Source: Candidatus Ratteibacteria bacterium (GTDB lineage: Bacteria > Ratteibacteria > UBA8468 > MWAK01). Taken from it: DNA of 64,000 nucleotides. Location of the stretch: NCBI GenBank assembly GCA_041653615.1, contig JBAZEZ010000005.1, positions 23,289 through 87,288 on the forward strand. Reading direction: 5' to 3'. The position numbers and the translations under genes were made by a program. Under the pieces are notes generated by a model. That model was not told the origin of the DNA. It made no database searches and saw nothing but the letters and a program-made list of their open reading frames with translations. Within the stretch, counting starts at the first letter, position 1; the number at the start of each line of letters is the position of its first letter. Shown in pieces: positions 1 through 64,000 of this stretch.

Positions 1-2
1 AA

Positions 3-155
3 GTTGTCAGAAGAGATAACGGCAAGTCGATTGTCGTGAGGATAAATGACCGTGGGCCGTGGATAAAAGGATACATTATCGACCTGTCGCGCGCGGCCGC
101 GGAAAAGTTGGGGTTGGCCGGAACTACGGAAGTGAAAATTCGTCTGGTAGAATAA
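3..155 (+). CDS. C-terminal fragment of an RlpA-like (double-psi beta-barrel) lipoprotein; the 5' end lies outside the window
   Basis: Frame 3 translates to ...VVRINDRGPWIKGYIIDLSRAAAEKLGLAGTTEVKIRLVE* with a stop at 153-155. The 'VNDRGP...IDLS..AA..LG' pattern is typical of the RlpA DPBB C-terminus. Confidence 0.45.
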   Translation, partial: VVRRDNGKSIVVRINDRGPWIKGYIIDLSRAAAEKLGLAGTTEVKIRLVE

Positions 156-188
156 ATCGTTTCGGAAGAACTAACCGGAGGGAAAAAG

Positions 189-959
189 ATGAAAAGATGG
201 ATGTTGATTGTTTGTCTGGGTTTTTTCGCGGTCGGACTTTCCGGCTGTATGGAAATGGAAACCAGGTATCATGTTTATCCGGATGGTTCGGGAAAGATGG
301 CCGGGCTTTTCAGTTTGGATCCGGTGGCGATGATGGGCGCGATGGCCGGTACCTTTAAAATAAAAGCGGCAACCGTTACGGATACTGCCCTGGTTCCTCC
401 GGCGCCGCCCAACCCATCCGCGGAGCTTGAGAAGATGGGTATTTCCGGTATCTCTAAGATTAACACTACCGTTACTGTTTATTATAACGATATTTTGAAA
501 TTCAAGGAATCCGTAAATCAGAAGAAACCGGTGGTCAAGGAACTGGTTTGGGAGAAGAAAGACGACCTCTACCATCTTAAGTTTGTGTCGGATATGGACA
601 AACTAAACGAGCCGTCCGCGTTGCCCGGAAAGGAATCCGGCAAAGAAACCCCGCCGGCAAAGAACAATCCGGCCGACAAAGCGATGATGTTGACTCTGAT
701 GCAGGGCGTAAAATTTTCGTTCATTCTGGTGATGCCCGGCAAAGTGGTTAAGAGTAACGGCAAATCCGAGGGCCGGGAGGTTAGGTGGGAGTTTGCCGGA
801 AATGAGTTGGTGAACGCGAAAGATATTGTGTTTGAAGCTTTTTCGGAAACGTCCTGTCCGGAATTGGACGAGGAGTTCCGGAAGTTTAAGGAAGAATCAT
901 CCGCGGCCAACAAAAAAATGAAAGAAACTTTTGCCTCTTTTGCGCCGGTATCAAATTAG
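189..959 (+). CDS. hypothetical secreted lipoprotein
   Basis: The N-terminus MKRWMLIVCLGFFAVGLSGC carries a lipobox. The single complete 256-aa ORF has no recognisable catalytic motif. Confidence 0.5.
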   Translation: MKRWMLIVCLGFFAVGLSGCMEMETRYHVYPDGSGKMAGLFSLDPVAMMGAMAGTFKIKAATVTDTALVPPAPPNPSAELEKMGISGISKINTTVTVYYNDILKFKESVNQKKPVVKELVWEKKDDLYHLKFVSDMDKLNEPSALPGKESGKETPPAKNNPADKAMMLTLMQGVKFSFILVMPGKVVKSNGKSEGREVRWEFAGNELVNAKDIVFEAFSETSCPELDEEFRKFKEESSAANKKMKETFASFAPVSN

Positions 960-993
960 TACAAACGCAATAAGTAAATTTAAATCAATAAAT

Positions 994-1105
994 TGTAGGG
1001 GCGGGGTTACATCCCCGCCCAAACGTAGGACAGGCGTCCGCCTACGCCAAGGCTTCGGCGGACAAGTCCCGCCTGTTATTTGTAGTTACCGAGCTTGCTC
1101 GGTTC
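994..1105. repeat. GC-rich REP-like composite hairpin element: tgtaGGGGCGGGGttacatCCCCGCCC, further hairpins, then the ACCGAGCttgGCTCGGT palindrome
   Basis: A perfect 9-bp stem GGGGCGGGG/CCCCGCCCC is visible. Related copies occur at 23166-23255 and 41085-41140. The ACCGAGCTTGCTCGG part recurs at 17639-17660. Confidence 0.6.
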
Positions 1106-1132
1106 TGTTAGTGTAAAAACAGGGGGTATGAC

Positions 1133-1708
1133 ATGAAAGTTATTGCTTTTAACGGAAGCGCCCGCAAAAACGGTAACACCGCTATCTTGATAAAGCATGT
1201 TTTTAAGGAGCTGGAAAAAGAAGGGATTGGGACCGAACTCATTCAGTTCGCCGGCCATAAGACGCAGGGGTGTATTGCCTGCGGCAAATGCCGTTCCGCC
1301 AAAAACAAGCGCTGCGCGATAACGGATGATTTGGTAAACGAATGTATCGGAAAGATGCTTGAGTCGGACGGTATTATTCTTGGTTCGCCGACCTATTTCG
1401 CCGATTGTACCATCCAGATAAAAGCGTTGATGGAACGCGCGGGTATGGTTGCCCGGTCTAACGGCGACCTTTTCCGGCGTAAAATCGGCGCTTCGATTGT
1501 GGCTGTCAGGCGGGCCGGAGCAATCCACGCTTTTGATACCATGAACCACTTTTTCACGATAAGCCAAATGATTACCGTTGGGTCTTCTTACTGGAACATC
1601 GGCGTCGGCCGCGAAATCGGCGAGGTGGAAAAAGACGAAGAGGGGTTGTTGACGATGAATACTCTGGGGAAGAACATGGCCTGGCTTATAAAAAAAGTGC
1701 GCGCCTAA
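1133..1708 (+). CDS. iron-sulfur flavoprotein (Isf) / NADPH-dependent FMN reductase family
   Basis: The N-terminus MKVIAFNGSARKNGNT is a flavodoxin-like fold start. The compact cysteine motif CIACGKCRSAKNKRC (CX2CX2CX7C) is characteristic of Isf proteins of anaerobes. Confidence 0.7.
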   Translation: MKVIAFNGSARKNGNTAILIKHVFKELEKEGIGTELIQFAGHKTQGCIACGKCRSAKNKRCAITDDLVNECIGKMLESDGIILGSPTYFADCTIQIKALMERAGMVARSNGDLFRRKIGASIVAVRRAGAIHAFDTMNHFFTISQMITVGSSYWNIGVGREIGEVEKDEEGLLTMNTLGKNMAWLIKKVRA

Positions 1709-1732
1709 AATATCCGGCCGCGTACCGATTTT

Positions 1733-2365
1733 TTATAACTTCTTCGCTTTGTCCGTAATTCTTTTGACAAACCCGGTTTTTCCCTCGGTATATGCTTCGC
1801 GGTCGTTGCGGTACAGTTTTGCCAGCCGGTACTTGAGTTTTTCGTAGCGCCGGACCGTTTCCGGATGCCGGCGCAGATAATCCCGGAACAACAGGCGGTC
1901 CCAGAGCGGATGGCCGGCCGGAGCCATGTGCAGATGGTACCGCAGTTTTTCCGCCCCTTCGACTTCGTATCCTTTCATAAACATCATGTGTCCGGGTGGT
2001 TTTGGTTGATTGGCAACCCAGGTATAACCGTATCCCTGTTTTTTCAGTTCCGGGATTATTTTACGCTTGGCCGTTTTGAACGAGGTTACTTCCACTAAAA
2101 TATCAATTACGGGTTTGGCGGTTGATCCCGGGACAGCCGTACTGCCGAAATGTTTTGTTCGGACGATTAGCCCCGGACCAAACTGTGATTTGAGAAATTT
2201 GGCTTCCGCCCGGTATAACTTTACCCAGGCCGGGTCATACTCCACCACCGCGATTGGGTATTTTTTCCCCAATTCTTTTCGGTCGAAACCAGGGGCAGCC
2301 CCTTTTTTTTCCCGAGGATTTGAATCCATAAATTTATTATATCCCGAATTTTCCCGGAAGTTCAA
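1733..2365 (-). CDS. GrpB family protein (nucleotidyltransferase-like, UPF0157)
   Basis: The core HFGSTAVPGSTAKPVIDILVEV matches the GrpB signature (H.GSTSVPGL.AKP.IDI). Confidence 0.65.
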   Translation of the reverse strand: MNFRENSGYNKFMDSNPREKKGAAPGFDRKELGKKYPIAVVEYDPAWVKLYRAEAKFLKSQFGPGLIVRTKHFGSTAVPGSTAKPVIDILVEVTSFKTAKRKIIPELKKQGYGYTWVANQPKPPGHMMFMKGYEVEGAEKLRYHLHMAPAGHPLWDRLLFRDYLRRHPETVRRYEKLKYRLAKLYRNDREAYTEGKTGFVKRITDKAKKL

Positions 2366-2430
2366 TTAGAAAGGGGTGTTATAATATTATTGTTTACCTC
2401 GAAAGACTTAGCCGGATTCCTAAAACCATC

Positions 2431-3612
2431 ATGCCAAAAAGAAGGTTTATTGTCCATTTGGACATGGATGCTTTTTTCGCCGCCATTGAACAGCGGGATA
2501 ACCCGGATTTACGCGGCCGTCCGGTGGTTATCGGTGCCGACCCGAAGGCCGGTAAAGGCCGGGGTGTGGTATCCACCTGCTCGTACGAAGCCCGAAAATT
2601 CGGCATTCATTCCGCCATGCCTATTTCTACCGCCTACCAAAAATGTCCCCAGGCCGTTTTCTTAGAGCCGGATATGGAAAAATACAGCGGCGTTTCCGAC
2701 CGGATAATGGAAATTTTTTATGCTTTTACCCATGCCGTGGAACCGGTGAGCGTTGACGAGGCGTTTTTAGATATAAGCGACACCTATATTCATTTCGGGA
2801 CCCCGCCGCAAACCTGTTTATTAATCAAATCGCGGATAAAAGAAGTCACGGGATTAACCGCTTCAATCGGTTTGGCTCCGAACAAGCTGGCGGCTAAAAT
2901 CGCTTCCGAAATCAACAAGCCCGACGGCATGGTGGAGGTTACGCCGGAAAACCTGCTTGCTTTTCTGCGGCCCCTGGATTTGAAAAAGATTTGGGGCCTG
3001 GGTGAGAAGAGCCGGCTTATTTTGAATAAGGCAGGGATTAAGACCATCGGAGAACTCGCCGACCGGAACATCCGGGAAATAGTCGCCCTGTTCGGTAAAA
3101 CAGGCGCTTATTTCTGGCAACTGGCCAACGGCATCGATGAACGGGAAGTAGAATCGGGAACCGAAGCCAAGTCAATCAGCAATGAATTTACTTTCGACGA
3201 GGATACTTCGGCTGTTCCGGAAATCAGGGCCGCTTTGCTTTCGCTTTGCGAAAGAGTGTCAAGCCGTTTGCGGCAGGCCGGCTGCAAGGGCAAGACTATC
3301 ACTTTAAAGATAAGGTTTGCCGATTTTGAAACGTTTACCAGGGCGGTCACGATTAAAGAATCGACTAATTCCGTGGACATGCTTTACCGGAAAATCAAGC
3401 TGTTGGCGGATGGTTTTTCAATCAAAAGGAAAAGGGTGCGGCTGGTCGGGGTGAAGGTTTCCGGCCTCCTTCCTTTGGATATCCAGGGGATTCTTTTCAA
3501 ATCAGAGAGTGAGAATCGTTCTGAAAAGTTGTATCAGGCGATAGACGAAATCAGGGAGAAATTCGGCTATGATTCCATCTATCGGTCAAGTACCGGAATC
3601 ACCCGCAAATAA
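2431..3612 (+). CDS. dinB: DNA polymerase IV (Y-family translesion polymerase)
   Basis: The N-terminus MPKRRFIVHLDMDAFFAAIEQRDNPDLRGRPVVIG is a canonical DinB/UmuC start. The 393-aa length fits. Confidence 0.9.
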   Translation: MPKRRFIVHLDMDAFFAAIEQRDNPDLRGRPVVIGADPKAGKGRGVVSTCSYEARKFGIHSAMPISTAYQKCPQAVFLEPDMEKYSGVSDRIMEIFYAFTHAVEPVSVDEAFLDISDTYIHFGTPPQTCLLIKSRIKEVTGLTASIGLAPNKLAAKIASEINKPDGMVEVTPENLLAFLRPLDLKKIWGLGEKSRLILNKAGIKTIGELADRNIREIVALFGKTGAYFWQLANGIDEREVESGTEAKSISNEFTFDEDTSAVPEIRAALLSLCERVSSRLRQAGCKGKTITLKIRFADFETFTRAVTIKESTNSVDMLYRKIKLLADGFSIKRKRVRLVGVKVSGLLPLDIQGILFKSESENRSEKLYQAIDEIREKFGYDSIYRSSTGITRK

Positions 3613-4476
3613 TTTCGATTCGGTAAAAGAGATTATCCATGTCGGGTCAACCGGTTTCCCCTGCAAGTAAACGCCGAAATGAAGGTGCGGTCCGGTAGAC
3701 CAGCCGGTGTTGCCCACTTCGGCAATGACTTCATCCTGTTTTACCGTATCCCCGGCCTGTTTAAAGATTTTGGACAGGTGAAAATAACAACTGACCACTC
3801 CCTGCCCGTGGTCGAGAATCAGAAGGTTGCCGTAGATATTAAAATTGCGCCCGCTTAAAATGACTCTTCCTGAATTCGCGGCCTGAACCGGCGTGCCTTC
3901 CGGAGCATCAAGGTCGATTCCCCAGTGGTAGGAACTGTAGGTTTCCAGGTCGCGTTTGAGGCCAAATTCGGTAGTGATTTCACCCCGGAGCGGTCCATAA
4001 AACGGCTGATTCCAATATTTTTTGGAGTCCCGGTGATTGATAGCGGCCAGGACTTTTTTCTGTTGCTTGGAAATGGATGGTTGCGCTTTTCTCATGTTGC
4101 GGCTGGCCTTACCCAGGAATACCGTTCTTATCTCCCTTGGAGTTACGTTCACTAAGGAAGAATGTTTTTCTTCCGGTTCGGCCGGAGACGTTTTTTCCAC
4201 AACCAGTTCTCTTTCTCCGGCGGTTTTAATGCCCAGGGGCAGCAAGATTTTCCAGACGCCTTTTGAGACCGGAAAAGGTTTATATATTTTATGTTCAAAG
4301 AGAACTTGGTATTTGTTTTCCGGATTTCCTTTAATCTGGAGTAAAAAACCTTCCCCGGCAGTTGGGTTTTCCGGCAATGTTCGGAGGGTAAACGCCTGCA
4401 GTTGAGATACGATTAACTGGCATCCTAAAAATAAGATAAGGGAAGAAAGGTTCCGGCCGAAAGACGGTGGTTTCAT
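3586..4476 (-). CDS. M23 family (LytM-domain) metallopeptidase
   Basis: The C-terminal HWGIDLDA...NTGWSTGPHLHFGVY motifs are M23 signatures. The likely start is MKPPSFGRNLSSLILFLGC at 4476, followed by a signal/TM segment. The longer ORF-track start at 4746 overlaps the upstream gene and is rejected. Confidence 0.75.
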   Translation of the reverse strand: MKPPSFGRNLSSLILFLGCQLIVSQLQAFTLRTLPENPTAGEGFLLQIKGNPENKYQVLFEHKIYKPFPVSKGVWKILLPLGIKTAGERELVVEKTSPAEPEEKHSSLVNVTPREIRTVFLGKASRNMRKAQPSISKQQKKVLAAINHRDSKKYWNQPFYGPLRGEITTEFGLKRDLETYSSYHWGIDLDAPEGTPVQAANSGRVILSGRNFNIYGNLLILDHGQGVVSCYFHLSKIFKQAGDTVKQDEVIAEVGNTGWSTGPHLHFGVYLQGKPVDPTWIISFTESKLFAGDSGT

Positions 4477-4994
4477 ACGGTCGGGCGGTTTGCCTGGTCT
4501 ATCTGGGCGGAGAGGAGATTTTTGACTTCCCGCGGGCGGGAAATGTTTTTCCAGGCGCAGGCCGAGTTTTCGGTGCCGGCGGTTGTGATGAAGATGTCGC
4601 CGCAGCCGGTCAACCGCTGGCTGATGCTGATGATAACCCGGATGTCCTGAATCCGTGAAAGCGGGGTTTCGTAAAGGTCCTTGGCGATTATGCCTTGGTG
4701 CCGGAACAGGCGGCGGTTGGTAAAACCATAGATGGTTTTTTGCCAACGCAGGAGGTGAATCAAGAAGAAGATAACCGCGGCGGATATCAAGACCGCGCCG
4801 ATTGGTTTTACGCGGGCATAGGTGCGGGTGTAATAGGTTAAGACTATGCCGCCAATCAGAAGGATTAGGCTGACGACGGCCGGTTGGAAGAGAAAATAGA
4901 ATTTCTGGGGTCGACCGGCGAAAATGACTTGTTCGCCGGGTTCAAGCATCCCGGCCGGGATTATGCCTGAGTAATCACGGGTTTTTTTATCCAT
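4473..4994 (-). CDS. bacterial PH-domain (DUF304/bPH_2, YdbS/YdbT-like) membrane protein
   Basis: Two TM helices are followed by the ...GIIAKDLYETPLSRIQDIRV motif typical of bPH_2. Its stop overlaps the M23 start by 4 nt, indicating an operon. Confidence 0.5.
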   Translation of the reverse strand: MDKKTRDYSGIIPAGMLEPGEQVIFAGRPQKFYFLFQPAVVSLILLIGGIVLTYYTRTYARVKPIGAVLISAAVIFFLIHLLRWQKTIYGFTNRRLFRHQGIIAKDLYETPLSRIQDIRVIISISQRLTGCGDIFITTAGTENSACAWKNISRPREVKNLLSAQIDQANRPTV

Positions 4995-5076
4995 AAGTTT
5001 TCCGGCAAACTTCCATACCGGAAAAATTATAGCACAACGTAAGGAAAAATACGATTAGCGTGTATTCGGAGTATAG

Positions 5077-5694
5077 TTATCGATAAAAAGATATACCAAG
5101 GAAGAATTTAGTGGAATTCAACGGGATGTTGGGTTCCGCGGTGTTTCCGTTGGAAAGATGATGGAACCGGCAGTTCAGGTCAAGACTCATTGTATCCGAT
5201 ACGAAAAATCGCAATCCGGCTCCGGCCTGATATGTACCGTTGAATTCGCTTCCTAAATCGGGTATATCAAGATTTGTGTAAATCAGCCCGGCCCCCGCGA
5301 AAACATAAGGAACTATTTTTTTGGAACTTGTAAAATTACGGCTTAACAGAAGGTTGAACCCTGCCATTTGAGCATCTTTGGGACTTTGGACAAAAGAAAA
5401 AGGTACTTCAACCAGCAGTTCCGGACGGCCCCGATACCATGATTTCCCGGTTTTTCCGGACAAGAAATAACCGTATCGATACACCAAATCAATCGTTTCC
5501 ACTCGCGTGCGGGTTTTACCCCAGCCGGGATGTGAAGACCCGTATCCGCCCAGAAATCCCCACTCGCTTTTCGCGTTAAGGTAGCTATCCGGCGCGGATT
5601 GAACTTGAGGTTGTTGGGCAAAGAGCGAAAAGGGAAGGAAAAGAAAGAGAAAGAAAAAAACCTGGATTTTGGAAAAGTTAATTTGCCTGCCCAT
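5077..5694 (-). CDS. outer-membrane beta-barrel protein, PagL-like acyloxyacyl hydrolase (lipid A deacylase) family
   Basis: It has a signal peptide and ends in an aromatic-rich beta-strand (GISFYR). The HHLSNG (HxSN) motif resembles the PagL His/Ser active site. Confidence 0.45.
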   Translation of the reverse strand: MGRQINFSKIQVFFFLFLFLPFSLFAQQPQVQSAPDSYLNAKSEWGFLGGYGSSHPGWGKTRTRVETIDLVYRYGYFLSGKTGKSWYRGRPELLVEVPFSFVQSPKDAQMAGFNLLLSRNFTSSKKIVPYVFAGAGLIYTNLDIPDLGSEFNGTYQAGAGLRFFVSDTMSLDLNCRFHHLSNGNTAEPNIPLNSTKFFLGISFYR

Positions 5695-5727
5695 TTTTTT
5701 TAAAAATCCACCGTTTAAGATTTAAAA

Positions 5728-7023
5728 TTATAAAGCCGGATTTTTAAGAATAACCTCGCCGGAATCAATCAAACTTATCATTGCCTCCGTTGCTTTTCTG
5801 CCAAACTGGCGGTCTGTATTTTTCCGGAGTTGTCGCTTGGCCTCTTTCAGGGTCAGCGCGTTTCGGTAAGCGCGCGGGGAGGTCATGGCATCAAAGGCAT
5901 CCGATACGGCCATTATCTGGACCAGGGGAGGTATGGAATCCCCTTTTAAACCATCGGGATAGCCTTTGCCGTCTACTCTTTCGTGGTGGTGTTTTATTAA
6001 GGGGATTCCCGAGGCCAGTCCGTCAAAGGGTAAAATCATTCTTGAGCCGATTACCGGGTGCTGTTTGATAGCATCCCACTCTTCTTTGTTCAATTTGCCC
6101 GGTTTGTTAAGGATGGAATTGTCTACGATAATTTTTCCGATGTCATGGAGAATGCTGAAGTCTGATAAAATCTGAATCTCGGTTTTGGACATCTTTAATT
6201 TTTCCGCCATCTTAATCGCGTATTCTCTTACCCTTTCCGAATGACCCCGGGTATAAGGGTCTTTTTCTTCCAGAGCCACAATAAGGGCTTTCGCGATATC
6301 CAGGTAACTGCGGCCAAGTTGGTAATTCAGCGTATGGGTAGTCAGGAAAGTAGCCAGGAAATTAGAAAAAATGGAAAAAAACTCGATTTCCTCCCGGCTG
6401 AATTTTCTCGGTTTCGGAAAATAAATGCTGCAAACGCCCAACTTGCTTTCCGAAGTAACCAAAGGCGTTGAGAGTAGCGAACCAACGCCTTCTTTTAGCG
6501 CGTATTCCGGCGAGTGGTAGCGGTTATTGATTCGCAGGTCTTCTACGGCGTAAACTTTTTCTTTTTCATAGGCAAGTCCGGCAATGCTTGTGCCGACCGG
6601 CAGAGAGGGTTTTTCGTGTTGGTATTTTTTACTTACGCCGTAATTTGCTTTCAAAATAAGGTTCCCGGACAATTTATCGAAAAGCCGGACATTACAGGCT
6701 TTAGCGTTCATCAGTTTAACTATCTTTTCCAGGGTATAGTTTAACACGCTTTCCGGATTTTGGTGCATATTTTGACAAAGATATTTACAAATATCGTTAA
6801 GCATAAGAAGGAGATTGGAAATCTTAGGATGAACCTTCCGTTTCATTAGCAGCCTCCGCTGGAAATACAAAGGAATTACTGCCGTGCAATCGCGAGATAA
6901 AGTTCTGGTTGTGGATAGCTTACAATTTATAAGGTGCAATTTTTCTGCCATGTTTCTGGTTTCAAGTTTTCGTATTATAAATTGTCTGAAATCTATTGAT
7001 ATATAAAGGGATATGTAAATCAC
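5728..7023 (-). CDS. GAF-domain HD-GYP c-di-GMP phosphodiesterase
   Basis: The C-terminal half contains HDIGK ... HHERVDGKGYPDGL (HD + GYP motifs). The N-terminal half is GAF-like. The exact start is uncertain (MAEKLH... is a possible alternative). Confidence 0.75.
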   Translation of the reverse strand: MIYISLYISIDFRQFIIRKLETRNMAEKLHLINCKLSTTRTLSRDCTAVIPLYFQRRLLMKRKVHPKISNLLLMLNDICKYLCQNMHQNPESVLNYTLEKIVKLMNAKACNVRLFDKLSGNLILKANYGVSKKYQHEKPSLPVGTSIAGLAYEKEKVYAVEDLRINNRYHSPEYALKEGVGSLLSTPLVTSESKLGVCSIYFPKPRKFSREEIEFFSIFSNFLATFLTTHTLNYQLGRSYLDIAKALIVALEEKDPYTRGHSERVREYAIKMAEKLKMSKTEIQILSDFSILHDIGKIIVDNSILNKPGKLNKEEWDAIKQHPVIGSRMILPFDGLASGIPLIKHHHERVDGKGYPDGLKGDSIPPLVQIMAVSDAFDAMTSPRAYRNALTLKEAKRQLRKNTDRQFGRKATEAMISLIDSGEVILKNPAL

Positions 7024-7169
7024 TGTTCACTTTTGTTAAGGCATTTTTTGTTCAAGTATTGGTACAAATTTGTGCAGTATGTACAAATTGGAACGCATGT
7101 TTGATTTTTCTTTGATAACATTTTGACAAAAACAGCGTATTTATGTTCTAATATTGGAAACGTTGCAAT

Positions 7170-7257
7170 ACGGGGAGGTCGTAAAAGCGGCCTGAGAGTT
7201 TCGAGAAACCATCGGATAACCCGCGGAACCTGATCTGGATAATGCCAGCGTAGGGAA
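7170..7257 (+). ncRNA. TPP (THI-box) riboswitch aptamer
   Basis: ACGGGGAGG...GCCTGAGAG...AACCTGATCTGGATAATGCCAGCGTAGGGAA matches the THI-box consensus (CTGAGA; ACCTGATCTGGATAATGCCAGCGTAGGGAA). Confidence 0.85.
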
Positions 7258-7275
7258 AAAAGTTCAGATGTTAAT

Positions 7276-7312
7276 GAGCCCCTATGCGCCTGGTATACGG
7301 GCTTTTTTTATT
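7276..7312 (+). terminator. intrinsic terminator (riboswitch expression platform)
   Basis: GAGCCCCTATGCGCCTGGTATACGGGCTTTTTTATT forms a stem GCCC/GGGC followed by a U-tract. Confidence 0.6.
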
Positions 7313-7319
7313 GGTATAA

Positions 7320-7388
7320 AGCCCGCCTTCGCAAAGCAGACACCTCGTTATCAGGCGGCTTCGCCGCCACAAGGTGTCCCTGCTACGG
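7320..7388 (+). promoter_or_regulatory. conserved structured 5'-leader motif (copy A) directly upstream of the thi4-1 SD
   Basis: AGCCCGCCTTCGCAAAGCAGACACCTCG-ttatca-GGCGGCTTCGCCGCC-acaAGGTGTCCCTGCTACGG. The same architecture (CCUUCGCAA / P1 / GCGGCUUYGCCGC hairpin / P1' / UGCUAYGG / SD) is seen at four other loci. Confidence 0.55.
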
Positions 7389-7438
7389 TTTTACCCGTCG
7401 AAGCTTCAGTGAAGGAGGGCGGGCAAAGGAGGAAACGC

Positions 7439-8245
7439 ATGCAACTGGATGAGATTAAGATTTCTAAGGCTATCATTGAGTCGTTTAACAAAAAACTGGT
7501 AGCCGCGTTGGATGTTGACGTGGCAATTGTCGGGGCGGGTCCGGCCGGCATGGTCTGCGGCTATTATCTGGCTAAAGCTGGAATAAAAGTAGTGCTTTTT
7601 GAAAGAAAACTTTCCGTCGGAGGCGGGATGTGGGGCGGCGGCATAATGTTCAACGAAATCGTGGTTCAAGACGCGGGCAAGAGAATTTTAGATGAATTTG
7701 GTATCAAGAGCACCCGTTACGAAAAGGGCTATTATTTGGCTGATTCCGTCGAGTCGGTTTCAACTCTCTGCTCCAAGGCGGTAAAAGCGGGGTTAAAAAT
7801 TTTCAACCTTATCAGCGTTGAAGATGTAATGGTGCGTGATAAAAGAGTGGCGGGCTTGGTATTAAATTGGACAGCGGTTGAAATGGCTAATCTGCACGTT
7901 GACCCGATTACCATGCGCGCCAAATTCGTGGTAGACGCCACCGGACATCCGGCAGAAGTGGCGCGTATTGTCGAGCGAAAATCCGGTATCCGGCTTAAGA
8001 CAAAAACAGGGAAGACCATGGGTGAACAATCCATGTGGGCACAGGTGGGAGAAGATATAATTGTGAATAATTCCAAAGAAATCTGCCCCGGCCTGTATGC
8101 TTGCGGCATGTGCGCGAACGCGGTATTCGGCGGTCCGCGCATGGGTCCCATCTTCGGCGGAATGCTTCTGGCGGGAGAAAAAGTCGCCAAAGATTTGATT
8201 AAAAGACTTTCAAGTTCAATCGACAAGGCGCGCCGTATCGGGTGA
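7439..8245 (+). CDS. thi4: Thi4-family thiazole synthase (archaeal/anaerobe type)
   Basis: [23 protein letters not shown] is an FAD Rossmann motif. ...[11 protein letters not shown]... and [20 protein letters not shown] are Thi4 signatures. The start is set at the ATG preceded by AAGGAGG (7421-7427); the longer ORF would overlap the riboswitch. Confidence 0.85.
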
Positions 8246-8961
8246 TGATTAGAAATAGAAAAAGACCCCTGTCCCGGTCGGCGTTTACGCTGATTGAACT
8301 ATTGGTGACGATTGCTATAATCGGAATACTCGCGGCGTTGCTGCTGCCGGTTTTAGGGAGTGCCAGGGAAAGAGCAAAACAGACGGTTTGCGCCAGCAAC
8401 CTCAAACAGATAGGGATGGCGTTTTACATGTATCTGAATGATTACGACGGCTTTTTCCCTTGCGCCGGCGACCCAATAAGCTCAAGCCCCGCTTACTGGT
8501 TATGGATGGGGCGGGGCTGGAAAAGTTTTGTCGCTCCCTACATCGGGAGTTCAGTTTCCGTCCGGAATCCCGGTGTTTTATTCTGTTTTTCAGACCGGAC
8601 CGCGGCCGCGAACTGGGATTCAACCTCTTACGCCTATTCCTTATCTTTTTACCACTCCCCCGAGCAGATTAACACAATGACCGATGCAAGTTATACTTAT
8701 GATGCAGGCAAGATTACCCCGACCATTCCCCAGAAAGAAGGCAGAGTCAGGTATCCCGACAAAAAGGTACTGGTAGGCGAATGGCTTGACAACCACACCG
8801 GCGGAAACAACAACTGGTGGTCCTGGGGCGGGGGGAGGAATTACCTTTTTGTTGACGGGCACGTAGAATTCATCAAAGCGAGTAACATTATACCGGCAAA
8901 CGATAACCTGCCCGATGTTAATCTCACCGTAGACGGTATTGAAGGGAAGGATGTGAATTAA
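8242..8961 (+). CDS. prepilin-type N-terminal cleavage/methylation domain protein with DUF1559 (H-X9-DG) domain
   Basis: [22 protein letters not shown] is a type-IV pilin-like N-terminus. ...[16 protein letters not shown]... and the C-terminal DGHVEF are typical of DUF1559 proteins, which are abundant in Planctomycetes, Verrucomicrobia and Omnitrophota. Confidence 0.75.
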
Positions 8962-8990
8962 GGGTTTTTTTGGTATAATGATGTAAAGAT

Positions 8991-9404
8991 ATGAAACTTT
9001 GCAGCGCGTGTTTATTGGGAATAAGCTGTCGGCACGACGGCAAGAGCAAAACAAACAAGAAAATTATCAAACTTTCCGAAAAAGAGAACTTAATTCCTGT
9101 CTGCCCGGAACAGTTAGGGGGCCTGCCGACACCCAGAAAATCTTCAGAGCAAAAAGGGAGCAAAGTAATCACCGAATCCGGCCGGGATGTTACCGGGAAT
9201 TTCAAGAGAGGCGCGAACGAAGTTTTAAAAGTAGCCAAATTATTCGGCGTTCAAGAAGCAATCTTAAAACAAAACAGCCCTTCCTGCGGCTGTGGAAAAA
9301 TCCTGGACGGTTCTTTTTCGGGTAGAATCATCAAAGGAGATGGAGTTACCGCCGTTTTGCTGAAAAAGAACGGAATTAAGGTTTTGACCGAGGATGGTTT
9401 TTAG
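8991..9404 (+). CDS. DUF523 (TudS-like, Cys-rich) protein
   Basis: MKLCSACLLGISCRHDG...SPSCGCG carries a conserved Cys pattern like DUF523/2-thiouracil desulfidase family proteins. Confidence 0.45.
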   Translation: MKLCSACLLGISCRHDGKSKTNKKIIKLSEKENLIPVCPEQLGGLPTPRKSSEQKGSKVITESGRDVTGNFKRGANEVLKVAKLFGVQEAILKQNSPSCGCGKILDGSFSGRIIKGDGVTAVLLKKNGIKVLTEDGF

Positions 9405-9592
9405 CGTTGTTGAAACTCCGCCCGGAAGGCGTGTTATAATAAAAGTTAAAGATGAGTTCAAAATCGGGAAGCGGAAACGATTTCCTTGGTTGCCTGTTCT
9501 GGTTTGTCTGCCTTTTTCTGGCCATATTTATCCCCCTGATGATAATTACCCATCACCATCATCGGTGGCATTTTTAATACGGCTCATTTTCG

Positions 9593-9889
9593 ATGTCAAC
9601 AATTGACATAACCGTTGCCCACTGCTTTTCCCAGGACGAAGCCCTCCGGCGCACTCGCGGCTTATTGGAAAGAATACAAAAACAATTTGCCGGTGCAATT
9701 AACGACCTTCAACAGGAATGGAATGGAAACACCGGCACGTTCGGTTTTTCCGTGATGGGGTTGTCCATATCCGGAAAACTGTACGTGGAGCCGTCCGAAG
9801 TAAAACTTACAGCCGACCTTCCTTTCGCGGCGGTCTTCTTTAAAGATAAAATTGAGTCGGTTATCCGGGAACAGTTGGAGAATTTATAA
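9593..9889 (+). CDS. small protein resembling the putative polyhydroxyalkanoic-acid system protein family
   Basis: The 98-aa ORF MSTIDITVAHCFSQDEALRRTRGLLERIQKQF... resembles that family in length and pattern. The assignment is weak and from memory. Confidence 0.3.
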   Translation: MSTIDITVAHCFSQDEALRRTRGLLERIQKQFAGAINDLQQEWNGNTGTFGFSVMGLSISGKLYVEPSEVKLTADLPFAAVFFKDKIESVIREQLENL

Positions 9890-9931
9890 ACAGTACTCCG
9901 TGACGACTGTCATTGCGAGGAGCGAAGCAAC

Positions 9932-10177
9932 GTGGCAATCCCAACCTTGGAAAACGGGTTCTTTACCAGAATCTTCGGTTCCGGCGAGACGCTTTTAAGC
10001 TTTGATACTTATCAGTTTAAAGATTACTCCAAGGTGGTTGCAACCAGATTTAACCCGGAAGAGAAGTTAAAAAGGCGGAAAGAGGTATTCCCCAAGGATT
10101 GCCAGAAAGCCTTTGAAATGGGCGCTTGCTTTGCAAAGAGGAATGGATTCATGGATTTAAGAAGCTTAAAAAGTTAA
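9932..10177 (+). CDS. hypothetical protein
   Basis: An 81-aa ORF with a GTG start and no recognisable motifs. Confidence 0.2.
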   Translation: MAIPTLENGFFTRIFGSGETLLSFDTYQFKDYSKVVATRFNPEEKLKRRKEVFPKDCQKAFEMGACFAKRNGFMDLRSLKS

Positions 10178-10221
10178 GGGACAATAAACAAGAAGTGATC
10201 GTAATTATTCCCTTTCTATAG

Positions 10222-10740
10222 GTGAAAGTGGAGGTAGATATGGAAAACGGCTTTCGATTATTATTCCAGTTTTTAGCGGCTTTAGCAACTACCTTGGCTG
10301 CCGTTGCGGCTTGGCAAGCAACAAGGGAAACTCAAAAAAAGACCGCTGCTGACATATTAATGAAGATTACAGACGCGTATGCATCTCCTGAAATGTTAAC
10401 CGGCATGAAGCTTTTAAGTGAATGGCAAAAAAACCACGGTGAAAATTTTGCCAAGGTCTTTGGCGAATTACGGAGAAGTAATTATGATGAAATTGAGCAA
10501 ATCGATAAAGCGAGAAGGCGGTTTTCCCATTATTTTCATCAGATTAGATTATTATTGGAATGTGGTTATGTAGATAAATTTTTTGTAAAGAAAACCGTGT
10601 CAAAAGAACAAGTAGAGTTTCTGCTACGAATTATAGAACCATTAGGAAAAAGCTTAAATCCTGACTATGACCAGACCACTTTTAGGACTGTTGAGGCGAT
10701 ATTTTCGAAGGAAAAAATACTGAAATATATGGGTACATAG
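10222..10740 (+). CDS. hypothetical membrane-anchored protein at the edge of the AT-rich island
   Basis: The N-terminal hydrophobic helix LLFQFLAALATTLAAVAAW is followed by a charged helical domain with no known motif. Confidence 0.4.
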   Translation: MKVEVDMENGFRLLFQFLAALATTLAAVAAWQATRETQKKTAADILMKITDAYASPEMLTGMKLLSEWQKNHGENFAKVFGELRRSNYDEIEQIDKARRRFSHYFHQIRLLLECGYVDKFFVKKTVSKEQVEFLLRIIEPLGKSLNPDYDQTTFRTVEAIFSKEKILKYMGT

Positions 10741-11013
10741 ACAGCATTTTTTCGGTTTATGTTATTCTTTAGTTAATTTTTGACCTTCACCGAAAACTTA
10801 GTTTGGAACAGTTCAGATTGATCTTTGAACGCAGAGAAGAAGTATAATTTGAAAGGTAGAAACATTAACAAGAAAAACAGTCTGGATCAGTATCAAATCG
10901 CAAACCAGGAATTAGGTTAATTTGCCCAAAAAGGTTTAAAGACATCAAAGTTTCTGATCTTAATGTAAATTCAAAACCGTGATTATAGAAAAGCGTAGAT
11001 ATTTGACTGAATT

Positions 11014-11940
11014 ATGAATATTTGGCGATTGAACGTAAGAGAGACCCAAATTGAAGAGTGTATAAGAAATCGAAGATTTGCTTTTGATACTCGTCCCAGA
11101 AACCCGGAAATCCACAGAGGAGACGTTCTTCTCCTGCAATTAGTATTAGCCGACGCTAAGAAATTCGGTAAGGAAAGTAACAGAATCGAATTTGTTCTGA
11201 TATTTGATCACTACGAAGAGGATCATGATGGAACAGCAAGCGCTTATTATTGGCCAAGGGCAGGTAAGACATGGCGCTGGATACTTTTCTGCAGTGATGT
11301 TGTACCAACCATCCCTTTTTCTCTAGAAAAACTTTCTGTTTCTGCCAACTATTTTGGTCAAACAAACCCCGTCCGGATTTTAGAAAAGGATGTAAGCAAA
11401 ATTATCCCGTATTTATTGCGCTACGCGGCCCGGCCTATAGAAGAGATCGGAAAGAAGATACACAACATTGTTGTGCATGACGCTGCGGCCGAGTCTAAGC
11501 TTTGGGCTTTGCTGCGAAATAACGATAGGATAGTTGAAGACTTCCCGGACCAGGTTGAATGGGTCACTGTTATCGAGCGGAAAGAGATAAGGCGAAATCC
11601 GGAACTCCCTATTGCACTTAAAGAGCTCTACGATTACAAGTGTCAAGTTTGCAAGGAAGATTTTAAAGGTAAACCTTATTCAGAAACCCATCACGTTATA
11701 TGGCTCTCGCGCGGCGGGGTTGACCACAGTAATAATCTAATTGTAGTCTGTCCCAACCACCATAGAATCATACACGAAACCAAGCCCGACTTTGACAGGC
11801 ACAATCTCGCTTTTGTTTATCCGAATGGTTTTCAGGAACATCTTAAACTTAAGGACCACCTTAAGGATCCGGGTTTGCTGCAGAAGATTATTGAATGGTC
11901 GTCGAAGCGTAATAAAGTAATAGGGAAAGAAAAGACGTGA
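11014..11940 (+). CDS. PUA-like (EVE/ASCH-type) N-terminal domain fused to an HNH endonuclease; candidate modification-dependent (Type IV) restriction enzyme
   Basis: The C-terminus CQVCKEDF...ETHHVIWLSRGGVDHSNNLIVVCPNHHRIIH is a classical HNH (C-x2-C...HH...N...C-x2-HH). The N-terminus MNIWRLNVRE...GDVLLL resembles EVE/PUA-like starts. It sits in a low-GC island. Confidence 0.55.
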   Translation: MNIWRLNVRETQIEECIRNRRFAFDTRPRNPEIHRGDVLLLQLVLADAKKFGKESNRIEFVLIFDHYEEDHDGTASAYYWPRAGKTWRWILFCSDVVPTIPFSLEKLSVSANYFGQTNPVRILEKDVSKIIPYLLRYAARPIEEIGKKIHNIVVHDAAAESKLWALLRNNDRIVEDFPDQVEWVTVIERKEIRRNPELPIALKELYDYKCQVCKEDFKGKPYSETHHVIWLSRGGVDHSNNLIVVCPNHHRIIHETKPDFDRHNLAFVYPNGFQEHLKLKDHLKDPGLLQKIIEWSSKRNKVIGKEKT

Positions 11941-11955
11941 ACGGGTTGGTAATTC

Positions 11956-12911
11956 ATGTTCCCGAGTGAATTTCTTATACCGGCGAAATATATGGATGAT
12001 AACAAAGTAAGGCTCGCGGCGTTCAATTGGTTGGAAAAACAGGTAAAGATTCACGGAGATACGCTTCCGCGGCAACTCTTAGTGGATGGTTTTGTTCTTG
12101 ATGGTCAACGAGTTCCTTTGGTGTCGGTCCAGGGTATATTTAGACCAAAGATTTTATCGGAGATTCCCATATCAATTACAACAACAGCTAAAGGACCTTA
12201 CAAAGATCGGATGAGTTCGGAAGGTCATATCATTTATAGTTACCGCGGTACTAATCTGCAGCACCCTGAAAATATCGGTCTTCGCAAAGCCTTGGAGCGC
12301 GGAATTCCCCTTATATATTTCCATGGGCTTATTCCCGGGAAATATTTTGCGGCTTGGCCTGTTTATATTGTCGGTGATAATCCGCACGATTTGGAGTTCA
12401 GTGTTCTTGTGGATGACAAAATTTATATTAATAGAACAAATATCGTAAGAATAGGCGAAAATCTTTTAGTTCGCGACCAAGAAGAAGAGGGAAGGAGAGA
12501 ATACATCACGACCATGGTAAGACAGCGCTTGCACCAGCGTGGGTTTCGGGAGCGCGTGCTTGAAGCATATCATAACCAGTGTGCCATGTGTCATCTGCGT
12601 CATGTTGAACTTCTGGACGCTGCGCATATTATTTCCGACGGGGAACCGGGAGGCGAACCCGTGGTGAGTACGGAATATCTCTATGCAAATTGCACCATGC
12701 AGTATTTGATAACTTTTTCCTCGGCGTTCGACCCGATTTTGTCATAGAGGTTAGAAAGGACATTCTTGACGAAGAAGATGGACCGATGCTTATGCATGGA
12801 CTAAAGGGTCTTCACGGAAATTATCTTTGGACACCAAAGTCTTTAGATGTTAAGCCCAGCATTGTAAATCTTAAGATCAGGTATGAGAGGTTTATAATAG
12901 GACCGAATTAG
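11956..12911 (+). pseudogene. SRA-like N-terminal domain fused to an HNH_2 nuclease (Type IV restriction-like), disrupted by a 1-nt frameshift near 12670
   Basis: Frame 1 reads ...RGFRERVLEAYHNQCAMCHLRHVELLDAAHIISDGEPGGEPVVS. The HNH_2 motif continues in frame 0 as GISLCKLHHAVFDNFFLGVRPDFVIEV...LMHGL. The sequence agt-ac-gga appears where agt-aac-gga (S-N-G) is expected, so one A is missing. Confidence 0.55.
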
Positions 12912-12935
12912 ACCCTGAATTTTCTTTTGGCTATT

Positions 12936-13433
12936 TTATGGGTAGTTTAACTGGCAGGCGGGTTTAATGCCGCGTTTTTCGTAATACTGCTGGTGGTACT
13001 CTTCGGCCGGGTAGAATTCCTGCGCGGGAACGATTTTTGTGACTATCGGGCTCTTAAACTTTCCTGATTTTTCAAGTTTTTGTTTAGATAACTGAGCTAT
13101 TTTTTCCTGTTCCGGAGTATGGTAGAAGATGACGGAATGGTATTGCGGCCCCATATCCGGGCCCTGGCGGTTTGGGGTGGTTGGGTCGTGCATTTTCCAG
13201 AAGAGGTCCAGGAGTTGCTGGTAAGATACTTGGCTTGGGTCGTATTCCAACTGCACAACCTCCGCGTGTCCGGTCTTTTTGGTTGAGACCTCTTCGTAGG
13301 TGGGATTTTTCAGGGTTCCGCCCATGAAGCCGACCGTAGTTTTGACCACCCCTTTTAATTGGCGGAACGTTGATTCCGTACCCCAAAAGCAGCCGGAGCC
13401 GAAAGTTGCCGTTTCAAAAGGCGCCGATTTCAT
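12936..13433 (-). CDS. msrA: peptide methionine sulfoxide reductase MsrA
   Basis: [13 protein letters not shown] is the MsrA active-site motif (GCFWG). Confidence 0.9.
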
Positions 13434-13599
13434 ATCTGACAGTATAACATGAAGCTATATTTTTACGGAACTGGATTCCCGCTTAAAACATGCGGGAATG
13501 ACATGATTTGTTTGCAGGAATGACAGCATTTGCCGGACAAGTGAGTTTGGGGGAAAGTATGATAAAATATGCGGTAATAACAGAGTATTTACATAGCGT

Positions 13600-14739
13600 A
13601 TGAACCTACTATACATCGCTTTCAAAAACCTGTGGCACCGAAAAGTGCGCACCTTTTTGACCATATTCGGTGTCGGCGTCAGCATCGCCGCGTTTGTGTC
13701 TTTAAGGGGCTTGGCGGTGAGCATGGTGGAAGCCTTCCGGACGACTTACCAAGAACGCGGAACCGACCTGGTTGTTTTGGAAAAAGGCAGTTTTGACCTT
13801 TTGTCCAGCCGGCTGGATGAAAGCTTCGTTGATAAGATTAAGGCGGTTCCGGAGGTTTTAAGCGTAAACCCCGTGCTTCTTGATATCACGATTACGAATT
13901 TTATGAATTATATCCTGATATACGGCTGGGAAGCGCATTCCAACCTTTTTTCCAACCTGAAGATAACCGGGAAGGCGCCGGTCAATGAGCATGACGCGAT
14001 AATCGGGGCGATGCTGGCTAAAAAGCTTAATAAAAAGATAGGGGACAGTGTGGATGTAAGGGGAACCGCTTTTACGCTGACGGGGATTTTCCAGAGCCAA
14101 AGTTTATTTGAGGAAGGCAGCGTCATCGTGCTTCTTCCGGTGCTCCAGCGCATTAAAAAAATGGAGCATCAGGTTACCTTGTTGAACATTTCCCTTCGGA
14201 AAGGTTTGAAACCCAATAAATGGTTTGTTTTTAAAGAGGAGAAGCCGGATAAACAGGTGCAACTGCGCATAAGCCAGCTTGTGCCGGAAGGGGAAGTGAA
14301 GGACCTGGAGGGGATTGTTTCTTCGGAGAATATCCTGGCTATTTTCTCAAAATTCAGCTGGGCGGTATCGATTGTGGCTTTTATTATCGCCATCCTGGGG
14401 ATAGCCAATAACATGATTACTTCGGTGCTGGAACAAACCAGGGAGATAGGCGTTCTGCTGGCCATCGGCTGGAGAAAAACCCGGATAGTTTCCCTGATTT
14501 TGTATGAATCGACGTTGTTGGGACTGATGGGGGGCGCGATGGGTCTGTTCCTGGGATATGTGACCATCAGGATTTTTGCCTCGATGCTTCAGATGCAGAG
14601 TATTTCTAATATCAGCCTGGATTTTCTGTTTGTGGTGAAAGCAATCGCCGCTTCGCTTGTGTTGGGCTTATTGTCGGGTATCTATCCGGCCCTGAGGGCT
14701 GTTTCCATACAGCCCATCGAGGTATTGCGTTATGAATAG
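13600..14739 (+). CDS. ABC transporter permease, FtsX/MacB/LolC-like
   Basis: The N-terminal TM is followed by a large periplasmic domain and three C-terminal TM helices. The FtsX-like pattern ...GIANNMITSVLEQTREIGVLLAIG... is present. Confidence 0.8.
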   Translation: MNLLYIAFKNLWHRKVRTFLTIFGVGVSIAAFVSLRGLAVSMVEAFRTTYQERGTDLVVLEKGSFDLLSSRLDESFVDKIKAVPEVLSVNPVLLDITITNFMNYILIYGWEAHSNLFSNLKITGKAPVNEHDAIIGAMLAKKLNKKIGDSVDVRGTAFTLTGIFQSQSLFEEGSVIVLLPVLQRIKKMEHQVTLLNISLRKGLKPNKWFVFKEEKPDKQVQLRISQLVPEGEVKDLEGIVSSENILAIFSKFSWAVSIVAFIIAILGIANNMITSVLEQTREIGVLLAIGWRKTRIVSLILYESTLLGLMGGAMGLFLGYVTIRIFASMLQMQSISNISLDFLFVVKAIAASLVLGLLSGIYPALRAVSIQPIEVLRYE

Positions 14740-15400
14740 CGGGTTTATCGTAGAAGCGAAAAACCTTTCCAAATTTTACGAGAACGGCCGGGTGGCCGCT
14801 TTGAGTGAAATCAATTTACAGGTAACAAACGGTGAGTTTTTGACGATAAGAGGGTCCAGCGGCAGCGGAAAATCAACGCTGCTGCATCTTTTGGGCGGCC
14901 TTGATTTGCCTACCAAAGGCGAAATTTATTTTGAGGACAAAAACCTTAAAGATATGGTCCGGCAAAGCAAGTTCCGGATAAATAACATCGGTTTTGTCTT
15001 CCAGACTTTTTATCTCTGGCCGATTCTGAACGTGCTGGAAAATGTTTTGCTGCCGTTGCTTGAATCCGATTTTGACAAGAAAGAAAGAATCAAGAAAGCG
15101 GATTTACTGATTAATATGGTAGGGCTTGAAGGCAAGCGGCTTTTTGCCGTGAATAAGCTTTCGGTGGGAGAAAGGCAGCGCGTAGCGATAGCCAGGGCGC
15201 TGGTGATGGGCCCGAAATTATTGCTCGCGGATGAACCGACCGGCAGCCTTGATTCCAAAAACAAGGAAAACGTGCTTGATATCTTCCTGAGGGTGAACCG
15301 GGAAAAGAAGACCACGATAATCATGGCGACCCACGAAACCGGCAAATCATATCAATTCAGCCGGAGCATTGAACTTTTAGACGGAAGGATTATCGCTTAA
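14732..15400 (+). CDS. ABC transporter ATP-binding protein (MacB/LolD-like)
   Basis: GSSGSGKST is a Walker A motif. [15 protein letters not shown] is an ABC signature. [12 protein letters not shown] is a Walker B motif. Confidence 0.85.
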   Translation: MNSGFIVEAKNLSKFYENGRVAALSEINLQVTNGEFLTIRGSSGSGKSTLLHLLGGLDLPTKGEIYFEDKNLKDMVRQSKFRINNIGFVFQTFYLWPILNVLENVLLPLLESDFDKKERIKKADLLINMVGLEGKRLFAVNKLSVGERQRVAIARALVMGPKLLLADEPTGSLDSKNKENVLDIFLRVNREKKTTIIMATHETGKSYQFSRSIELLDGRIIA

Positions 15401-15419
15401 ACATAAAGGAGACCGCGCG

Positions 15420-16595
15420 ATGCCCGGAATGAAAAAATGGCAGCATAATCTGGTCAGGAACAGCATGGACAAGTACCGCCAGGCCTTGGAGAATTACTAC
15501 ATCAAGGACAAGCAGCTGGTGGAGGTTGGCGGCGGCTATAAGGCTTTTTCGCTCTTAAGCCCTCCCATCGGCTCGCCCGCGGCCAAACGCAGAATCCGTT
15601 TTATCATAAAAAACATCTCCGATAAGAATACCGTTGTCGAGGGTGAAGGGATCGTTTCTCCGGGCAAGCGGACTCCGCATTTTATCACTATCGCCGTTAC
15701 TTACGACTGCCAATGTGATTGCAGCCATTGTTCGGCCCATTCCTATAAAGAGAAAGTCGGGCAGGATAACGACCAGTTAACCATACCCGAACTGAAGGGA
15801 GTTGTAAACCAGGCGATTGACATCGGCAGTACCTGCGTCATTTTTACCGGCGGGGAGCCGCTGCTGGTGGACGGAATATTTGACCTTATCCGATCGGTCG
15901 ATAAGCGAAAGGCGGTCTGCACAATTTTTACCAACGGCGAATTTCTGGATAAAAAAACCGTCGCAAAACTGAAAAAAGCCAAACTGTTCGGTATTTTTGT
16001 AAGCCTGGATTTTGCCGATGCCGACAAACATGACGCTAACAGGCAGAGAGACGGTCTGTTTAAAAAAGCCGTCGCGGGGATAAATCTGTGCCGGGAAAAC
16101 GGGATACTTACGGGCATCTCGACTTTTGCCACCAAAGAAAAGATTGTCAGCGGCCAGCTGGATGATATTATGGAGTTGGGGAAAAAGCTGAATGTCCTGG
16201 AAGTGTTTATCTTTGATGTTATCGCGACCGGCAAGTTGAATTCGGAACAGGCCTGCATGCTGGACGAAGAGGATGTCGGCGCGATCAAGAAATTCCGGCA
16301 GAAGTATAATTCAAGGCCGGATTACCCGCGCATAATACATCAGACGATGTTTACCAGCATCGCTTATCCGTGTGTTTCGGAAGGATGCCCCGCCGGCGTG
16401 GCGCAGATGCATGTCCGCGGCAACGGAAATGTTTGTCCCTGTGATTTCACCCCGCTTTCTTTTGGGAATGTCCGCCAGAAAAAGCTAAGCGATATTTGGA
16501 AAGCGATTACCGAGGATGAACTATATTCCAAGGCGTCGAAAGTCTGTCGACTCTCCGACAAAGATTTTCTAAGAAGAATATCACCGCAGGTATAA
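15420..16595 (+). CDS. radical SAM protein with C-terminal SPASM/twitch domain
   Basis: YDCQCDCSHC contains a CxxxCxxC motif. The C-terminal Cys-rich CVSEGCPAGVAQMHVRGNGNVCPCDF is typical of SPASM domains. A roughly 90-aa N-terminal extension precedes the core. Confidence 0.75.
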   Translation: MPGMKKWQHNLVRNSMDKYRQALENYYIKDKQLVEVGGGYKAFSLLSPPIGSPAAKRRIRFIIKNISDKNTVVEGEGIVSPGKRTPHFITIAVTYDCQCDCSHCSAHSYKEKVGQDNDQLTIPELKGVVNQAIDIGSTCVIFTGGEPLLVDGIFDLIRSVDKRKAVCTIFTNGEFLDKKTVAKLKKAKLFGIFVSLDFADADKHDANRQRDGLFKKAVAGINLCRENGILTGISTFATKEKIVSGQLDDIMELGKKLNVLEVFIFDVIATGKLNSEQACMLDEEDVGAIKKFRQKYNSRPDYPRIIHQTMFTSIAYPCVSEGCPAGVAQMHVRGNGNVCPCDFTPLSFGNVRQKKLSDIWKAITEDELYSKASKVCRLSDKDFLRRISPQV

Positions 16596-16608
16596 CGGCC
16601 GGGAAAAA

Positions 16609-17595
16609 TTACAAGGACAGGTTAAGGCGGGTGGCCAGGGGCTGGGGAGCAGGGGAGGCGATAATTTCTTGGGCTGGTTTGGTTTTGCCGTACTTGACCG
16701 TTACCCTTTTGGCTTTACTGTCGGAGTATCGGGCGGTGAGGCGGGCGGCCAGGCGGATGGCGGTTTTAGTTTTGGGCCCCTGCAGGATGGTGATGGGGCT
16801 TCCGATGATAGGTACCATAAAAAGATAATCCTCTTTTGGTTTTAACTTCCGCAGGGATTCATTCTCTCCGTGGTCTCTCCCGACGATAATCCTATTTTTG
16901 TGATACCGGAAATGGCGGCCGAATTTGAGCAGTTCGATGTCATTCCAGGTGATTTGTTTTTTGCGTTGGAAAAGGTCTTTCAGTTTTTTGGCGAATTGTT
17001 CCATGGTCAGAAGGCAGCCGCCGCCGGCGCAGGCGTAGTCGTTGACGGAAAATTCACCGGCAATCTCCATCTGGGGTTTGCGGCTCCGGCCTTCGATTGA
17101 CAGCAGTTTCCGCCGGTCCACCCAGCCCTTTTTTTCCGGTTCGGTTTCGGCCAGGAGTTTTGCGGAGAGAGGGCGCAGTATCCTGCCGACCAAGCCGGCC
17201 TCTTTTTCCACAATCCTTAATGCCGGCATGCGCTGGGACATGGGACGCTGGCCCAGGACTTCGCCGGTTACGATGAATTTGGCGCCCATTTTTTTGCCCA
17301 TTTGCCAGGCCTTGCGGAACATGAAGGCGTGACAGTCTATGCAGGGGTTGATGGCGGAACCGTAGCCGTGTTTAGGGTTTCGGAGCATCTTTAGATAATC
17401 CTGGCGGAGGGGTATGTTTTTAAAAGGGATGTTGAGTTTTTCCGCAATTCGGGCCGGGTATTTTTTTTCGTTGCCCCAGAAAATAGAGGCAAAGTGGACG
17501 GCGGTCAGGGCGACGCCCTGGTCTTTGATTAGTTTAGCGGCCAGGGCGGAGTCGAGGCCGCCGGAGACAAGGACGAGGGCGCGGATTTTTTTCAT
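16609..17595 (-). CDS. PP-loop ATP pyrophosphatase, ThiI/MnmA-like tRNA thiolation family
   Basis: KIRALVLVSGGLDSALAA is a PP-loop SGGxDS motif. ...FIVTGEVLGQRPMSQ resembles ThiI. The start is set at MKKIRAL. Confidence 0.55.
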   Translation of the reverse strand: MKKIRALVLVSGGLDSALAAKLIKDQGVALTAVHFASIFWGNEKKYPARIAEKLNIPFKNIPLRQDYLKMLRNPKHGYGSAINPCIDCHAFMFRKAWQMGKKMGAKFIVTGEVLGQRPMSQRMPALRIVEKEAGLVGRILRPLSAKLLAETEPEKKGWVDRRKLLSIEGRSRKPQMEIAGEFSVNDYACAGGGCLLTMEQFAKKLKDLFQRKKQITWNDIELLKFGRHFRYHKNRIIVGRDHGENESLRKLKPKEDYLFMVPIIGSPITILQGPKTKTAIRLAARLTARYSDSKAKRVTVKYGKTKPAQEIIASPAPQPLATRLNLSL

Positions 17596-17638
17596 AGTGT
17601 GCGTTTTGGACGCAGGTCCCGTTTTAACTGTAGTTGCC

Positions 17639-17695
17639 GAGCTTGCTCGGCGTTTTAAAAGAGCCAACCAAGGTTGGCGCCTACAAATTTTTGTG
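17639..17695. repeat. REP-like hairpin pair (ACCGAGCttgGCTCGG; GCCAACCaaGGTTGGC) downstream of cysK
   Basis: The tgtagttgccgagcttgctcggc part matches 1081-1104. The palindromes are visible directly. Confidence 0.5.
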
Positions 17696-18628
<933 letters not shown>

Positions 18629-18641
18629 GTGACCCCCTTTG

Positions 18642-18743
18642 TTGGACGCAGATTACCGCAGATACAGATTAAAGATTGTTTTAGCGAATTACCAAAAAAT
18701 GCTCTTTTGCATTATCCTGCTGTTTCTGCGTATATCTGCGTCC
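18642..18743. mobile_element. MITE-like element, family A, copy 1 (TIR TTGGACGCAGAT ... ATCTGCGTCC)
   Basis: Terminal inverted repeats are perfect, with shared internal blocks (cgcagata, cagattaaaga, ctgcgtatatctgcgtcc). The other copies are at 21999-22122, 29832-29963 and 45482-45598. Confidence 0.7.
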
Positions 18744-21700
18744 TATTTAATAGATTTTTTCTTCCAGAGAAAATAGATGGCGGGATAGACGATTAATTCC
18801 ATGCCGAAGGAAGTGAATATGCCGCCGACCATCGGCGCGGCGATTCGCTTCAGTACGTCGGCGCCGATTTCATGCGTCTGTGCCCACATGATAGGGAGCA
18901 GTCCGATGAAAAGGACCGAGGCGGTCATTACCTTGGGCCGGACCCGTTTTACCGCGCCGTGGATGATGGCCTCCTTCAGGTCGTTGATTGTTTTCAGGAG
19001 GCCGTTCTTCTTCCGTTCTTCGTAGGAAAGATCCAGGTAGAGCAGCATGAAGATTCCGGTCTCCGCGTCCACGCCCAGCAGGGCGATGATTCCGACCAGG
19101 ACGCCGATGCTCAAGTTGTAATGGAGCAGGTAGAGTATCCAGACGACACCGATGAGGGAAAAGGGAACCGCCAGCAGGACGATGAAGGTCTTGGGAAAAC
19201 TCCGGGTATTGAAATAGAGGAGGAGGAAGATGATGAGGAGCGTCAGAGGCACGACCACCTTCATCCGTTCCTTCACCCGCTGCATCGACTCGTATTGGCC
19301 GCTGAAAACCAGGTTATAGCCGGCCGGGAGTTTCAGGTTATCGTTTAATTCTTTTTTGGCGTCGGCGACGTAACTGCCGATGTCCCGGTTGGCCACATCG
19401 ATGTAGACGTATCCGGCCAGCGACCCGTTTTCATCCCGAATCATGGACGGACCCGAACTTAATTCTACGTCGGCAATCTGTCCGACGGGGATTTGGCTTC
19501 CGGACGGCGTGGGGATGTAGGTCTTTTTTATCTTTTCGACGTCGTCCCTCAATTCCCGCGGGTAGCGGACGTTTATCGGCAGCCGCACCCGGCCTTCTAC
19601 GGTCTGGCTGATGTTTTCGCCGCCGATGGCGGACATCAGCGTTGTCTGAACGTCTTCTACGGTTAGTCCGTAGCGGGCAATCTCTTCTCTTTTGAGCGTA
19701 AAGTCCACAAAATAACCGCCGCCGGTCCTTTCCGCGTAGATGCTGCGGGTTCCCGGCACTCCTTTGAGCAGGGCTTCAATTTGCAGGCCGATTTCTTCGA
19801 CTCTTTTTAAATCATCTCCTTGGATTTTTATCCCGACCGGGGTGCGGATTCCGGTAGTCAGCATATCAATCCGGGCCTTGATGGGCATCGTCCAGGCGTT
19901 GACCTGGCCGGGGATTTGTAATTTCTGGTCCATTTCCTGAATCATTTCGTCCCAGGAAATTTTGTCCGGCCAGAGCAGCCGCAGGGAAGGCTGAAGAAAT
20001 TCCGGGACGCGGTTGGAATACCACCTGGGTTTGGAGCGCCACTGGTTCTGGGGTTTAAGTAAAACGGTTGTTTCCATCATGGAGTAGGGCGCCGGGTCGG
20101 TAGAGGTGGCGGCCCGGCCTGCTTTGCCGAAGACGCTGGTAACTTCCGGAAACGACTTAAGAATCTTATCCTGAACACCCAGCAGTTTGGTTGCCTCTGT
20201 CACCGAAATGCCGGGCGGAGTGGTTGGCATATATAAGATGCTGCCCTCATTGAGCGGAGGCATAAATTCCGTGCCCAGTTTGAAGAAGAACGGCATGGAA
20301 ACCAGAAAGAGAAGCACGGTCGAGAAGATGACAAGGCGCGGTTTACGCAGGACAAAATGGACAACTGGTTCGTACCATTTGAACAGGGCCCGGCTGACCG
20401 GGTGTTTTTCTTCGGAGTGAATCCGGCCCACCAGGAGGTGGTTGACTATCCCGCAGAGCCATTTCGGTTTGAATTCGTAAAAGTCGAGTTTGGTAAAGAG
20501 GAGCCGGATGGCCGGGTCAAGCGTAATGGCCAGAACCGCCGCAAAGAAGAGCGCGAAATTTTTGGTGAAGGCCAGTGGTTTGAAAAGACGACCTTCAATT
20601 CCTTCCAGGGTGAAGATAGGCATAAAGGCGACCGCGATGACCAGCAGGGAGAAGAAAGAAGCCTGGCCCACTTCTTTAATGGCGCTGATTAAGACTTCCC
20701 GGTAATCTCCCTGTCTGCCTCCCTCTTCCCAGTGAGAAAGTTTTTTGTGGGAGTTTTCCACCACCACAATGGCCGCGTCCACCATGGCGCCGATGGCGAT
20801 GGCGATGCCGCCCAGGCTCATTATGTTGGCGGTCAGTTTCATGTAGTACATCGGGATGAAAGCGATTAAGACCGCGATGGGCAGCGTGATGATGGGGATG
20901 ATTGCGGAAGGGAAATGGAGCAGGAAGAGGAGGATGATTAAACTTACCACAATCATTTCCTCGCGGAGTTTGCTTTTCAGAGTGTTGATGGCGCGATGGA
21001 TTATCTCGGAGCGGTCGTAGGTGATTACCAGTTTTACGCCTTCGGGGAGTTGGATTGTCTTCAATTGTTCTTTGACCCGGTTGATGACCTCCAGGGCGTT
21101 TTCCTGATACCTGATTATGACAATGCCGCCGACTACTTCGCCCCGGCCGTTCAATTCCGCCACGCCCCGTCTGATGTCCGGCCCGAATTGGACTGTGGCG
21201 ACGTTACTGATTCGTACCGGTACGCCGTTTTGGTCGGTTTTAAGGACGATATCCTCTATGTCTTTCAGCGATTTGAGGTAGCCCCTGATGGTTACCATGT
21301 ATTCCCGGCCGGAGATTTCCAGGAGCCGGGCGCCGGCTTCCTGGTTGGATTTTTGCAGGGCCATAACCACGTCATTGAGCGGGAGGTTGTAAGCGAGCAG
21401 GGCGTTGGGGTCAATGGTCACCTGATACTGTTTGGTGAAGCCGCCGACCGAGGCAACTTCCGAAACTCCCTTGACCGATTGCAGGGCGTACTTCAGGCGC
21501 CAGTTCTGGAAGGTGGTCAAATCTTCCAGGGAATTTTTGCCGGTATCGTCGACCAGAGCGTATTCAAAGACCCACCCCAGCCCGGTGGCGTCAGGACCGA
21601 TTTCCGTCTGAACCCCGGGCGGCAGTTGGGATGTTACCTTGGAGAGGTATTCTGTTACCCTGGAGCGGGCCCAGTAGATGTCGGTTCCGTCTTCAAAAAC

Positions 21701-21991
21701 CACGTAGACGTAGGAGAACCCGTAATCGGAGAAACCGCGGATGTCTTTGACTTTCGGCGCGCCCAGGAGGGCGGTTGTAATCGGGTAGGTAACCTGGTCT
21801 TCGATAACCTGGGGCGGCCGGTCCCAGCGGGAAAAGATGATAACCTGGGTGTCGGAAAGGTCGGGAACCGCGTCCAGCGGCAGGTTCTTCAGGGCCAGGG
21901 CGCCGGCGATGGCGGCGGCAGCAACCAGGATTAAGACTATAAATTTGTTCCGGGCGCTGTAATCGATTATCTTTTCAATCCAGCCATCCAT
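18743..21991 (-). CDS. cusA: heavy-metal efflux RND transporter (CusA/CzcA family)
   Basis: The 1082-aa protein has 12 TM helices and two large loops. AIGAMVDAAIVVVEN is an HME-RND motif. It is genetically linked to an adaptor, an OMP, copA and csoR. Confidence 0.8.
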   Translation of the reverse strand: MDGWIEKIIDYSARNKFIVLILVAAAAIAGALALKNLPLDAVPDLSDTQVIIFSRWDRPPQVIEDQVTYPITTALLGAPKVKDIRGFSDYGFSYVYVVFEDGTDIYWARSRVTEYLSKVTSQLPPGVQTEIGPDATGLGWVFEYALVDDTGKNSLEDLTTFQNWRLKYALQSVKGVSEVASVGGFTKQYQVTIDPNALLAYNLPLNDVVMALQKSNQEAGARLLEISGREYMVTIRGYLKSLKDIEDIVLKTDQNGVPVRISNVATVQFGPDIRRGVAELNGRGEVVGGIVIIRYQENALEVINRVKEQLKTIQLPEGVKLVITYDRSEIIHRAINTLKSKLREEMIVVSLIILLFLLHFPSAIIPIITLPIAVLIAFIPMYYMKLTANIMSLGGIAIAIGAMVDAAIVVVENSHKKLSHWEEGGRQGDYREVLISAIKEVGQASFFSLLVIAVAFMPIFTLEGIEGRLFKPLAFTKNFALFFAAVLAITLDPAIRLLFTKLDFYEFKPKWLCGIVNHLLVGRIHSEEKHPVSRALFKWYEPVVHFVLRKPRLVIFSTVLLFLVSMPFFFKLGTEFMPPLNEGSILYMPTTPPGISVTEATKLLGVQDKILKSFPEVTSVFGKAGRAATSTDPAPYSMMETTVLLKPQNQWRSKPRWYSNRVPEFLQPSLRLLWPDKISWDEMIQEMDQKLQIPGQVNAWTMPIKARIDMLTTGIRTPVGIKIQGDDLKRVEEIGLQIEALLKGVPGTRSIYAERTGGGYFVDFTLKREEIARYGLTVEDVQTTLMSAIGGENISQTVEGRVRLPINVRYPRELRDDVEKIKKTYIPTPSGSQIPVGQIADVELSSGPSMIRDENGSLAGYVYIDVANRDIGSYVADAKKELNDNLKLPAGYNLVFSGQYESMQRVKERMKVVVPLTLLIIFLLLYFNTRSFPKTFIVLLAVPFSLIGVVWILYLLHYNLSIGVLVGIIALLGVDAETGIFMLLYLDLSYEERKKNGLLKTINDLKEAIIHGAVKRVRPKVMTASVLFIGLLPIMWAQTHEIGADVLKRIAAPMVGGIFTSFGMELIVYPAIYFLWKKKSIK

Positions 21992-21998
21992 AGTAATT

Positions 21999-22122
21999 TT
22001 TGGACGCAGATTACGGCAGATAATTGCGGATACATATTAAAGATTAATTCAGAGAATTGCTAAGAAATACTCTAAAATTATCCCTTAGTATTATCCTGTA
22101 TTTTCTGCGTATATCTGCGTCC
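21999..22122. mobile_element. MITE-like element, family A, copy 2
   Basis: tttggacgcagattacggcagata...ttctgcgtatatctgcgtcc. It lies between the adaptor and RND genes. Confidence 0.7.
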
Positions 22123-22128
22123 AGTTTC

Positions 22129-23157
22129 TTATTGGTTTACCGCTGATTTAAGCCGGCTTTCCGAATCAACGAAGAAATTACCGGAGGAGACAACCGCGTC
22201 GCCTTCTTTTAAACCGGAGAGTACTTCGTAATAACCTTCGGCCTTATTGCCCAGGGTCACGTCTCGGGATTGGAAATAGCCGTCCGGGGTAGCCAGAAAT
22301 ACTACGTTGCGTTCACCGGTATTCACCACCGCTTCTTCCGGAACCGCCAGCTTTTTGCCCAGGGAGATTTTTACCCGGGCGTTGACGAACATGCCCGGTT
22401 TCAATTTGCCGCCCGGATTTCCAATTTCCGTACGGGCCTGGACGCTTCTGGTCGCTGGGTCAAGTACCGGACTGACGGCGGCAATCTTTCCGGCAAAGAC
22501 TTCGCCGGGAAAGGCGGTCGCGGTTATTTCCACCGGCAGGCCGTTTTTAACCAGGCCCATATCGTATTCATAAACGGAGAGATAGGCCCAGATTGTTTTC
22601 TGACCTTCCGCCAGGTAGAGGTTGCTCTGCGGTTTTCGTTCCCAGACCAGTTTTCGAACCTGGTTTTTATCCATGCCCATCAACAAGAGTTTTTGCTTGG
22701 CGGCATCAGTAAGGGCAACCGCTTCTTTTTTTGCTTCGGACTCGGAATCGGCGCCGGATGTTTCTTCCATCTTTAGCGCCTGCAGAAATTCTTCCTGGGC
22801 TATGTACAGGTCGGGGTCGTAGGCGATTTTGCCCACCGTGCGGATTTCACGCGTCAAGTCCTGTTTCTTTACCTCGGTGGTCTTGATTCCAACCAGCTGT
22901 TGTTTCTCCGGGCTGATTTGCATCCCTTCCGGCGCTGTTGGTTTCGCTTCTTCCTCGTACACCGGAAGATAGTCCATACCCATCTCGTCCTTTTTGAAGA
23001 CCGGCGAAGTAATTTCGAGGTTCATCGGGTTGCGGTAGAAAAGAATCTTCCGGTCTTTTTCCGGCGGTTGTTTTCGGGAGTGGGGAATAATTCCGATCGC
23101 GGCAATCAAGACCAGTAAGATAACAAGGACGCTGATTATTATATTTTTCTTTTTCAT
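22129..23157 (-). CDS. efflux RND periplasmic adaptor (CusB-like membrane fusion protein)
   Basis: An N-terminal TM/signal is followed by a beta-barrel/lipoyl-like pattern. It sits between the OMP and the HME-RND pump. Confidence 0.75.
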   Translation of the reverse strand: MKKKNIIISVLVILLVLIAAIGIIPHSRKQPPEKDRKILFYRNPMNLEITSPVFKKDEMGMDYLPVYEEEAKPTAPEGMQISPEKQQLVGIKTTEVKKQDLTREIRTVGKIAYDPDLYIAQEEFLQALKMEETSGADSESEAKKEAVALTDAAKQKLLLMGMDKNQVRKLVWERKPQSNLYLAEGQKTIWAYLSVYEYDMGLVKNGLPVEITATAFPGEVFAGKIAAVSPVLDPATRSVQARTEIGNPGGKLKPGMFVNARVKISLGKKLAVPEEAVVNTGERNVVFLATPDGYFQSRDVTLGNKAEGYYEVLSGLKEGDAVVSSGNFFVDSESRLKSAVNQ

Positions 23158-23165
23158 ACGGTTTC

Positions 23166-23255
23166 TATGTAGGGGAGGGGCTACGTCCCCTCCCGCCTAC
23201 GCTAAAGCTACGGCGGGCACAGCCCGCGGGCGGGGATTCAACCCCGCCCCTACAG
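23166..23255. repeat. GC-rich REP-like composite hairpin element
   Basis: tgtaGGGGAGGGGCtacgtCCCCTCCC ... GGGCGGGGattcaaCCCCGCCCctacag. It is related to 994-1105 and 41085-41140. Confidence 0.6.
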
Positions 23256-23257
23256 TT

Positions 23258-24580
23258 TTAAAACAACATTTCTTTTTCCGGTGAGACACCGGCGATAGAG
23301 AGGGATATTTCGTTTAAGGTTATTTCTCTTAATCCTTGCGCCGAAAGGTAATTAACGGAAAAGTCAAGAAAAGTCCGTTCCGCGTTCAATAAGTCGGCCA
23401 GATTGGTCTTTCCCGTTTGATACCCGGATTGAGCTATTTGGGTGGCCGCTCGGCTTTTTGGCAGGAGGTTTTCCCGGTAGAGTTTCACTTCCCGGTCTGC
23501 CTGTCTCCAGCGGAAGAGCCCGTCGGCCAGCCCTGCGGCTAAATCCAGTTCCTCGGCCGAAAAGGCCGCTTCCGTCATCTTTACGGTGCTCTTGGAAGCG
23601 GCAATCTGGCTGGCGGCTTTTCCCGGCCAGGGAATTGATATTGACAGCAAGGGCCTGGTGAGAGCCATTCCGGAAAAGAGGCCCTGCATCAAACCGATAT
23701 TAAAATCAGGCCATTGCTCCTTGTATGCCAACTTAACATAAACTTCACTCTGTTCTATCTCGTTTCGCAGGAGAGCCAGGCGGGGGTTTTTGGCCTGGAC
23801 GGATTCCCAGATATTTTTTTCCGAAAAACCTGCTTCGGTGAAGGGCAGGGCGGCTGGCGGTTTTGGAATCCGGTCAGATTGGAGTATGCCTAAAGCGGCG
23901 CCGAATTGGGCAATCAACACTTTTTCGGAATCTTTAAAGTTCGCCAGCATATTGGCCAGCTTCTCTTTTTCAATCTGGATTGTAATCGGGTCAAGCAGGG
24001 ATGACTCGTTGGTCTTTACCCTGGCTAAACTCACGTTTTCCTGTGCTTGAAGAAGTTTTAATATATCTTCCGTGAGTGTAATCTTTTCTTCCAGGACCCA
24101 GAACTGATAGGAAATTTCTTTTACCCGGAAAGCGGTTTGAAAGACCGCTGCTTCAAAAAGATGACTATTTTTGCCGGCTTCCAGGGAAGCCGCTTCGCCG
24201 GAAAGGGAAAGCTTGCCGGGCGCCGGTATCGTAAACATGATGCCGGGCATCAAAGAATCTATGACGCTGTTAAAATCCAAAAGTGAAAGCTGGGGATTGG
24301 CCGGGTACTTGGAGGCGTTAATCGCCTCCACCGCGTTTTTCCACTGGTAGAAAGCCTCTTCCACTCTGGGGTTGTTGAGGACCGCGTACTTAACAAAATC
24401 TTTGAGTTCCGAATCGGCGGTCAAGACCGGCAATTGGGGTCTGGCGTCTTTCGGCCGGTACTGTTTTTCAACCCGGGCAATCTTTTCTCTTTCGGCTTTC
24501 TCAACTTTGGTGGCCGGACCGGCGCAACCGGAGATTACTAAAAGAAGCGAGACGCAAATTAGTAAAAGTCTGGTCTTCAT
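23258..24580 (-). CDS. TolC-family outer-membrane efflux lipoprotein (CusC-like)
   Basis: The lipobox LLVISGCAG and two repeat halves with coiled coils are characteristic of OEP family proteins. Confidence 0.8.
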   Translation of the reverse strand: MKTRLLLICVSLLLVISGCAGPATKVEKAEREKIARVEKQYRPKDARPQLPVLTADSELKDFVKYAVLNNPRVEEAFYQWKNAVEAINASKYPANPQLSLLDFNSVIDSLMPGIMFTIPAPGKLSLSGEAASLEAGKNSHLFEAAVFQTAFRVKEISYQFWVLEEKITLTEDILKLLQAQENVSLARVKTNESSLLDPITIQIEKEKLANMLANFKDSEKVLIAQFGAALGILQSDRIPKPPAALPFTEAGFSEKNIWESVQAKNPRLALLRNEIEQSEVYVKLAYKEQWPDFNIGLMQGLFSGMALTRPLLSISIPWPGKAASQIAASKSTVKMTEAAFSAEELDLAAGLADGLFRWRQADREVKLYRENLLPKSRAATQIAQSGYQTGKTNLADLLNAERTFLDFSVNYLSAQGLREITLNEISLSIAGVSPEKEMLF

Positions 24581-24581
24581 C

Positions 24582-25070
24582 CTATTCCACGATTAATTTG
24601 CCGGTCATTCCGGAATGACCGAAGCCGCAAAAGACGGAGCAACGGAAGACAAAAGTTCCTTTTTTGTCGGCCAGAAACTCTATCTTTTTTGTTTCACCTT
24701 TATTGACCGGAACGTTTATGCCGTATTCCTTGATCGTCAGGCCGTGAGCAACGTCTTCCGAGGTGAAGTTTATCCTCACGATGTCGTTCTGTTTTACCCT
24801 TATTTCCGCCGGAACAAACGCGTATTTTTTGGCGACTACGTTAAATTCTTTTATCCGGCTGAGATATTTTTCCGGGTTCTTCTTAAAGTCGCTGATGCAC
24901 GCCGCGCAGCAGAAATAGTAGGTTTTCCCCTTATATTGATAGGAGACAGACGGGGATGCCTTTCCGCCCAGTACCGGGCAGATACCCGGATTTTCCACGG
25001 CTGAAGCAAGCGGAAGCAGAAGACCGAAAACCAACATTAGCAACAAACTACCCTTCAGAATTCTCTTCAT
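24582..25070 (-). CDS. secreted YHS/TRASH-domain + cupredoxin-like protein with CuA-type motif (paralog 1)
   Basis: A signal peptide is followed by YYFCCAACISDFKKNPEKY (YHS/TRASH) and a C-terminal FRCSVFCGFGHSGMTG (C-x3-C-x3-H-x2-M, the CuA pattern). The start is set at MKRILKG, preceded by GAGGGAG. Confidence 0.6.
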   Translation of the reverse strand: MKRILKGSLLLMLVFGLLLPLASAVENPGICPVLGGKASPSVSYQYKGKTYYFCCAACISDFKKNPEKYLSRIKEFNVVAKKYAFVPAEIRVKQNDIVRINFTSEDVAHGLTIKEYGINVPVNKGETKKIEFLADKKGTFVFRCSVFCGFGHSGMTGKLIVE

Positions 25071-25085
25071 CTTATTCTCCCTCGG

Positions 25086-25150
25086 CCGCCATAGCATGGA
25101 TGCCGGTGCGGCAAAGCCGCTTTGTTTAAGGCGTCCGTAGTGTGAAGGTG
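25086..25150 (-). promoter_or_regulatory. conserved structured 5'-leader motif (copy B) upstream of the cupredoxin paralog-1 SD
   Basis: The mRNA sense reads ACCUUCACACUACGGACGCC-uuaaacaAAGCGGCUUUGCCGCac-cGGCAUCCAUGCUAUGGCGGCCGAGGGAG-AUG. Confidence 0.5.
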
Positions 25151-25183
25151 ACCGCGTTAAGTTTACAAAGTCTGGTCTTCATC

Positions 25184-25636
25184 CTATTCCACGATTAATT
25201 TGCCCTGCATTTTAAAATGGCCCATACCGCAGAAGACCGAACAGCGGAAGACAAAGGTTCCCGTCTTGTCAGCCAGAAACTCCACCTGTTTTGTCTCTCC
25301 CTTTTTGGCCGATATGTTTATGTTATATTCTTTAATCATGAAGCCGTGGGTAGCGTCTTTGGGAGCAAGGATTATCCTTACGGTGTCACCCTGCTTAACC
25401 CTTATTTCCGCCGGGTTGAACTCATATTTCTTGGCAATTACTGTGAACTCCTTTATCTGGCTTGGGGCTTTTACCGTTGAGCTATTACCTGTTTGTGCGC
25501 TAATATCGCCAGGGCCTTTTATGCTCTTAACGGCCGCCGATGCAAAAGAAACCGAAAGACCAAGAAACAATACCACCAGCCACCAACTTTTCCTCAAAGT
25601 AACCATACGTCCTCCTTTTGTGATAACTTTTTTCAT
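25184..25636 (-). CDS. secreted cupredoxin-like protein with CuA-type motif (paralog 2, no YHS domain)
   Basis: The C-terminal FRCSVFCGMGHFKMQGKLIVE is nearly identical to paralog 1, and the 3' flank is duplicated. Confidence 0.55.
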   Translation of the reverse strand: MKKVITKGGRMVTLRKSWWLVVLFLGLSVSFASAAVKSIKGPGDISAQTGNSSTVKAPSQIKEFTVIAKKYEFNPAEIRVKQGDTVRIILAPKDATHGFMIKEYNINISAKKGETKQVEFLADKTGTFVFRCSVFCGMGHFKMQGKLIVE

Positions 25637-25639
25637 TTC

Positions 25640-25918
25640 TCAACCGGTGAATTTTTTATAGATTTCCATTAGTTCTTCGACCTTATCTTTGACCTTCCGG
25701 CTGTTCCGGGAGACCATCGCCTGCCGCACGCAGGTGTTGATATGGTTTTCCAGGACGAGCAGGCCGGCAGCCTTCAGGGCTCCGGCGACCGCGGAAATCT
25801 GCTGCAGGATATCAACGCAGTATTCGCCATTTTCTACCATACGGCTGATGCCCTTGATTTGGCCTTCAATCTTTTTGAGCCGCGGCTGCAGTTTTTTCAT
25901 TTCCCGTTCGGTAATCAT
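25640..25918 (-). CDS. csoR: CsoR/RcnR-family metal-sensing transcriptional repressor (copper-sensitive operon repressor)
   Basis: The 92-aa all-helical protein contains LKKIEGQIKGISRMVENGEYCVDILQQISAV...HINTC (Cys–His–Cys ligand pattern). It lies upstream of copA. Confidence 0.8.
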   Translation of the reverse strand: MITEREMKKLQPRLKKIEGQIKGISRMVENGEYCVDILQQISAVAGALKAAGLLVLENHINTCVRQAMVSRNSRKVKDKVEELMEIYKKFTG

Positions 25919-25984
25919 ACTTGAGTATCCTTATCGTTTTAGTCAGATTATACCCTACCCCAGTATAGTGTGTCAAATGACCGA

Positions 25985-28252
25985 TCAAAGTTTCAAATTG
26001 CGCAGCCGTAAAGAATTGCCGATAACGGAAACCGAACTGAAACTCATGGCTGTTCCGGCAATTATCGGGCTTAAGAGCAAGCCGAAAAACGGGTATAGGA
26101 CTCCGGCGGCGACCGGAATGCCGATGGCGTTATAAATAAAGGCAAAGAACAGGTTTTGCCTGATGTTTTTCATGACGCTCCGGCTTAAGCGCAAAGTTTT
26201 AACGATTCCGCCCAAGTCTCCCTTGACCAGCGTTATGCCGGCGCTTTCAATGGCCACGTCGGTTCCGGTGCCCATGGCTACGCCTACCTCGGCTTGGGCT
26301 AAAGCGGGCGCATCGTTAATGCCGTCACCGGCCATCATCACGACGGCTCCGTCCTGCTGGAATTTTCGCACTATTTCCCGCTTGTCTTTTGGTTCCAGTT
26401 CCGCCTGAAAACCATCAAGGTTCAATTGTTTGGCAATCACCCCGGCTGTTTTATGGTTATCGCCGGTTAGCATGATGATTTTTAACCCCATTTTATGGAG
26501 CGCTTCTATCGCAGCGGGCGTGGTTTTTTTAATTGGGTCTGAAATTCCCAGAATTCCGGCTATTTTGCCTCCAATCCCAACCCAAACAATGGTTTGGGCT
26601 TGATTTCGCAAAACGGCAGCCTGGTCGCTCAACTCTTCGGGGATGTTTATTTTCATTTCTTCGATAAATTTTTGTTTACCGACGATAACGGATTTACCGT
26701 TGACATTTCCTTTTATTCCCTGGCCGATGATTGATTTAAAATCGGACGCGGAAAGAATTTTCGCGTCGCGTTCGCGCGCAAAATCAACAATGGCCCGTGC
26801 CAAAGGGTGCTCGCTGCCCTGTTCCAGGGAAGCGGCCAGGCTTAAAAATTCCTGCCTGTCCCAACCCGGAGCCGGAACGGCGGCCGTTACGTAGGGCTTT
26901 CCTTCGGTCAGCGTGCCGGTTTTGTCGATTAGAAGGTGGGTGATTTTTTCCGATTTTTCAATTGTTTCCGCGTTTTTAATTAAAATGCCCGTCTGGGCGC
27001 CCCGGCCCACCCCGACCATGATTGACATGGGTGTGGCCAATCCAAGGGCGCAGGGACAGGCGATAATCAGAACGGCAATGGCGTTGACAAAAGCATAGGC
27101 CAGTTTTGGGTTCGGTCCCCAATGAAACCAAATTATGAAAGCGAATACGGAAATTGTGATGACAGCCGGGACAAAATAACCGGAGACCCGGTCGGCCAGT
27201 TTTTGAATCGGCGCGCGGCTTCGCTGGGCTTCCGAAACCATGCGGACAATCTGCGACAGCAATGTTTCGGAGCCGATTTTTTCGGCGCGCATTAAGAATG
27301 TTCCGGTCTGGTTGACGGTCGCGCCCACAACCTTGTCTCCGATATTTTTTACAACCGGGATGGGCTCGCCGGTAATCATCGATTCATCTACGGCGCTTTG
27401 CCCTTCAACTATCGCGCCGTCCAGCGGAATTTTCTCTCCGGGGCGCACCCGGAGAATATCTCCCCGTTGAATGGTATCGATGGGAACATCCTCTTCGACA
27501 CCAGCGCGGATACGGTGGGCATTTTTTGCCGCCAGGCCCAGCAGCGCTTTAACGGCCCGGCCGGTCCGGCTGCGGGCTTTCGCTTCCAACAGCTGTCCCA
27601 GGACAACCAGAACCGTAATGGCCGCGGCCGCTTCAAAGTAAAGGTCGATATTTCCCATCTTTTTAAGCGAATCCGGAAAGAGCCGCGGTAGTAAAAGAGC
27701 GATTGTGCTATAGCCGTAGGAGGCCCCTACGCCCAGGGCAATCAAAGTAAACATATTTAAACTTCTATTTACAATAGATTTCCACGCCCGGACAAATAAA
27801 AAACCGCCGGACCAAAATACGACCGGGGTGACCAGCAGAAATTGAATCCAGGCAGAGACCGGGTAGAGGATAGCTGATTTTTTTGCTATGGGCGGAAGCA
27901 TATTTCCGGCAGACAGAATGATGATTGGGGTTGCGAAAAGCAGTCCGGTCCAAAATTTGCGGGATAAAAGGCGGAGTTGTTTATCTTCTTCGTTATTTTC
28001 CGGTTCAGGGTTTACCGGCTCCAGATGCATTCCGCATTTCGGGCAATCTCCGGGTTTATCCTGCCTGATTTCCGGATGCATCGGGCAGGTGTAAACAGCT
28101 TTGTCTCCGGCGGTTGATTTTACGGCAGGGGGCTTTGCCAGGAATTTTTGCTTGCAGTGCGGGCTGCAAAAATAATAGGTAAGGCCGTTTTGCGTGAGCG
28201 TAATAGCCCCGGTTTTTTTGACTTCCATACCGCAAATCGGGTCTCTGGGCAT
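25985..28252 (-). CDS. copA: copper-translocating P1B-type ATPase with N-terminal TRASH/YHS and Cys4 metal-binding domains
   Basis: Motifs present are CPC ([13 protein letters not shown]), [17 protein letters not shown], an N-terminal ICGMEV...[12 protein letters not shown], and CPMHPE...CPKCGM. Confidence 0.9.
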
Positions 28253-28260
28253 AGTTCAAC

Positions 28261-28749
28261 TCATTCGACGATTAACCGGCCGGTCATTTCGGATTTTTTC
28301 CCGACATAAACAAGCGGGGAGCGAAATATGAATGTTCCTTTTTTGTCGGCCAGAAATTCTATCTTTTTTTCTTCATTCTGTATGACCGAAACGTTTATGC
28401 CGTACTCTTTTATTATCAGGCTGCGATTAACGTTTTTAGCGATGAAGGTTATCTGTACGATGTCACCCTGCTTCATCTTTATTTCTAACGGAAGAAACGA
28501 ATAAGTTTGGGCAAGTAACGTGATTTTTTTTATCCGGCTGAGGTATTTTTCCGGGTCTTTTTGGAAATTGATGACGCACTCCGGGTTGCAAAAGTAATAT
28601 GTTTCCCCGCCGTATTTACAAGAATTGGACAGGGATGCTTTTTTGCCCAGGACCGGGCAAAGACCCGGATTATCGGCTGCTAAGGCGGCAGACGCCAGAA
28701 GACCAAAAACCAAAACCAACAAAAGGCCACGCTTCCGGATTTTATTCAT
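28261..28749 (-). CDS. YHS-domain + cupredoxin-like paralog 3 with degenerate metal site
   Basis: It has the same architecture (signal peptide, YYFCNPECVINFQKDPEKY) but the C-terminus reads FRSPLVYVGKKSEMTG, so both Cys and the His are lost. Confidence 0.5.
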   Translation of the reverse strand: MNKIRKRGLLLVLVFGLLASAALAADNPGLCPVLGKKASLSNSCKYGGETYYFCNPECVINFQKDPEKYLSRIKKITLLAQTYSFLPLEIKMKQGDIVQITFIAKNVNRSLIIKEYGINVSVIQNEEKKIEFLADKKGTFIFRSPLVYVGKKSEMTGRLIVE

Positions 28750-28766
28750 CGTTCATTTTTTTCTTT

Positions 28767-29807
28767 TTAAATCAGTCGGGCAAGTTTTTCCGTTATTGCC
28801 CAGTATGGGTCGGTTTTTGGGTGTTCCAGGTTAAAGGCGTGGTTGCCCGCGGTAATTTTCAGGCCGTCTTCTTGCCCGGTGACTTCGCCGACGATACTGC
28901 TTAAGATGTTGTTTTTCGTAAACGCCGATACCAGCTCTCCGGCTTCTTTGGGGTCCACCACGGCGATGAGCGTGCCCTCGCTGATGGTTGCGAATGGGTC
29001 AATTTGGAAGTGTTCGCAGGTCTTGATGATAACCTCCTGCTTTACGATTAAATCCTGTTCAACCTTTATCCCGTATTTGCCGGCCCGCGCCATTTCATAG
29101 AGGCCTCCCCATATTCCGCACTCGGTGGCATCGTGCATTACCCGCACTCCCGGGAACTCCCGGGCGACGGCGCAGTCGTCCATGACGGACATCTGGAAGA
29201 ATACGTCCTGGGCCTTCTTTTGAAAGTCCGCTCCAAAAGCCGCCTGGAATTTTTCGGGAAAAGAGATGGCCAGCAGCCCGGTTGTTTCAATGGCCGGCCC
29301 CTTGGTTATAATAATCTGGTCGCCAATCTTTACCCGGTGGGGACCGCGCAGTTCCGCTTCGGTTCCCTGGGCGATGGCGGTGGCGCCGCCCACCATCGGA
29401 TAGTTGCAGCCGGCGTAACGGGCGGTGTGGCCGGTGATAATGCTGATGTTGTATTTCTCGGCTTCCCGGTGGACCGATTCCCACATTTCCGTTAACTGCG
29501 CTTCGGTTATTTCCGGCGGAAGATTAAGATCGACGGTAAGGTACCGGGGTTTCAGTCCGGATACGGCGACGTCCGAGCAGATAATGTGAAAAGCAAACCA
29601 GGCCGCCCGGCTGAATCCGTATGCCGGGACGATGAAGAACGGGTCGGTCGAGAACGCGAGGCAGGTATCGCCAATCTTCACCACGCCGTAATCAACGCCG
29701 TGGCGCGGTCCGATGATGACATTTTTATCCTTGGCGCCCAGGCGCGGATAGATAACCCGGTCAAAAAATTCCGGGTGGATTTTCCCGAGTTCCGGCAGTT
29801 TTTCCAT
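28767..29807 (-). CDS. AIR-synthase-related (PurM-like) family protein
   Basis: The PurM-superfamily N-domain pattern DYGVVKIGDTCLAFSTDPF... and a C-domain are present. The specific member was not identified. Confidence 0.45.
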   Translation of the reverse strand: MEKLPELGKIHPEFFDRVIYPRLGAKDKNVIIGPRHGVDYGVVKIGDTCLAFSTDPFFIVPAYGFSRAAWFAFHIICSDVAVSGLKPRYLTVDLNLPPEITEAQLTEMWESVHREAEKYNISIITGHTARYAGCNYPMVGGATAIAQGTEAELRGPHRVKIGDQIIITKGPAIETTGLLAISFPEKFQAAFGADFQKKAQDVFFQMSVMDDCAVAREFPGVRVMHDATECGIWGGLYEMARAGKYGIKVEQDLIVKQEVIIKTCEHFQIDPFATISEGTLIAVVDPKEAGELVSAFTKNNILSSIVGEVTGQEDGLKITAGNHAFNLEHPKTDPYWAITEKLARLI

Positions 29808-29831
29808 AATTTAATTGTATAGGGATTTCTT

Positions 29832-29963
29832 TTGGACGCAGATAAGCGCAGAAATAACAAGATAATGATTAAGAGATAATTTAAGAGTAATTCTTTAGAG
29901 CACTTCTTTAAAGTAATCTTTAATAATCTGTATCTGCGTTTATCTGTGGTAATCTGCGTCCAA
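29832..29963. mobile_element. MITE-like element, family A, copy 3
   Basis: ttggacgcagataagcgcagaaata...ctgtatctgcgtttatctgtggtaatctgcgtccaa. Confidence 0.7.
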
Positions 29964-29972
29964 TGAAGTTAA

Positions 29973-31298
29973 TTATTTCTGACTTTTGCCCAGGGCCTGG
30001 TCAAGGTCCGCGATGATGTCTTCGGTGTTCTCCAATCCCACCGAGAGCCGGACGTAATCTTCGGTAACGCCGGTGCTGACCTGTTCCGCCGGGGTCAGCT
30101 GTTGGTGCGTGGTGCTGGCCGGATGGATAATCAGGGTTTTGGCGTCGCCGATATTGGCCAGGTGCGATATCAGTTTTACCGATTCAATCAATTTACGACC
30201 TGCTTCCTTGCCGCCTTTAATCCCGAACCCGAGGATACCGCCGAAGCCTTCTTTCAGGAAGGTCTTTGCCCTTTCGTGGTCCGGATGCCCGGGAAGTCCG
30301 GGATAATTTACCCAGGAGACGGCCGGATGTTTTTCCAGCCAGGCCGCGCAGGTTAGGGCGTTGATGGAATGCTGGCGCACCCGCAAGGGCAGGGTTTCAA
30401 TTCCCTGGATAATCTGGAAGGAGTTGAAAGGCGAGATACAGGGGCCGAGGTCCCGGAGGAGATTGACCCGCGCTTTAAGAATGTAAGTCAGGCCCGGCGC
30501 CACCGCTTTATCGTGATTGCCGAAGGCCTGCCAGAAAGAGAGGCCGTGGTAAGACGGGTCCGGCTCGGTCAGTTCTGGAAACTTTCCGTTGGCCCAGTTA
30601 AAGGCGCCGCCGTCCACAATGGCGCCGCCGATGCTGGTTCCGTGTCCGCCCAGGAATTTGGTCAGCGAATAAACGATGATGTCCGCGCCCAGGTCAAAAG
30701 GTTTCAGGAGCGGCGGCGGTGAAACGGTGTTGTCGATTATCAGCGGGATGCCCTGTTTGTGGGCGACGGCCGCGATTGCTGGGTAATCGTCAACGTTATT
30801 TTTAGGGTTGCCGATGGATTCCAGGTAAAGGAGCCGGGTATTTTTGTCGATGGCGGCGGCAAAGTTTTTCGGGTCGGCGGAGTCCACGAACCTTACTTCA
30901 ATTCCAAATCGGGCCAGGGTGTAGTGAAAAAGAGTGTAGGTCCCGCCGTAGAGATAACTGGTGGAGACGATATTCTGGCCGGATTTGGTGATGTTAAGTA
31001 TCGCCAGGGTAATTGCCGCCTGGCCGGAAGCAACCGCCAGGCTGCCGGTACCGTTGTCCAGGGCGGCAAGCCGCTTTTCCAGGACGTCGGTGGTCGGGTT
31101 CTGTATTCGGGTATAAATATTACCGAATTCTTTCAGGGCGAAGAGGTCGGCCGCGTGCGCGGTATTTTTAAAGACATAACTGGTTGTCTGGTATATCGGC
31201 ACCGCCCGCGAACCGGTGGTCGGGTCCGGTTCCTGGCCGGCGTGTAAGGCCAGCGTTTCCACTTTCTGTTTTGTTTTACCCCTTCCGTTTTTTTCCAT
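29973..31298 (-). CDS. metY: O-acetylhomoserine/O-acetylserine sulfhydrylase (PLP-dependent, MetY family), paralog 1
   Basis: [28 protein letters not shown] is a canonical Cys/Met-metabolism PLP-enzyme N-terminus. The PLP Lys region [10 protein letters not shown] is present. Confidence 0.85.
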
Positions 31299-31401
31299 GA
31301 AATATATTATAACACCTTCTTACCGGCATTGCGACAGCAAGAATTCGGTAACAAAAAACATATTTTTAATTCTGTGTATTCACCGTAATTTTCGGCGTTG
31401 C

Positions 31402-32337
31402 CTAATCCGCAAATTCCTGGAAGAGCCAGGTGGAAAGGTATCTTTCGCCGGTGTCAGGAAGTACCGCAACAATCGTCTTCCCTTTAGATTCCTTTCTTTT
31501 GGCGATTTCAAGGGCGGCCCACAACGCCGCTCCGCTGGATATGCCGACGAAGATACCTTCTTCGCGTGCCAGCTTCCTGGCTACTATTCCCGCGTTCTCG
31601 TTGCTTACCTGGATAATCTCATCGATGATTGACCGGTTCAGGACGCCTGGTATGAAACCGGCGCCTATCCCTTGGATTTTGTGCGGGCCGGGTTCGCCGC
31701 CGGAGAGCACCGGCGAATCGACCGGCTCAACGGCGACAATCTTTACCGACGGCCTTCTCTTTTTCAATACCTCTCCCACGCCGGTGACCGTCCCGCCGGT
31801 ACCTACGCCGGAGACAAACACGTCTATGTTTCCATCCGTGTCATTCCAGATTTCTTCGGCGGTCGTCTTCCGGTGGATTTCCGGGTTTGCCGGGTTTTCG
31901 AACTGCTGCAGGACGAAACTGTTGGGTGTCGCGGCCTTAAGTTCTTCGGCCTTCTGAACCGCGCCTTTCATGCCTTTCGCGCCTTCGGTCAGCACCAGTT
32001 CCGCACCGAGAATCTTCAGCAGCTGCCTGCGCTCGATGCTCATGGTGTCCGGCATCGTAAGTATCAGACGGTATCCTTTGGCGGCGGCGACGAAGGCAAG
32101 AGATATGCCGGTGTTGCCGCTGGTCGGTTCGATGATGACTGTGTCCTTTTTAAGCAAGCCCTGTTTTTCGGCTGTTTCAATCAGCGCCACGCCGATTCTG
32201 TCTTTTACGCTGGAGAGCGGGTTGAAAGATTCCAGTTTTACCAGTACCGTGGCGTGTAAACCATTCGTCAACCGGTTGATTTTTACCAGCGGTGTTCTTC
32301 CCACCGTTTTGGTTATGTCCGCGTATATTTTGCTCAT
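31402..32337 (-). CDS. cysK: cysteine synthase, paralog 2
   Basis: [23 protein letters not shown]... is a paralog of 17696-18628. The start is set at the ATG preceded by AAAGGAG; the longer ORF-track N-terminus is rejected. Confidence 0.85.
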
Positions 32338-32350
32338 GTTTTCTCCTTTG

Positions 32351-32424
32351 CCGCGCCGTAGCATGGACGCCTCGGGGCGGCGAAGCCGCCGGGAAACGAG
32401 GCGTCCGCATTGCGAAGGCGGGCT
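32351..32424 (-). promoter_or_regulatory. conserved structured 5'-leader motif (copy C) upstream of the cysK2 SD, flanked by 16-nt direct repeats
   Basis: The mRNA sense reads CCCGCCUUCGCAAUGCGGACGCCUCG-uuucccg-GCGGCUUCGCCGCC-CCGAGGCGUCCAUGCUACGG. The flanks CUAUGGCGCGGCAAAG / CUACGGCGCGGCAAAG are direct repeats. Confidence 0.55.
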
Positions 32425-32467
32425 TTGCCGCGCCATAGTTATTATACATAGGCGGGCTTTTTTGTTT

Positions 32468-34689
<2,222 letters not shown>

Positions 34690-34796
34690 TCAAATCTCCT
34701 GAGGTTGCGCCTGATCTTCCAGTCGTTTGGTCATCTCGGCTTTTGTTCTCTTTTTGTTTTTCCGGTGGTCCGGTGCAGTCAAACACTATTTTTGGA

Positions 34797-34979
34797 TTAG
34801 ATACCACCTCCTTTCTCAATCAGCCAGGCGCTTTCATAACGTTCCTTTTCCGCTATTTCCGTCTGGACTATTCTGGAATTGTGGACCGTAATTGTAATTG
34901 AACCGTATTTAATACTTAGTATTTTTTTGGCGATATCGCTTACAATCGATTCGTTTATGCTTTTTTTGTTCTCTTCCAT
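34797..34979 (-). CDS. DUF2292 (YezD-like) small protein
   Basis: YGSITITVHNSRIVQTEIAEKERY resembles the YezD pattern (G.V.I.VHDG.V.QI...EK.R). Confidence 0.45.
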   Translation of the reverse strand: MEENKKSINESIVSDIAKKILSIKYGSITITVHNSRIVQTEIAEKERYESAWLIEKGGGI

Positions 34980-35027
34980 GCACTCTCCTTCGGTCGCCAT
35001 AGCCCTGCGCTGCGGCGACCTTGAAAT

Positions 35028-35068
35028 AAAAAAGCCCGTTACCTTTTTTGTCTGGTAACGGGCTTTTT
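35028..35068. terminator. bidirectional intrinsic terminator
   Basis: AAAAAAGCCCGTTACC-ttttttgtctG-GTAACGGGCTTTTT has a perfect 11-bp stem with A/T tracts on both sides. Confidence 0.7.
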
Positions 35069-35337
35069 AAATCTTTCTTTTTGAAGAATCCAATGTTACA
35101 TAAATTGGCTTCTCCTCGTTACCAGCGAGAATTTCCGCATACAGCAACACATGACCATGCGGACTTTCTGCTGGCGGATGATGTAGTCCTTTTCAGGACT
35201 GATTCCTTTTTCCGTTTTTTGATTTATCTTTATCATTTTGATGATTGATTACTATTCTAATGATTTTGGTAATATTATAATCTTACAAAACAAATCTTGT
35301 CAAGTCTTTTTCTTAAATCAATGGTTTTAGTTCAAAT

Positions 35338-35814
35338 TTATCCAGCCAGTTTCTTTGCCAGCCGCGCAATACGGTCGCCCAACGCTAGACACTGTTCTTT
35401 CGCCCGCTGGTCCGGCATGCCGATCGCCACCGGTCCGTAATGATCCCCGCCGTAAGAACCCTGGACAACCATTCCGTGAATAAGCATCGCCTCCAGAATA
35501 CTTAGAATGGTTGTTTCGTTGCCGCCGCCGATGTTGGCTGCGGAACTGAAAGCGCTGCCGACTTTTCCCTCTAGTTTTCCGTGGAACTTCACGCTCTCGT
35601 CCAGGAGTTTCTTTACTTCCCAGGCAAGCGTACCGTAGTAGGTGGGCGAACCGATAATGATGCCGTCGTAACCAAGCAGGTCTTCTGGCTTGACCTCGGC
35701 AACTTCCTTCAGGTTAACCTCGGCGCTTTTGTCTTTGGCTCCCCGCGCCACCATCTCCGCCATCTTTTTGGTATTTCCGCTCCGGGAGTAATAGATCACC
35801 AGTATTTTAGCCAT
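35338..35814 (-). CDS. flavodoxin-like NAD(P)H:quinone oxidoreductase (WrbA-type)
   Basis: MAKILVIYYSRSGNTKKMAE is an FMN-binding start. ...IIGSPTYYG... is a WrbA pattern. Confidence 0.7.
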   Translation of the reverse strand: MAKILVIYYSRSGNTKKMAEMVARGAKDKSAEVNLKEVAEVKPEDLLGYDGIIIGSPTYYGTLAWEVKKLLDESVKFHGKLEGKVGSAFSSAANIGGGNETTILSILEAMLIHGMVVQGSYGGDHYGPVAIGMPDQRAKEQCLALGDRIARLAKKLAG

Positions 35815-35839
35815 TATTCACCTCTTAAGTAGTCAGAAA

Positions 35840-36649
35840 TCATTTTGGTTTAGACCCAAAAACCTTTATACTTACAACCGAACCTGCAATTTCTCTTAAC
35901 TTTTCGGCTGGTATGTTTAAATCTTCAATGACCGCTTTTGCGGTTGGGTCGTTAGCCATAAATTCAACCGGAAATGCCGCTTCTTCGAGTATCCGTACCT
36001 CCTGAAATCCCGCCGCCCTTATTGTTCTCAAGTATTCGTCTTTCTTTGTCGTTCCGGCAAGACAGCCGACATACGCCTGAATAGAATTTTTGAGGCAACC
36101 TGGGAGTTCCTTTACCAAAACAAGGTCGGAAACCATCAATTGACCTCCCGGTTTCAGAACCCGGAATGCCTCCCGGAAGACTTTTTTCTTATCCGGCGAC
36201 AGGTTTATAACGCAGTTTGAAATAACCATATCAACGGAATTTTCAGCAACAGGCAGGCTCTCAATTTCCCCGAGCCTGAACTCAACATTTCCGTAGCTGC
36301 CTTTCTTAGCGTTCTCTCTCGCTTTTTCAATCATCTCCGGCGTCATATCCACACCGATGACCTTGCCGCTTTTGCCGACTTTTTTGGCGGCAAGGAAAGA
36401 ATCGAAGCCCGCACCCGAACCAAGGTCAAGGACGGTTTCGCCCTCTTTTAGGGAAGCGAACGCGAGCGGATTACCGCATCCAAGGTTCAGGTTTGCGCCT
36501 TCAGGAACCGCCCCAATCTCTTCCTGGGTGTACCCGATTTTTTTGCTGATGTTTTCGGTAGAGTATCCGGGCGAATAACAAGAACTGATTTTCTTGGCTA
36601 TTCCGGCGTAGCCTTTTCTTACCGCTTTCTTTATCTCTTTCTCATCCAT
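35840..36649 (-). CDS. arsM: arsenite S-adenosylmethionine methyltransferase-like protein
   Basis: VLDLGSGAGFD is SAM motif I. ...VISNCVINLSPDKKKVFREAFRVLKPGGQL resembles ArsM, including the conserved Cys residues. Confidence 0.65.
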   Translation of the reverse strand: MDEKEIKKAVRKGYAGIAKKISSCYSPGYSTENISKKIGYTQEEIGAVPEGANLNLGCGNPLAFASLKEGETVLDLGSGAGFDSFLAAKKVGKSGKVIGVDMTPEMIEKARENAKKGSYGNVEFRLGEIESLPVAENSVDMVISNCVINLSPDKKKVFREAFRVLKPGGQLMVSDLVLVKELPGCLKNSIQAYVGCLAGTTKKDEYLRTIRAAGFQEVRILEEAAFPVEFMANDPTAKAVIEDLNIPAEKLREIAGSVVSIKVFGSKPK

Positions 36650-36664
36650 TTGCTGCCTCCATAG

Positions 36665-36943
36665 TTATTTCTTCAATATTTCTCCCATGATCGGCCCGAG
36701 CATCTCTTCTACCATGCCGGCAAGGCTCTCGGCTTTAATTAAAGAGATGCAGCAAGTTTTTTCTTTTCCCCAGCTTACAATCGCCAACTTATCACCCGGC
36801 CGAATGCCCGCCTTATCTCTGATTTCTTTGGGGAGCACCATCTGTCCCCGTTTGTCAACGCTAATCAGCGATTCAACCTTGCAGCAACCCAATTCTTTGC
36901 CCAGCAGTGCACAACCCGAGTTTTTCTTTTTTTGCTTAGCCAT
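36665..36943 (-). CDS. AbrB/MazE/SpoVT-family DNA-binding protein with Cys clusters
   Basis: VDKRGQMVLPKEIRDKAGIRPGDKL is a swapped-hairpin AbrB domain. Unusual CALLGKELGCC and CC motifs are also present. Confidence 0.55.
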   Translation of the reverse strand: MAKQKKKNSGCALLGKELGCCKVESLISVDKRGQMVLPKEIRDKAGIRPGDKLAIVSWGKEKTCCISLIKAESLAGMVEEMLGPIMGEILKK

Positions 36944-37107
36944 TTACGCCTCCCTTTTTTATCAGCATAAGCTGATTATTCATAATATTCTGCTTATACT
37001 GAAATTGTAGCATCATCTGAAATACGCTGTCAAGTTTTGTTATTGTGCGACGTGGCAGCGCCCGGAAACTTATGCGCGATTTGCCGGGCGCTGCAACTGG
37101 AGGGGTG

Positions 37108-37881
37108 TTACTTTGATAGTTTCCGTTTTATTTCCTGAGCGGCTTTCCTACCCGAAAACAACATTCCCCCGAAAGTAGGTCCCATACGCGGTATGCCGTA
37201 TACGGAAGCCGCCGCCATTCCGACCGCAAAGAGACCGGGGTGTATTTCGCCTGTTTTTTCCACGACGAGGTTCTCTGAGGTGTTGACATCCATCGGGCCG
37301 TAACCTTGTAGTTTCAGCAAACCTCTTTTTTCCAGGCTTTTGGCTACCCAGGCGTCATGGCCGGTGGCATCGATTACGACTTTTGTTTCCAGGGCGATGG
37401 GGTCGACGCAGGTGATTTGCCTGGGCAGGGCGGAAACCGGAGCCCAGTTAATTACCGCTCCTTCCACCTGGTTGTTGCGGTAAACCACATCGTCAAATTT
37501 GGTGAGGTTCAGAATTCTGGCCCCGGAATCGCAGGCGGCGGAGATGAGTTTTGAACAGGCGGTTGGACCGTCCGCGGTAAACAGGCCGTCCGTTGCTTTT
37601 TTGTAAGGTATCTTTAACTCGTCAAGAAACTTATCGGCCGGGGCCCGGAAGGTCAGTGTATTCATGAAATAACCGCCGACCCAAAAACCCCCTCCGATGT
37701 AGTTGTTACTCTCAATCACCAATGTTTTCAGTCCGGCGTTTGCCAGGTCGCGCGCCGCTATCAGTCCGCTCGGTCCACCCCCAACTACGATGACGTCCGA
37801 AACGATATACTCGTCAAACCACCGGCTGAATTCTTTGACAATCGCCCGGCTTACCTGCGCCTCCGTTATCTTGCTGAACAT
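37108..37881 (-). CDS. thi4: Thi4-family thiazole synthase, paralog 2
   Basis: VIVVGGGPSGLIAARDLANAG ... VIDATGHDAWV ... GMAAASVYGIPRMGPTFGGM. The start is MFSKIT, preceded by GAAGGAGGAAG. Confidence 0.85.
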   Translation of the reverse strand: MFSKITEAQVSRAIVKEFSRWFDEYIVSDVIVVGGGPSGLIAARDLANAGLKTLVIESNNYIGGGFWVGGYFMNTLTFRAPADKFLDELKIPYKKATDGLFTADGPTACSKLISAACDSGARILNLTKFDDVVYRNNQVEGAVINWAPVSALPRQITCVDPIALETKVVIDATGHDAWVAKSLEKRGLLKLQGYGPMDVNTSENLVVEKTGEIHPGLFAVGMAAASVYGIPRMGPTFGGMLFSGRKAAQEIKRKLSK

Positions 37882-37895
37882 CTTCCTCCTTCGTC

Positions 37896-37966
37896 CGCCG
37901 TAGCAAGGATGCCTCGTAGCGGCAGAGCCGCTTGGAACGAGGCATCCGTATTGCGAAGGCGGGCCT
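37896..37966 (-). promoter_or_regulatory. conserved structured 5'-leader motif (copy D) between the TPP-riboswitch terminator and the thi4-2 SD
   Basis: The mRNA sense reads CCCGCCUUCGCAAUACGGAUGCCUCGU-uccaAGCGGCUCUGCCGCU-ACGAGGCAUCCUUGCUACGGCGG-ACGAAGGAGG-AUG. Confidence 0.55.
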
Positions 37967-37996
37967 TTTGACCTGAAGAGGATAAATCGCGGAGGC

Positions 37997-38045
37997 AATA
38001 AAAAACCCCTTAGGCAGGCGGTATCGCATGCAATAAGGGGTGTCC
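37997..38045 (-). terminator. intrinsic terminator of the second TPP riboswitch
   Basis: The mRNA sense reads GGACACCCCUUAUUGCAUGCGAUACCGCCUGCCUAAGGGGUUUUUUAUU. Confidence 0.6.
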
Positions 38046-38057
38046 AGGTTCATGCTT

Positions 38058-38146
38058 CTTCCCTCCGCTGGTATTACCCAGATCAGGTTCTGCGGGTTAT
38101 CTGTTTACTTCTCAGAACTCTCAGGCCGCTCTTACGACCTCCCCGT
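38058..38146 (-). ncRNA. TPP (THI-box) riboswitch aptamer, second copy
   Basis: The reverse complement reads ACGGGGAGGUCGUAAGAGCGGCCUGAGAG...AACCUGAUCUGGGUAAUACCAGCGGAGGGAAG, roughly 85% identical to 7170-7257. Confidence 0.85.
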
Positions 38147-38203
38147 TTAATTATTGATAATATTAAAGCATACCTGCGCTGTTACTGTCAAAATTTTGCA
38201 GCG

Positions 38204-38854
38204 TTAGAACGAGTACGAAAGGCCGATGGTTATCACCGGATAGAGCTGGAACTGGTCGGCGTCGTCCTTGTATGTTTTTATTTGTTCCGCGATGTTGTTG
38301 TCCAGTTCCGTTTGCAGAAGGGGGTCGCTCGCGGTGGCGCGGAGACTGACGTCCGGCGAACCGACGTAGGCAACACCGAGGTCTGCGGAAAAATACCAGT
38401 GCGAAGAGGCGTGAACGGCGTTGCCCCACCCGATTCCAATATAAGGGCCGACCGTGTTGTCGAAATCAATCTTGCCGCGGATGTCAGTGACGGCGTAATC
38501 AACGTCGTTAATAGTCACGGTCTTGTTCTGGTCTGAGATTTTCAGATAATTGTCGGTGAACATCACGCCGCCCGAAACACGGAAGCCGCTGTCTTTAAAA
38601 GGATGCCAGTCGAGCAGTATCGGGACATTGAGCAGGTTAATGTCGGCGTCCGCTTCGTTGATGTCCTGAGTTGTATTAAAAGCGCTGACCCCGGCACGCA
38701 GGTTGAGATTATCGTTCAGCTTGAACGTTAAGTCACCGCCCGCGCCGGTTGTTCCGCCTTTGAGCGTTAAGCCGACCCCGGCCTGCGCGATGGAACCCAA
38801 CCCTAAGATTACCGCAAAACCCGCCACCGCCGCGCACAAATTCCTCACTCTTTT
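38204..38854 (-). CDS. small outer-membrane beta-barrel protein (OmpA-like 8-strand/OmpW-type), unknown family
   Basis: The signal peptide MKRVRNLCAAVAGFAVILGLGSIAQA is followed by alternating strands and a C-terminal ...IGLSYSF. The start is set at MKRVRN. Confidence 0.5.
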   Translation of the reverse strand, partial: KRVRNLCAAVAGFAVILGLGSIAQAGVGLTLKGGTTGAGGDLTFKLNDNLNLRAGVSAFNTTQDINEADADINLLNVPILLDWHPFKDSGFRVSGGVMFTDNYLKISDQNKTVTINDVDYAVTDIRGKIDFDNTVGPYIGIGWGNAVHASSHWYFSADLGVAYVGSPDVSLRATASDPLLQTELDNNIAEQIKTYKDDADQFQLYPVITIGLSYSF

Positions 38855-39032
38855 CATTTGGCCTCCCGGCATAAAATGCTGTTTAGTACTGCGCATTCGT
38901 TTCTTATTTATCATATTATACTTCAAGGCATGTGTCTGTCAACTAAAAAGTTCCAAAACTATCATTTTTCACCCGGAAACTCTAGTTTTTAAAACAAGCC
39001 AAATAACGAAAACGATTTGACGTTCCCGCCGT

Positions 39033-39737
39033 TTGACTGATAACATATTTTCGCGAATGGCAGAAAACCGGAAGTTAATGATAAGGGACTTGGCCAGGGT
39101 GGAGAGGCCCCGGGAGAAATTAATTAAGTATGGTCCGGCGCGTCTTTCCAACCGGGAATTGCTGGCTATTATTTTAAGGACCGGCGGCAAGAACGAAAAC
39201 GCGCTTGATTTGGCCGGCCGGGTACTCCGGAATTGTAAATCCGAGGGATTGTCTTTTGCGTCTTACGCTGAAATTCGGAAAATTTCCGGCATCGGACCGG
39301 CCAAGGCGTGCGAGATTCTGGCCTGTTTTGAACTGGGCCGGCGCTTCTTAAAGGGGAAAATTTCCAGCCTGTTCCTGAAACCGGAGGACGTCTGGAAAGA
39401 ACTGAAAGACATAAGAGGATTAAAAAAGGAGCATTTTGTCATTTTTTATCTGGACAGCCGCAACCAGGAGATAAAACGGGAGATTATTTCCGTGGGTTCG
39501 CTCAATGCCAGCCTGGTTCATCCGCGGGAAGTTTTTGAACCGGCGGTGAGCAGTCATGCCGCTCAGGTTATTATGGCGCATAATCATCCCTCCGGAAACC
39601 CGGAGCCGTCCCGGGACGACCTGGAGATTAACCGGAGATTGGTGGAGGCCGGAAAGATTTTGGGCATAGAAGTGATAGACCACATAATCGTGACCGCAAC
39701 CGGCTACTTGAGCTTTAAAGAAAAAGCTTTGATTTAA
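39033..39737 (+). CDS. radC: RadC-family JAB/MPN domain protein
   Basis: An HhH N-domain is followed by HNHPSGNPEPSRDDLEINRRL, the JAMM motif. Confidence 0.85.
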   Translation: MTDNIFSRMAENRKLMIRDLARVERPREKLIKYGPARLSNRELLAIILRTGGKNENALDLAGRVLRNCKSEGLSFASYAEIRKISGIGPAKACEILACFELGRRFLKGKISSLFLKPEDVWKELKDIRGLKKEHFVIFYLDSRNQEIKREIISVGSLNASLVHPREVFEPAVSSHAAQVIMAHNHPSGNPEPSRDDLEINRRLVEAGKILGIEVIDHIIVTATGYLSFKEKALI

Positions 39738-39738
39738 A

Positions 39739-40413
39739 ATGGCTGCTTCCGCGAACCAATCTTTTTTGGTCAGGGGTTTTGAACCGGCGGACCGGACCAG
39801 GATAAGAGCGATTAGTTGCGCAACCGCGTTTCACGGAGTGCTGCCGGAGCGTACCTGCCGGGTTGATTGCCGTCTTCTGGCCGACCTGCTGACCCGTTAT
39901 TACACCGATTGTGAGCCGGAATCTATTCTGGTGGCAGAATCCGGGGGCAGGGTAGTGGGCTATATAATGGGAGCGGTCAGCACCAGAAGTTTTTCCCGCG
40001 CGATGCTCCGGTTGGTTCTGTTCAAGACAATTCCGGGAATTTTGCTCGGCCGCTACCGGATAAACAGCCAGGGACTGGTCATTTTGGCGGTTCTGCTGGC
40101 CGGTACGGTAAAAGGAGAACGCGACCCGGATTTGGAAGAAGAATACCCGGCCCATTTGCATATTAACATTGACGATGAATGCCGGCAGGCTGGTTTGGGT
40201 TCAAAACTCATGACCGCCTGGTTCCAACGTCTTAAGGAAAAACAGATTAAAGGCGCGCATCTTAGCACGAATTCCGCCAACGAAGGAGCCATCAGGTTCT
40301 TTCGGCGTTTTGGTTTTCAGCGGTGTCATCGCCGGCGCTCCACCTTTTGGAGCTTTGCTTACGGCCGGCCGGTGTATGTTGAAATTTTCGCCCGGAAGAC
40401 ATTTTCCGTTTAG
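39739..40413 (+). CDS. GNAT-family N-acetyltransferase
   Basis: ...HLHINIDDECRQAGLGSKLMTAWFQRLKEKQIKGAHLSTNSANEGAIRFFRRFGFQ is acetyl-CoA binding motif A-like (Q/RxxGxG/A). Confidence 0.55.
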   Translation: MAASANQSFLVRGFEPADRTRIRAISCATAFHGVLPERTCRVDCRLLADLLTRYYTDCEPESILVAESGGRVVGYIMGAVSTRSFSRAMLRLVLFKTIPGILLGRYRINSQGLVILAVLLAGTVKGERDPDLEEEYPAHLHINIDDECRQAGLGSKLMTAWFQRLKEKQIKGAHLSTNSANEGAIRFFRRFGFQRCHRRRSTFWSFAYGRPVYVEIFARKTFSV

Positions 40414-40506
40414 TCCGCAATCTTTTTTCCGATTTTATTTTGGCTGCGATTTGACAGTGTACCAACCAGACGGTATAATATGTTTCAATAATCAAGCGAA
40501 ACATTT

Positions 40507-41046
40507 ATGGGTAAAAGAAAAAATTCTTACGATAATATTCTGAACGCGGCGGAAGCGGTTGTGCTGAAAGTGGGGGCCGCCCACATGACGCTTGATTCCG
40601 TAGCCCGGAAGGCCGGCGTCAGCAAGGGAGGTCTGCTGTACAATTTTTCCACCAAAGAGATTTTGTTAAAGGCGATGGTAAGCCGTTTGATTCGCTGTTT
40701 TGAGGAAGAACGGATAAAAAAGATAGCTAAAATGAAAGAGGAGCCGGCGCGGGAAATTAAAGCGCACATTCTTTCCATGCTTGCCCGGAACTGTCGGACC
40801 GACCGGAGTGCGTCCGCCTTGCTTGCCGCTATCGCGTATAACCCTAAATTAGTTGAGCCCATCCGTAAAGACGGTCTGAAATTTATGGCGGAGATTACTA
40901 CGCCCGGGCTTGGATTTGAGCGAAAAGCCATTATTTTGCTTGCGGCGATGGGACTCCATTTGCAGGAGGTCCTGCAGGTGTCCTGTCTGAACGAGAAACA
41001 ACGTAAAGGCGTAATTACCGAATTACTTCGGCTGTCCGAAGGATAA
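40507..41046 (+). CDS. TetR/AcrR-family transcriptional regulator
   Basis: ILNAAEAVVLKVGAAHMTLDSVARKAGVSKGGLLYNFSTKE is a TetR HTH motif. It lies upstream of the RND efflux operon. Confidence 0.8.
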   Translation: MGKRKNSYDNILNAAEAVVLKVGAAHMTLDSVARKAGVSKGGLLYNFSTKEILLKAMVSRLIRCFEEERIKKIAKMKEEPAREIKAHILSMLARNCRTDRSASALLAAIAYNPKLVEPIRKDGLKFMAEITTPGLGFERKAIILLAAMGLHLQEVLQVSCLNEKQRKGVITELLRLSEG

Positions 41047-41084
41047 ATTTTGACGAAGGCGGGCTTACAAACAGACAATATTTT

Positions 41085-41140
41085 TGTAGGGGCGGGGTTA
41101 CATCCCCGCCCGCGGGAGGGGCACAGCCCCTCCCCTACAT
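41085..41140. repeat. GC-rich REP-like composite hairpin element
   Basis: tgtaGGGGCGGGGttacatCCCCGCCCgcGGGAGGGGCacaGCCCCTCCCctaca. The first hairpin is identical to the one at 997-1019. Confidence 0.6.
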
Positions 41141-41156
41141 TGCAAGGGAGTCAATT

Positions 41157-42275
41157 ATGGACAGAAACGTTTTGAGAAAAAGAACCGGTCTGCCGGTTTT
41201 CGTTCCTATGCTTATCATTTTGTTTTTTCTTCCCGGGTGTTCCGGCAAGAAAGAAAAAACATTGCCGGTGGCGGAGAAGGTGCCGGTGACCGCGGTGGCA
41301 GCAACGACGAAGGATGTTCCCGTAAAATTGACCGCCATCGGAAACGTCCAGGCCTATTCCACCGTTTCGGTTACCTCGCGGGTTACCGGGCAGCTGCTTA
41401 ACGTATATTTCACCGAAGGTCAGAGTGTTGCCAAAGGGCAGAGACTTTTCCTGGTTGACCCGGAACCAAAAAAGATAACCGTCAGCCGTATGGAAGCGGG
41501 ACTGGCCGGGAACAACGCACAACTTCTTAACGCCCGGGTGGAGGAGCGCCGTTACGCAGAGTTGGTAAAGAAAGGATTTGTCGCCCAGGCGGATTACGAT
41601 AACATCCACACCCAGATGGCTGCGTTGGAGGCAATGGTACAGGGTGCAACCCAGGACTTGGAAAACGCCCGGCTTCAGTTGAGTTACTGCACGATTTACG
41701 CCCCGATATCCGGTCGGACCGGAAACCTGCTGGTACACCAGGGTAATCTGGTGGGCGTGGAACCCCTGGTGGTTATTAACCAGATTCAGCCGGTCCTGGT
41801 TACTTTTTCCATCCCGGAGCAGCGCCTGACTGAAGTCAGGGAATTTATGAAAAGCCATACCTTGAAAGTGGAAGCGGTTTTATCCGGAAGCCAGCCGCGT
41901 TCACTCTTTGGTTCGCTCACTTTTATCAATAATGCGGTCACCGCCAACACTGGTACCGTCGAACTGAAAGCCGTTTTTAATAATAGGGAAAACCTGCTTT
42001 GGCCGGGGCAATTTGTGAGCGTGGTCTTAAGTCTGACCACCCTGAAGAATGTGGTGGTCGTTCCCGCTCCGGCGGTCCAGATGGCCAGCGACGGACAGTT
42101 TATCTTTGTGGTCAAACCGGATTCTTCGGTGGAAAAACGGCTGGTTGAAGCGACGGCGGTTTCGGAGACCGAGATGATTGTGGAAAAAGGAATCAGCCCG
42201 GGAGAAACGGTGGTGACCGACGGACAGCTGCGCCTGATTCCCGGAGCAAAGGTAACGATTAAAGGCCAGAAATAA
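41157..42275 (+). CDS. efflux RND periplasmic adaptor subunit (AcrA-like lipoprotein)
   Basis: The lipobox FFLPGCSG is followed by HlyD/biotinyl-lipoyl-like and beta-barrel patterns. It precedes an RND pump. Confidence 0.8.
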   Translation: MDRNVLRKRTGLPVFVPMLIILFFLPGCSGKKEKTLPVAEKVPVTAVAATTKDVPVKLTAIGNVQAYSTVSVTSRVTGQLLNVYFTEGQSVAKGQRLFLVDPEPKKITVSRMEAGLAGNNAQLLNARVEERRYAELVKKGFVAQADYDNIHTQMAALEAMVQGATQDLENARLQLSYCTIYAPISGRTGNLLVHQGNLVGVEPLVVINQIQPVLVTFSIPEQRLTEVREFMKSHTLKVEAVLSGSQPRSLFGSLTFINNAVTANTGTVELKAVFNNRENLLWPGQFVSVVLSLTTLKNVVVVPAPAVQMASDGQFIFVVKPDSSVEKRLVEATAVSETEMIVEKGISPGETVVTDGQLRLIPGAKVTIKGQK

Positions 42276-42374
42276 TGTAGTGCGACCCTTTAAGGTTTTT
42301 AATGGTGTCATCCTGAGCCTTTTTTGCGAAGGATCTCGTTTTTAACAGCGAGATTCTTCGGCTAACGCCTCAGA

Positions 42375-45300
42375 ATGACAGGCAGAAAAACAATGAGTAT
42401 ATCTGAAATATTTATCCGTCGTCCGGTGGCAACGGTTTTAATCAGCATTGCCATTTTGCTGGCCGGTGTTGTTGGGTTTAAACTCCTTCCGCAGAGTACC
42501 ATGCCCAATATCGACCTTCCCACCATCCAGGTTACCGCTGCTTTGCCGGGCGCCAGCCCGGAAACGATGGCTTCTTCGGTCGCCACTCCGCTGGAAAAAG
42601 AATTTTCCGCCATTTCCGGATTGGACTCCATGAATTCCACCAGTTCTACCGGGATGACCCAGATAACCCTGCAGTTTAATCTCAGCCGTAAAATCGACGC
42701 GGCCGCCCAGGATGTTCAGGCAGCCATATCCATAGCTTCCTATCAACTACCCAGCGATATGCCTGCTCCGCCTTCATACCAGAAGATTAATCCGGCGATT
42801 CAGCCGATTCTGTTTCTGAACGTTACTTCGGAAACGATGCCTCTTTCCAGGGTAAATTATTACGCATCAAAATATATTTCCCAACGTCTTTCCATGGTAG
42901 ACGGTGTCGCGCAGGTTCAGGTCTACGGGGCGCAGAAATACGCGGTCCGGATTCAACTCGACCCGGAGAAACTGGCCGCGCACTCGGTTGGAATGGACGA
43001 GGTCGTAGCCGCTATTAAAGCAGGGAACGTAAATTTGCCCACCGGAGTTTTGAACGGCAGCGCCAGGACTTTTACCGTTGAATCGAACGGACAACTGGAA
43101 AACGCCGACGCCTACCGTAATTTGATTATTGCTTATCGCAACGAATCTCCGCTGCGCCTGGGAGAGGTTGCGCAGGTGATTGACAGCGTGGAGGAGATTA
43201 GGACGGCCGCCTGGTTAAACAATGACCAGCGTGCCCTTGTGCTGGCTATCCAGCGCCAGCCCGGCACCAATACGGTGGCCGTGGTGGACCGGGTCAGAAA
43301 ATTGCTGCCGGAGCTCCAGGCACAACTGCCGGCCTCAATAAAATTAGAAATTTTCTTTGATATGTCCCAATCCATCCGGGAGTCGGTACGCGAGGTTAAA
43401 TTCACCCTGCTTATCACGATGCTCCTGGTGATAATGGTGATATTCCTCTTTTTGCGGAATGTGCCGGCGACCGTCATTCCGGGCGCGGCGCTGGCTATGT
43501 CCATCATCGGCACTTTTGCCGTAATGTATTTTTCCGGTTTCAGCCTGAATATTCTTTCCCTGATGGCCCTGTCTCTCTGTACCGGTTTTGTGGTTGACGA
43601 CGCCATCGTCATGCTGGAAAATATCGTCCGGCACGTGGAGCATAAGGAAGAGCCCTATCAGGCCGCTCTGAACGGGTCGAAGGAGATCGGTTTTACGATT
43701 ATCGCCATGACGCTTTCGCTGGTGGTGGTTTTTGTTCCGGTCCTTTTTATGGGAGGGGTATTAGGGCGCATCTTTAAGGAATTCGCGGTTACCATCAGCG
43801 CGGCAATCCTTATTTCCGGGTTTATCTCCCTGTTTCTTACGCCCATGCTGTGCAGCCGTTTCCTGAGAGTCCACCCGGTCGGTGAGAAGCATAACCGGTT
43901 TTATAATTACTTGGAAAACGGTCTGGCTTGGCTGCGGCTTGGATACGAAAAGAGCCTGCGGAAGGTTATGGAGTACCGGTTGGTCACCATCGTGATTGGT
44001 TTTGTGGTTTTAATTGCCACCGGTTTTCTTTTCGCAAGAATACCCAAAGGTTTTATTCCGAACGAAGACTGGAACGTTCTTCTTACCCAGACCGAAGCTG
44101 TCCAGGGGATATCTTTTGATTCCATGGCTGCTCATCAGCGGGCGGTGGCCGAGGTCATCGGACGTAATTCCAACGTTGAAATGATAATGCACGTGGTCGG
44201 TTTTATGGGTACCGCCAACACCGGCTTTATGTTCGTGCGCTTGAAGCCCAGGGTTGAGCGTACCCTGGACGCGGACGGAGTGATTGAATCGTTGAGAGGG
44301 GAAATCTCCGGAATTCCGGGTATTAAGGTCTTTATGCAGAACCCGCCGGCAATTCCCATCGGCGCCCACGAGATGAAGAGCCCGTATCAATTTACACTGC
44401 AGAGCCCGAATACCGCTGAACTCTACCGTTATACCGAAATACTGGAAGAAAAGATGAAAGGCATAGAAGGGATTCAGGATGTTTCCAGCGACCTTCAGAT
44501 GCAGAACCCGCAGGTTAAAGTGGAGATAGACCGGGATAAGGCTTCGGCGTTGGGTATCTCTTCCTACCAGATTGAAGACCTGCTTTTCAGCGCTTACGGT
44601 TCCCGGAAAGTTTCCACCATCTTTATGCCGGAGGACCAGTATAACGTAATACTGGAATTACAGGACCAGTATCAGCGGGACCCATCGGCGCTGTCAAAAC
44701 TTTACCTGCATTCTAATACCGGCGCTTTAATTCCGTTGAGCGCGGTGGTAAAGACGGGGCAGAGCGTAGGACCGGTATCGATTAACCACCAGGGTCAGCT
44801 TCCGTCGGCAACAATAGCATTTGGTCTGAAACCCGGAATATCTTTGGGAGGTGCCAGCGCCGCGGTAAAGAAAATGGCAATCGAGACCCTGCCGACCAGC
44901 ATCAACGGAAATTTTCAGGGAACAGCCCAGGTTTTTCAGTCTTCCGCCAAGGGTTTTCTCTGGCTTTTCCTGGGGGCAATTTTAATCATTTATATAGTCC
45001 TGGGAATTCTTTACGAAGATTTTATTCATCCGATTACGATTTTAAGCGGGCTTCCGTCCGCCGCGTTCGGCGCGTTGCTGGCTCTTTTAATCTTTAGGAT
45101 GGAACTGAATATTTACGCGATAGTGGGAATTTTGATGCTGATTGGAATCGTGAAGAAGAATGCTATTATGATGATTGATTTTGCGGTTCAGGGGATGAGA
45201 AACGAGGGAAAGAGCGGGAAAGAGGCGATTCTTGACGGCTGTCTGATTCGTTTCCGGCCCATTATTATGACTTCAACCGCTGCTTTCATCGGCTCTTTGC

Positions 45301-45476
45301 CGATAGCGATTGGGCTTGGCGCTCACGCGGCCGGCCGGCGTCCTCTGGGATTGGCGGTGGCCGGCGGCCTTTTGTTTTCGCAGATACTGACCCTTTATTT
45401 GACCCCGGTCTTCTTTACCTATATGGAGGATTTCAAAAAGTGGCTGAAGCGGTTTTCCCGGCATAAAAATTTATAA
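42375..45476 (+). CDS. multidrug efflux RND transporter permease (AcrB/HAE1 family)
   Basis: The 1033-aa protein begins MSISEIFIRRPVATVLISIAILLAG, a typical HAE1 start, and has 12 TM helices. Confidence 0.9.
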   Translation: MTGRKTMSISEIFIRRPVATVLISIAILLAGVVGFKLLPQSTMPNIDLPTIQVTAALPGASPETMASSVATPLEKEFSAISGLDSMNSTSSTGMTQITLQFNLSRKIDAAAQDVQAAISIASYQLPSDMPAPPSYQKINPAIQPILFLNVTSETMPLSRVNYYASKYISQRLSMVDGVAQVQVYGAQKYAVRIQLDPEKLAAHSVGMDEVVAAIKAGNVNLPTGVLNGSARTFTVESNGQLENADAYRNLIIAYRNESPLRLGEVAQVIDSVEEIRTAAWLNNDQRALVLAIQRQPGTNTVAVVDRVRKLLPELQAQLPASIKLEIFFDMSQSIRESVREVKFTLLITMLLVIMVIFLFLRNVPATVIPGAALAMSIIGTFAVMYFSGFSLNILSLMALSLCTGFVVDDAIVMLENIVRHVEHKEEPYQAALNGSKEIGFTIIAMTLSLVVVFVPVLFMGGVLGRIFKEFAVTISAAILISGFISLFLTPMLCSRFLRVHPVGEKHNRFYNYLENGLAWLRLGYEKSLRKVMEYRLVTIVIGFVVLIATGFLFARIPKGFIPNEDWNVLLTQTEAVQGISFDSMAAHQRAVAEVIGRNSNVEMIMHVVGFMGTANTGFMFVRLKPRVERTLDADGVIESLRGEISGIPGIKVFMQNPPAIPIGAHEMKSPYQFTLQSPNTAELYRYTEILEEKMKGIEGIQDVSSDLQMQNPQVKVEIDRDKASALGISSYQIEDLLFSAYGSRKVSTIFMPEDQYNVILELQDQYQRDPSALSKLYLHSNTGALIPLSAVVKTGQSVGPVSINHQGQLPSATIAFGLKPGISLGGASAAVKKMAIETLPTSINGNFQGTAQVFQSSAKGFLWLFLGAILIIYIVLGILYEDFIHPITILSGLPSAAFGALLALLIFRMELNIYAIVGILMLIGIVKKNAIMMIDFAVQGMRNEGKSGKEAILDGCLIRFRPIIMTSTAAFIGSLPIAIGLGAHAAGRRPLGLAVAGGLLFSQILTLYLTPVFFTYMEDFKKWLKRFSRHKNL

Positions 45477-45481
45477 ATTAT

Positions 45482-45598
45482 TTGGACGCAGATTTTCGCA
45501 GATAACCGCAGATACAGATTAAAGAATTGCTTTAAATAAGTACCTTAAAATTATCGTCTGATCCTTATCCCGTAGTTTCTGAGCTTATCTGCGTCCAA
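45482..45598. mobile_element. MITE-like element, family A, copy 4
   Basis: ttggacgcagattttcgcagataaccgcagatacagattaaagaattg...gagcttatctgcgtccaa. It starts 6 nt after the RND stop codon. Confidence 0.7.
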
Positions 45599-45638
45599 AG
45601 GAAATTCTTAGGTAATTAAATTATTTCAGGAGGTTGTT

Positions 45639-46916
45639 GTGGTGAAAATAAAATATATTTTTCTGATTGTTTGTATTCTTTTCGCCGGTTGTTTTTCGGT
45701 TCGGGCGGAAGAGGCCATCGCGAAAAATTCAACCCTTACCCTTGACCAATGTATTCGGGTCGGACTGCAAAACCACCCGGATATCGCGGCCTATGCCGGC
45801 AATGTCAATGTCTACCAGGCCCGGGTCGGTCAGGCCAGGTCTGCTTATTATCCTCATTTTAGTTTAACATCCGGATATTCCCGCGATAAAATGACTCCGC
45901 CCCCGACTATGCCTGAGATGTTGAGTTATTCCGTTGGTCTTTACCTCAACCAGAACATTTATGATTTTGGCCAGACCGGCAGCAAGGTAAAAATTCAGAA
46001 TCTAAATCTGGGAGCCGCCGCTTTGGACCTGGACGCGGTTTCAAACCAGGTTGCCCTGAATATAAAACAATCCTATTACGCGGTATTGAAGGCGGAGAAG
46101 AATAAGGAGGTGGCTGAAGAATCTGTCCGGGTGTTTGGAAAACATCTTGACCAGGCGAAGGCGTTCTTTTCCGTGGGGCAGAAACCCCGTTTTGACGTTA
46201 CCCGGGCCGAGGTGGATTTAAGCGGCGCAAAATTAGGGCTCATTAAGGCCGAAAACGCTTTGAAGGTTGCCCGGGTGACGCTGAATAATGCCATGGGCGT
46301 TCCGTCTGCCCCGGAGTATTCAATTGAGGATAATCTTTCGTTCCAGAAATATCAGGTGACCATGGAAGAGGCGCTGGCCAGGGCGTACTCAAACCGGCCG
46401 GACCTGAAAGGGGTCGTTGTCCGGAAAGAGGCGGCGCTGGAATCGGTCAGGTTGGCCCGTAAGCAGTATTTGCCCGTTATTTCCGGAACCGCGAGTTACT
46501 CGCAGGGGAATGACGAGTTTCCGCTTAAAGAAGGATGGGGTGTCGGCGTTAATCTGGCGGTACCGATTTTTAATGGGTTTGAAACCAAAAACCGGGTGGC
46601 GGAGGCTAGAGCGGCCGAGACGGTTCTGCGGGCAAACGAAGAATCGCTCCGGCAGTCCATCATACTTGAAGTACAGCAGGCGTATCTGGGTTTACGGGAA
46701 GTGGAAGACAGTGTTTCTACTTCAGAGCTTCTCGTAAGGCAGGCGCGGGAAAGTTCCGAGATTGCCCAAGGCCGGTATGATGCCGGCGTGGGAAGCCCGC
46801 TTGAAGTTACCGACGCGCAGATTACTTACGTGGAAGCCCGGCAGAATTATATTGAGACGCTTTATCAATATCAGGTTGCCCGGGAATCGCTTCAGAAAGC
46901 CATGGGACTTCAATAG
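45639..46916 (+). CDS. TolC-family outer-membrane efflux protein
   Basis: It has a signal peptide and two OEP repeats (…LTLDQCIRVGLQNHPDI…; …EEALARAYSNRPDL…). Confidence 0.8.
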   Translation: MVKIKYIFLIVCILFAGCFSVRAEEAIAKNSTLTLDQCIRVGLQNHPDIAAYAGNVNVYQARVGQARSAYYPHFSLTSGYSRDKMTPPPTMPEMLSYSVGLYLNQNIYDFGQTGSKVKIQNLNLGAAALDLDAVSNQVALNIKQSYYAVLKAEKNKEVAEESVRVFGKHLDQAKAFFSVGQKPRFDVTRAEVDLSGAKLGLIKAENALKVARVTLNNAMGVPSAPEYSIEDNLSFQKYQVTMEEALARAYSNRPDLKGVVVRKEAALESVRLARKQYLPVISGTASYSQGNDEFPLKEGWGVGVNLAVPIFNGFETKNRVAEARAAETVLRANEESLRQSIILEVQQAYLGLREVEDSVSTSELLVRQARESSEIAQGRYDAGVGSPLEVTDAQITYVEARQNYIETLYQYQVARESLQKAMGLQ

Positions 46917-46930
46917 AAAAGGAGGGGAAA

Positions 46931-47254
46931 ATGGCCGAGTGTTTTTTTCACATGGGGAGACCGGCGGTAACTCGTTGTAAACAGTGCGGGAAACCGCTTT
47001 GTTCCGACTGCCGCCTGGTGACCGAAGACGGTCTTTTTTGCGGTGACAAGTGCGCGCAGACCGCCAGTGTTTTTGCGAAAAGGTCACAGAATTTGGAAGA
47101 GAAGAGATCGGCGCGGCGCAAAGGGGTTCCGGCCGGGTTGATTAGATTTATTATATTTGTGATTGTTGTCGTGGTCGTTTATAATTTAGGTAAGCAGCTT
47201 ATAGCCCAGGGATTTGTGGAAAAGTTACTGCAAACCATTAAAAGAACCGGGTAG
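46931..47254 (+). CDS. zinc-ribbon (B-box-like, Cys-rich) protein with C-terminal TM helix
   Basis: CKQCGKPLCSDCRLVTEDGLFCGDKC is followed by FIIFVIVVVVVY. Confidence 0.4.
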   Translation: MAECFFHMGRPAVTRCKQCGKPLCSDCRLVTEDGLFCGDKCAQTASVFAKRSQNLEEKRSARRKGVPAGLIRFIIFVIVVVVVYNLGKQLIAQGFVEKLLQTIKRTG

Positions 47255-47266
47255 CGGGGAGGTTCC

Positions 47267-48517
47267 ATGCCAACTGACGATTTTAACGAAAAAACAAATT
47301 CGAGAGTCAGCCAAAAAGAAGGCCGGGACATTCGCGGAGGGCAGACCGAAGAAGACCAGACAGCGGCTGTACAGCTTTCCAATATCGTAAATCAGGCGAT
47401 TAGTTCCAAAGCAACTGACATTCACCTGGAAGTAGAAGAAAACGGACCTAAGCTCCGCTACCGGATTAACGGCATCCTTTATGAGTTTCCGGCGCCTTCC
47501 GCCGAACTTTACTCCCGCGTTATTTCCCGGTTGAAGGTCCTCTCCGACCTTGATGTTTCCGAAAAGAGAATTCCGCAGAGCGGCTATGCTTCCTACCGGG
47601 CCGGAGACCGGAAGATTGACATGAGAATTTCCATCTTCCCTTCCATTTTTGGCGAGTCTTCATCTATCCGCGTTTTGGACCGCAACAATATCGTCCTGGG
47701 TTTTGACCGGCTTGGGTTTTCCCCGGAGATACTGCCGCAGTATCTCCGTCTGCTGGAATTGACTTCCGGAATGGTCCTGGTAACCGGACCGACCGGCGGG
47801 GGAAAGACTACCACGTTGTATGCTTCGCTTAACAAAATTCGGAACGGACGAAAAAAAGTTATTACGCTTGAAGACCCGGTGGAGTATCATATTGCCGGCG
47901 TTACCCAGGGGCAGATAAATCCCAAAGCCGGTTTCACCTTCGCGGCCGGGTTGAGGTCAATCTTGCGGCAGGACCCGAACGTGGTTATGGTTGGTGAAAT
48001 TCGGGATACCGAAACCGCGGCTACCGCCATGCAAATTTCTTTAACGGGTCAGATGGTTTTTGCCACGCTTCACACCAATACCGCCCCGGGCGCGGTAACC
48101 CGGCTCCTGGATATGGGAATTGAGCCCTATCTGGCGGGTTCCTCTCTGGTGGGTGTAATCAACCAGACGCTGGTGGGCCATATTTGTCAGAAATGCAAAG
48201 AAGAGTATCAGCCGGACCCGGATATTTTGGTCGAAGCAGCCGGTGATTTGGAGAAGTTCGGGAAGATAAAATTTTTACGGGGCAAGGGTTGTCCGAATTG
48301 CAACCAGTCCGGTTATCAAGGAAGGATTGGACTGTATGAACTCATGGTTATCAATTCTCGGCTCCGGGCGACAATTTTGCGGAAACCTTCTACGGAAGAG
48401 GTGACCGGCGTGGCTCTTGAATCCGGTATGATAACGATACGGCAGGACGGCTTGAAAAAAGTGGCCGAAGGTATCGTTACGATTGAAGACATGGTTCAGG
48501 TTACCCGTCGCGAATAG
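47267..48517 (+). CDS. GspE/PilB-family secretion ATPase (short form lacking N1 domain)
   Basis: VTGPTGGGKTT is a Walker A motif. Asp/His boxes are present. CQKCKEEY...CPNCNQSG is the tetracysteine motif. Confidence 0.8.
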   Translation: MPTDDFNEKTNSRVSQKEGRDIRGGQTEEDQTAAVQLSNIVNQAISSKATDIHLEVEENGPKLRYRINGILYEFPAPSAELYSRVISRLKVLSDLDVSEKRIPQSGYASYRAGDRKIDMRISIFPSIFGESSSIRVLDRNNIVLGFDRLGFSPEILPQYLRLLELTSGMVLVTGPTGGGKTTTLYASLNKIRNGRKKVITLEDPVEYHIAGVTQGQINPKAGFTFAAGLRSILRQDPNVVMVGEIRDTETAATAMQISLTGQMVFATLHTNTAPGAVTRLLDMGIEPYLAGSSLVGVINQTLVGHICQKCKEEYQPDPDILVEAAGDLEKFGKIKFLRGKGCPNCNQSGYQGRIGLYELMVINSRLRATILRKPSTEEVTGVALESGMITIRQDGLKKVAEGIVTIEDMVQVTRRE

Positions 48518-48518
48518 T

Positions 48519-48637
48519 CCGATTCGTCTTCATTCATATAGCGGCGTTGGCCGCGCGTCAGCTTCCTCGGCGTACTTCCGTGTACGCCTTCGTTGTTTAC
48601 TTCTCGCCGCCTTGCTCTATTTCTGAATACGAATCGG
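48519..48637. mobile_element. MITE-like element, family B, copy 1 (TIR CCGATTCGTCTTCATTCAT ... TTCTGAATACGAATCGG)
   Basis: It begins 2 nt after the gspE-like stop. A near-identical copy lies at 52660-52780. Confidence 0.65.
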
Positions 48638-48647
48638 TGTACAATTT

Positions 48648-49337
48648 ATGTTTATCAATAATTATAAGCGGTTGCTAAAAGCGGCGCAGGTTGGGGACGC
48701 CGCTAAAATCGGCGTCCTGATAGATAGAAAAGCCGATGTTAACGTCCGGAACAGCCGCGGGCTTACGGCTTTGCTGATTGCGGCGCGAAACGGCTGCGAA
48801 GACGCGGTAAAGGTTTTGCTCTCCGGCGGCGCGGATGTGAATGCCGCAGACGAGCAGGGAAATACCGCCCTGATAACGGCGGTGGAGCAGAATTATTTGG
48901 AAATCGTAAAGACGCTATTGGCGGGAGACGCGGTAGCGGACCGTTGCAATCATGGGGGCGAGACGGCTTTGATGACGGCTTCCAGGAAAGGTTTTGCCGA
49001 AATAGCGGAGTTGTTGATAAAAGGCGGAGCAGATGTTAATCTTAAAGACAAAGAAGGCGTCACGGCTCTGATGCTGGCGGCGGCGCGCGGCCACACCGGG
49101 ACAGTCCGGATGTTGATAGAAGGCCGGGCGGATTTGAATGCCCGGAACAATATTGGTTTTACCGGTCTGATGTTTGCCTGCTGGAAGGGACGGACCGAAA
49201 CGGTGAAGGCGTTGCTCGCCGGTGGCGCGGATGTTAATGTTAAGAAAGAGGACGGTGTTACCGCCATGATGTCCGCGGCTGTCGCCGGGCACGCGGAGAT
49301 TGTTCAGATAATCAAGGATGCCGGCGCCAAAGGATGA
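48648..49337 (+). CDS. ankyrin-repeat protein (about 6 repeats)
   Basis: Repeated G.TALM.AA..GH..IV..LL..GADVN units are present. Confidence 0.85.
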   Translation: MFINNYKRLLKAAQVGDAAKIGVLIDRKADVNVRNSRGLTALLIAARNGCEDAVKVLLSGGADVNAADEQGNTALITAVEQNYLEIVKTLLAGDAVADRCNHGGETALMTASRKGFAEIAELLIKGGADVNLKDKEGVTALMLAAARGHTGTVRMLIEGRADLNARNNIGFTGLMFACWKGRTETVKALLAGGADVNVKKEDGVTAMMSAAVAGHAEIVQIIKDAGAKG

Positions 49338-49347
49338 GGTCCCTAAT

Positions 49348-50082
49348 ATGAAAATATTTCGTGCTGTTGTGTTCAGGTCAGCTCTTACCTTTCTTCTGAC
49401 GGTGACCGCGTGTTTGACATGCGGCGCCGCGCCGCGTGTAGGTTCGCCCGAAAATCCTTTCGTGCTTACATCTACCACCCCGACTCTTCGTTGGGAAAAA
49501 GTTCCCGGCGCGGATTTGTACGCCCTGTACGTCAGCCGGTATCCTTACGAGTCGAAAGATATTGTTTTTAAGAATGAGTCGCTGAAGAAGACATTTTTTA
49601 AGGTTCCGGACGGTTGTTTGGTTGACGGCGAGCGATACCATTGGAACGTCACGGTCCGGAAAAAGTCCGAATGGAGGGATTCTTCCGAACCTTTTTATTT
49701 CCGGGTTAAACTCAATAAACCGACGGCCCGGGATTGGTACCGGCAGGGAAACGCTGCTTTCGAAAGAGAGGAATACGATACGGCGCTGCGTTGTTACACG
49801 AAATTGATTGAAATGGAACCGGATTTGGCCGAGGCTTATCACGTTCGCGGTACGGTTTATGGAGCTAAGAGCGAATACGAAAAGGCTTTGACCGATTTTG
49901 ACCGCGCGATTCGGCTGGACCCTGATTACGGCGAGGCTTATTACGGCAGGGCGATAGTCTATTCCGCGCAGCAGGAATACGGTAAAGCGGCGGCGGATAT
50001 TACAAAATCCAAGGCCCTGGGTTTTCCGGTCAACCCGAAGATGGTTGAATTGCTGCTTAAGGTTACCGGGGTCAAGGAATAG
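49348..50082 (+). CDS. secreted TPR-repeat protein
   Basis: A signal peptide at MKIFRAVVFRSALTFLLTVTA is followed by three TPR units (…AEAYHVRGTVY…; …GEAYYGRAIVY…). Confidence 0.65.
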   Translation: MKIFRAVVFRSALTFLLTVTACLTCGAAPRVGSPENPFVLTSTTPTLRWEKVPGADLYALYVSRYPYESKDIVFKNESLKKTFFKVPDGCLVDGERYHWNVTVRKKSEWRDSSEPFYFRVKLNKPTARDWYRQGNAAFEREEYDTALRCYTKLIEMEPDLAEAYHVRGTVYGAKSEYEKALTDFDRAIRLDPDYGEAYYGRAIVYSAQQEYGKAAADITKSKALGFPVNPKMVELLLKVTGVKE

Positions 50083-50172
50083 CAAGGTTCTACCGCTGCC
50101 GGTAAGCCGCCGCCCGGCGTTTTTTCACAGGTATAATTAAACAGAATTCGGGAAAATGTTATCTAATCAATT

Positions 50173-51459
50173 ATGTTAATTATGCGGAGAAAGACGGCGC
50201 TTTTTGTTTTTGCTGCCCTGTTGTTATTTCAAACTAAAATAATTTTAGCCGGCCCGATTCAGACGGGTGACCGCCTTACTTTGGAAAAATGTCTGGATAT
50301 TGCCCGGACAATGAATCCGCAAATACTGACCGCGGAACAGGCGGTAAACGCAAGTCAGAGCAGAATCGGCCAGGCAAAGGCAAACTATTATCCTCAGCTA
50401 AACGTATCTTCCGGATACAATCACGGCTGGTCTTCGACCGGAACCGCCTCGGGTTCTTCGGACCAGTTTTCAGCCAATATCGGAGTCAGCCAGAATATCT
50501 GGGATTTCGGCAAGACATCCACCCAGGTAAAAGTTTCCAACCTAAACCTGGATTCGGCTTCTTTCAACCTCGGTAATGTCTCCAGCCAGATAGTCCTGCA
50601 GGTAAAACAATATTATTATCAACTTCTCCAGGCTCAGAAGGCCGAAGGAGTTTCCCGGGAGGCCGTGGCGCAATACCAGAAGCATTTGGAGCAGGCGCAG
50701 GGATTTTACGAAACCGGCCGAAGCCCCAAGTTTGACGTGACTAAGGCGCAGGTTGATCTCGGTAATGCCAGGCTGGACCTGATAAACGCGGAGAACGCTT
50801 CCCGGATTGCCCTGGTTAATTTGAATAATGCCATGGGTCTTTTGGACGCGCCCGAATATACGGTGGAAGACAATCTTGCCCTCCGGCACCCGGAAATTAT
50901 TCTGGCGGATGCCTTGGAAACCGCCTATCGGAACCGGCCGGACTTGAACGCGGCTGTTACCCAACGCGAAGCAGCCGGTTTATCGGTGGACCTCGTCCGA
51001 AAGGGTTACTACCCGACCTTGTCCGGTAGTGCCGGCTACGGCTGGTCCGGCGGAAATTTCCCCCCGGGTAACGATAGTTGGAGCGCCGGAGTTACATTAT
51101 CCGTTCCGATTTTTAACGGGTTTTCAACTAAGTACAAAGTGGATGAGGCCGGCGCTAATTTTCAAGCGGCCAAGAGCCAGGAAGAGACCGCGAGACAAGG
51201 TGTATCTCTTGATGTGAAACAGGCTTATTTAACTCTTCAAAGCGCGGAGGCTAAAATTCCGGTGGCGGAACTGACCGTTACCCAAGCCAGAGAAAATTTG
51301 GAACTGGCAAACGGCCGGTACGAGGCCGGAGTCGGCAGTCCGATTGAGGTGACTGACAGTCAGGCGGCTTACAGCCAAGCGCGATATGCCTATATTCAGA
51401 CCCTTTATCAATATCAGATTGCTCAAGCCGGTCTGGACAAAGCAATAGGAGTACAATAA
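50173..51459 (+). CDS. TolC-family outer-membrane efflux protein
   Basis: It has a signal peptide and two OEP repeats, paralogous to 45639-46916. Confidence 0.8.
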   Translation: MLIMRRKTALFVFAALLLFQTKIILAGPIQTGDRLTLEKCLDIARTMNPQILTAEQAVNASQSRIGQAKANYYPQLNVSSGYNHGWSSTGTASGSSDQFSANIGVSQNIWDFGKTSTQVKVSNLNLDSASFNLGNVSSQIVLQVKQYYYQLLQAQKAEGVSREAVAQYQKHLEQAQGFYETGRSPKFDVTKAQVDLGNARLDLINAENASRIALVNLNNAMGLLDAPEYTVEDNLALRHPEIILADALETAYRNRPDLNAAVTQREAAGLSVDLVRKGYYPTLSGSAGYGWSGGNFPPGNDSWSAGVTLSVPIFNGFSTKYKVDEAGANFQAAKSQEETARQGVSLDVKQAYLTLQSAEAKIPVAELTVTQARENLELANGRYEAGVGSPIEVTDSQAAYSQARYAYIQTLYQYQIAQAGLDKAIGVQ

Positions 51460-51462
51460 AAA

Positions 51463-52659
51463 ATGAACAAACCAAACAAAAAGAAAAGATTGCTGGTTTT
51501 CGGTTCTATTCTCGCGATTTTGTTTTTGGTCATTCTGGCGGTTAAAATCGCGAAAAACAAGGAATCGGCGCCCAAGTTCCGCACCGAAAAGGTGACCCGG
51601 GGAGATGTTGTTACCACGGTTACGGCGACCGGCGCCATTAATCCGGTGACCACCGTCCAGGTCGGTACCCAGGTTTCCGGCACCATCAAGCGATTGTTCG
51701 TGGATTTTAATTCCACGGTGCGGAAAGGGCAAATGATTGCCCAGATAGACCCGACCTCCCTTGAGGCTCAGGCGGAACAGCAGCGGGCCGGTCTTATTTC
51801 CGCAAAGGCTAACGTAATCAAAGCGCAGGCGTCTCTCCTTGATGCCGACCGGACTTATAAACGCGACCAGGAACTCTTTTCCCGGAACCTGATCGCGCGC
51901 AGCGAATTGGACGTTGCCGAAACCAACTACCAGGCGAATGTGGCTTCGGTTGACGCGGCCAAGGCCCAGGTGACTCAGGCGCAGGCGTCTCTGAAGTACG
52001 TGGAGACCAACCTTGGTTACGCGAGGATAGTTTCTCCGGTGGATGGAATCGTTATCTCCCGCAATGTTGACGTTGGTCAGACGGTGGCCGCCAGTTTTTC
52101 AACGCCGACCTTGTTTACTATTGCCCAGGACTTGACCAAGATGCAGATTGACGCCAGCGTGGCGGAAGCGGATATCGGAAGCATCAAAAACGGCCAGCCG
52201 GTGGAATTTACCGCCGACGCTTATCCGGAGGATATATTTCACGGCTCGGTCTGGCAAATTAGAAATGCGGCCATAACTGTTTCAAACGTGGTTACCTATG
52301 ATGTAGTAATCAGGATGGATAATAAGGACTTGAAGTTAAAGCCCGGTATGACCGCCAACATTTCGTTTATTATTTCCACCCGGAAGGGCGTTCTGCGCGT
52401 GCCGGACGGCGCCTTAACTTTCATTCCTTCAGACGTTAAATCTAATGGCAAGTCAAAGGATAGGGGGGCAGGGGTCTGGATTCTCCAGGACGGAAAGCCG
52501 AACCGAGCCGGGGTGACTACGGGTGAAAGCAACGGTACTTTTACGGAAATTACTTCAGGTCAACTGCAGGAGGGTGGCTTGGTAATAACCGGTTATCTTG
52601 TTTCGCCTAAGAATAATTCCGGGAACAACTCAGGGCAGCGTCCGCCCAGAATGTTTTAG
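51463..52659 (+). CDS. MacA-like periplasmic adaptor (HlyD family)
   Basis: An N-terminal TM is followed by a coiled-coil hairpin and beta-barrel. It lies upstream of an ABC ATPase and FtsX permease. Confidence 0.8.
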   Translation: MNKPNKKKRLLVFGSILAILFLVILAVKIAKNKESAPKFRTEKVTRGDVVTTVTATGAINPVTTVQVGTQVSGTIKRLFVDFNSTVRKGQMIAQIDPTSLEAQAEQQRAGLISAKANVIKAQASLLDADRTYKRDQELFSRNLIARSELDVAETNYQANVASVDAAKAQVTQAQASLKYVETNLGYARIVSPVDGIVISRNVDVGQTVAASFSTPTLFTIAQDLTKMQIDASVAEADIGSIKNGQPVEFTADAYPEDIFHGSVWQIRNAAITVSNVVTYDVVIRMDNKDLKLKPGMTANISFIISTRKGVLRVPDGALTFIPSDVKSNGKSKDRGAGVWILQDGKPNRAGVTTGESNGTFTEITSGQLQEGGLVITGYLVSPKNNSGNNSGQRPPRMF

Positions 52660-52780
52660 CCCAATTCGCCTTCATTCATATAGCGGCGTTGGCTTCGTCA
52701 GCAGCTTCCTCGGCGTACTTCCGTGTAAGCCTGCGTCGCTGCTTCCTTGCCGCCTTGTTCTATTTTTGAAGGCGAATTGG
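52660..52780. mobile_element. MITE-like element, family B, copy 2
   Basis: cccaattcgccttcattcatatagcggcgttggc...tatttttgaaggcgaattgg. It begins 1 nt after the macA-like stop. Confidence 0.65.
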
Positions 52781-52800
52781 TATAAATTTCGGTATAAATT

Positions 52801-53493
52801 ATGACTCTGCTTGAACTTTCCGGAGTATCCAAGGTTTATAATTTGGGCGATGTCAGTGTGACCGCGCTCAATAATGTTTCGGCTAACGTGGAAGAAGGTG
52901 ATTTCCTGGCGATTATGGGTCCCTCCGGTTCCGGGAAGTCAACCTTTATGAATATTGTCGGTTGTCTGGATAAACCAACTTCCGGACGTTATTTGCTGGA
53001 AGGCAAGGAAGTCGGCCGGCTGGACCGGGACACCCTGGCCGCCGTCCGGAATGAAAAACTCGGTTTTGTCTTCCAGGGTTTTAACCTTCTTTCCCGAACT
53101 TCAGCTTTGGAGAACGTGGAACTTCCGATGCTTTATTCCGGGGTTCCTTCGGGAGAGAGAAGGCGCAAAGCTTTAGCCATGCTTAAGTCCGTAGGTTTGG
53201 AAGGCAGGGAAAGACATTATCCCAACCAATTATCCGGCGGGCAGCAGCAGCGGGTCGCCATCGCCCGGGCCATCGTCAACGACGCAGCGGTTTTACTGGC
53301 CGACGAACCGACCGGGAACCTTGATACTCATACCAGCGCTGGAATAATGGAACTCTTCGTAAAACTCAATCGCGAATCTGGCATTACCGTTATCCTAGTA
53401 ACTCACGAACCGGATATCGCCGCGTACAGCAAACGTATCCTGAGATTTTTGGACGGTAATATCATTGCCGACGAAAAAAGAAGCCTGATATGA
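52801..53493 (+). CDS. MacB-like ABC transporter ATP-binding protein
   Basis: [24 protein letters not shown] and [11 protein letters not shown] are present. Confidence 0.85.
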
Positions 53494-54719
53494 TTAGCGT
53501 AAGCGCCACTATCAAAATTTCCCTAAGGGCTTTGCAGACCAACAAGATAAGGTCAGGCCTTACCATCCTGGGTATTGTGATTGGCGTGGGCGCGGTAATC
53601 GCCATGCTGGCCATCGGCAATGGTGCGCGTCAGCAGATTACCGACCAGATTTCCAGCATCGGTAGTAATCTTTTGATGGTGCGGTCCGGTTCGTCCGCTT
53701 CCGGAGGGGTAAGAATGGGCGCCGGTACTCAACCGACCCTGACCTTGCTGGACGCGGAAGCAATTATAAAAGATTGCCCTTCGGTAACCGCGGCCGCTCC
53801 GGTAGTTAACGGCGGAGCGCAGGCGATAAACGGCAATAAAAACTGGTCAACTTCCGTCACCGGAAGCACTCCGGACTTTTTAGAAGTCAGAGATTGGCAG
53901 GTGGCCGAGGGCCGTTCGATAACCGACCAGGACGTTCGGAGCGCGGCCAAGGTCTGCCTGTTGGGCGCCACCGTGGTTGACAACCTCTTTGGTGACCAAC
54001 CTCCGACCGGTAAGGTCATCCGGCTTAAAAATATGCCCTTTATGGTGGTTGGCATGCTGGCCAGCAAAGGTCAGTCGGCGATGGGCCAGGACCAGGACGA
54101 TGTCATTATAGTGCCGGTAACGACCGCCCAGAAGAAGCTCTTCGGCACTTCTTTTCCCGGAATGGTTAATACCATTACGGTGAAGGCGAACAGCGCCGAA
54201 GGAACCAAATCGGCGCAACAAGAGATAGAGAACCTTTTAAAACGCAGGCACCACATCGGTTTGGGAAAAGACCCTGATTTTACGGTCCGCGACCTTACCC
54301 AAATCATGCAGGCCGCCGAACAATCCAGCCAGGTTATGACTATTCTGCTGGGCGCTATCGCTTCCATCTCGCTGTTGGTGGGCGGAATCGGCGTGATGAA
54401 CATAATGCTGGTCTCGGTTGCCGAGCGGACCCGTGAAATCGGCATTCGGATGGCGGTTGGCGCCAAGACTTGGGACATACGCCTCCAATTTATCACCGAG
54501 GCCCTGACCCTATCCCTCATCGGCGGAATTATCGGAATCATGTTTGGCGTAATCGGCGCCAAGGTTATTTCCGTAAAGGCCGGCTGGCCGACCGCCGTGT
54601 CGCTTTCCTCGATTATGATGTCCTTCGGTTTTTCCGGTTTCGTGGGCATCTTCTTCGGTTTCTACCCCGCCTACAAAGCTTCCCTGCTTAACCCCATCGA
54701 CGCCCTCCGGTACGAATGA
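53490..54719 (+). CDS. MacB-like ABC transporter permease (FtsX family)
   Basis: An N-terminal TM and periplasmic domain are followed by three TM helices and a C-terminal ...LNPIDALRYE. Confidence 0.85.
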   Translation: MISVSATIKISLRALQTNKIRSGLTILGIVIGVGAVIAMLAIGNGARQQITDQISSIGSNLLMVRSGSSASGGVRMGAGTQPTLTLLDAEAIIKDCPSVTAAAPVVNGGAQAINGNKNWSTSVTGSTPDFLEVRDWQVAEGRSITDQDVRSAAKVCLLGATVVDNLFGDQPPTGKVIRLKNMPFMVVGMLASKGQSAMGQDQDDVIIVPVTTAQKKLFGTSFPGMVNTITVKANSAEGTKSAQQEIENLLKRRHHIGLGKDPDFTVRDLTQIMQAAEQSSQVMTILLGAIASISLLVGGIGVMNIMLVSVAERTREIGIRMAVGAKTWDIRLQFITEALTLSLIGGIIGIMFGVIGAKVISVKAGWPTAVSLSSIMMSFGFSGFVGIFFGFYPAYKASLLNPIDALRYE

Positions 54720-54820
54720 AATTGATATAAATACAATCAATGTCGTTGACTTAAAAAAAGAATATGGCTTAAAATAACCCTATCTTCTTTTATTTCTCCT
54801 CTATAAAACAGATTAATAGA

Positions 54821-56428
54821 ATGAAAAAGAACTGTTGGTGGAGATGTTGCTTGATAGCCGGGTTTTTATTTTACCTGGCTGGGTGTTCGGCGCAGCATTA
54901 TCGGGAAAGCGCGGACCGCGAGGTTTACCGCATCCTGGCGGAGAAGAAGGGGCCGGGTCCGGTGGTTTCTTTTGATATTGAACCAAAAAGTCCGCCGGTT
55001 TTTTTGCCGGGCGAGATAAAAGAGGTCGGCCTGCGGGAAGTGCTTCAGCTGGCAGCCCTGCACAGTCGGGAATATCAGGATAGGAAGGAGAGTCTTTATC
55101 TGCAAGCGCTTAGTCTCACGGCCCAGCGCCACAACTATCGGCCCAGGTTTGGCGCTGGTATCAACGTCGACTGGACAACCGCCGGTAAGGACAGTGTGAG
55201 TGTTGCCGGCGATTTTTCGCTTGTCCAGTGGTTGGCCGACGGCTCCCAGGTTACCCTGAATCTGGGTACGGATTTTTTACGGTATCTGACCGGCGACCCG
55301 CAAGAGTCGCTCGGTTCGCTCTTGAGCCTTAATCTCCTGCAGCCTATTTTTCGGGGCGCCGGTCGACGGGTTGCCCGGGAAAATCTCACCCAGTCCGAAC
55401 GGGATGTTGTTTACGCCATCCGCTCTTTTTTGCATTATCAGCGCACCTTTTCGGTTGCAATTACCACCAATTACTATCAACTCCTGGAGCAGAAGATGGT
55501 GTTGTCTAACGAAGAGAATAATTATCAGCAATTGGTGGCAAATCGCCAGCGCAGCGAGATGCTGGGTGAAGCCGGTCGTTTACCCCTTTTCCAGGTGGAT
55601 CAAGCCCGCCAGGATGAGTTGAAAGCTTACGAACGGATGATTTCGGCCCGCACAATTTACCAGGAAGAGGTTGACCAGTTTAAGGTTTTGTTAGGATTGC
55701 CGGCTAACGCCGCCATTCGTTTCAGCGACAAGGAGGCCGAGGAGTTGACTACCCGGGCACTGCCGGTTCTCCAGCTGGACCTGGCGCAGGCGCTCAAGAT
55801 ATCTTTGCAAAACCGGCTGGATCTGATGAGCGCCCTGGACGCGGTTGAGGACGCCGGTCGCAAAGTGACGGTTTCCCGGGATAATCTTCGGTCCGACCTT
55901 TCGTTTGTTGGCGCTGCCAGCGGTTCGACACCGGAGGATGAAAACACGGTTCTAAAATTTGAATCGAATAAAGTTGATTACAGCGCCGGTTTGCATCTGA
56001 ATTTACCCGTTGACCGGTTGACGGAAAGGAATAGTTATCGCCAGAGTTTAATTTCTCTGGAACACAGCCGCCGCAACCTGTCTTTGGTGCAGGACAGCGT
56101 TTCTTTGGGAATGCGCACCGCCTGGCGCAACCTGGAACAAGCCCGGCAGAGTTACGAAAATCAAAAGATCAGTTTAGCGTTGGCGCAACGGAGGGTGGAG
56201 AGCACTAACATGCTGCTGGATGCGGGCCGGGCATCCCAGCGGGACCTTTTAGAGGCACAGAGCGCCAGTCTGCAGGCACGCAACAGCCTTCTGGCGGCAA
56301 CGGTTGATTATCTTTCCGCCGACCTGGCTTTTTTGCGGGACGCAGAGATGCTGGAGATTGGCAGCAATGGTGTTTGGACGGGAGATTGGAATGCGCAAAC
56401 TAATACGGATACAGAGATTAAAAACTAA
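54821..56428 (+). CDS. TolC-like outer-membrane efflux lipoprotein
   Basis: The lipobox FLFYLAGCS is followed by OEP-like repeats. Confidence 0.65.
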   Translation: MKKNCWWRCCLIAGFLFYLAGCSAQHYRESADREVYRILAEKKGPGPVVSFDIEPKSPPVFLPGEIKEVGLREVLQLAALHSREYQDRKESLYLQALSLTAQRHNYRPRFGAGINVDWTTAGKDSVSVAGDFSLVQWLADGSQVTLNLGTDFLRYLTGDPQESLGSLLSLNLLQPIFRGAGRRVARENLTQSERDVVYAIRSFLHYQRTFSVAITTNYYQLLEQKMVLSNEENNYQQLVANRQRSEMLGEAGRLPLFQVDQARQDELKAYERMISARTIYQEEVDQFKVLLGLPANAAIRFSDKEAEELTTRALPVLQLDLAQALKISLQNRLDLMSALDAVEDAGRKVTVSRDNLRSDLSFVGAASGSTPEDENTVLKFESNKVDYSAGLHLNLPVDRLTERNSYRQSLISLEHSRRNLSLVQDSVSLGMRTAWRNLEQARQSYENQKISLALAQRRVESTNMLLDAGRASQRDLLEAQSASLQARNSLLAATVDYLSADLAFLRDAEMLEIGSNGVWTGDWNAQTNTDTEIKN

Positions 56429-58178
56429 GTTGGTATTTTGGGCTAAAATACCCCCAAAAAGAAAACGTTTGTTTATTTGGCTTTTTCCGGCGGTGATTAT
56501 TTTGCTGCTCGTCCTGATGCTGGGAGGCCGGAAAGAAAAGACCACGGAGTTGACCTGGCGGGTCCAGCCGGGCGATTTAAGGGTGACGGTGTTGGAAGGC
56601 GGAACGCTGAAAGCGGTGCGGAGCCAGGATATCCTTTCTGAAGTTGAGGGGCAGAGTACGATTCTGGATATTGTGCCGGAAGGGACCGTGGTGACCGAGG
56701 AAGATATTAAAAATGGTAAGGTGCTGGTGCGCCTGGATTCTTCCCAGATGAGAGAGAGATTAGCCCAGGAAGAGATTAATTTACAGAATGCGGAGACAAC
56801 GCTGACCGATGCCCGGGAAGGTCTTCAAATCCAGGTTAACCAGAATGACACCAACGTTCGAAAAGGCGAATTGAGTTTGACTTTTGCCAGGATGGAACTG
56901 GAAAAGTATCTGGGCAGCCGTTTGACGGAGACGGTGTTGAAGCAGAAAGGTGAAGTCAAACCCGGAGAAATTTTTGCCAGCCCGGACCTGGAGGGCGAAG
57001 CTCAGCGCCAGATGAAACAGTTCAAGAATGCGATAGATTTGGCCAAAGAACAGCTTTCCCGCGACCAGGACCGTTTGAATTGGACCAAAAAACTGGTGGA
57101 GAAGGGCTACGCAACCCGGGGAGAACAGGAGGCCGATAATCTGGCAGTTCAGCAGCGGCAGGTGGAAACCGAGCAGGCCCAGACCGGGTACCTTCTTTTC
57201 AAGAACTATGATTTTCCCAAGGAATTGGCAAAGCGGTTTTCCGATTTTCGGGAAGCCGGAGAAGAGTTGACCCGTATTAAGGCCAATGCCCGGTCTCAAG
57301 AATCCCAGGCCCGTAACCGATTGGTGACCCGGCAAGCCTCTTATGTATTGACGCAGGATCGGGTCAAACGTTATCAGACCCAGGTGGAAAAAAGCATTAT
57401 TGTCGCCACCCAGCCAGGCATCGTGGTTTATGCCAGCAGTGCTAATCCTTTTCGATCAGGTCAGCCCATTCAGGCCGGCGCTACGGTTTATCAGCGCCAG
57501 GCCATTATTACCTTGCCGGATATTTCCCAGATGTCGGTGGAACTAAAAGTACCGGAGTCTTCCATTGATAAGATTCGGGAAGGGCAGACGGCACGGATTA
57601 CGGTGGATGCTTTCCCGGGTATGTCTGTTGCCGGCAAAGTAAGCAAGATGGCGCTTTTGCCGGATGCCACCATGCGTTGGATGAACCCGGATATCAATGT
57701 GTACGCGGTAGAGGTTGTTCTGGACCAGGAAATGCCGGACCTGCGGCCCGGAATGTCAACCCAGGTGGAGATATTGGTGGCTGAGCTTAAAAATGTTCTT
57801 TTGATTCCACTTTCGGCGCTCCATGTTTCAGACGGTAATTACTCGTGCGTTAAGATGGTCCGGCGCCGGTCGGTTGAGGTTCCGGTGGTAATCGGATTGA
57901 ATAATGAGAATTTTGCCGAAGTGAAAAGCGGCCTGAAGCGCGGAGATGTGGTATTCCTATCCGGAGCTGCTACTCTGCCGACGCTGGTGTCGGAAACGCC
58001 GAAAATGGAAAAGGTTGCGCCGGATAATGAGGGAATCGCTAAAGAACAGCCTGTTTCCAAACAGCCGATAGAACCGGTCGGCGGAAAGACCGGCGGGAAA
58101 ACCAGTGTTGAAAATGGCGGTGGCGCACCGGCTCCGGTTCGGCAAAGGCCGATTATCCGGGAAGAAAAACTAAAATAA
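56391..58178 (+). CDS. long HlyD-family periplasmic adaptor (coiled-coil rich)
   Basis: A TM helix (LFIWLFPAVIILLLVLML) is followed by a long coiled-coil, a beta-barrel and a Pro/Gly-rich C-terminus. The start is set at MRKLIR; the longer ORF overlaps the upstream OMP. Confidence 0.65.
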   Translation: MRKLIRIQRLKTKLVFWAKIPPKRKRLFIWLFPAVIILLLVLMLGGRKEKTTELTWRVQPGDLRVTVLEGGTLKAVRSQDILSEVEGQSTILDIVPEGTVVTEEDIKNGKVLVRLDSSQMRERLAQEEINLQNAETTLTDAREGLQIQVNQNDTNVRKGELSLTFARMELEKYLGSRLTETVLKQKGEVKPGEIFASPDLEGEAQRQMKQFKNAIDLAKEQLSRDQDRLNWTKKLVEKGYATRGEQEADNLAVQQRQVETEQAQTGYLLFKNYDFPKELAKRFSDFREAGEELTRIKANARSQESQARNRLVTRQASYVLTQDRVKRYQTQVEKSIIVATQPGIVVYASSANPFRSGQPIQAGATVYQRQAIITLPDISQMSVELKVPESSIDKIREGQTARITVDAFPGMSVAGKVSKMALLPDATMRWMNPDINVYAVEVVLDQEMPDLRPGMSTQVEILVAELKNVLLIPLSALHVSDGNYSCVKMVRRRSVEVPVVIGLNNENFAEVKSGLKRGDVVFLSGAATLPTLVSETPKMEKVAPDNEGIAKEQPVSKQPIEPVGGKTGGKTSVENGGGAPAPVRQRPIIREEKLK

Positions 58179-58874
58179 ATGGTTGAACAAAACAAAAAAA
58201 TACCGGCGATACAGTTGGAAGAAATCAGCCGGATTTACCAAATGGCGGCAGGCGAGGTAGCGGCCCTGGCGGGAATTAATCTCACAGTGGAACAGGGTGA
58301 ATACATGGCGATTATGGGTCCATCCGGTTCCGGCAAAACAACCCTGTTGAATCTGCTGGGCTGCCTGGATCAGCCCACCGGCGGACGATATTATCTCGGC
58401 GGAGAAGATGTTTCGGCGCTTCCCGACGACCAGCTTTCGGAAATTCGCAACCGCAAAATAGGTTTTATATTCCAGTCGTATAACCTGATTCCGGAATTGA
58501 CCGTTCTGGAGAATATTGAGATTCCACTTTTTTACCGGAATCCTCATGACTCGGACGGACTTCAACGCGCGGTCCGCCTGGCGGAAATGGTCGGCCTCGG
58601 CAGCCGTTTGGACCACCGGCCGGCCCAACTCTCCGGCGGGCAACAGCAACGGGTGGCTATCGCCCGCAGCCTGGTAAATGACCCGCTTATTATTCTGGCG
58701 GATGAGCCGACCGGCAACCTTGATTCCACAACCGGGCAGGAGATCCTTTCCGTCCTGCAGGAGATGCATCGTCAGGGTAAGACGCTGGTGGTTATTACTC
58801 ACGACATCAGCGTGGCGCAACACTCTTCCCGAATAATTAATATTGTGGACGGGCACATAAAAGAACAAAACTAA
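58179..58874 (+). CDS. MacB-like ABC transporter ATP-binding protein
   Basis: [24 protein letters not shown] and [11 protein letters not shown] are present. Confidence 0.85.
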
Positions 58875-60166
58875 TGATACTTCCTTTATTCTTTCAGCGG
58901 AACCTGACGGTCGGTTTAAAAAGTCTCTGGCACCGGCGGCTCCGTTCTTTGCTGACGGTTCTGGGCATCGTTTTTGGCGTGGCTTCCGTTATCGCGATGC
59001 TGGCTATCGGCGAAGGCGCCAGTTACGAGGCCCAGCAGCGGATTAAACAGATGGGCAGTTTGAATATCATCCTGCGCAGCGTCAAAGCGCCGGTTGGCGG
59101 TCCGGGTGCTAAGAAAAACACCCAAAGCACATCGGGTATGTCGATAGACAAATATGGTTTACTCCGGAGCGATTTTTCCCGGCTTAAGACCATTCCTTCG
59201 TTAAACCAGTCGGCCCAGTTGCGTCGGACAAGGGAGACGGTCTGGCAGGGAGAGTGGAGCTTTCCCGGACAACTGGTATCGACCAACCCAAGTTATTTTC
59301 AACTGGTCAGCCTCTCTTTGGCGTCCGGCCGGTTATTTAATGAAGATGACAATCTCCATCGGTCCAATGTGGCGGTGCTGGGCGCCGGCCTTGCCCAAAA
59401 ACTTTTCCCACTGGGCGGCGGTCTCGGGGAGACTGTCCGGGTTAAAAGGAACTATTACCGGGTAATCGGAATCTTATCGGACCGCAGTATCTCCGGCGGC
59501 GGGTCTACGGTGGCGACGGAAAACGTCAATTATGAAATTTACATCCCGTTCTTAACCGGAATGAGCCAGTTTGGAGAGTTCATTTTTAAAAATGAGGCGG
59601 GAAGCGTTCAGCGGGAATGGGTGGAATTGCACGAAATAGTGCTGAAGGTTGGTTTGGAATCCGACATTCCGGCAACCGTTAGTTTAATCTCGGCGGAGTT
59701 GAAGAGAAGCCATAAGGCGGATGACTACGAGATTATGGTGCCTCTGGAACTTCTAAAACAGGCCGAGCAGACCAAGCGTATTTTTAATATTGTCCTGGGG
59801 TCTATCGCGGCTATTTCGCTGTTAGTGGGCGGCATCGGCATCATGAATATTATGTTGGCCAGCGTTATGGAACGGATTCGGGAAATCGGTCTGCGCCGGG
59901 CTTTGGGCGCCCGCAAGCGGGATATCGTAACCCAGTTCCTGTCCGAGGCGGTAATTCTTTCCGCCATCGGCGGTGCTATCGGCGTTATCCTGGGAATTTT
60001 TGTCCCGGCGCTGGTTACGCGCGCTACCGGCATGAAGACAATCGTTACGCTCTGGTCTCCCATCCTTGCCTTTGCCATTTCCGCGGCCATCGGAGTTATT
60101 TTCGGTTTCTATCCGGCCCGTTCCGCGGCCGAGTTGGACCCGATAACCGCTTTGCGCAACGAATAG
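58874..60166 (+). CDS. MacB-like ABC transporter permease (FtsX family)
   Basis: It has the same architecture as 53490-54719, with a C-terminal ...LDPITALRNE. Confidence 0.85.
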   Translation: MILPLFFQRNLTVGLKSLWHRRLRSLLTVLGIVFGVASVIAMLAIGEGASYEAQQRIKQMGSLNIILRSVKAPVGGPGAKKNTQSTSGMSIDKYGLLRSDFSRLKTIPSLNQSAQLRRTRETVWQGEWSFPGQLVSTNPSYFQLVSLSLASGRLFNEDDNLHRSNVAVLGAGLAQKLFPLGGGLGETVRVKRNYYRVIGILSDRSISGGGSTVATENVNYEIYIPFLTGMSQFGEFIFKNEAGSVQREWVELHEIVLKVGLESDIPATVSLISAELKRSHKADDYEIMVPLELLKQAEQTKRIFNIVLGSIAAISLLVGGIGIMNIMLASVMERIREIGLRRALGARKRDIVTQFLSEAVILSAIGGAIGVILGIFVPALVTRATGMKTIVTLWSPILAFAISAAIGVIFGFYPARSAAELDPITALRNE

Positions 60167-60239
60167 GGGAACAACCTGGAAGCCGTTTAAAAAGCCCGCC
60201 TGTTTTTTTCCATACTAATTTAATATCAAATCAGTATGC

Positions 60240-61058
60240 TTAGCGCAGGTGATATTCGGACAATTTAACAAAGCGGAAACCTTTCTTCTTAAGTTCCGGC
60301 ACCGCGGCGATTATCCCTTCGGCAGTCTCTTTCTCCGGGTGGTTCATGTGGCAAATGATGATTGAACCTGGTCCGGCAGTAAGGAGAGCTGTCTTAACCT
60401 GCGCGGCAGAATAGGTGGCGCCTTTGTCGCCCAGTATGCTGAAACCGACCGCTTGATAACCTAATGCTTCAACGATTTTTAAAGCCACTTCGTCGTAATA
60501 GGCGGTTCCGGACCGGTAATATTTCGGTTTGCGGCCGGTCAATCGTTCTATTTTTTGACCGTTTGTTTCCACTTCTTCAAACACCTCTCCCGAATTAGCG
60601 GTGCCTTTAATGCCGTAGACCGACCGGCCGTTTACGGAGCAGGGCCGGTGTAGCCATCCGTGATTTTCAATTTCAAACAATTTGTTGCTTGCCAGCCGCT
60701 TGAATGTTTCCGGATTTTTATCAATCCAGCGGCTATTGATAAAAAGAGTGGCGGGAACGCTTTCTTGAATCAGGAAGGTTATTAATTCCGTATCGTACCC
60801 GTCTTTTTCCGAACCGCAGGCGTCAAGAGTGAGCGCGACAACTTTTTGACGCGTGTTCAGCCGGGTTTTGACGCCGGGTAGAACTTCGGCCCACTGTCGG
60901 GGGTCTTGGCCGTTGAAACGGGAAACAGTGTCCTTTTTGCTGAGGGTGCCTTGATTATTCCGGTTTTTCGGGCTTTGGCCCGAAAGGGTGGCCCCCGAAA
61001 TAAAGATAAGGACGAATACGGCCGAAAAGAGCGTAAATCCTAACGGAAAATGTCTGAT
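60240..61058 (-). CDS. polysaccharide deacetylase (NodB-homology) family protein; start codon unresolved
   Basis: ...KVVALTLDACGSEKDGYD...FEIENHGWLH... has NodB motifs (TFDDG-like, H-x-x-x-H). The ORF is open from 61079 with a signal-peptide-like FTLFSAVFVLIFISGATLS but contains no ATG/GTG/TTG before it. Confidence 0.6.
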   Translation of the reverse strand: MRHFPLGFTLFSAVFVLIFISGATLSGQSPKNRNNQGTLSKKDTVSRFNGQDPRQWAEVLPGVKTRLNTRQKVVALTLDACGSEKDGYDTELITFLIQESVPATLFINSRWIDKNPETFKRLASNKLFEIENHGWLHRPCSVNGRSVYGIKGTANSGEVFEEVETNGQKIERLTGRKPKYYRSGTAYYDEVALKIVEALGYQAVGFSILGDKGATYSAAQVKTALLTAGPGSIIICHMNHPEKETAEGIIAAVPELKKKGFRFVKLSEYHLR

Positions 61059-61289
61059 ATTCGTGGTTTTTCTTAAAGTTTAGCCGGGGAATAATGATAT
61101 TTCTTGAACTTTTAGCTGGTTTGAAATCACCTCTCGTTTCTCGGGTATGTTATCACAGATTGAAGTGTTTCTCCAGCCGGCGTCATAAGCTCGATATTTC
61201 GGGTAATGGTATCAGCACAATGATTTTTTGACACAATTGTGTTATACTAAATAGACAAAAGGTTAAATAAAAATGGGGGGGGTAAGATA

Positions 61290-61934
61290 ATGGCAGAATT
61301 ACAAAACGAGCAGGCAATTATTGTCAATGCCGGAACCGGCGAGTTTTTCGGTAAGATAAAAGAAGTTAAAAACAATGAGGAATACGAAATATCTTTTTTT
61401 GATAATAAATCGTGTTGTTGGGCATCAAAAATTTCCTCAGAAAAAAATAGCCTGGTAGGACAACAATGCCGGGTTTATTATTTAAACAAAGAAAGAATCC
61501 GCTCTTTCTTTACGGCAACCATATCTTCCGCAAATGGCAATTTCATTCTTCAGCAGAGTTCTTCCGCCGGTTCCCAGGTCAGGCAAATCAGACACTTTGC
61601 GCGTTTTAAAGTCGATTTGCCGGCAACAGTCATGAACGAAAATCTTCTAGGGAGAGGTGTTATCATAAACGATGTCCTGCCGGGTGTGGGAATCAACGTG
61701 AAAACCTTTAATATCAGCACGGGCGGAGTAGGGATAATTTCGGAAATTCCGTTTCAGCTGAATTCCTTCATTACTATAGAGGTAAATTTTTGCGGGGAAA
61801 AAGTTAAGGCAATAGGCGAGGTAAAATATTGCCTGAAAAATGATGCGCTCTTTTTTGCCGGCGTGGAGTTCATTGTAATATCGGAGGAAACAAAAGGAAG
61901 ATTGGAAAACCTGCTGCTGGTTTTGGGAGCTTAG
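61290..61934 (+). CDS. PilZ-domain (c-di-GMP-binding) protein
   Basis: RQIRHFAR (RxxxR) and NISTGGVGI (D/NxSxxG) fit the PilZ motifs. Confidence 0.5.
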   Translation: MAELQNEQAIIVNAGTGEFFGKIKEVKNNEEYEISFFDNKSCCWASKISSEKNSLVGQQCRVYYLNKERIRSFFTATISSANGNFILQQSSSAGSQVRQIRHFARFKVDLPATVMNENLLGRGVIINDVLPGVGINVKTFNISTGGVGIISEIPFQLNSFITIEVNFCGEKVKAIGEVKYCLKNDALFFAGVEFIVISEETKGRLENLLLVLGA

Positions 61935-62103
61935 CTCAAAACGGCGGGGAGGGAAATAGCTGCCCGGTGAGGATTCGGCGGTTTCGGCTTCACCGCGCCT
62001 CAACTCGGCCACCCGCTGGCAACGTTCCCTATTCGGTCGCCTCGCCTGACTTCGCTCCCCTCGAATCCTCAATACCCGGGCTTTAGGCGGGATTAAAATT
62101 GGG

Positions 62104-62174
62104 CTGCCCGGTGAGGATTCGAACCTCAACGCCCAGCTTCAAAGGCTGGTGTGCTACCATTACACAACCGGGCA
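62104..62174 (-). tRNA. tRNA-Gln (anticodon UUG)
   Basis: The reverse complement reads TGCCCGG-TT-GTGT-AATGGTA-GCAC-A-CCAGC-CTTTGAA-GCTGG-GCGT-TGAGG-TTCGAAT-CCTCA-CCGGGCA-G. The cloverleaf has 7-bp acceptor and 5-bp anticodon and T stems. CCA is not encoded. Confidence 0.8.
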
Positions 62175-62183
62175 ATAACTATA

Positions 62184-62214
62184 GTGAATAGTGAACTGTG
62201 AACAGTGAACGGTA
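62184..62214. repeat. left GTGAA-rich inverted repeat flanking the four-helix-bundle cassette
   Basis: AGTGAATAGTGAACTGTGAACAGTGAACGGTAA is an imperfect reverse complement of 62606-62634. Confidence 0.6.
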
Positions 62215-62219
62215 ACAGA

Positions 62220-62606
62220 CTAAACTGCTGTTTTTAGTTTTCTAACCAATCCTGAAATAAGCTTGAAAGTTGTGGTTGTCAACGAAACAGTATCTTTGTA
62301 ATTACGTTCATTTAGATAGTTTAACTTTAACGATATTTCCAGTTGTGTGTCAAGTTCACTTAAAGAACCTTGAGATATACTCAGAAATTGTAAGAATTCC
62401 TTCGTAGAATTACGTGCTGCTCCTTCCGCAATATTACTGGCAACCGATACTGCACATCTGCGCATCTGATTCGTCAATCCATAAATTTCTTCTTTTGGGA
62501 AAAGGCTTGTTATTTTGTAAATTATTTCCGTTAGTTCTATAGATTTTTGCCACACTTCCAATTTTTTATGCGGTCTTACTGCTTCATTTGTTTTATCTTT
62601 TTCCAT
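62220..62606 (-). CDS. four-helix-bundle protein (23S rRNA intervening-sequence protein family)
   Basis: ...LEVWQKSIELTEIIYKITSLFPKEEIYGLTNQMRRCAVSVASNIAEGAAR... matches the characteristic family (Q.RRA.SI..NIAEG). It is flanked by inverted repeats. Confidence 0.7.
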   Translation of the reverse strand: MEKDKTNEAVRPHKKLEVWQKSIELTEIIYKITSLFPKEEIYGLTNQMRRCAVSVASNIAEGAARNSTKEFLQFLSISQGSLSELDTQLEISLKLNYLNERNYKDTVSLTTTTFKLISGLVRKLKTAV

Positions 62607-62634
62607 TCACCGTTCACCATTTACCATTCACTGC
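62606..62634. repeat. right GTGAA-rich inverted repeat flanking the four-helix-bundle cassette
   Basis: TTCACCGTTCACCATTTACCATTCACTG overlaps the start codon. Confidence 0.6.
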
Positions 62635-62636
62635 TT

Positions 62637-64000
62637 TTAATGTCGAAAATGGCGCTGGCCGGCCATAACCATTATCATTCCATATTTTTCCGCGGCGGCC
62701 AGGACCTCGGCGTCTTTCTTGGAACCGCCCGGGTGGATGATGGAAATCGCGCCTTCCTTAGCAACCACTTCCAGGGCATCCGGGAACGGGAAAAAAGCGT
62801 CGGAAGCCACCGCGGCTCCGGAGACGTCGAATCCGAAACCTTTTGCTTTGGAGACCGCAATCTTGGCGGAATCAACCCGGGACATCTGGCCGGCTCCAAT
62901 GCCGATGGTCTGGCCGCCTTTTACCAGAATGATGGCGTTGCTCTTGGTGTATTTAGCCACCAGGTAAGCAAACTTCATCTCTTCCAGTTGAGCCGCGTCC
63001 GGGGACTTGACGCTGACCACCTTCAGTTCCGAAAAAAGGGCGGTGTCAACGTCCTGGACCAGAAAACCGCCGCTTACCTTCCGAAAATCGAATTTCCCCC
63101 CTTCTTTTTTGGGCCAACTCAACCGCAGTACCCGGATATCCGGTTTCTTTTTGAAGATATTAAGTGCCGTCTCGTTGTATTCCGGAGCAATTACGCATTC
63201 CACAAAACCGGTGATAATTTCAGCCGCGGTATCTTCGGCTACCGGACGGTTTAGCGCTACGATGCCGCCGAAGGCGCTGACCGGGTCGCAGGCGCGCGCT
63301 TTCTGGAAGGCGGTCAGGATATCCGGGCCAAGCGCGACACCACAGGGGTTATTGTGCTTGACGATTACCGCCGCTTCCGGGTCTAATTCCCGGACCAGGG
63401 AGAGGGCGGCTTCCAGGTCAAGGTAGTTGTTGTAGGAAAGTTCTTTGCCCTGGAGTTGTTCGGCGTCGACCAGGAGCCCGATTTCGGAACGGAAACTCTT
63501 TTGCCGATAGAGACTGGCTTTCTGGTGAGGGTTCTCGCCGTACCGCAAATCCGCAATCTTTTCCAGGAGCAGGGAGATTCGGGCCGGGAAAGCCGGCGCT
63601 TCTTTTTCCTGATTGAGATAAAGGGAAATAACCGCGTCATACATTGAAGTTTTCGCAAAGACCGCGGCGCCCAATTGCCGGGCGATTTCTTTTGAAATCC
63701 TGCCTTTTTTTAATTTCAGTTCGTTGATGATTGCCGGGTACTGATTTGGGTCCGAAAGGACAACCACGTCCGAACTGTTTTTGGCGGCCGCCCGCAGAAG
63801 GCTGGGACCTCCGATATCAATATTTTCAATGGCGGTCTCCAGGTTGGTTTCTTTTTTTGCCGCTACTTTTTCAAACGGGTAAAGGTTGACGCAGACCAGG
63901 TCGATTGGCCTGATTTTCTCTTTTTCAACTTCTTCGCGGTGTTTCGGAACTTCCCGCCGGAAGAGAATGCCGGCAAAGATTTTGGGGTGCAGGGTTTTAA
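62637..64000 (-). CDS. purH: bifunctional AICAR transformylase / IMP cyclohydrolase (partial; the N-terminus lies beyond the window end)
   Basis: The C-terminal AICARFT domain ends ...MVMAGQRHFRH. Upstream, in frame to the window edge, it reads ...LKTLHPKIFAGILFRREVPKH, a classical PurH motif. Confidence 0.9.
   Translation of the reverse strand, partial: KTLHPKIFAGILFRREVPKHREEVEKEKIRPIDLVCVNLYPFEKVAAKKETNLETAIENIDIGGPSLLRAAAKNSSDVVVLSDPNQYPAIINELKLKKGRISKEIARQLGAAVFAKTSMYDAVISLYLNQEKEAPAFPARISLLLEKIADLRYGENPHQKASLYRQKSFRSEIGLLVDAEQLQGKELSYNNYLDLEAALSLVRELDPEAAVIVKHNNPCGVALGPDILTAFQKARACDPVSAFGGIVALNRPVAEDTAAEIITGFVECVIAPEYNETALNIFKKKPDIRVLRLSWPKKEGGKFDFRKVSGGFLVQDVDTALFSELKVVSVKSPDAAQLEEMKFAYLVAKYTKSNAIILVKGGQTIGIGAGQMSRVDSAKIAVSKAKGFGFDVSGAAVASDAFFPFPDALEVVAKEGAISIIHPGGSKKDAEVLAAAEKYGMIMVMAGQRHFRH

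Follow-up and report, generated by a model that had tools for sequence, protein, structure and literature searches.

A low-GC islet with three genes

The window analysed in this work, that is, the whole 64,000-nt stretch of a Candidatus Ratteibacteria contig, contains a short islet (10222-12911) with three genes on the same strand: gene 1, for a small membrane-anchored protein; gene 2, for a PUA/EVE-like-HNH protein; and gene 3, an SRA-like-HNH_2 pseudogene. The islet has a GC content of 40.9%, against 50.1% for the whole window, in agreement with the original prediction of a low-GC island, and lies among the lowest 1% of 2.7-kb windows by GC. The ten lowest of these all start between 9751 and 10401. 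The dip is deepest over gene 1 and the spacer that follows it, and moderate over genes 2 and 3 (~43% GC). GC3 is 35% in gene 1, 43% in gene 2 and 38-42% in gene 3, while the flanking genes range from 49% to 61%.

The spacer between genes 1 and 2 (10741..11013, 273 bp) is as AT-rich as had been claimed, with 31.1% GC. It presumably carries the promoter of genes 2 and 3; promoter, terminator, Rfam and repeat searches of the spacer gave no significant signal, and promoter and terminator counts around the islet equalled the shuffled expectation. On its right side the islet is bounded by msrA (12936..13433, minus strand; PMSR, E 8e-67), a convergent housekeeping gene at which the island had been said to end. 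The stop codons of gene 3 and msrA are 24 bp apart. msrA is not part of the system, and the islet neighbours within ~9 kb are housekeeping genes.

No hallmarks of mobility (flanking direct repeats, integrase or Rfam family) were detected near the islet, and no tRNA lies close to it, the sole tRNA being at 62100. Methyltransferases were searched for among the islet neighbours (~9 kb) and in the window: no such gene adjoins the nucleases within ~9 kb, and the window contains no convincing C5-MTase motif, the single regular-expression match being atypical.

The membrane-anchored protein

Gene 1 (10240..10740, plus strand) encodes 166 aa. It had been predicted to start at 10222 (172 aa), but the ATG at 10240 is the more likely start, because a Shine-Dalgarno sequence (GGAGG) lies 5 nt upstream and the NCBI annotation and three other gene calls agree on it. 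In the protein, a single hydrophobic helix at the N-terminus (residues ~4-27; Kyte-Doolittle maximum of 1.87 at residues 7-25, with four K/R after it) precedes a helical soluble domain.

The description of this protein as belonging to no known family has to be revised, at least as far as relatives are concerned, as an exhaustive HMMER search recovered 593 cluster representatives at E<=1e-3. Conserved motifs of the family are ARRR..HYF and EPLE..NP.YD. Judged by these similarities, the family is widespread, uncharacterised and weakly DUF4760-like. The proteins are small and similar in size to those of Pfam DUF4760, and weak matches (best E 2.3e-4 to 2.6e-4) were obtained for six of 47 gene 1 relatives and for the fusion protein P0248 (21.8 bits, cutoff 25). 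Nevertheless, all family matches fall under the curated gathering score, and the gene 1 protein itself does not match DUF4760 (PF15956). To our knowledge, DUF4760 has no known function either. Searches with gene 1 against PADLOC, NCBIfam and the PDB, and in annotated phages and plasmids, gave no match. Fusions to SNase or DUF7662 occur occasionally in the family.

An intact PUA/EVE-like-HNH gene

Gene 2 (11014..11940, plus strand) is an intact ORF of 308 aa, whose predicted structure (pLDDT 90.9) comprises an N-terminal domain up to residue ~135, helices at residues 143-176 and an HNH part extending to residue 308. The HNH beta-beta-alpha-Me core (residues 206-256; 11629..11781, plus strand) matches PF01844 with 29.7 bits (cutoff 21.4) and displays the core residues C210, C213, HH226-227, N241, C246-P-N-H-H250 and H254. 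In the family, the catalytic and zinc-binding residues C210, C213, H226, H227, N241, C246, H249, H250 and H254 vary little or not at all. The N-terminal reader domain (residues 1-~135; 11014..11418, plus strand) was assigned by fold search to the PUA superfamily (EVE/ASCH/YTH-like), and its W80/W87/W89 cluster is conserved in the family. Thus, the model, the fold search and the PF01844 match agree with the PUA/EVE-like domain fused to an HNH nuclease that had been predicted, and the fold check that had been proposed for the N-terminal domain recovered a PUA-superfamily fold.

A word-indexed search found 143 homologues of gene 2. The protein has a conserved C-terminal tail (FDR..L.F.YPNG..E.L.L.DHL). 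The gene has a dN/dS of 0.09 in comparison with L005, from the nearest distinct relative, and shows zero departures from family-invariant residues. Residues 1-200 have no Pfam match at E<=0.1, EVE (PF01878) included, the reader domain has none in NCBIfam, PADLOC or PHROGs, and the PADLOC mREase_IV model matches gene 2 in its HNH part only. All-against-all clustering of the flanking ORFs of gene 2 loci revealed no conserved partner; no neighbour gene family is present in more than two of 24 loci, which indicates an autonomous gene. We regard gene 2 as a candidate Type IV (modification-dependent) restriction endonuclease that would act on its own.

YTH domains, which read m6A in RNA, ASCH domains and many EVE domains are readers of modified RNA. 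In the fold search, YTH and ASCH domains scored only slightly below the DNA-binding EVE and McrB-N domains, and the sequence of gene 2 does not place it in any DNA-reading subfamily, which might suggest that the PUA-like domain reads modified RNA and that the protein has RNA as its substrate or is a toxin. The nuclease domain, however, is closest to those of EcoKMcrA and TagI, which are DNA restriction enzymes, the three-part architecture equals that of VcaM4I, and the PUA-superfamily-HNH fusions tested to date cut modified DNA (PMC6765204; PMC7641849). For these reasons we consider an RNA target quite improbable.

An SRA-like-HNH_2 gene interrupted by a frameshift

Gene 3 (11992..12911, plus strand; a second in-frame ATG lies upstream at 11956) had been predicted as a single ORF spanning 11956-12911, with an SRA-like domain fused to an HNH_2 nuclease. 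The architecture was confirmed by fold searches and PF13391, but the single ORF was not, for the gene is split by frame into 11956-12747 (263 aa) and 12690-12911 (73 aa). When the frame is repaired, the product (306-318 aa) can be aligned over its whole length with homologues of ~310 aa. In all, 4756 homologues of gene 3 were found. The NCBI annotation records only a 251-aa hypothetical protein (WC081_04215).

The SRA-like reader domain (~145 residues; 11992..12426, plus strand) is intact. In two independent fold searches, of the kind that had been proposed for it, the top matches were exclusively 5mC readers of the SRA type and SRA nucleases, thus recovering an SRA-like fold. At the sequence level, the repaired protein has no match to Pfam SAD_SRA (PF02182), HNH_2 being its only match at E<=1. 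The same holds for both reader domains of the locus: Pfam, NCBIfam, PADLOC, PHROGs and PDB searches, the last with single sequences and profiles, gave the HNH parts only.

The HNH_2 core (12580..12728, plus strand) is interrupted by the frameshift. Repaired, it matches PF13391 with 32.8 bits (cutoff 21); among the unrepaired fragments, neither matches an HNH model, and the domain is intact in relatives only. Alignment to the intact DNA of L004/L005 placed the lesion at 12669/12670 (plus strand), where one A was lost (AGT-ACGGA, against CGCAACGGC in the intact relative). This 1-nt deletion hits the codon of the invariant Asn in the motif V-x-N-G-[IL]-x-L-C-K-L-H-H. The C-x-x-C and the histidine of AAHI lie 5' of it, and N-G, Cys and HH lie 3' of it in a different frame. 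Based on the alignment, gene 3 is best described as recently inactivated by a 1-nt deletion, with a predicted loss of catalysis in the window copy.

Two further interpretations of gene 3 were examined and rejected. Further decay was not supported, as its dN/dS is 0.10 on either side of the lesion and two departures at invariant positions (leave-one-out) fall within the range of intact homologues, with no sign of long-term relaxation. Programmed frameshifting was discarded for lack of a slippery heptamer in the overlap region.

The undecayed state of the remainder would also be expected if the frameshift were a sequencing or assembly artefact, or were bypassed by the ribosome, and gene 3 were functional. 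Nevertheless, the identical lesion occurs in L001, L002 and L003, assemblies from three other samples, and the deletion (AA to A) involves no long homopolymer. With the overlap devoid of a slippery heptamer and the frame changing exactly at the catalytic Asn codon, a functional gene 3 is, in our opinion, highly unlikely. Since gene 3 is frameshifted within its catalytic motif, only one of the two nucleases can be active.

Distribution of the three genes in relatives

The three genes were originally proposed to form a composite anti-phage module, which would have the membrane protein as a partner of both nucleases. They are all on one strand within one low-GC stretch, and the whole trio is kept in four assemblies of one population (L001-L003 and the source assembly). 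However, these assemblies represent essentially one strain, and not a single SNP separates them in the islet. In the nearest distinct relative (L004/L005), genes 2 and 3 are adjacent and gene 1 is absent, the blastn match to L005 beginning at 11009, 5 bp ahead of gene 2. Of the full-length gene 2 loci in the genome scan, the remaining 22 have neither gene 1 nor gene 3, and the 80 gene 3 loci have neither gene 1 nor gene 2. Nothing was found in a profile search for gene 1 at 48 gene 2 loci (genome scan) or with single-sequence tblastn across the 80 gene 3 loci. Moreover, gene 1 relatives are solitary in five unrelated contexts, and in the islet gene 1 stands apart by its GC3, below that of genes 2 and 3, and by the 273-bp spacer. 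A PADLOC check, which had also been suggested, gave generic HNH/mREase_IV matches in the nuclease domains only and nothing for gene 1. The three-gene module thus appears largely refuted by the absence of co-occurrence across lineages, and we hold it to be very improbable. Gene 1 is probably outside the nuclease unit, and would be a small membrane-anchored protein acquired separately from genes 2 and 3.

Genes 2 and 3 are on the same strand, 6-51 bp apart, in both lineages having the pair. In L004/L005 a remnant of msrA (26 codons) adjoins gene 3, and therefore the junction between gene 3 and msrA is ancestral. The two genes were not inserted recently. As a pair they are conserved in the closest lineage only, and no partner is conserved in either family.

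Tandems of another composition were observed in the gene 3 family. A second, different HNH_2-type nuclease gene lies near 17 of the 80 gene 3 relatives, in 11 of these cases on the same strand with a gap of 12-103 bp. At L048 a gene 3 relative is paired with a gene 2-type HNH, and at L111 and L114 bona fide SBD-HNH members adjoin gene 3 relatives. In these operon-like tandems the partners carry a 'VGVTD...DEVNFWQPS' N-domain, a sulfur-binding domain or, in the locus described here, a PUA/EVE-like reader. The commonest partner N-domain had no match in a PDB search, and hhalign detected no relationship between it and the N-domain of gene 2 (probability 0.3%).

Genes 2 and 3 could alternatively cooperate, or form a heteromer, as a dual-reader pair of nucleases, in which case the loss of gene 3 would cripple or re-specify the unit. 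Their adjacency in both lineages, the 17 tandems (11 of them tight), the pairing at L048 and the dimerisation of Type IV HNH enzymes through their nuclease domains (PMC7897488) are compatible with this possibility. On the other hand, a gene 3 relative is absent from 22 of 23 full-length gene 2 loci (flank analysis), 63 of the 80 gene 3 loci have no second HNH, and the HNH types of the two genes differ (PF01844 vs PF13391). Characterised relatives act alone (PMC6765204), and partners as heterogeneous as these are better explained by a clustering of defence genes whose specificities complement each other than by an obligate complex. Although the adjacency in the closest lineage and the recurrent tandems leave some room for cooperation between neighbours, we consider a cooperating or heteromeric pair of genes 2 and 3 improbable.

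A putative Type IV restriction locus

Given the folds, motifs, lesion and conservation patterns shown above, the locus probably contains two independent single-protein Type IV restriction endonucleases in tandem, only the first of which would be functional. As the original prediction held, reader-HNH fusions are a Type IV architecture, EVE/PUA-HNH and SRA-HNH being both established designs (PMC6765204; PMC7897488), although PvuRts1I was a poor choice of HNH example, as it is a PD-(D/E)XK enzyme (PMC6765204). Restriction of 5mC/5hmC DNA and of phage T4gt has been described for EVE-HNH and SRA-HNH enzymes (PMC6765204), and HNH Type IV enzymes dimerise via their nuclease domains (PMC7897488).

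By analogy with these enzymes we infer DNA as the target of gene 2, the modification it reads, its dimerisation and its anti-phage role. With a predicted layout of reader, helical linker and HNH, like that of VcaM4I, its reader is expected to flip a modified base (a 5-substituted cytosine being the likeliest) out of the invading DNA and into an aromatic pocket, and its HNH domains would dimerise and cut near the modified base. The host may be protected simply by the absence of the modification. Gene 3 would be an enzyme of the TagI/ScoA3IV design, now at most a reader-only fragment.

The locus represents one more ordinary case of a known type of defence, not a new three-gene system, and it leaves the understanding of the Type IV restriction mechanism unchanged. 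With it, the PUA/EVE-HNH and SRA-HNH designs gain two uncharacterised sequence families, one small (gene 2, 143 homologues in a word-indexed search) and one very large (gene 3, >4700 clusters), both escaping current Pfam reader-domain models, and such enzymes are now documented in a bacterium of a candidate phylum (Ratteibacteria). They are useful as reagents for mapping DNA modifications, which makes gene 2 and P0121, an intact relative of gene 3, sensible candidates for cloning. The frameshift of gene 3 also calls for caution in the automated counting of defence systems.

The recurrent tandems of different reader-HNH genes may merit a systematic survey. It is unlikely, in our view, that they are functional dual-reader modules and that, separately, the gene 1 family is an unrecognised single-gene defence or toxin family. 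Were the former true, the tandems would be heterodimers or have obligately complementary specificities, beyond chance neighbours, and the window would hold a decaying example of a dual-reader module.

Comparison with characterised enzymes

The boundaries of the gene 2 model mirror the reader, helices and HNH of VcaM4I (PDB 6yex), which are located at residues 1-147, 148-178 and 179-309 (PMC7897488). Gene 2 nevertheless shares only ~11% identity with the VcaM4I/TspA15I EVE-HNH group, and has no sequence-level match to VcaM4I or to Pfam EVE. It also differs from this group in having a conserved C-terminal tail and an HNH domain nearer to those of EcoKMcrA and TagI. The closest solved HNH is that of EcoKMcrA (6ghc; E 5.5e-8 with a single sequence and 8.9e-10 with a profile), and several gene 2 homologues were named 'McrA' by JGI.

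In the case of gene 3, the design is that of the SRA-HNH enzymes TagI and ScoA3IV (Sco5333; PDB 6ghs), from which it differs by the lack of a Pfam SRA match and by an HNH_2 (PF13391) with a long C-terminal extension common to SBD-HNH enzymes; moreover, the window copy is frameshifted, what excludes catalysis. The HNH_2 and C-terminal region is homologous to the nuclease half of the SBD-HNH phosphorothioate-dependent endonucleases (NCBIfam NF045808), such as SprMcrA and EcoWI, with an E value of 2.2e-14. This match involves the C-terminal half alone (53.3 bits, cutoff 180; profile positions 158-266 of 284); the N-terminal half is unmatched to the sulfur-binding domain, and the fold search led to SRA.

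Results

The islet at 10222-12911 has a GC content of 40.9%, against 50.1% for the window as a whole, and every one of the ten lowest-GC stretches of 2.7 kb starts within 9751-10401, in agreement with the original prediction of a low-GC island at about 10.2-12.9 kb. The dip is not uniform: GC is 37% in gene 1 and 43% in both gene 2 and gene 3, and the spacer at 10741-11013, correctly described as AT-rich, has 31%. At third codon positions GC is 35-43% for the three genes and 49-61% for their neighbours. The islet ends, as had been predicted, at the convergent msrA gene (12936-13433, minus strand), with 24 bp between its stop and that of gene 3. No methyltransferase gene was found adjoining gene 2 or gene 3.

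Two further observations concern the surroundings. In the low-GC left flank, the stretch that separates gene 1 from a PHA-granule gene contains an ORF of 81 codons (9932-10177, plus strand). Of the three other assemblies just one annotates it as a gene, no library searched gave a family match for it, and it may or may not be coding. In the comparison of the window with L001, an otherwise identical 16-kb contig from another sample, all 28 differences lie within 380 bp (1948-2326) at the end of L001, where either a gene has a hypervariable end or the contig end is chimeric.

Gene 1, a small membrane-anchored protein, had been placed at 10222 with 172 aa. The gene is real, but its start is probably the ATG at 10240, which has GGAGG 5 nt upstream and yields the 166 aa given by NCBI and other gene callers. 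Contrary to the claim that it belongs to no known family, we recovered 593 family representatives. The protein begins with a hydrophobic helix, and the motifs ARRR..HYF and EPLE..NP.YD are conserved; matches to DUF4760 were all sub-threshold. The five longer contexts recovered for its relatives were all solitary and unrelated. Rare fusions join the gene 1-type domain to an N-terminal staphylococcal-nuclease (SNase) domain (P0334, 290 aa) or to a C-terminal DUF7662 (P0250, 424 aa; L059 7001-8275); next to the gene for the latter lie a Y1 transposase and a gene with faint similarity to NucS.

Gene 2 is an uninterrupted ORF of 308 codons (11014-11940). Its AlphaFold2 model (pLDDT 90.9, pTM 0.86) predicts a beta-rich domain at residues 1 to ~135, helices at 143-176, and then the HNH nuclease with a C-terminal extension. 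Fold comparison placed PUA-type folds on top, as expected for the proposed PUA/EVE-like reader: PH1033 (EVE) scored 12.7 and ASCH 11.3, followed by the N-domain of T. gammatolerans McrB on m5C DNA (10.8), the EVE-HNH endonuclease VcaM4I (10.5), YTH domains (about 10) and TagI (8.1). Within the family W80, P81 and W87 are invariant and W89 nearly so, and the full C-x-x-C ... HH ... N ... C-P-N-H-H ... H set is present and intact in gene 2. Two members of the family alignment, P0087 and P0109, keep the reader domain with the catalytic HH and downstream His residues replaced (ADTR..., CPNHRAII / CPNHNAII) and, judging from these residues, are possibly nuclease-dead reader proteins.

The fold of gene 3 was read from the model of P0121, an intact homologue 81% identical to it, in which the N-domain has pLDDT >90 and the HNH half is poorly modelled. 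Neither the gene 2 nor the gene 3 reader domain was matched by Pfam; both proteins fall outside Pfam EVE and SRA at the sequence level and agree with these types in fold and architecture.

Gene 3 does not form the single ORF at 11956-12911 that had been proposed, but two ORFs in different frames (11956-12747 and 12690-12911). After insertion of one base the product aligns over its full length with homologues of ~310 aa and matches Pfam HNH_2, whereas in the family model search neither unrepaired fragment matched any model. DNA alignment with an intact relative places the loss at 12669/12670, where one A is missing from the AAC codon for the Asn that is invariant in the motif V-x-N-G-[IL]-x-L-C-K-L-H-H; the catalytic set of gene 3 is thereby broken. 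The same lesion is present in assemblies of three other samples (ERZ27247358, SRR6484325, SRR18595300), whose SNPs relative to the window are all at 1948-2326, with none in the islet. No slippery heptamer was found in the overlap of the two ORFs. Since comparison with the intact relative gives a dN/dS of 0.10 on either side of the lesion, a sign of purifying selection, and departures at invariant positions are no commoner than among intact homologues, gene 3 was constrained until recently. It is a recent pseudogene.

The nearest relatives of gene 2 (80% identity) and gene 3 (81%) lie side by side in L005, and a related MAG has them as neighbours too, split between the two contig ends L004 and L006. 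This relative lacks gene 1, and DNA homology starts 5 bp upstream of gene 2. Directly after its gene 3 is a remnant of msrA (L005 3100-3177; L004 1114-1191; minus strand), with 26 codons 62% identical to residues 102-127 of the window msrA (E 4e-5), which shows that gene 3 already adjoined msrA in the ancestor and that the relative has since lost msrA at this place. Given this fragment and ThiI at ~4 kb in both genomes, the gene 2/gene 3 pair is an old resident whose surroundings were reshuffled. In the relative the pair has a GC of 46%, against 52% in its flanks. In L004 an AbiEii toxin gene, preceded by a gene for 202 aa, lies between the pair and ThiI (3239-4485, minus strand); this place is therefore a variable accessory/defence spot in this lineage.

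Outside this closest lineage the adjacency was not recovered. In the genome scan and flank analysis, a relative of gene 3 or gene 1 within 6 kb was absent from 22 of the 23 loci with a full-length gene 2, and no flanking gene family was common to more than two of 24 loci, namely these 23 and the window; likewise, the 80 metagenome gene 3 loci contained neither a full-length gene 2 relative nor a gene 1 relative. As the three genes fail to co-occur, the composite three-gene module of the original prediction is not supported, and genes 2 and 3 look like two single-gene systems, each autonomous, that happen to lie next to each other.

Tandem arrangements do recur among gene 3 relatives. A second HNH_2-type gene lies nearby in 17 of the 80 loci (L063-L142), in 11 of them co-directional and 12-103 bp away (e.g., L068 1025-1957 and 2000-2890; L089 4001-4909 and 4936-5850; L111 4001-4903 and 5006-5878). 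Twelve of the 17 partners share one conserved N-domain ('VGVTD..W..FL...DEVNFWQPS...FLFKLHSP'), with no PDB match and no detected relation to the N-domain of gene 2. Two others are genuine SBD-HNH enzymes (356-375 bits with NF045808), a further two are SBD-like (L104p, sub-threshold at 148 bits; L121p, by motif only), and in L083 the partner is itself of the gene 3 family, a second copy that is truncated. Such pairs may simply reflect clustering of defence genes whose specificities complement each other; cooperation is conceivable.

In a Bacillota MAG (JAEXSP010000017.1; L048 4458-9109), two ORFs of 116 and 168 aa, overlapping by 4 nt, come after an intact relative of gene 3; their HNH and C-terminal tail are of the gene 2 type, but the N-terminus differs. 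Downstream are a 122-aa gene and a 799-aa ATPase, labelled by eye as MazG-like and as DUF2075-like with a LexA/S24-like C-terminus. The region looks like a defence island.

Discussion

By analogy with characterised EVE-HNH and SRA-HNH enzymes (PMC6765204, PMC7897488), the reader domain would flip a modified cytosine-type base out of incoming DNA, HNH dimers would then cut nearby, and the host would be safe by having no such mark in its DNA. The YTH-like and ASCH-like similarity of gene 2 also allows, as minority possibilities, 6mA or even RNA as its target.

VcaM4I consists of an EVE domain (1-147), a linker (148-178) and an HNH domain (179-309); it dimerizes through the HNH, and W82 and Y130 line the hydrophobic pocket that receives the flipped-out 5mC or 5hmC (PMC7897488). 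Gene 2 has this three-part layout in common with it, and its HNH is closest by sequence to that of EcoKMcrA. Gene 3 is homologous to the SBD-HNH phosphorothioate-dependent enzymes in its nuclease half but not in its reader half. Genes 2 and 3 represent new uncharacterised sequence families within known Type IV designs.

What the first reader, a model, noticed from the sequence alone, without database searches (positions are those of the whole stretch)
18642..18743. MITE-like family A: four copies with perfect 12-bp TIRs bracketing both RND pump genes
The elements are about 100-130 bp long with TIR TTGGACGCAGAT...ATCTGCGTCCAA. They share conserved internal blocks (CGCAGATA repeats, CAGATTAAAGA, CTGCGTATATCTGCGTCC) and have no coding capacity.

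The copies are at 18642-18743, 21999-22122, 29832-29963 and 45482-45598.

Every copy sits in a short intergenic gap at a gene boundary. Two flank the cusA-like gene on both sides. One starts 6 nt after the acrB-like stop. One sits between the PurM-like and metY genes.

The internal CGCAGAT direct repeats and the hairpin potential suggest they may act as terminators or attenuators inside operons.
Basis: seen in the sequence. Interest (0 to 1): 0.6.

Follow-up and report, generated by a model that had tools for sequence, protein, structure and literature searches.

The report
Gene-less hairpin shells of nuclease cassettes
The four repeats are real, non-coding, 100-130-base hairpin elements wedged between genes of operons, and their ends are the same as those that, in many bacteria and archaea, enclose a small nuclease gene (GxxExxY), so they look like gene-less members of a very widespread and scarcely described selfish cassette rather than relics of an ordinary insertion sequence.

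Summary
There are four copies (18642-18743, 22000-22123, 29832-29963 inverted, 45482-45598). All eight ends carry the exact 10-mer GGACGCAGAT, which occurs nowhere else in the window. Copies are 67-80% identical, non-coding, and fold as long imperfect hairpins.

The IS-derived MITE reading is only partly supported. I found no clear target-site duplication and no transposase, and no copy has a U-tract as a terminator would.

The ends are arrays of the heptamer CGCAGAT phased every 10 nt. The same ends occur in more than 200 loci from many bacterial phyla and ANME-1 archaea. In full-length relatives they enclose a 131-aa GxxExxY gene (TIGR04256/PF13366, PD-(D/E)XK nuclease) whose ATG lies inside the repeat (TGG ACG CAG ATG AAC GCA GAT = WTQMNAD). 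Some ANME-1 short copies are in-frame deletions of that gene.

Window copies share the ends, the hairpin module and the niche: intercistronic gaps of a Ratteibacteria-like genome. Copy c2 sits in a cusB-cusA junction that is overlapping or 9 nt long in homologues.

The mobilising enzyme and the RNA-level effect are inferred, not shown. The link between these repeats and GxxExxY genes was not found in the searchable literature.

The parts
18642..18743 (+). Copy c1, 102 nt. It runs TTGGACGCAGAT-TAC-CGCAGAT-ACAGATTAAAGA ... TTTCTGCG-TAT-ATCTGCGTCC and lacks one 10-nt unit. It is antisense to the flanking genes, which are on the - strand.
   Evidence: (dG -37/-40, z -6.9/-8.1). The CusA-like stop codon TAG (18743-18745, - strand) is made of 'TA' plus the first G of the terminal GGACGCAGAT. 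The CysK/PALP-like start lies at 18628, 13 nt from the element.
22000..22123 (+). Copy c2, 124 nt, antisense to the genes. It fills the cusB-like | cusA-like junction.
   Evidence: The gap between the CusB stop (22129) and the CusA ATG (21991) is 137 nt here and in three other assemblies of the same population. In the nearest CusA homologue loci the two genes overlap or are 9 nt apart.
29832..29963 (-). Copy c3, 132 nt. It is reversed relative to c1, c2 and c4, and sense to the flanking - strand genes (MetY-like stop at 29973, PurM-like start at 29807).
29808..29831 (-). 3' tail of c3, AAAAGAAATCCCTATACAATTAAATT. It runs up to the PurM-like ATG at 29807.
   Evidence: It aligns with the tail of c4. 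It also aligns with the conserved tail AAAAGGAAATTCCTATAC.ATYAARTTA of many related families.
45482..45598 (+). Copy c4, 117 nt, sense orientation. It lies between AcrB-like (42375-45476) and OEP/TolC-like (45639-46916) genes of an MFP-AcrB-OEP operon.
   Evidence: The same 162-nt gap is seen in NCBI GCA_041675445.1 and the ENA assembly.
45599..45626 (+). 3' tail of c4, AGGAAATTCTTAGGTAATTAAATTATTT. Its last 9 nt (AAATTATTT, 45618-45626) repeat the 9 nt just left of the hairpin core (45475-45483).
   Evidence: A 9/9 AT-only match in AT-rich flanks is weak evidence on its own.
17606..17621 (+). TTGGACGCAGGTCC. This may be a collapsed remnant or footprint of a fifth copy. Uncertain.
   Evidence: It is a one-mismatch hit to the terminal 10-mer. 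The sequence was read. Collapsed hairpins of similar form exist in related loci (L144, L153, L207, L231).
56336..56428 (+). Weak resemblance to a left arm (GGACGCAGAG ... TTGGACGGGAGATT ... CGGATACAGAGATTAAAAAC-TAA) inside the 3' end of ORF 54821-56428. Uncertain.
   Evidence: one-mismatch hit at 56338; nhmmer E 0.02.

Best explanation
**What it is.** The four sequences are old, fixed, gene-less copies of a hairpin-forming repeat. Its two arms are inverted arrays of the heptamer CGCAGAT spaced one helical turn (10 nt) apart.

The same arms, with the same outermost bases (TTGGACGCAGAT ... TTTCTGCG-NNN(N)-ATCTGCGTCC), enclose the abundant 131-aa 'MNAD...' clade of GxxExxY proteins in many bacteria and archaea. 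These proteins are minimal RecB/Cas4-like PD-(D/E)XK nucleases. The start codon lies inside the repeat, and the opposite arm follows the stop codon. The window copies are therefore the non-autonomous counterpart of a small nuclease-gene cassette. The relation resembles that of REPINs to their RAYT gene.

**Shown.**
- The copies share ends and the hairpin module with GxxExxY cassettes.
- They occupy the same niche, a few bases after one gene's stop and a few bases before the next gene's start, inside operons.
- They can be inserted into junctions that are otherwise tight.

**Inferred.**
1. Copies are made at the DNA level by a protein that reads the phased heptamers. The linked GxxExxY nuclease, supplied in trans, is the prime candidate. 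The termini are invariant while the interiors have drifted to 67-80% identity, and the spacers between heptamers are not complementary between the arms.
2. In this genome the copies are no longer moving.
3. They are co-transcribed with the host operons and form a long interrupted RNA hairpin. This hairpin does not terminate transcription. It may be cut by a double-strand-specific RNase or slow 3' exonucleases, uncoupling the neighbouring cistrons.
For: **Reality of the family.**

**Phasing.** The second CGCAGAT core lies at positions 14-20, 10 nt after the first. The spacer at positions 11-13 is complementary between arms only at chance level: 0.30/0.30/0.42 observed against 0.32/0.36/0.42 expected (125 distinct elements).

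**Link to the gene.**
- Exact termini enclose full GxxExxY ORFs in L011 and L107, with a diverged left arm in L122. The L011 and L107 ORFs match TIGR04256 at E 1e-39 and PF13366 at E 1e-40.
- Three cassettes chosen by protein, not by repeat, all have TTGGACGC(A/G)G-ATG-AAC.. at the 5' end and stop + TT(T)TCTGCG...ATCTGCGTCC (one ATCCGCGTCC) at the 3' end.
- 117 of the 120 closest homologues begin M[NTDS][AT]D or carry QMNAD, the translation of the arm.
- 21 of 125 short hairpins keep N- or C-terminal GxxExxY codons. Ten of them keep the arm-independent C-terminal NFG..KAFDN*.
- Of 7 GxxExxY genes from plasmids and one viral contig, found without reference to repeats, 4 are bracketed by 16-30-nt inverted repeats (clearly phased units in at least one) and a fifth is followed by a 32-nt phased hairpin. 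The repeat sequences differ from CGCAGAT.
- The profile of the window subfamily best matches the short hairpin module lying just 3' of the ORF in L011.

**Niche.** All 17 subfamily copies lie 5-36 nt after one ORF and 6-42 nt before the next where a neighbour could be called. Consecutive junctions are occupied in L172 and L143. Orientation is 7 sense to 6 antisense. ORF-bearing cassettes sit in the same kind of slot, for example permease |16 nt| GxxExxY |44 nt| ABC ATPase, and between fabD and fabG.

**Insertion.** The cusB-cusA gap is 137 nt here, against an overlap or 9 nt in homologues.

**Nuclease.** D73, E83 and K85 are near-invariant. The AlphaFold2 model has pLDDT 93.7. The best solved matches are Cas4 SSO0001 and lambda-type exonucleases, and there are weak Cas4 profile hits.

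**Not a terminator.**, plus the flanks read.
Against: - No GxxExxY gene lies in the 64-kb window, and I could not search the rest of the host genome.
- The loops of the window copies show no significant similarity to GxxExxY coding DNA (z < 2.5 in 99 of 102 comparisons, maximum 3.0). Descent by deletion of the gene is shown only for the ANME-1 families, not for these copies.
- Arms of the CGCAGAT type accompany GxxExxY proteins that are only 37-40% identical to each other, while other family members have unrelated arm sequences. A simple one-protein-one-site co-evolution is therefore not evident.
- No empty site from a close relative was found, and there is no clear target-site duplication.
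- No presence/absence polymorphism was seen among four assemblies of the population, so mobility itself is inferred.
- Covariation in the arms is uninformative because the pairs never vary.
- Nothing here bears directly on RNA processing.
Confidence: 0.6

Rival explanations
1. This is a classical MITE: an internally deleted insertion sequence moved by a DDE (IS630/Tc1, IS5 or similar) transposase encoded elsewhere in the genome. That transposase binds the 12-bp terminal inverted repeats and makes staggered cuts.
For: - The elements are small, AT-rich, non-coding and multi-copy, with terminal inverted repeats.
- c4 is flanked by a 9/9 direct repeat and c3 by a 9/11 one, if the 3' tail is counted as part of the element.
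- A near-identical 81-nt family shows 8-9-bp direct repeats. In one case a variant base is present on both sides (L194).
Against: - No transposase was ever found between such ends in about 1.4 Mb of fetched loci. The only cargo is GxxExxY.
- c1 and c2 have no flanking repeat.
- The 'duplication' is always a variant of one motif (ATYAARTTA). In a second family the left and right versions differ consistently in all copies, so it behaves as part of the element or as a fixed target, not as a random duplication.
- The arms are multi-unit phased repeats reaching about 30-40 nt, not a simple TIR.
Confidence: 0.12
2. The elements spread as single-stranded hairpins by a REP/RAYT- or IS200/IS605-like mechanism, using an HUH tyrosine transposase that recognises the folded arm and a short guide or target sequence. 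The GxxExxY genes are merely frequent passengers or neighbours.
For: - The elements are hairpin-forming, lack clear duplications, and have a conserved AT-rich motif on the left flank that resembles the sequence at the right end. This recalls target and cleavage-site recognition in IS200/IS605 (established knowledge).
- Their operon-junction niche and dimer-like symmetry resemble REPINs (PMC3116915, PMC3733652).
- The window also holds GTAG-tagged REP-like hairpins, so such machinery may exist in the host.
Against: - There is no unpaired GTAG or CGTC tag.
- The elements are 100-130 nt with interrupted stems, whereas REPs are 20-40 nt (PMC3733652).
- No RAYT/TnpA-like ORF was seen flanked by these arms in the fetched loci.
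- The physical linkage to GxxExxY is systematic, and the start codon is embedded in the arm.
Confidence: 0.1
3. The copies are host regulatory RNA elements (intercistronic terminators, attenuators or stabilisers) kept by selection for operon control. They are similar to one another because of common function rather than because of mobility.
For: - The hairpins are strong on both strands.
- They are placed exactly at cistron boundaries.
- The copies are fixed in four assemblies.
- REPs and similar elements are known to affect mRNA stability (PMC3733652 and established knowledge).
Against: - There is no U-tract and no terminator call.
- Both orientations are about equally used.
- Nearest homologous operons lack them.
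- The same ends occur in unrelated contexts across two domains and around a selfish-looking nuclease gene.
- There is no Rfam family and no compensatory changes.
Confidence: 0.1
4. The short hairpins are the targets, not the derivatives. They would be homing sites into which the GxxExxY gene inserts as a free-standing homing-endonuclease gene, and the hairpins themselves would arise or spread by another route.
For: - Several layouts exist: arm-ORF-arm' (L122, L248-L250), arm-ORF-arm-loop-arm' (L011, L109) and hairpin-ORF-hairpin (L003). These look like a gene placed in or beside a pre-existing hairpin, with duplication of an arm.
- Small PD-(D/E)XK homing endonucleases are known (established knowledge).
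Against: - In-frame deletion derivatives that keep both ends of the ORF show that at least some short copies come from gene-bearing ones.
- This reading does not explain how the hairpins multiply.
Confidence: 0.08

Closest known systems
REPIN / RAYT system (REP sequences and their REP-associated tyrosine transposase; PMC3116915, PMC3733652)
   Same: - Short non-coding palindromic elements are dispersed in extragenic gaps, often between co-directional genes.
- A single small gene is flanked by the same repeats.
- The non-coding copies far outnumber the gene.
- The elements are transcribed as RNA hairpins, with possible effects on mRNA.
   Different: - The linked gene is a PD-(D/E)XK nuclease (GxxExxY), not an HUH tyrosine transposase.
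- The elements are 100-130 nt with arms built of 10-nt-phased heptamers, not 20-40-nt GC-rich stems with an unpaired GTAG or CGTC tag.
- The gene's start codon lies inside the repeat.
- The same arm sequence is shared across phyla and across the two prokaryotic domains.
MITEs (non-autonomous derivatives of insertion sequences, e.g. Correia elements, Nezha, RUP)
   Same: They are small, AT-rich, non-coding and multi-copy, with terminal inverted repeats and an intergenic location. Some related short copies are demonstrable internal deletions of a gene-bearing parent.
   Different: The parent carries no transposase of a known IS family. There is no clear target-site duplication. The ends are multi-unit phased repeats.
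Intervening sequences (IVS) of 23S rRNA (e.g. Coxiella, Leptospira; PMC4990558)
   Same: A long stem is formed by inverted repeats and may enclose a small ORF of a family that occurs in many paralogues. The element is embedded in a host transcript and, for IVS, is excised by RNase III.
   Different: The window copies lie between protein-coding genes, not in rRNA helices. The ORF family differs: the IVS examples carry S23p, which from my own recollection is a four-helix-bundle protein. Excision was not tested.
CGTC-tagged REPs (PMC3733652)
   Same: They are palindromic repeats containing CGTC/GACG near the ends, with no dedicated transposase identified.
   Different: Those have 8-9-bp stems with 4-5-nt loops and an unpaired tag, and are mainly alphaproteobacterial. 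Here GGACGC/GCGTCC is paired and is part of a 10-nt repeat unit.
GxxExxY protein family (NCBIfam TIGR04256; Pfam PF13366 PDDEXK_3; PMC3424549 lists it as function unknown, with multiple transfers between Bacteria and Archaea)
   Same: The window copies carry the terminal sequences that bracket the 'MNAD' clade of this family.
   Different: The window copies have no ORF. The family is defined by the protein, and I found no description of its flanking repeats.

Membership tests
MITE derived from a known IS family | Terminal inverted repeats | tested here: met
   The 10-bp core is perfect in all 8 ends. The 12-bp TIR is perfect in c3 and c4 and 11/12 in c1 and c2.
MITE derived from a known IS family | Target-site duplication of fixed length and varied sequence | tested here: inconclusive
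   There is none at c1 or c2. AT-rich direct repeats flank c3 (9/11) and c4 (9/9) once a 3' tail is included. In related families the repeat is always a variant of ATYAARTTA, and in one family it differs consistently between left and right.
MITE derived from a known IS family | A full-length IS with the same ends encoding a transposase | tested here: not met
   In about 240 fetched loci the only ORF enclosed by such ends is GxxExxY. The host genome outside the window could not be searched.
REP / REPIN-RAYT | 20-40-nt GC-rich palindrome with an unpaired GTAG (or CGTC) tag | tested here: not met
   The elements are 102-132 nt, 32-39% G+C, with paired termini. The definition is from PMC3733652.
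REP / REPIN-RAYT | A RAYT (HUH tyrosine transposase) gene flanked by the repeats | not tested
   No ORF other than GxxExxY was seen enclosed by such arms within 280-1300 nt in the fetched loci, but no RAYT profile search was run on the window or the host genome.
GxxExxY (TIGR04256 / PF13366) cassette | An ORF matching TIGR04256 / PF13366 | tested here: not met
   tblastn finds no such ORF in the window. The copies have at most 43 stop-free codons.
   Compare. The family profile aligns end to end with the hairpin module next to the L011 gene.
GxxExxY (TIGR04256 / PF13366) cassette | Recognisable remnants of the ORF inside the short copy | tested here: not met
   Loop against ORF DNA: Smith-Waterman z < 2.5 in 99 of 102 comparisons, maximum 3.0. 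This feature is met in ANME-1 relatives.
Intrinsic (Rho-independent) terminator | A GC-rich stem directly followed by a U-tract on the transcribed strand | tested here: not met
   The flanks read GCGTCCAA(A).. on the transcribed strand. No copy is flagged by the scans.
23S rRNA intervening sequence | Located in a 23S rRNA helix and excised by RNase III | tested here: not met
   All four copies lie between protein-coding genes. No rRNA is in the window. Excision cannot be tested with these tools.
Any curated RNA family (Rfam 15) | A match at the gathering score | tested here: not met
   One search found only two TPP riboswitches and a tRNA. Permissive scans of c3 and c4 gave only sub-threshold generic hairpin hits.

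The most novel reading that the evidence does not exclude
GxxExxY genes and their phased-heptamer arms would form a pan-prokaryotic class of selfish cassette that lives in operon junctions.

- The small PD-(D/E)XK nuclease reads arrays of a 7-nt word spaced one helical turn apart and copies both itself and gene-less hairpin shells. This would be a nuclease-driven analogue of the REPIN-RAYT partnership.
- The stem formed by the two arms releases the ORF from the host transcript as a leaderless mRNA, which would explain why the ATG sits at a fixed place inside the repeat and no ribosome-binding site is seen.
- The window copies would then be fossils of this system in a Ratteibacteria-like genome.
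Probability: 0.3. Interest if true: 0.85.

Novelty: new variant of a known kind. Interest (0 to 1): 0.62.

Why it matters
The GxxExxY/PDDEXK_3 family has no known function (PMC3424549). It is large: 12,670 clusters at 50% identity.

Its most abundant clade is welded to a conserved, phased repeat, and gene-less hairpins with the same ends litter operon junctions from ANME-1 archaea to Verrucomicrobiota. This turns 'function unknown' into a testable idea: a structure- or motif-specific nuclease that propagates a cassette.

Practical consequences:
- These repeats explain many spurious N-terminal extensions (..WTQMNAD..) in gene calls.
- They can donate stop codons to host genes, as at cusA here.
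- They are likely to break short-read assemblies. I did not test this.
- They put 100-130-nt hairpins inside efflux-pump and transporter operons, where they may change the ratio of the products.

Tried and rejected
1. Target-site duplications. Aligned flanks of 17 subfamily copies show none at the hairpin borders. The AT-rich direct repeat seen once the tail is included could not be told apart from a conserved end or target motif.
2. Descent of the window loops from the GxxExxY ORF. There is no significant similarity, so I dropped that claim for these copies.
3. Covariation support for an RNA structure. RNAalifold on 15 copies gave 0 compensatory pairs because the arms never vary. Among the changed pairs in that output I count 7 G-U-type and 3 A-C-type changes, which is not significant.
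4. Empty sites and polymorphism. The nearest CusA homologues are only 77% identical. Four assemblies of the same population all carry c2 and/or c4.
5. Other cargo genes between such arms. None was found.
6. Viral contigs as an unbiased source of GxxExxY loci. This gave only one locus.
7. Rfam, at gathering and permissive thresholds. Nothing was found.
8. PHROGs had no hit. PADLOC gave only weak Cas4-like hits.
9. PDB by sequence gave no relative.
10. The first structure model, built from a shallow alignment, was unusable (pLDDT 51). It was redone with diverse sequences.
11. A plasmid megablast of the c1-c2 region found only gene-level similarity.
12. Literature searches for GxxExxY, PDDEXK_3/PF13366, TIGR04256/TIGR02436 and MITEs in ANME-1 found no description of these repeats.
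13. CGTC-tagged REPs were considered and rejected on size and structure.
Full report
**1. The observation**

The four copies exist where stated; the second is 22000-22123, one base off.

- The 10-mer GGACGCAGAT occurs eight times in 64 kb, and only as the eight element ends. About 0.1 exact hits are expected from length alone. With up to 1 mismatch there are 14 hits against a shuffle mean of 3.0; 0 of 100 shuffles reached 14.
- A profile built from the family finds just these four strong copies in the window, at E 1e-26 to 1e-36.
- Copy c3 is inverted relative to the others. c1 lacks one 10-nt unit.
- The 12-bp inverted repeat is perfect only in c3 and c4.
- Copies are 102-132 nt, 32-39% G+C in a ~50% G+C window, and 67-80% identical pairwise. 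The longest stop-free stretch is 43 codons.
- Each copy folds as a long, interrupted hairpin on either strand (dG -32 to -46 kcal/mol, z -4.8 to -8.8).

**2. Host and context**

A CusA-like protein of the window is 100% identical to a partial protein that NCBI labels Candidatus Ratteibacteria. The same DNA appears in four sources:
- ENA ERZ27247358;
- JGI 3300014205 (99.82% identical);
- a Logan assembly;
- NCBI GCA_041675445.1.

All four copies sit in tiny gaps between co-directional genes:
- c1 lies between CusA and a CysK/PALP-like gene.
- c2 lies between CusB and CusA.
- c3 lies between a MetY-like and a PurM-like gene.
- c4 lies between AcrB and OEP in an MFP-AcrB-OEP operon.

c1 and c2 are antisense to the genes; c3 and c4 are sense. 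The CusA stop codon TAG is formed by 'TA' plus the first G of the element.

In the nearest CusA homologue loci (77% identity), cusB and cusA overlap or are 9 nt apart, against 137 nt here. c2 therefore looks like an insertion into a tight junction.

**3. What the ends are**

I estimate about 17 chance hits for uniform base composition. The loci come from many bacterial phyla and from ANME-1 archaea.

Most share one architecture: inverted arrays of CGCAGAT units around a variable centre. Over 125 distinct elements:
- The second core lies at positions 14-20, exactly 10 nt after the first.
- The 3-nt spacer between cores is complementary between the two arms only at chance level (0.30/0.30/0.42 observed against 0.32/0.36/0.42 expected).

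The conserved thing is therefore a phased word, not a continuous stem. I read this as pointing to recognition by a protein that binds one face of the helix. This is inference.

**4. Link to a gene**

- *Enclosed ORFs.* In L011 and L107 the same ends enclose a 131-aa ORF; in L122 the left arm has diverged. The L011 and L107 ORFs match TIGR04256 'GxxExxY protein' (E 1e-39) and PF13366 PDDEXK_3 (E 1e-40).
- *Start codon.* The ATG lies inside the repeat: TGG ACG CAG ATG AAC GCA GAT reads W T Q M N A D.
- *Homologues.* A homologue search saturated, with 7995 of 8000 scored candidates at E <= 1e-10. Of the best 120 cluster representatives, 100 are exactly 131 aa, and 117 begin M[NTDS][AT]D or carry QMNAD.
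- *Cassettes chosen by protein.* All three cassettes fetched by protein identity alone show TTGGACGC(A/G)G-ATG-AAC.. at the start. Directly after the stop they show TT(T)TCTGCG...ATCTGCGTCC (one ATCCGCGTCC). The window copies end the same way (..GTTTCTGCGTATATCTGCGTCC).
- *Layouts.* Several exist: arm-ORF-arm', arm-ORF-arm-loop-arm' and hairpin-ORF-hairpin.
- *Deletion derivatives.* In ANME-1-like MAGs the short copies are in-frame internal deletions that keep the first and last codons of the gene (MNADNQDFK...LNFGTKPEVKRKAFDNLKK*). 21 of 125 short elements keep such remnants, and ten of them keep the arm-independent C-terminal motif.
- *Generality.* Seven GxxExxY genes were found without reference to repeats: six plasmid records of cultured bacteria and one viral contig. 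Four of the seven are bracketed by 16-30-nt inverted repeats, clearly built of phased units in at least one case. A fifth is followed by a 32-nt phased hairpin. The repeat words differ: ACAGAGGAC in Bacteroides finegoldii, CGCGAAGG in Sphingomonas between fabD and fabG, and CGCGGAT in Gemmatirosa.
- *Other cargo.* No other ORF was found between CGCAGAT arms.

**5. How the window copies relate to that**

- The profile of the window subfamily aligns end to end with the short hairpin module lying immediately 3' of the L011 gene.
- The loops of the window copies show no significant similarity to the ORF.
- I therefore claim shared ends, shared module and shared niche. I do not claim that these particular copies arose by deleting the gene.
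- The subfamily is well separated: scores are above 83 bits and the next best is 48. It includes three copies each on two contigs, and single copies on two more, from the JGI metagenome that holds the host strain. It also includes two Omnitrophota MAG contigs and two contigs of another metagenome.
- All 17 copies lie 5-36 nt after one ORF and 6-42 nt before the next where neighbours could be called. Successive junctions are occupied on L172 and L143. Orientation is 7 sense to 6 antisense.
- Gene-bearing cassettes were co-oriented with the adjacent called gene(s) in every annotated locus where a neighbour was listed, 6 of 6; in L249 only the upstream gene, the downstream one being opposite. This fits dependence on read-through transcription, which is inference.

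**6. Borders**

- At the hairpin borders there is no target-site duplication.
- c3, c4 and many related families carry a conserved 3' tail, AAAAGGAAATTCCTATAC.ATYAARTTA. A similar AT-rich word precedes the hairpin.
- A near-identical 81-nt family gives sharp borders with an 8-9-bp direct repeat. In one case a variant base occurs on both sides.
- In a second family the left and right versions differ consistently in all copies.
- I leave open whether this is a site-specific duplication or a fixed asymmetric end.
- In L011 the 18 nt left of the hairpin, including a stop codon, are shared between the copy after the GxxExxY gene and a copy after a host gene. The element there supplies the host gene's last codons and stop.

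**7. The protein**

- The family has 12,670 representatives at 50% identity with E <= 1e-3, and 3,336 with E <= 1e-10.
- D73, E83 and K85 are near-invariant.
- An AlphaFold2 model from 86 diverse sequences has pLDDT 93.7.
- Its best solved neighbours are Cas4 SSO0001 (E 7e-4, TM 0.51) and lambda-type exonucleases. There are weak Cas4 profile hits.
- It is thus a minimal RecB/Cas4-like PD-(D/E)XK nuclease.
- There is no solved relative by sequence.
- The only paper in the library that classifies the family lists its function as unknown, with multiple transfers between Bacteria and Archaea (PMC3424549).

**8. What the copies do in this genome**

- None is followed by a T-tract on the transcribed strand. 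None is called by the terminator scan.
- They sit where termination would split pump operons.
- No Rfam family matches. There is no covariation, because the arms never vary.
- The most economical reading is that they are tolerated passengers co-transcribed with the operons.
- A hairpin of this size is a plausible substrate for a double-strand-specific RNase, or a barrier to 3' exonucleases, as known for REPs and rRNA intervening sequences. That rests on established knowledge and was not tested here.
- They are fixed in all four assemblies, and their interiors have diverged while all eight termini are intact. This suggests old copies whose ends were, or are, under constraint.

**9. Comparison and novelty**

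- In form the copies are MITE-like.
- In logic the closest analogue is the REPIN-RAYT pair: many gene-less palindromes plus one gene flanked by the same repeats (PMC3116915, PMC3733652). Here, however, the gene is a PD-(D/E)XK nuclease, the arms are phased heptamers, and the start codon is embedded in the arm.
- They are not GTAG or CGTC REPs. They are not rRNA intervening sequences, and they are not a known Rfam family.
- I found no description of the repeat-gene link in the searchable literature. That library is incomplete. From memory, curators' notes on these protein families may mention repeats; I could not check this.
- I rate it a new variant of a known kind. The window copies themselves are ordinary fossils; the family they belong to is the interesting part.

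Noticed in passing
window 990-1020, 23162-23258, 41085-41145: This is a second repeat family: GC-rich hairpins headed by GTAG (TGTAGGGGCGGGGTTACATCCCCGCCC...), partly as inverted doublets ending ..CTACA. It looks like GTAG-tagged REP/REPIN elements as defined in PMC3733652.
   Followed up: partly
window 17630-17686; L172 1818-1878: A GTAG...CTAC doublet of two small hairpins (GCCGAGCTTGCTCGGC and GCCAACCAAGGTTGGC) lies between two - strand genes. A 95% identical copy is nested in the loop of a family-A element on a contig of the JGI metagenome that holds the host strain. The two repeat families therefore coexist and insert into one another.
   Followed up: partly
window 7161-7274 (+) and 38043-38155 (-): Two TPP riboswitches score above Rfam gathering. 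They are 86% complementary over 91 nt, so they form a recent paralogous pair in front of different genes (a Thi4-like gene follows the second).
   Followed up: no
window 48559-48646 and 52702-52789: An 88-nt direct repeat (81% identity) sits just upstream of two different genes (starts at 48648 and 52801). It may be a shared leader or promoter region.
   Followed up: no
window 24582-25097, 25184-25636, 28261-28749; also 17696-18628 vs 31402-32436 and 29973-31298 vs 32468-33778: Paralogous genes lie within the window: three YHS/cupredoxin-like genes in the copper cluster, two CysK/PALP-like genes and two MetY-like genes. DNA identity is 62-76%.
   Followed up: no
L011 2740-2775 and 5505-5530: The 18 nt left of the hairpin (AAAAATAAATGAAATTTT) are identical after the GxxExxY gene and after an unrelated host gene. 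The element appears to donate the last codons (KNK) and the stop codon to the host gene.
   Followed up: partly
L163, L166, L181, L188, L194, L217, L227, L232, L238 (metagenome contigs): A near-identical 81-nt hairpin family occurs at many different loci. This implies recent multiplication in some sediment organism. The copies have sharp borders, a conserved 3' tail and ATCAAGTTA-like direct repeats.
   Followed up: partly
proteins P0241-P0245, P0279, P0295 and others: Some family members are 250-277 aa with two GxxExxY domains in tandem. These are either fused neighbouring cassettes or read-through gene calls.
   Followed up: no
L249 about 1915-1945; L009, L061: A small GC-rich hairpin (CCTGCCCGCCGTCTGGCAGGCGGG) is nested inside the right arm of several elements from different samples. 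It is a further mini-repeat that targets these arms.
   Followed up: no
L248 203-1415: One gene-bearing cassette lies directly after a nucleotidyltransferase/HepT-like toxin-antitoxin pair and a HEPN gene, that is, in a defence- or addiction-rich neighbourhood.
   Followed up: no

Follow-up and report, generated by a model that had tools for sequence, protein, structure and literature searches.

Among known systems, the three small proteins described here come closest to CupA, CopI and PmoD. CupA of Streptococcus pneumoniae (PDB 4f2e), the closest functional precedent and one not mentioned in the initial annotation of this locus, has an N-terminal membrane anchor with a domain facing the cytoplasm, and is paired with the cupredoxin domain of CopA. 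CopI of Rubrivivax gelatinosus (NCBIfam NF051440) is a copper-induced periplasmic cupredoxin of the plastocyanin-like mononuclear type, whose gene adjoins copA and which is important for copper tolerance. The cusCFBA operon of E. coli encodes CusF, a small periplasmic protein with an OB fold and a His-Met2-Trp site, which is regarded as carrying Cu(I) from CopA on to CusB. Canonical CuA sites are buried, bind copper very tightly and act as electron-transfer centres, and a CuA centre is also present in one NO reductase. The centres characterised in the literature searched all belong to cytochrome oxidase, to N2O reductase, to the atypical dimer formed by PmoD or to engineered proteins (PMC6189053). 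PmoD and AmoD are small extracytoplasmic cupredoxins with a CuA-like centre outside the oxidases and possibly a role in copper loading; the PmoD site lies between two monomers, has a non-canonical ligand set and belongs to a protein with a C-terminal transmembrane helix (PMC6189053). In a full-text literature search no description turned up of a canonical CuA cupredoxin standing alone within a cop or cus locus, which agrees with the earlier statement that such proteins are poorly characterised.

We analysed a 64,000-nucleotide stretch of DNA (the window) from a diderm bacterium, annotated as Candidatus Ratteibacteria and probably anaerobic. The minus strand carries, in this order, para3, copA, csoR, para2, para1, cusC, cusB and cusA (Table 1), and every ORF of the order originally proposed was present. 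The genes are tightly coupled: the para1 stop codon is separated from the cusC start by 1 nt, para3 from copA by 8 nt, and csoR from para2 by 3 nt. The likely start codons of para1 and para2 lie 9–10 codons inside their longest ORFs. Matches to the CusA/CzcA (1087 bits), CusB/CzcB and OEP family models bore out the identities of the RND pump, the membrane-fusion adaptor and the outer-membrane factor. Because the pump match reaches only the CusA/CzcA family model, its copper specificity is taken from the context. The gaps that separate cusC, cusB and cusA are too short to contain a cusF gene.

Table 1. Coordinates of the features of the copper locus within the window.
Feature	Position	Strand	Description
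para1	24582..25070	-	probably secreted YHS/TRASH + CuA-type cupredoxin, 162 aa; longest ORF 24582-25097
para1 CuA loop	24606-24641		C144, C148, H152, M155 region
para1 cysteine triad	24897-24980		C31, C54, C58
para2	25184..25606	-	probably secreted CuA-type cupredoxin of 140 aa, no YHS; longest ORF 25184-25636
para2 CuA motif	25208-25243		CSVFCGMGHFKM
para3	28261..28749	-	probably secreted YHS/TRASH + cupredoxin-fold protein, CuA site abolished
para3 former CuA loop	28285-28320		ligands replaced, Met kept
para3 cysteine triad	28576-28659		intact
copA	25985..28252	-	P1B-1 Cu(I)-exporting ATPase
CopA YHS	28130-28243		residues 4-41
CopA cysteine triad	28154-28234
CopA HMBD (PF19335)	28013-28096		residues 53-80
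csoR	25640..25918	-	Cu(I)-sensing repressor
Sigma-70 promoter	25947..25976	-	upstream of csoR; TTGACA-18-TATAAT, 12/12 consensus positions
Palindrome	25949-25967		predicted CsoR operator
38-nt exact repeat	25167..25204 and 24565-24602	-	recombination scar
cusC-like	23258..24580	-	outer-membrane factor (OMF), lipobox (ISGC)
cusB-like	22129..23157	-	membrane-fusion adaptor (MFP)
cusA/czcA-family	18743..21991	-	heavy-metal RND pump

Pfam matches above cut-off were obtained in para1 for YHS (42.7 bits), Cupredoxin_1 (43.3 bits) and COX2 (35.7 bits), and in para2 for Cupredoxin_1 (46 bits) and COX2 (33.6 bits). The YHS cut-off of 30.3 bits was also exceeded by para3 (35.2) and CopA (38.9), and all three YHS proteins contain a C-x19-22-C-x3-C cysteine triad. 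The heading of the initial annotation had implied YHS domains in all three paralogues; para1 and para3 have one and para2 does not, as the text of that annotation correctly said. The motifs it quoted, CSVFCGFGHSGM, CSVFCGMGHFKM and SPLVYVGKKSEM, were exact, and domain scores and ligand residues upheld the CuA-type motif of para1 and para2 and the YHS domain of para1. Both proteins present the complete ligand set, a histidine followed by C-x3-C-x3-H-x2-M: in para1 these are H109, C144, C148, H152 and M155, and the ligand residues of para2 are equivalent. The upstream histidine stands in DVAHGL in para1 and DATHGF in para2, and is Arg in para3. A six-frame translation of the whole window contained C-x3-C-x3-H-x2-M twice, in para1 and para2 only. 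Inspection by eye revealed that all three paralogues begin with a positively charged, K/R-rich segment, followed by a hydrophobic core and an A-x-A site (ASA/ALA); they are thus probably secreted by cleavable Sec signals (residues 1-24 in para1).

The cupredoxin fold assigned to para1 was recovered by structure prediction (pLDDT 91), and the model superposed on the Thermus and NosZ CuA domains at 0.9-1.1 Å, a likeness judged by superposition statistics. Para1 and para2, in which a binuclear copper site is predicted, share ligand set and fold with the CuA domains of Thermus ba3 COX2 (PDB 2cua, 1ehk, 7deg) and of NosZ. Unlike COX2 and NosZ, the para proteins are standalone and probably secreted, 140-162 aa long, without transmembrane helices beyond the signal peptide and without a COX1 or NosZ propeller partner in the locus; their genes belong to copper-efflux operons, the domain is joined to YHS/TRASH in one clade, and the site is missing from one paralogue. 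A COX2 subunit of a hidden oxidase was considered and rejected, given the lack of transmembrane helices and of COX1 and scores far below the equivalog cut-offs (CoxB NCBIfam 46.9 bits against 147.7; NosZ models 48-68 against 625-700).

The other precedents differ as well. The membrane-anchored, cytoplasm-facing arrangement of CupA is not encountered here, where the para proteins are probably secreted; the CupA motif differs from C-x3-C-x3-H-x2-M (PMC5552934). S. pneumoniae CopA has an N-terminal cupredoxin domain, whereas the CopA of this locus begins with YHS and HMBD, the latter being the CxxC...CxxC element. A Pfam scan matched no HMA domain in this CopA, so that the unusual N-terminus first described from its cysteine motifs held up; its CPC, YN-x4-P and M-x2-SS motifs were all present. 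Para2 scored 24.2 bits against the CopI model, for which the cut-off is 280. PmoD contrasts with the canonical single-domain ligand set of para1 and para2. CusF is non-homologous, with functional equivalence read from gene position only, and the scan of the three paralogues matched YHS, TRASH, cupredoxin, COX2 and Copper-bind families and not CusF_Ec. PDB 4hcf/4hci, from structural genomics, shows an uncharacterised Cupredoxin_1 protein of Bacillus anthracis in a copper-bound state, for which the literature searched gave no function.

CsoR carries the ligand triad C34-H59-C63 (Trns_repr_metal, 99.5 bits). Inside the csoR promoter a unique palindrome, TATACTGGGGTAGGGTATA, overlaps the spacer and the -10 element. 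Type-2 CsoR operators follow the form TAC-N9-GTA with G-tracts (PMC3902906), and the palindrome fits this form, which makes it a predicted operator by sequence match. With a C-H-C CsoR and a putative operator at its promoter, the locus appears to be of the CsoR-regulated copper operon type. Para2 is the second gene behind this promoter, after the promoter-proximal csoR. The 38-nt repeat runs from the final 7 codons of the cupredoxin gene, through its stop codon, to nucleotide 16 of cusC, and its copy downstream of para2 has left an 18-codon cusC 5' remnant. This duplication marks the joining of copA-csoR-para2 in front of para1-cusCBA. A terminator between para2 and para1 was rejected, as the T-run of the sole hairpin is on the wrong strand.

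Homologues were then compared. The concern that they might generally lack the motif was not borne out: the CuA motif is kept by 146 of the 150 best family representatives, and nearly every cupredoxin-bearing homologue retains it. Nine YHS-CuA loci from Omnitrophota, Planctomycetia, Elusimicrobiota and metagenomes were examined (L001, L003-L009, L083), and in all nine a cusCBA, copA or csoR match or called gene lay within ~6 kb (tblastn or gene call), the weakest being a csoR match of 39 bits in L009. A position adjoining cusCBA, upstream or downstream, is conserved across phyla, and the fetched flanks of two loci (L001, L008) had no copA match. Met/His-rich linkers, like those of periplasmic copper-binding proteins, were found in 20 of 28 YHS-CuA homologues.

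The genome scan for relatives started from an alignment of 26 closer sequences. Many distant matches in CPR and other lineages had the mononuclear type-1 motif C-x4-H-x4-M, and several were full-length NosZ; these were left out of the family count. The standalone CuA-motif cupredoxins comprise ~2,400 clusters at 50% identity (E<=1e-10), spread over Omnitrophota, DPANN, CPR, Acidobacteriota and Paenibacillus. A more distant member from a Moraniibacteriota MAG lies in a cluster of copA, multicopper oxidase, DUF302, cupredoxin and ICMT genes, resembling in gene content the merR-copA-cupredoxin-DUF2933-ICMT islands of Alteromonas (PMC8478169). Distant small members from Acidobacteria (P0051, P0068, P0044) and one other (P0049) are not in copper loci, which means that copper efflux is not the dedicated role of the family at large. 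A plasmid tblastn returned mainly NosZ and COX2, with one Ilyobacter polytropus "cupredoxin domain-containing protein" (H8).

Para3 had been described as keeping the YHS domain and the fold while losing both Cys and the His, and the residues R, S, Y, K and M were indeed seen at the ligand positions. Four of the five CuA ligands are gone (H to R, C to S, C to Y, H to K), and Cupredoxin_1 scores 19.5 bits, below the cut-off of 27, as might be expected of a decaying, pseudogene-like duplicate without a function of its own. We regard this as very improbable. The ORF, the signal peptide and the TRASH triad are all intact, the derived residues R, Y and K recur in four distinct orthologues with 73-77% identity, and an Omnitrophica MAG (L001) has the same synteny. 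The dN/dS of para3 against its orthologue is 0.26, compared with 0.23 for the intact pair, and the model is confident (pLDDT 88.7), with the fold retained and the former ligand loop reshaped into a beta-hairpin. The conserved subfamily and the dN/dS imply that para3 is not decaying, and together with the confident model they led us to reject a pseudogene; of the earlier alternatives, neofunctionalisation or decay, the evidence favours a retained function.

Given the observed gene content and order, homology, ligand conservation, fold, promoter and operator sequence, synteny and purifying selection, we consider it on balance probable that para1, para2 and para3 serve CopA and CusCBA as periplasmic chaperones or buffers of Cu(I), induced by way of CsoR, in place of CusF. 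The couplings of para1 to cusC, para3 to copA and csoR to para2, the nine copper-linked YHS-CuA loci, the Met/His-rich linkers of homologues, the copA cluster around the Moraniibacteriota member and the lack of room for cusF support this reading. From it we infer that the proteins bind copper, how much of it they bind, which way it is passed on and that the genes are transcribed together, as follows. Cytoplasmic Cu(I) would release CsoR from the predicted operator over the consensus promoter, inducing csoR and para2 and, probably by read-through, para1-cusCBA. CopA would pump Cu(I) into the periplasm, where para1 and para2 would capture it in the predicted COX2/NosZ-type binuclear Cys2-His2-Met site, para1 also using its Cys3 TRASH site. 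Copper may then be held by these two proteins, or passed to CusB/CusA and expelled across the outer membrane. Para3, translationally linked to copA, would probably be a TRASH-only Cu(I) acceptor or a docking partner at the CopA exit.

The main rival explanation is that para1 and para2 are electron-transfer proteins altering the oxidation state of periplasmic copper and not copper carriers, for example by reducing Cu(II) to Cu(I) for export by CusCBA or by exchanging electrons with a copper oxidase. In ligand set and fold they match a dedicated one-electron centre, and the buried, tight-binding, electron-transferring character of canonical CuA means that a sink or redox role would suit them better than fast metal hand-off. 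Relatives adjoin multicopper oxidases at two loci (L011, L012), the many small CuA cupredoxins outside copper loci fit a generic electron-carrier ancestry, cuoA of M. xanthus comes after the gene of a Cupredoxin_1 protein (PMC3707914), and CupA has cupric reductase activity in vitro (PMC7558416). However, the locus encodes no oxidase, cytochrome or other electron partner, the Cys3 TRASH fusion and the Met/His-rich linkers point to metal handling, and para3 adjoins copA under purifying selection without a redox site; we therefore judge a redox role unlikely, though well worth considering. More improbable still is that the cupredoxins are unrelated to detoxification and lie beside copA only for metallation by CopA copper. 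Such CopA-dependent cuproprotein maturation is reportedly documented (PMC8456105), as for CutO, and members of the wider family are found in a variety of genomic settings. Against a client role speak the presence of three copies, of which each is coupled to an export module of its own (copA, csoR, cusCBA), the conserved position beside cusCBA, including the two loci without a copA match, and the copy directly downstream of csoR behind a promoter that overlaps the CsoR box.

Under the chaperone or buffer reading, these proteins suggest a candidate use of the CuA module in copper detoxification. We advance as possible, though rather doubtful, the specific proposal that a naturally soluble, secreted canonical CuA protein serves as a copper trafficking or sequestering device and not as an electron carrier, handing two Cu(I) to an RND pump in organisms possibly without oxidases. 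On this proposal the proteins would form one clade of the large standalone CuA-motif family, whose members might count among them the source of the CuA domains of COX2 and NosZ. For bioinorganic work, a natural soluble CuA protein of 10-15 kDa would make a convenient model, and para3, ligand-less yet conserved, is a natural control that could separate a TRASH or fold role from that of the binuclear site. If the role in copper export is true, a classic electron-transfer site has been reused for metal trafficking. The proteins would also fill a gap in the copper homeostasis of those anaerobic, uncultured lineages in which CusCBA and CopA are present while CusF and the oxygen-dependent CueO are missing.

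The minus-strand gene order para3, copA, csoR, para2, para1, cusC, cusB, cusA, as read in the initial annotation, was confirmed by six-frame ORFs. The products of para1, para2, and para3 are three cupredoxin-fold paralogues with 54-58% pairwise identity. Their N-termini (Lys/Arg-rich start, hydrophobic core, and A-x-A sites ASA/V, ASA/A, and ALA/A) were read as probable Sec signal peptides. A 100%-identical database protein from a Candidatus Ratteibacteria MAG places the para1 start at an internal Met, yielding 162 aa; the para2 start was likewise placed at 25606, yielding 140 aa. The three paralogues are each coupled to a module of their own: para3 lies 8 nt upstream of copA, para2 follows csoR after 3 nt by longest ORF (33 nt to the annotated Met, which is preceded by GGAGG), and the para1 stop is 1 nt from cusC. 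At this locus cusC, cusB, and cusA are too closely spaced to accommodate a cusF gene between them.

Features of the copper locus and its surroundings in the window
Feature	Coordinates	Strand	Basis or remark
AIR-synthase-related (AIRS-like) gene	28767-29807		HypE/ThiL/SelD-like
para3	28261-28749	minus	six-frame ORF list
copA	25985-28252	minus	six-frame ORF list
csoR promoter	25976-25947		TTGACA-18-TATAAT
csoR	25640-25918	minus	six-frame ORF list; Trns_repr_metal match
para2	25184-25636 (longest ORF)	minus	six-frame ORF list
38-nt exact duplicate	24565-24602 and 25167-25204		
para1	24582-25097 (longest ORF)	minus	six-frame ORF list
cusC	23258-24580	minus	six-frame ORF list
cusB	22129-23157	minus	six-frame ORF list
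cusA	18743-21991	minus	six-frame ORF list
Two cysK-like PALP and two Cys/Met PLP-enzyme genes	17696-18628, 29973-31298, 31402-32436, 32468-33778		bracket the copper locus
Second tripartite RND system	41157-46916	plus	HlyD-type adaptor, AcrB-type pump, OEP

Pfam assigned YHS (42.7 bits), Cupredoxin_1 (43.3), and COX2 (35.7) to para1, and Cupredoxin_1 (46.0 bits) and COX2 (33.6) to para2, in which the scan found no YHS domain; para3 matched YHS at 35.2 bits and Cupredoxin_1 at a sub-threshold 19.5 bits. The unusual CopA N-terminus described in the initial annotation was also recovered by Pfam, with YHS at residues 4-41 and HMBD (PF19335) at residues 53-80, no HMA domain, and then the E1-E2 ATPase and HAD domains. 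CopA carries the motifs CPC, YN-x4-P, and M-x2-SS, which from established P1B-ATPase knowledge we take to be Cu(I)-pump signatures. CsoR has a Cu(I)-type C34-H59-C63 triad, and the RND pump scored 1087 bits against the CusA/CzcA family model. The N-terminus of CusB, FYRNPMNLEITSPVFKKDEMGMDYLPVY (residues about 40-68, window about 22950-23040), has the look of a relic HMBD motif, containing Met but no cysteine; in CopA this motif is intact.

The sigma-70 promoter upstream of csoR is the sole 12/12 consensus match in the region, and it is overlapped by the unique palindrome TATACTGGGGTAGGGTATA. This candidate CsoR operator fits the published rule (PMC3902906), in which a 5'-TAC-X9-GTA-3' dyad flanks G-tracts and TA repeats lie on the outer sides.

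On re-reading, the ligand loops initially quoted for the three paralogues were exact. The motif C-x3-C-x3-H-x2-M occurs only twice in the six-frame translation of the entire window, in para1 and para2, and both proteins also have the upstream histidine (DVAHGL and DATHGF, respectively); all five CuA side-chain ligands are therefore present. The best PDB matches by sequence were ba3-type COX2 CuA domains (7deg_B, 2cua; E about 1e-11) and the NosZ C-terminus, with which the ligands align column for column. The NCBIfam NosZ and CoxB models matched partially, over the CuA domains only and far under their whole-protein cut-offs. An AlphaFold2 model of para1 built from 57 homologues had a mean pLDDT of 91, and about 98 from residue 30 on. 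Foldseek superposed its cupredoxin domain on Thermus CuA domains (6pty_A, 5ndc_B, 2qpe_B) at 0.9-1.1 Å over 91-92 columns, and on NosZ at 0.9 Å over 95 columns. Para1 and para2 are predicted CuA-class cupredoxin domains by descent and site.

Searched exhaustively, 1.84 billion representatives yielded 6,880 matching proteins at E<=1e-3, of which 2,404 reached E<=1e-10. A general lack of the motif among homologues had been named as an argument against the initial proposal; nearly every cupredoxin-bearing homologue retains it. The exact motif is present in 146 of the 150 best-scoring representatives (median length 172 aa), and in an alignment of 57 sequences every ligand column is either invariant or conserved to at least 90%.

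Some family members (P0096, P0097, P0099, P0100, P0151) have two or three tandem cupredoxin domains, with the axial Met replaced in several copies; P0151 fuses two such domains to a long C-terminal region. Many CPR (Patescibacteria) genomes (loci L019-L079) encode small membrane-anchored Cupredoxin_1 proteins with the type-1 motif YYCSVGxHRxxGM; these proteins resemble the additional N-terminal domain of three-domain NirK.

In para3 the CuA positions are changed from H to R, C to S, C to Y, and H to K, with the Met retained and the TRASH triad intact. Four distinct proteins with 73-77% identity to para3 share the R, Y, and K replacements, and an orthologue occupies the same position in the Omnitrophica MAG locus L001. 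The Nei-Gojobori dN/dS against this orthologue was 0.26, compared to 0.23 for the intact para1 pair. The para3 model, which is confident (pLDDT 88.7), forms a plain beta-hairpin at the former ligand loop and still matches CuA-domain folds at 2.0-2.5 Å. Between the neofunctionalisation and decay originally offered for para3, the orthologues, dN/dS, and fold favour a function that was retained but changed, and we regard decay as very improbable.

The 38-nt duplicate extends over the final seven codons of the cupredoxin gene and their stop, and 16 nt into cusC; the sequences flanking the copies are 72% identical upstream but only 27% identical downstream. Behind para2 it leaves a cusC 5' stub of 18 codons (MKTRLCKLNAVTFTLRTP, then a stop). 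Gene orders are simpler in L001 (AIRS-like, para3-like, YHS-CuA, cusCBA) and in another Omnitrophica MAG, L003 (AIRS-like, copA, YHS-CuA, cusCBA). The repeat, the stub, and these orders together indicate that recombination at the junction of the cupredoxin gene and cusC placed copA-csoR-para2 ahead of para1-cusCBA, and that the repeat is its scar.

The AIRS-like gene ends 17 nt before para3, and its position is conserved, since in L001, L002, and L003 a gene of this kind also directly precedes the copper genes. L001 (1-8756) has the same sulfur-amino-acid neighbourhood; this may reflect simple synteny or a connection of copper stress with the supply of thiols. The second RND system, 13 kb away, appears to be of multidrug and not metal type.

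Close homologues fusing a YHS/TRASH domain to a CuA-type cupredoxin (the YHS-CuA clade) were found in Omnitrophota, Planctomycetia, Elusimicrobiota, and unbinned metagenomes, and in 20 of 28 a Met/His-rich linker precedes the YHS domain. Each of the nine loci examined (L001, L003-L009, L083) has a cusCBA, copA, or csoR match within about 6 kb, the weakest being a 39-bit csoR match in L009. More distant CuA-motif members occur in varied neighbourhoods. One in Moraniibacteriota (L012) neighbours copA, multicopper oxidase, DUF302, cupredoxin, and ICMT genes, a cluster similar to the merR-copA-cupredoxin-DUF2933-ICMT islands of Alteromonas (PMC8478169), and one in DPANN (L011) adjoins a multicopper oxidase. 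Members from Acidobacteria and others (P0051, P0068, P0044, P0049) have no copper-gene link, and thus the link to copper efflux belongs to the YHS-CuA clade and not to the family at large.

In Woesearchaeota (L016 1666-3670, L017 4715-6658) the gene for a small CuA-motif cupredoxin is flanked by a multi-thioredoxin-fold gene and a DsbD/CcdA-type (DsbD_TM) membrane reductase gene, an arrangement that recalls, by analogy, CuA-site thiol maintenance. On two Acidobacteria-type contigs (L084 4807-6423, L087 4591-6079) a type III polyketide synthase gene comes directly before the gene for a CuA-motif cupredoxin; the pairing is conserved and shows no evident connection to copper. Two YHS-CuA/copA loci encode a thioredoxin-reductase-like flavoprotein with an N-terminal YHS (L006 4782-5825, L083 1206-2261), which directly adjoins the YHS-CuA gene in L006 and lies about 3.7 kb upstream in L083, separated from it by genes for a small YHS protein and a P-II protein and by copA.

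With moderate confidence we infer that para1 and para2 act in the periplasm as Cu(I) chaperones or buffers, induced through CsoR, that serve CopA and CusCBA, in support of the initial interpretation. The cupredoxin genes take the place of cusF in the operon and would fill its presumed role, and para3 would partner CopA through its TRASH domain alone. The main rival, a redox role in either electron transfer or cupric reduction, draws on CuA chemistry and on the multicopper oxidases encoded beside some relatives. However, no electron partner is present at this locus, and the metal-binding fusions and the conservation of the site-less para3 also speak against such a role, which we consider rather unlikely. 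That the cupredoxins are mere clients of CopA seems improbable.

Neither para1 nor para2 qualified as a member of an oxidase or N2OR complex. Their logic is shared in part with CopI, CusF, and PmoD, but they fail the sequence or site tests of these proteins. A full-text literature search turned up no study characterising a standalone canonical CuA cupredoxin from a copper locus, and the consulted passages of a 2020 review of bacterial copper chaperones, which cover CusF, CopI, Sco, PCuAC, Cox11, and CopG/CutF, include none. The para proteins are an attractive and easily testable bioinorganic target, and the finding leads into a large unstudied protein family.

Follow-up and report, generated by a model that had tools for sequence, protein, structure and literature searches.

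The repeated motif and its surroundings

The window, by which we mean the whole 64-kb stretch of DNA that was analysed, contains four full copies, 72-80 nt long, of a GC-rich motif that scores 66-96 bits with covariance models. Copies A and B occupy the gaps between a TPP terminator and the genes thi4-1 and thi4-2, respectively, copy C is located in the metY-cysK spacer, and copy D is intercistronic, between two cupredoxin genes (Table 1). These are the four full copies listed in the preliminary description of this DNA. Model R1, which was made from the four window copies, gives them 75-96 bits in the 64-kb window (E 1e-15 to 2e-19), and model R2 gives them 66-95 bits. On the forward strand of the 64 kb the best R1 match after the four copies is below 11 bits, and no match of the covariance models other than to the copies exceeds 30 bits in the window. 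The only intermediate R1 matches (20-30 bits) are the reverse strands of the four copies themselves, and the whole 72-nt unit is thus an imperfect palindrome.

Reading of the sequence, together with the alignment, bears out the ordered architecture proposed earlier: CCTTCRCA, P1, GCGGCTNYGCCGC, P1', TGCTAYGG, the Shine-Dalgarno sequence (SD) and ATG. In four of the five places named in that description the layout is (A/G)GCCCGCCTTCGCAA, a stem, GCGGCT(NY)GCCGC, the return strand, (N)TGCTAYGGCG, the SD and the start codon. The pairing claimed for P1 is found in copies A, B and C; in copy D, the most divergent of the window copies, it is interrupted by a C.A mismatch (GGACGCC/GGCAUCC), and P1 has only 7 pairs. 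Copy A carries an extra 3' module, the GGCGGGC end of which closes an outer stem with 7321-7327. The whole copy A insertion is bounded by AAAG (7318-7321 and 7425-7428), and a relative of the module, ACCCGTCGTAGCTTTAGCGTAGGCGGGG, is present in a repeat cluster of contig L044.

Table 1. Positions of the repeat copies and of associated features in the window
Feature	Position	Strand	Reading and score
TPP aptamer RF00059	7161..7274	+	5' of copy A; Rfam 63 bits
Full copy A	7318..7397	+	R1 82 bits, R2 68 bits
Unit limits of copy A	CCCGCC 7322-7327 to GCTACGG 7382-7388	+	sequence reading
Extra 3' module of copy A	7393..7424	+	ACCCGTCGAAGCTTCAGTGAAGGAGGGCGGGC; fold pairs 7321-7330 with 7415-7424
Full copy B	37889..37967	-	thi4-2 ATG 37881; R1 96 bits, R2 95 bits
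TPP aptamer RF00059	38043..38155	-	5' of copy B; Rfam 62 bits
Full copy C	32346..32426	-	cysK ATG 32337; R1 93 bits, R2 91 bits
Mini-unit in tandem with copy C	32427..32457	-	GCCCGCC TATGTATAATAA CTATGGCGCGGC; sequence reading
Full copy D	25080..25156	-	ATG 25070; R1 75 bits, R2 66 bits
Mini-unit E	34988..35023	-	GGTCGCC...GCTATGGCGACC; abuts SD of DUF2292 gene (ATG 34979); R3 39 bits
Mini-unit	1033..1066	+	repeat cluster, no SD abutted, beside GTAG-tagged REP 995-1020; R3 39 bits
Mini-unit	23188..23222	+	between inverted GTAG-tagged REPs 23169-23194 (+) and 23228-23253 (-); R3 39 bits
Empty site, orthologous to the L045 mini-unit	46912..46932	+	window reads TAGAAAAGGAGGGGAAAATG (TAGAAAAGGAGG)

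Both thi4 copies lie 3' of a TPP aptamer, identified with Rfam RF00059, and of its terminator. A terminator scan places the terminator hairpin of thi4-1 at 7288-7302, followed by T7, and a hairpin with a T-run can be read by eye 3' of the thi4-2 aptamer. From its position 3' of the terminator the motif is outside the TPP expression platform, as had been proposed, and all copies in the window are in leaders and intercistronic spacers that are predicted to be transcribed. At the gathering threshold Rfam finds two TPP aptamers and one tRNA in the window and no family at the motif. Permissive E-values give nothing credible there, the best match being SscA with 24 bits against a threshold of 60, so the motif belongs to no existing Rfam family.

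Several known kinds of signal were looked for at the motif. A promoter scan finds no promoter-like site between the TPP terminator and the motif and no sigma-70 promoter within the element or just 5' of it. A sigma-54 promoter was dismissed by eye, the GG/GC spacing being wrong, as were CsrA-type GGA sites, of which the first lies in a stem and is not conserved. That the element is an operator, bound as double-stranded DNA by a dimeric transcription factor, would agree with the long imperfect palindrome and its reverse-strand matches of 20-30 bits. However, the element, at 72 nt, is far above operator length, it is situated 3' of riboswitch terminators and within operons with no promoter-like site nearby, its stem bases covary instead of being fixed, and one copy (see below) is intragenic. 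We regard such an operator as extremely improbable.

Predicted fold and pairing

The eleven leaders that were folded form one recurrent rod of five parts, with energies of -25 to -58 kcal/mol. P0 (CCRCC:GGCGG, extended to 7 pairs) is followed by a 3x3 loop (UUC/UAC), by GCA(A):(U)UGC, by a bulge with P1 (7-10 pairs), and by P2 (GCGGC:GCCGC). Immediately 3' of P0 comes the SD, for which partition-function folding gives a mean probability of 0.40-0.99 of being unpaired. The complementarity between the 5' arm and the SD that had been pointed out does exist, but it is not the preferred pairing: in the predicted fold the 5' arm pairs with the GGCGG directly 3' of GCUAC, and the register CCUUCG:CGAAGG is preferred only in L040, in L041, and in copy B in a shorter context. 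Conserved sequestration of the SD is not predicted, as the partition function leaves the SD mostly unpaired. The fold z-scores are -2.6 to -3.9 for copies A to C and -0.3 for copy D, which folds no better than its shuffles.

In an alignment of 12 sequences 86.6% of the cells are paired, and P2 is invariant, partly due to the way in which the copies were found. Double changes are seen in six pairs overall and in five pairs of P1 among the 12 related copies, and the covariation score is 0.106, compared with 0.071 in shuffles. The covariation that had been taken as evidence of selection is present but modest, and the sequences are related copies. It does not tell an RNA hairpin from a DNA hairpin. 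On the gene strand the non-Watson-Crick cells comprise 22 A.C and 6 G.U, so that the wobble-compatible strand is the opposite one, which reads 5'-CCGCC-GTAG-CAA-hairpin. The A.C excess is suggestive of pairing in the opposite strand, although several of these cells may come from one event. The terminal inverted repeats GCCCRCC and GGCGGNC pair in most copies and have compensatory variants (GUC/GAC and GGUCGCC/GGCGACC). Conservation of the unpaired blocks is strong, against an identity of 56-93% for the copies otherwise, and this implies constraint of some kind.

Range of the family and downstream genes

Twelve unique full copies were found in all, eight of them outside the window, and all public full copies come from Omnitrophota or from uncultured contigs. 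A three-block pattern, applied to one genome per prokaryotic species, matches 34 stretches, of which the model accepts three (66-90 bits); the other 31 are chance matches in GC-rich genomes. The accepted copies (L004, L007 and L020, from Omnitrophota or uncultured organisms) amount to one exact-pattern match per metagenome-assembled genome (MAG), a count that may run low because the species-representative MAGs are incomplete and the pattern is strict. A scan of JGI metagenomes yields eight contigs, all accepted by the model (64-90 bits), three of which duplicate known copies. Four motif contigs come from a single metagenome. The motif is absent from the viral contigs, among which the model attributes all 15 pattern matches to chance. 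Window positions 19605-26891, the region of copy D, have a counterpart of 99.8% identity in contig L042, and the Thi4 homologues bear the name Candidatus Omnitrophota. The cysK protein of the window is present verbatim on contigs of the MAG GCA_041675445.1.

The copies do not cluster by genome. Within the window their identity is 56-81%, but for unrelated loci it reaches 93%; this highest value is that of L040 and L044, whose surroundings are unrelated and which have one A.C mismatch in common.

Eleven of the 12 full copies are sense-oriented and end 1-4 nt 5' of C(A/G)A(A/G)GGAGG, which is followed by a start codon. The genes 3' of these eleven copies encode Thi4 (twice), CysK, a YHS-cupredoxin, a GH16/lectin-like secreted protein, an MscS-like membrane protein, a vWA-like protein, an S30AE/HPF protein (a family of ribosome hibernation factors), a rubredoxin beginning MDKWRCLVCGY..., a winged-helix DUF2582 protein and a DUF4139 protein. 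The preliminary description had linked the motif to sulfide-using genes, all full-copy targets being taken to use or bind sulfide or thiolate, and had suggested a covariance-model search for enrichment near sulfur and thiamine genes. Within the window the targets do have this character; the scans recovered further copies, the genes downstream of which are heterogeneous, so that the link does not extend to the wider family.

A sulfide-, sulfur- or redox-responsive, riboswitch-like leader common to sulfide-using genes would account for the four window targets (two Thi4, CysK and a Cu-thiolate cupredoxin) and for a hairpin that is structured and repeated. This reading is contradicted by the distribution of the family. 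The eight further copies precede unrelated genes or no gene, the thi4 and cysK orthologues of close relatives lack the element, one such cysK beginning 11 nt after metY, the family is limited to a few genomes, and the fold is only a rod, with no multi-helix junction or pocket-like architecture. A leader of this kind is hardly credible.

An RNA-binding protein or sRNA might instead read the internal loop formed by UUCGCAAU and UGCUAC, the leader serving a mixed stress regulon in which the 5' CCRCCUU strand shifts between GGCGG, with the SD free, and AAGGAGG, with the SD closed. The strand is able to pair with either partner, the minimum-free-energy folds of L040, L041 and B (shorter context) use the SD register, the unpaired blocks are nearly invariant, and rubredoxin, cupredoxin, HPF, Thi4 and CysK could be seen as metal, redox or stress targets. 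Against such a trans-acting factor, the SD is predicted to be open in most copies (probability unpaired 0.4-0.99), a lectin-like hydrolase, a vWA protein and DUF proteins are among the targets as well, orthologous genes do not retain the element, an antisense copy lies within a gene, and no candidate factor is known. We consider it very unlikely.

Mini-units and GTAG-tagged REPs

The full unit is related to hairpin-less mini-units, in which its 5' block (CCRCC-TTCGC) and its 3' block (GCTAYGGCGGNC-AAAG) recur and of which the window contains four, beside the four full copies. The fifth, shorter copy previously placed at 34988-35020 is such a mini-unit (mini-unit E). It does share the outer stem and the GCTATGGCGRCC-GAAGGAG / GCTATGGCGACC-GAAGGAG tail with the full motif, but nothing else, and it scores 7 bits (R1), 18 bits (R2) and 39 bits (R3, the model of the mini-units). 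Its orthologous counterpart is found at L045 11098-11132.

The 16-nt direct repeats reported to bracket copy C (CTATGGCGCGGCAAAG at 32438-32423 and CTACGGCGCGGCAAAG at 32361-32346) are real, and they exist because a mini-unit and a full unit stand there in tandem. The two ends of this mini-unit (32427-32457) align to the ends of R1, with the middle deleted, and the same tandem of mini-unit and full unit is present in L038. TATAAT is present only in the loop of the mini-unit 5' of copy C.

The SD of the next gene is abutted by five of the nine mini-units (L045 2652-2685, L045 11098-11132, L067 5489-5523, L038 88-123 and window 34988-35023). Others lie away from an SD in palindrome clusters (window 1033-1066, window 23188-23222 and L044 1339-1373), and the unit at 23188-23222 is antisense to both neighbouring genes. 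A pattern search finds five canonical GTAG-tagged REPs in the window (GTAGGGGNGGGG-loop-CCCCNCCC), including two inverted pairs, and the mini-units adjoin or separate these canonical GTAGGGGNGGGG REPs. The broader model R3 adds few members in 227 kb, so that the family is not shown to be abundant. No transposase, RAYT, TnpA or autonomous element with the same ends is seen within the 64-kb window, which is a genome fragment; the canonical GTAG REPs make a RAYT in the source genome plausible. A literature search for REPs of Omnitrophota found none.

Empty and filled orthologous sites

The element is polymorphic in its presence between related genomes, as seen in three pairs of empty and filled sites, one of which is reciprocal. 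At thi4-1 the window reads ttattggtataaag, about 105 nt, and GAGGaaacgcATG, the insertion being located between tataAAAG and GAGG. The orthologues, which are 90-91% identical, read terminator-ttattggcataaacGGAGGagaccgATG (L067) and ...agcacaaatGGAGGgacctATG (L066); their leaders have the form ...ataaacGGAGG..ATG, without the element, and the stretch 7322-7424 is missing from both entirely. Similarly, the gene order DUF2292-DUF3034-metY-cysK is kept in L049 and L068, where the metY-cysK junction reads TAAGGAGG (after metY TAAGGAGGtcagcgATG) and TTAAGGAGG (after metY TTAAGGAGGaaaacATG), respectively. The spacer has 11-16 nt and no element in L049, L068 and L047, and in the window it has 130 nt, made up of the mini-unit and the full unit. 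In the reciprocal case, L045 carries a mini-unit between AAAG and GAGG (AAAG-GCCGCCTTCGCTAAGCTACGGCGGGC-AAAG-GAGGaaaaATG), and the orthologous site of the window is empty (Table 1).

The fourth site is occupied differently. The thi4-2 orthologue in L045/L046 (GCA_043826355.1), 92% identical, has retained TPP aptamer, terminator and flanking sequences, with 81-88% nucleotide identity in the aligned gene segments. Between ...caggttaataa and aaaggaggaagATG, however, its leader has another hairpin, of 36 nt (GCCCTCTTTCGTCCGTCTCTAGCGGACTGCGGGGGC), in place of the 72-nt unit. More distant thi4-2 orthologues have unrelated leaders. The models find no full copy in the approximately 130 kb from relatives.

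The relatives without the element at the thi4 and cysK sites have proteins 84-92% identical to those of the window. The absence of the element from orthologous sites in relatives this close, together with one antisense intragenic copy, disagrees with the earlier suggestion of a shared, conserved cis-regulatory signal. The fallback offered with it, that the element spreads by insertion, is favoured by the empty and filled sites and by the copy in L020.

An antisense copy within a gene

The L020 copy (1705-1784, minus strand) is antisense within an open reading frame of 1004 residues (1401-4415, plus strand), and there is no SD 3' of it. At the copy the encoded protein has an insertion of about 19 residues, which is missing from six of six homologues in an alignment of the N-terminal 350 residues. 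The copy is thus an in-frame insertion, and it is the only intragenic one among the 12 full copies. It is a copy for which a leader RNA cannot account. In-frame copies within genes, including repair genes, are described for REP palindromic repeats in one account of these elements (PMC3733652).

Placement at the Shine-Dalgarno sequence

In every gain the insertion point at the SD is between the A-run and GGAGG, and the empty sites have a single A-run before GGAGG. AAAG is found on both sides of copies A, B and C, L007, L038, L043 and the mini-units of L045 and L067. On the 5' side it is present in only about half of the copies, so that its status as a target duplication is uncertain. The 3' AAAG may be part of the element rather than a target duplication, since the L020 copy ends in ...CAAAG without an SD. 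The GC skew across the window is essentially positive, with no sustained reversal, and it does not switch between copy A (plus strand) and copies B to D (minus strand). Orientation set by the replication strand was rejected for this reason, and the opposite orientations of A and of B to D follow the gene and not the direction of replication.

An RNA-level use of the inserted element deserves consideration here. The sense hairpin might have been exapted as a cis-acting module, kept as an RNase III/E processing site or as a 5' or intercistronic stabiliser, with the result that the downstream cistron would no longer depend on the riboswitch leader or on the gene before it and would offer a free SD; by analogy, it could resemble the intercistronic RNase III sites of T7 or the Correia/ERIC elements in mRNAs. 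Exaptation of this kind is compatible with an insertional origin, and it is suggested by the fixed sense orientation and the distance of 1-4 nt to the SD shared by 11 of the 12 copies, by the start of copies D, L007, L040 and L041 directly 3' of the upstream stop codon, by the predicted stable, irregular rod of about 25 bp with its SD free (z of -2.6 to -3.9 for copies A to C), and by some compensatory pairs in P1. On the other hand, the sense strand has 22 A.C against 6 G.U, copy D (z = -0.3) behaves like its shuffles, mini-units occur antisense to genes and away from an SD, a full copy is antisense inside a reading frame (L020), and close relatives lack the element at the same genes. On balance we find the exapted module rather unlikely.

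Proposed origin of the element

The observations described above are best combined, with a probability of roughly 0.7, in the proposal that the motif is a lineage-restricted, REP/MITE-like palindromic repeat, with ribosome-binding sites as its points of insertion and a stable hairpin as its form in the co-transcribed RNA. In one clade of Candidatus Omnitrophota, GC-rich palindromic repeats would make up a small family of which the motif is the long form, and the motif would be an insertion instead of an ancestral leader. Each unit has the inverted ends GCCCRCC ... GGCGGNC, the conserved inner blocks UUCGCAAU ... UGCUAC and the end C(A/G)A(A/G)G, to which the long form adds the P1-P2 hairpin. 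It would insert in the sense orientation between the A-run and GGAGG, and its own ...AAAG end would rebuild AAAGGAGG. A transposase or a microhomology-driven process probably moves the element, and the SD, cut as A-run^GGAGG, is its likely target.

After insertion the element would be co-transcribed with the downstream gene, and its rod hairpin, of about -35 to -45 kcal/mol, would halt 1-4 nt before the SD, leaving the SD largely free. Given the predicted free SD, any effect on expression is most likely generic: the hairpin might protect a 5' or intercistronic end, provide a processing site, or insulate the SD from upstream structure. The sense-strand hairpin thus probably has only a generic effect, and responsiveness of the element to a ligand or to sulfur is unlikely. 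Counting against a repeat is the low apparent copy number (four full copies per 64 kb, and one pattern match per MAG in three MAGs). The sense orientation and SD abutment of 11 of the 12 copies could, moreover, be produced by RNA-level selection as well as by targeting. The compensatory changes in P1, the constraint on the unpaired blocks, the AAAG present 5' of only about half of the copies, and the lack of a transposase or RAYT in this genome fragment also weigh against the proposal.

A bolder form of the proposal, which is possible but doubtful, makes the element a miniature mobile element with site-specific insertion, the ribosome-binding site itself serving as the target. It would enter in one orientation at A-run/GGAGG (CCTCC on the other strand) and regenerate the SD from its own AAAG. 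Unrelated genes would in this way gain a standard structured leader, which the host may use to control mRNA stability or translation. If so, the internal CCUUCG/CGAAGG block, which the preliminary description took for a partner of the SD, could be the guide for target recognition.

What had appeared to be a new sulfur or redox riboswitch is, under the proposed palindromic repeat, a dispersed repeat, and a false lead is removed. For the mining of structured RNAs in genomes of candidate phyla this means that repeat families with compensatory stem changes can mimic covariation. The motif is real, unannotated and ordinary in kind, and is unusual only in preferring its sites so precisely and in one orientation. 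The little-studied Omnitrophota have a repeat family with copies set against SDs with single-nucleotide regularity, and sister genomes offer clean pairs of empty and filled sites. Should the site preference be due to targeting, it would represent an unusual insertion specificity, and also a natural experiment on the effect of added leader hairpins on translation, including positions 3' of riboswitches.

Comparison with known systems

The element resembles SD-sequestering riboswitches and RNA thermometers in its leader position and in a 5' CCRCCUU strand that is able to pair with AAGGAGG. It differs from them in having no conserved sequestration in the predicted folds, no coherent regulon, no Rfam family and no conservation at orthologous genes.

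Mycobacterial interspersed repetitive units (MIRUs) occupy intercistronic spacers in operons, run in the direction of transcription and adjoin the region where the next gene starts; they consist of direct repeats in tandem, and their small ORFs couple translation. The element is likewise intercistronic, oriented with transcription and adjacent to the next start, but it is a palindromic hairpin and has no ORF. The L020 copy, which is in-frame and tolerated within a protein, is comparable to the Rickettsia palindromic elements (RPE) and to intragenic REPs. RPEs are mostly intragenic, whereas only one of the 12 copies of the element is.

In IS608 similar short sequences occur at the target and at the element end. 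IS200/IS605-type elements more generally are described as having subterminal hairpins, oriented insertion by a short specific target, and similarity between target and element end, in the account given in PMC6006769. The element shares with them and with hairpin-only derivatives the hairpin, the oriented insertion, the short specific target and the similar end sequence. Unlike in IS200/IS605, the orientation follows the gene and not the direction of replication, and no TnpA is seen in the 64-kb window.

Bacterial MITEs, such as Correia/NEMIS of Neisseria and ERIC of Yersinia, are also short non-coding units with inverted ends that insert beside coding sequences and are present or absent between relatives. 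Known MITEs use TA-type targets, and the A-run/GGAGG point of the element is far more specific. Unlike MITEs, the element has no known cognate insertion sequence that shares its ends, and a target duplication (AAAG or AAA) is uncertain. One account of such repeats has MITEs transcribed into stable hairpins able to stabilise or destabilise mRNA (PMC3733652).

With REP, BIME and REPIN sequences the element has in common that they are GC-rich imperfect palindromes in which one strand has GTAG adjoining the stem; for the element this is the strand opposite the gene (CCGCC-GTAG-CAA-hairpin). The mosaic clustering is similar, mini-units of the window lying between inverted GTAGGGGNGGGG REP pairs, as are the occasional in-frame copy inside a gene and the RNA hairpin formed by co-transcription, which is predicted here. 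Classical REPs number hundreds of copies, and REPIN/REP elements are mobilised by RAYT transposases; for the element no RAYT is seen in the 64-kb window. REPs are described, in the accounts of PMC3733652 and PMC2817692, as 20-40 bp long, high-copy and mostly located downstream of genes, between unidirectional or convergent ORFs. The element, in contrast, has 72-80 nt, a size that fits a doublet and not a single REP, is low-copy on present evidence, and is nearly always sense-oriented and directly 5' of an SD; its GTAG is 3 nt from P1, inside the loop of the outer stem. Because its size, its apparent abundance and the REP position downstream of genes do not fit, the element is not called a REP and is set beside the small palindromic repeats.

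Probable palindromic inserts in the thi4 leaders

The two Thi4 paralogues of the window share just 37% identity, and each is preceded by its own TPP riboswitch; judged by eye, the two aptamer sequences are similar. At a related locus, L068, both paralogues lie in tandem behind a single riboswitch. The thi4 leader of another Omnitrophota genome (L048, ~9790-9960) carries a different tandem hairpin repeat, CACACCGGCCGATCCGATAAGGCCGGGTGT, present twice, in the corresponding position after the TPP terminator and ahead of the Shine-Dalgarno sequence. This position seems to accumulate palindromic inserts.

The metY-cysK region and an L020 protein

The hairpin-less mini-unit between metY and cysK has a perfect TATAAT in its loop (window 32441-32446, -), which could provide cysK with a promoter of its own. 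A promoter scan returned no promoter-like site there, with no -35 hexamer to match the TATAAT. In the sister genome (GCA_043826355.1, L045 11098-11700), an E-type mini-unit is followed by an apparent cysK N-terminus fused to a C-terminal remnant of metY, and there the DUF2292-DUF3034-metY-cysK block has apparently decayed or been lost by deletion.

The 1004-aa protein of contig L020 (1401-4415, +), whose gene carries an antisense copy of the element, has a second insertion of ~46 residues (IKPPLTLPSPLRGEDRSG...KGEGDKKGNS; columns 288-333 of alignment A4) that its homologues lack. This is possibly another in-frame repeat insert.

Other repeats in the window

A second repeat of ~125 nt, a long imperfect palindrome with the ends CGATTCG...CGAATCG, occurs at two sites that are 84% identical (48518-48647 and 52660-52800, +), both copies stopping 10-25 nt 5' of the ATG of a + strand gene. 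Neither copy matches an Rfam family, and the repeat is probably another MITE-like family. The sequences GTCATTGCGAGGAGCGAAGC... and GTCATCCTGAGC...CTCAGAATGACA, at 9905-9935 and 42303-42380, presumably resemble a short repeat found across many uncultured-phylum genomes.

Positions of the Thi4 paralogues and GTAG-tagged REPs in the window
Feature	Position	Strand
GTAG-tagged REP	995-1020	+
Thi4 paralogue	7439-8245	+
GTAG-tagged REP	23169-23194	+
GTAG-tagged REP	23228-23253	-
Thi4 paralogue	37108-37881	-
GTAG-tagged REP	41086-41111	+
GTAG-tagged REP	41114-41138	-

The window also holds five canonical GTAG-tagged REPs of the form GTAGGGG[C/A]GGGG-loop-CCCC[G/T]CCC. No RAYT, the transposase of such repeats, was seen in 163 kb of related Omnitrophota loci. 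At two loci of the window the REPs form inverted pairs, an arrangement which resembles that of REPINs and BIMEs and suggests that the genome encodes a RAYT.
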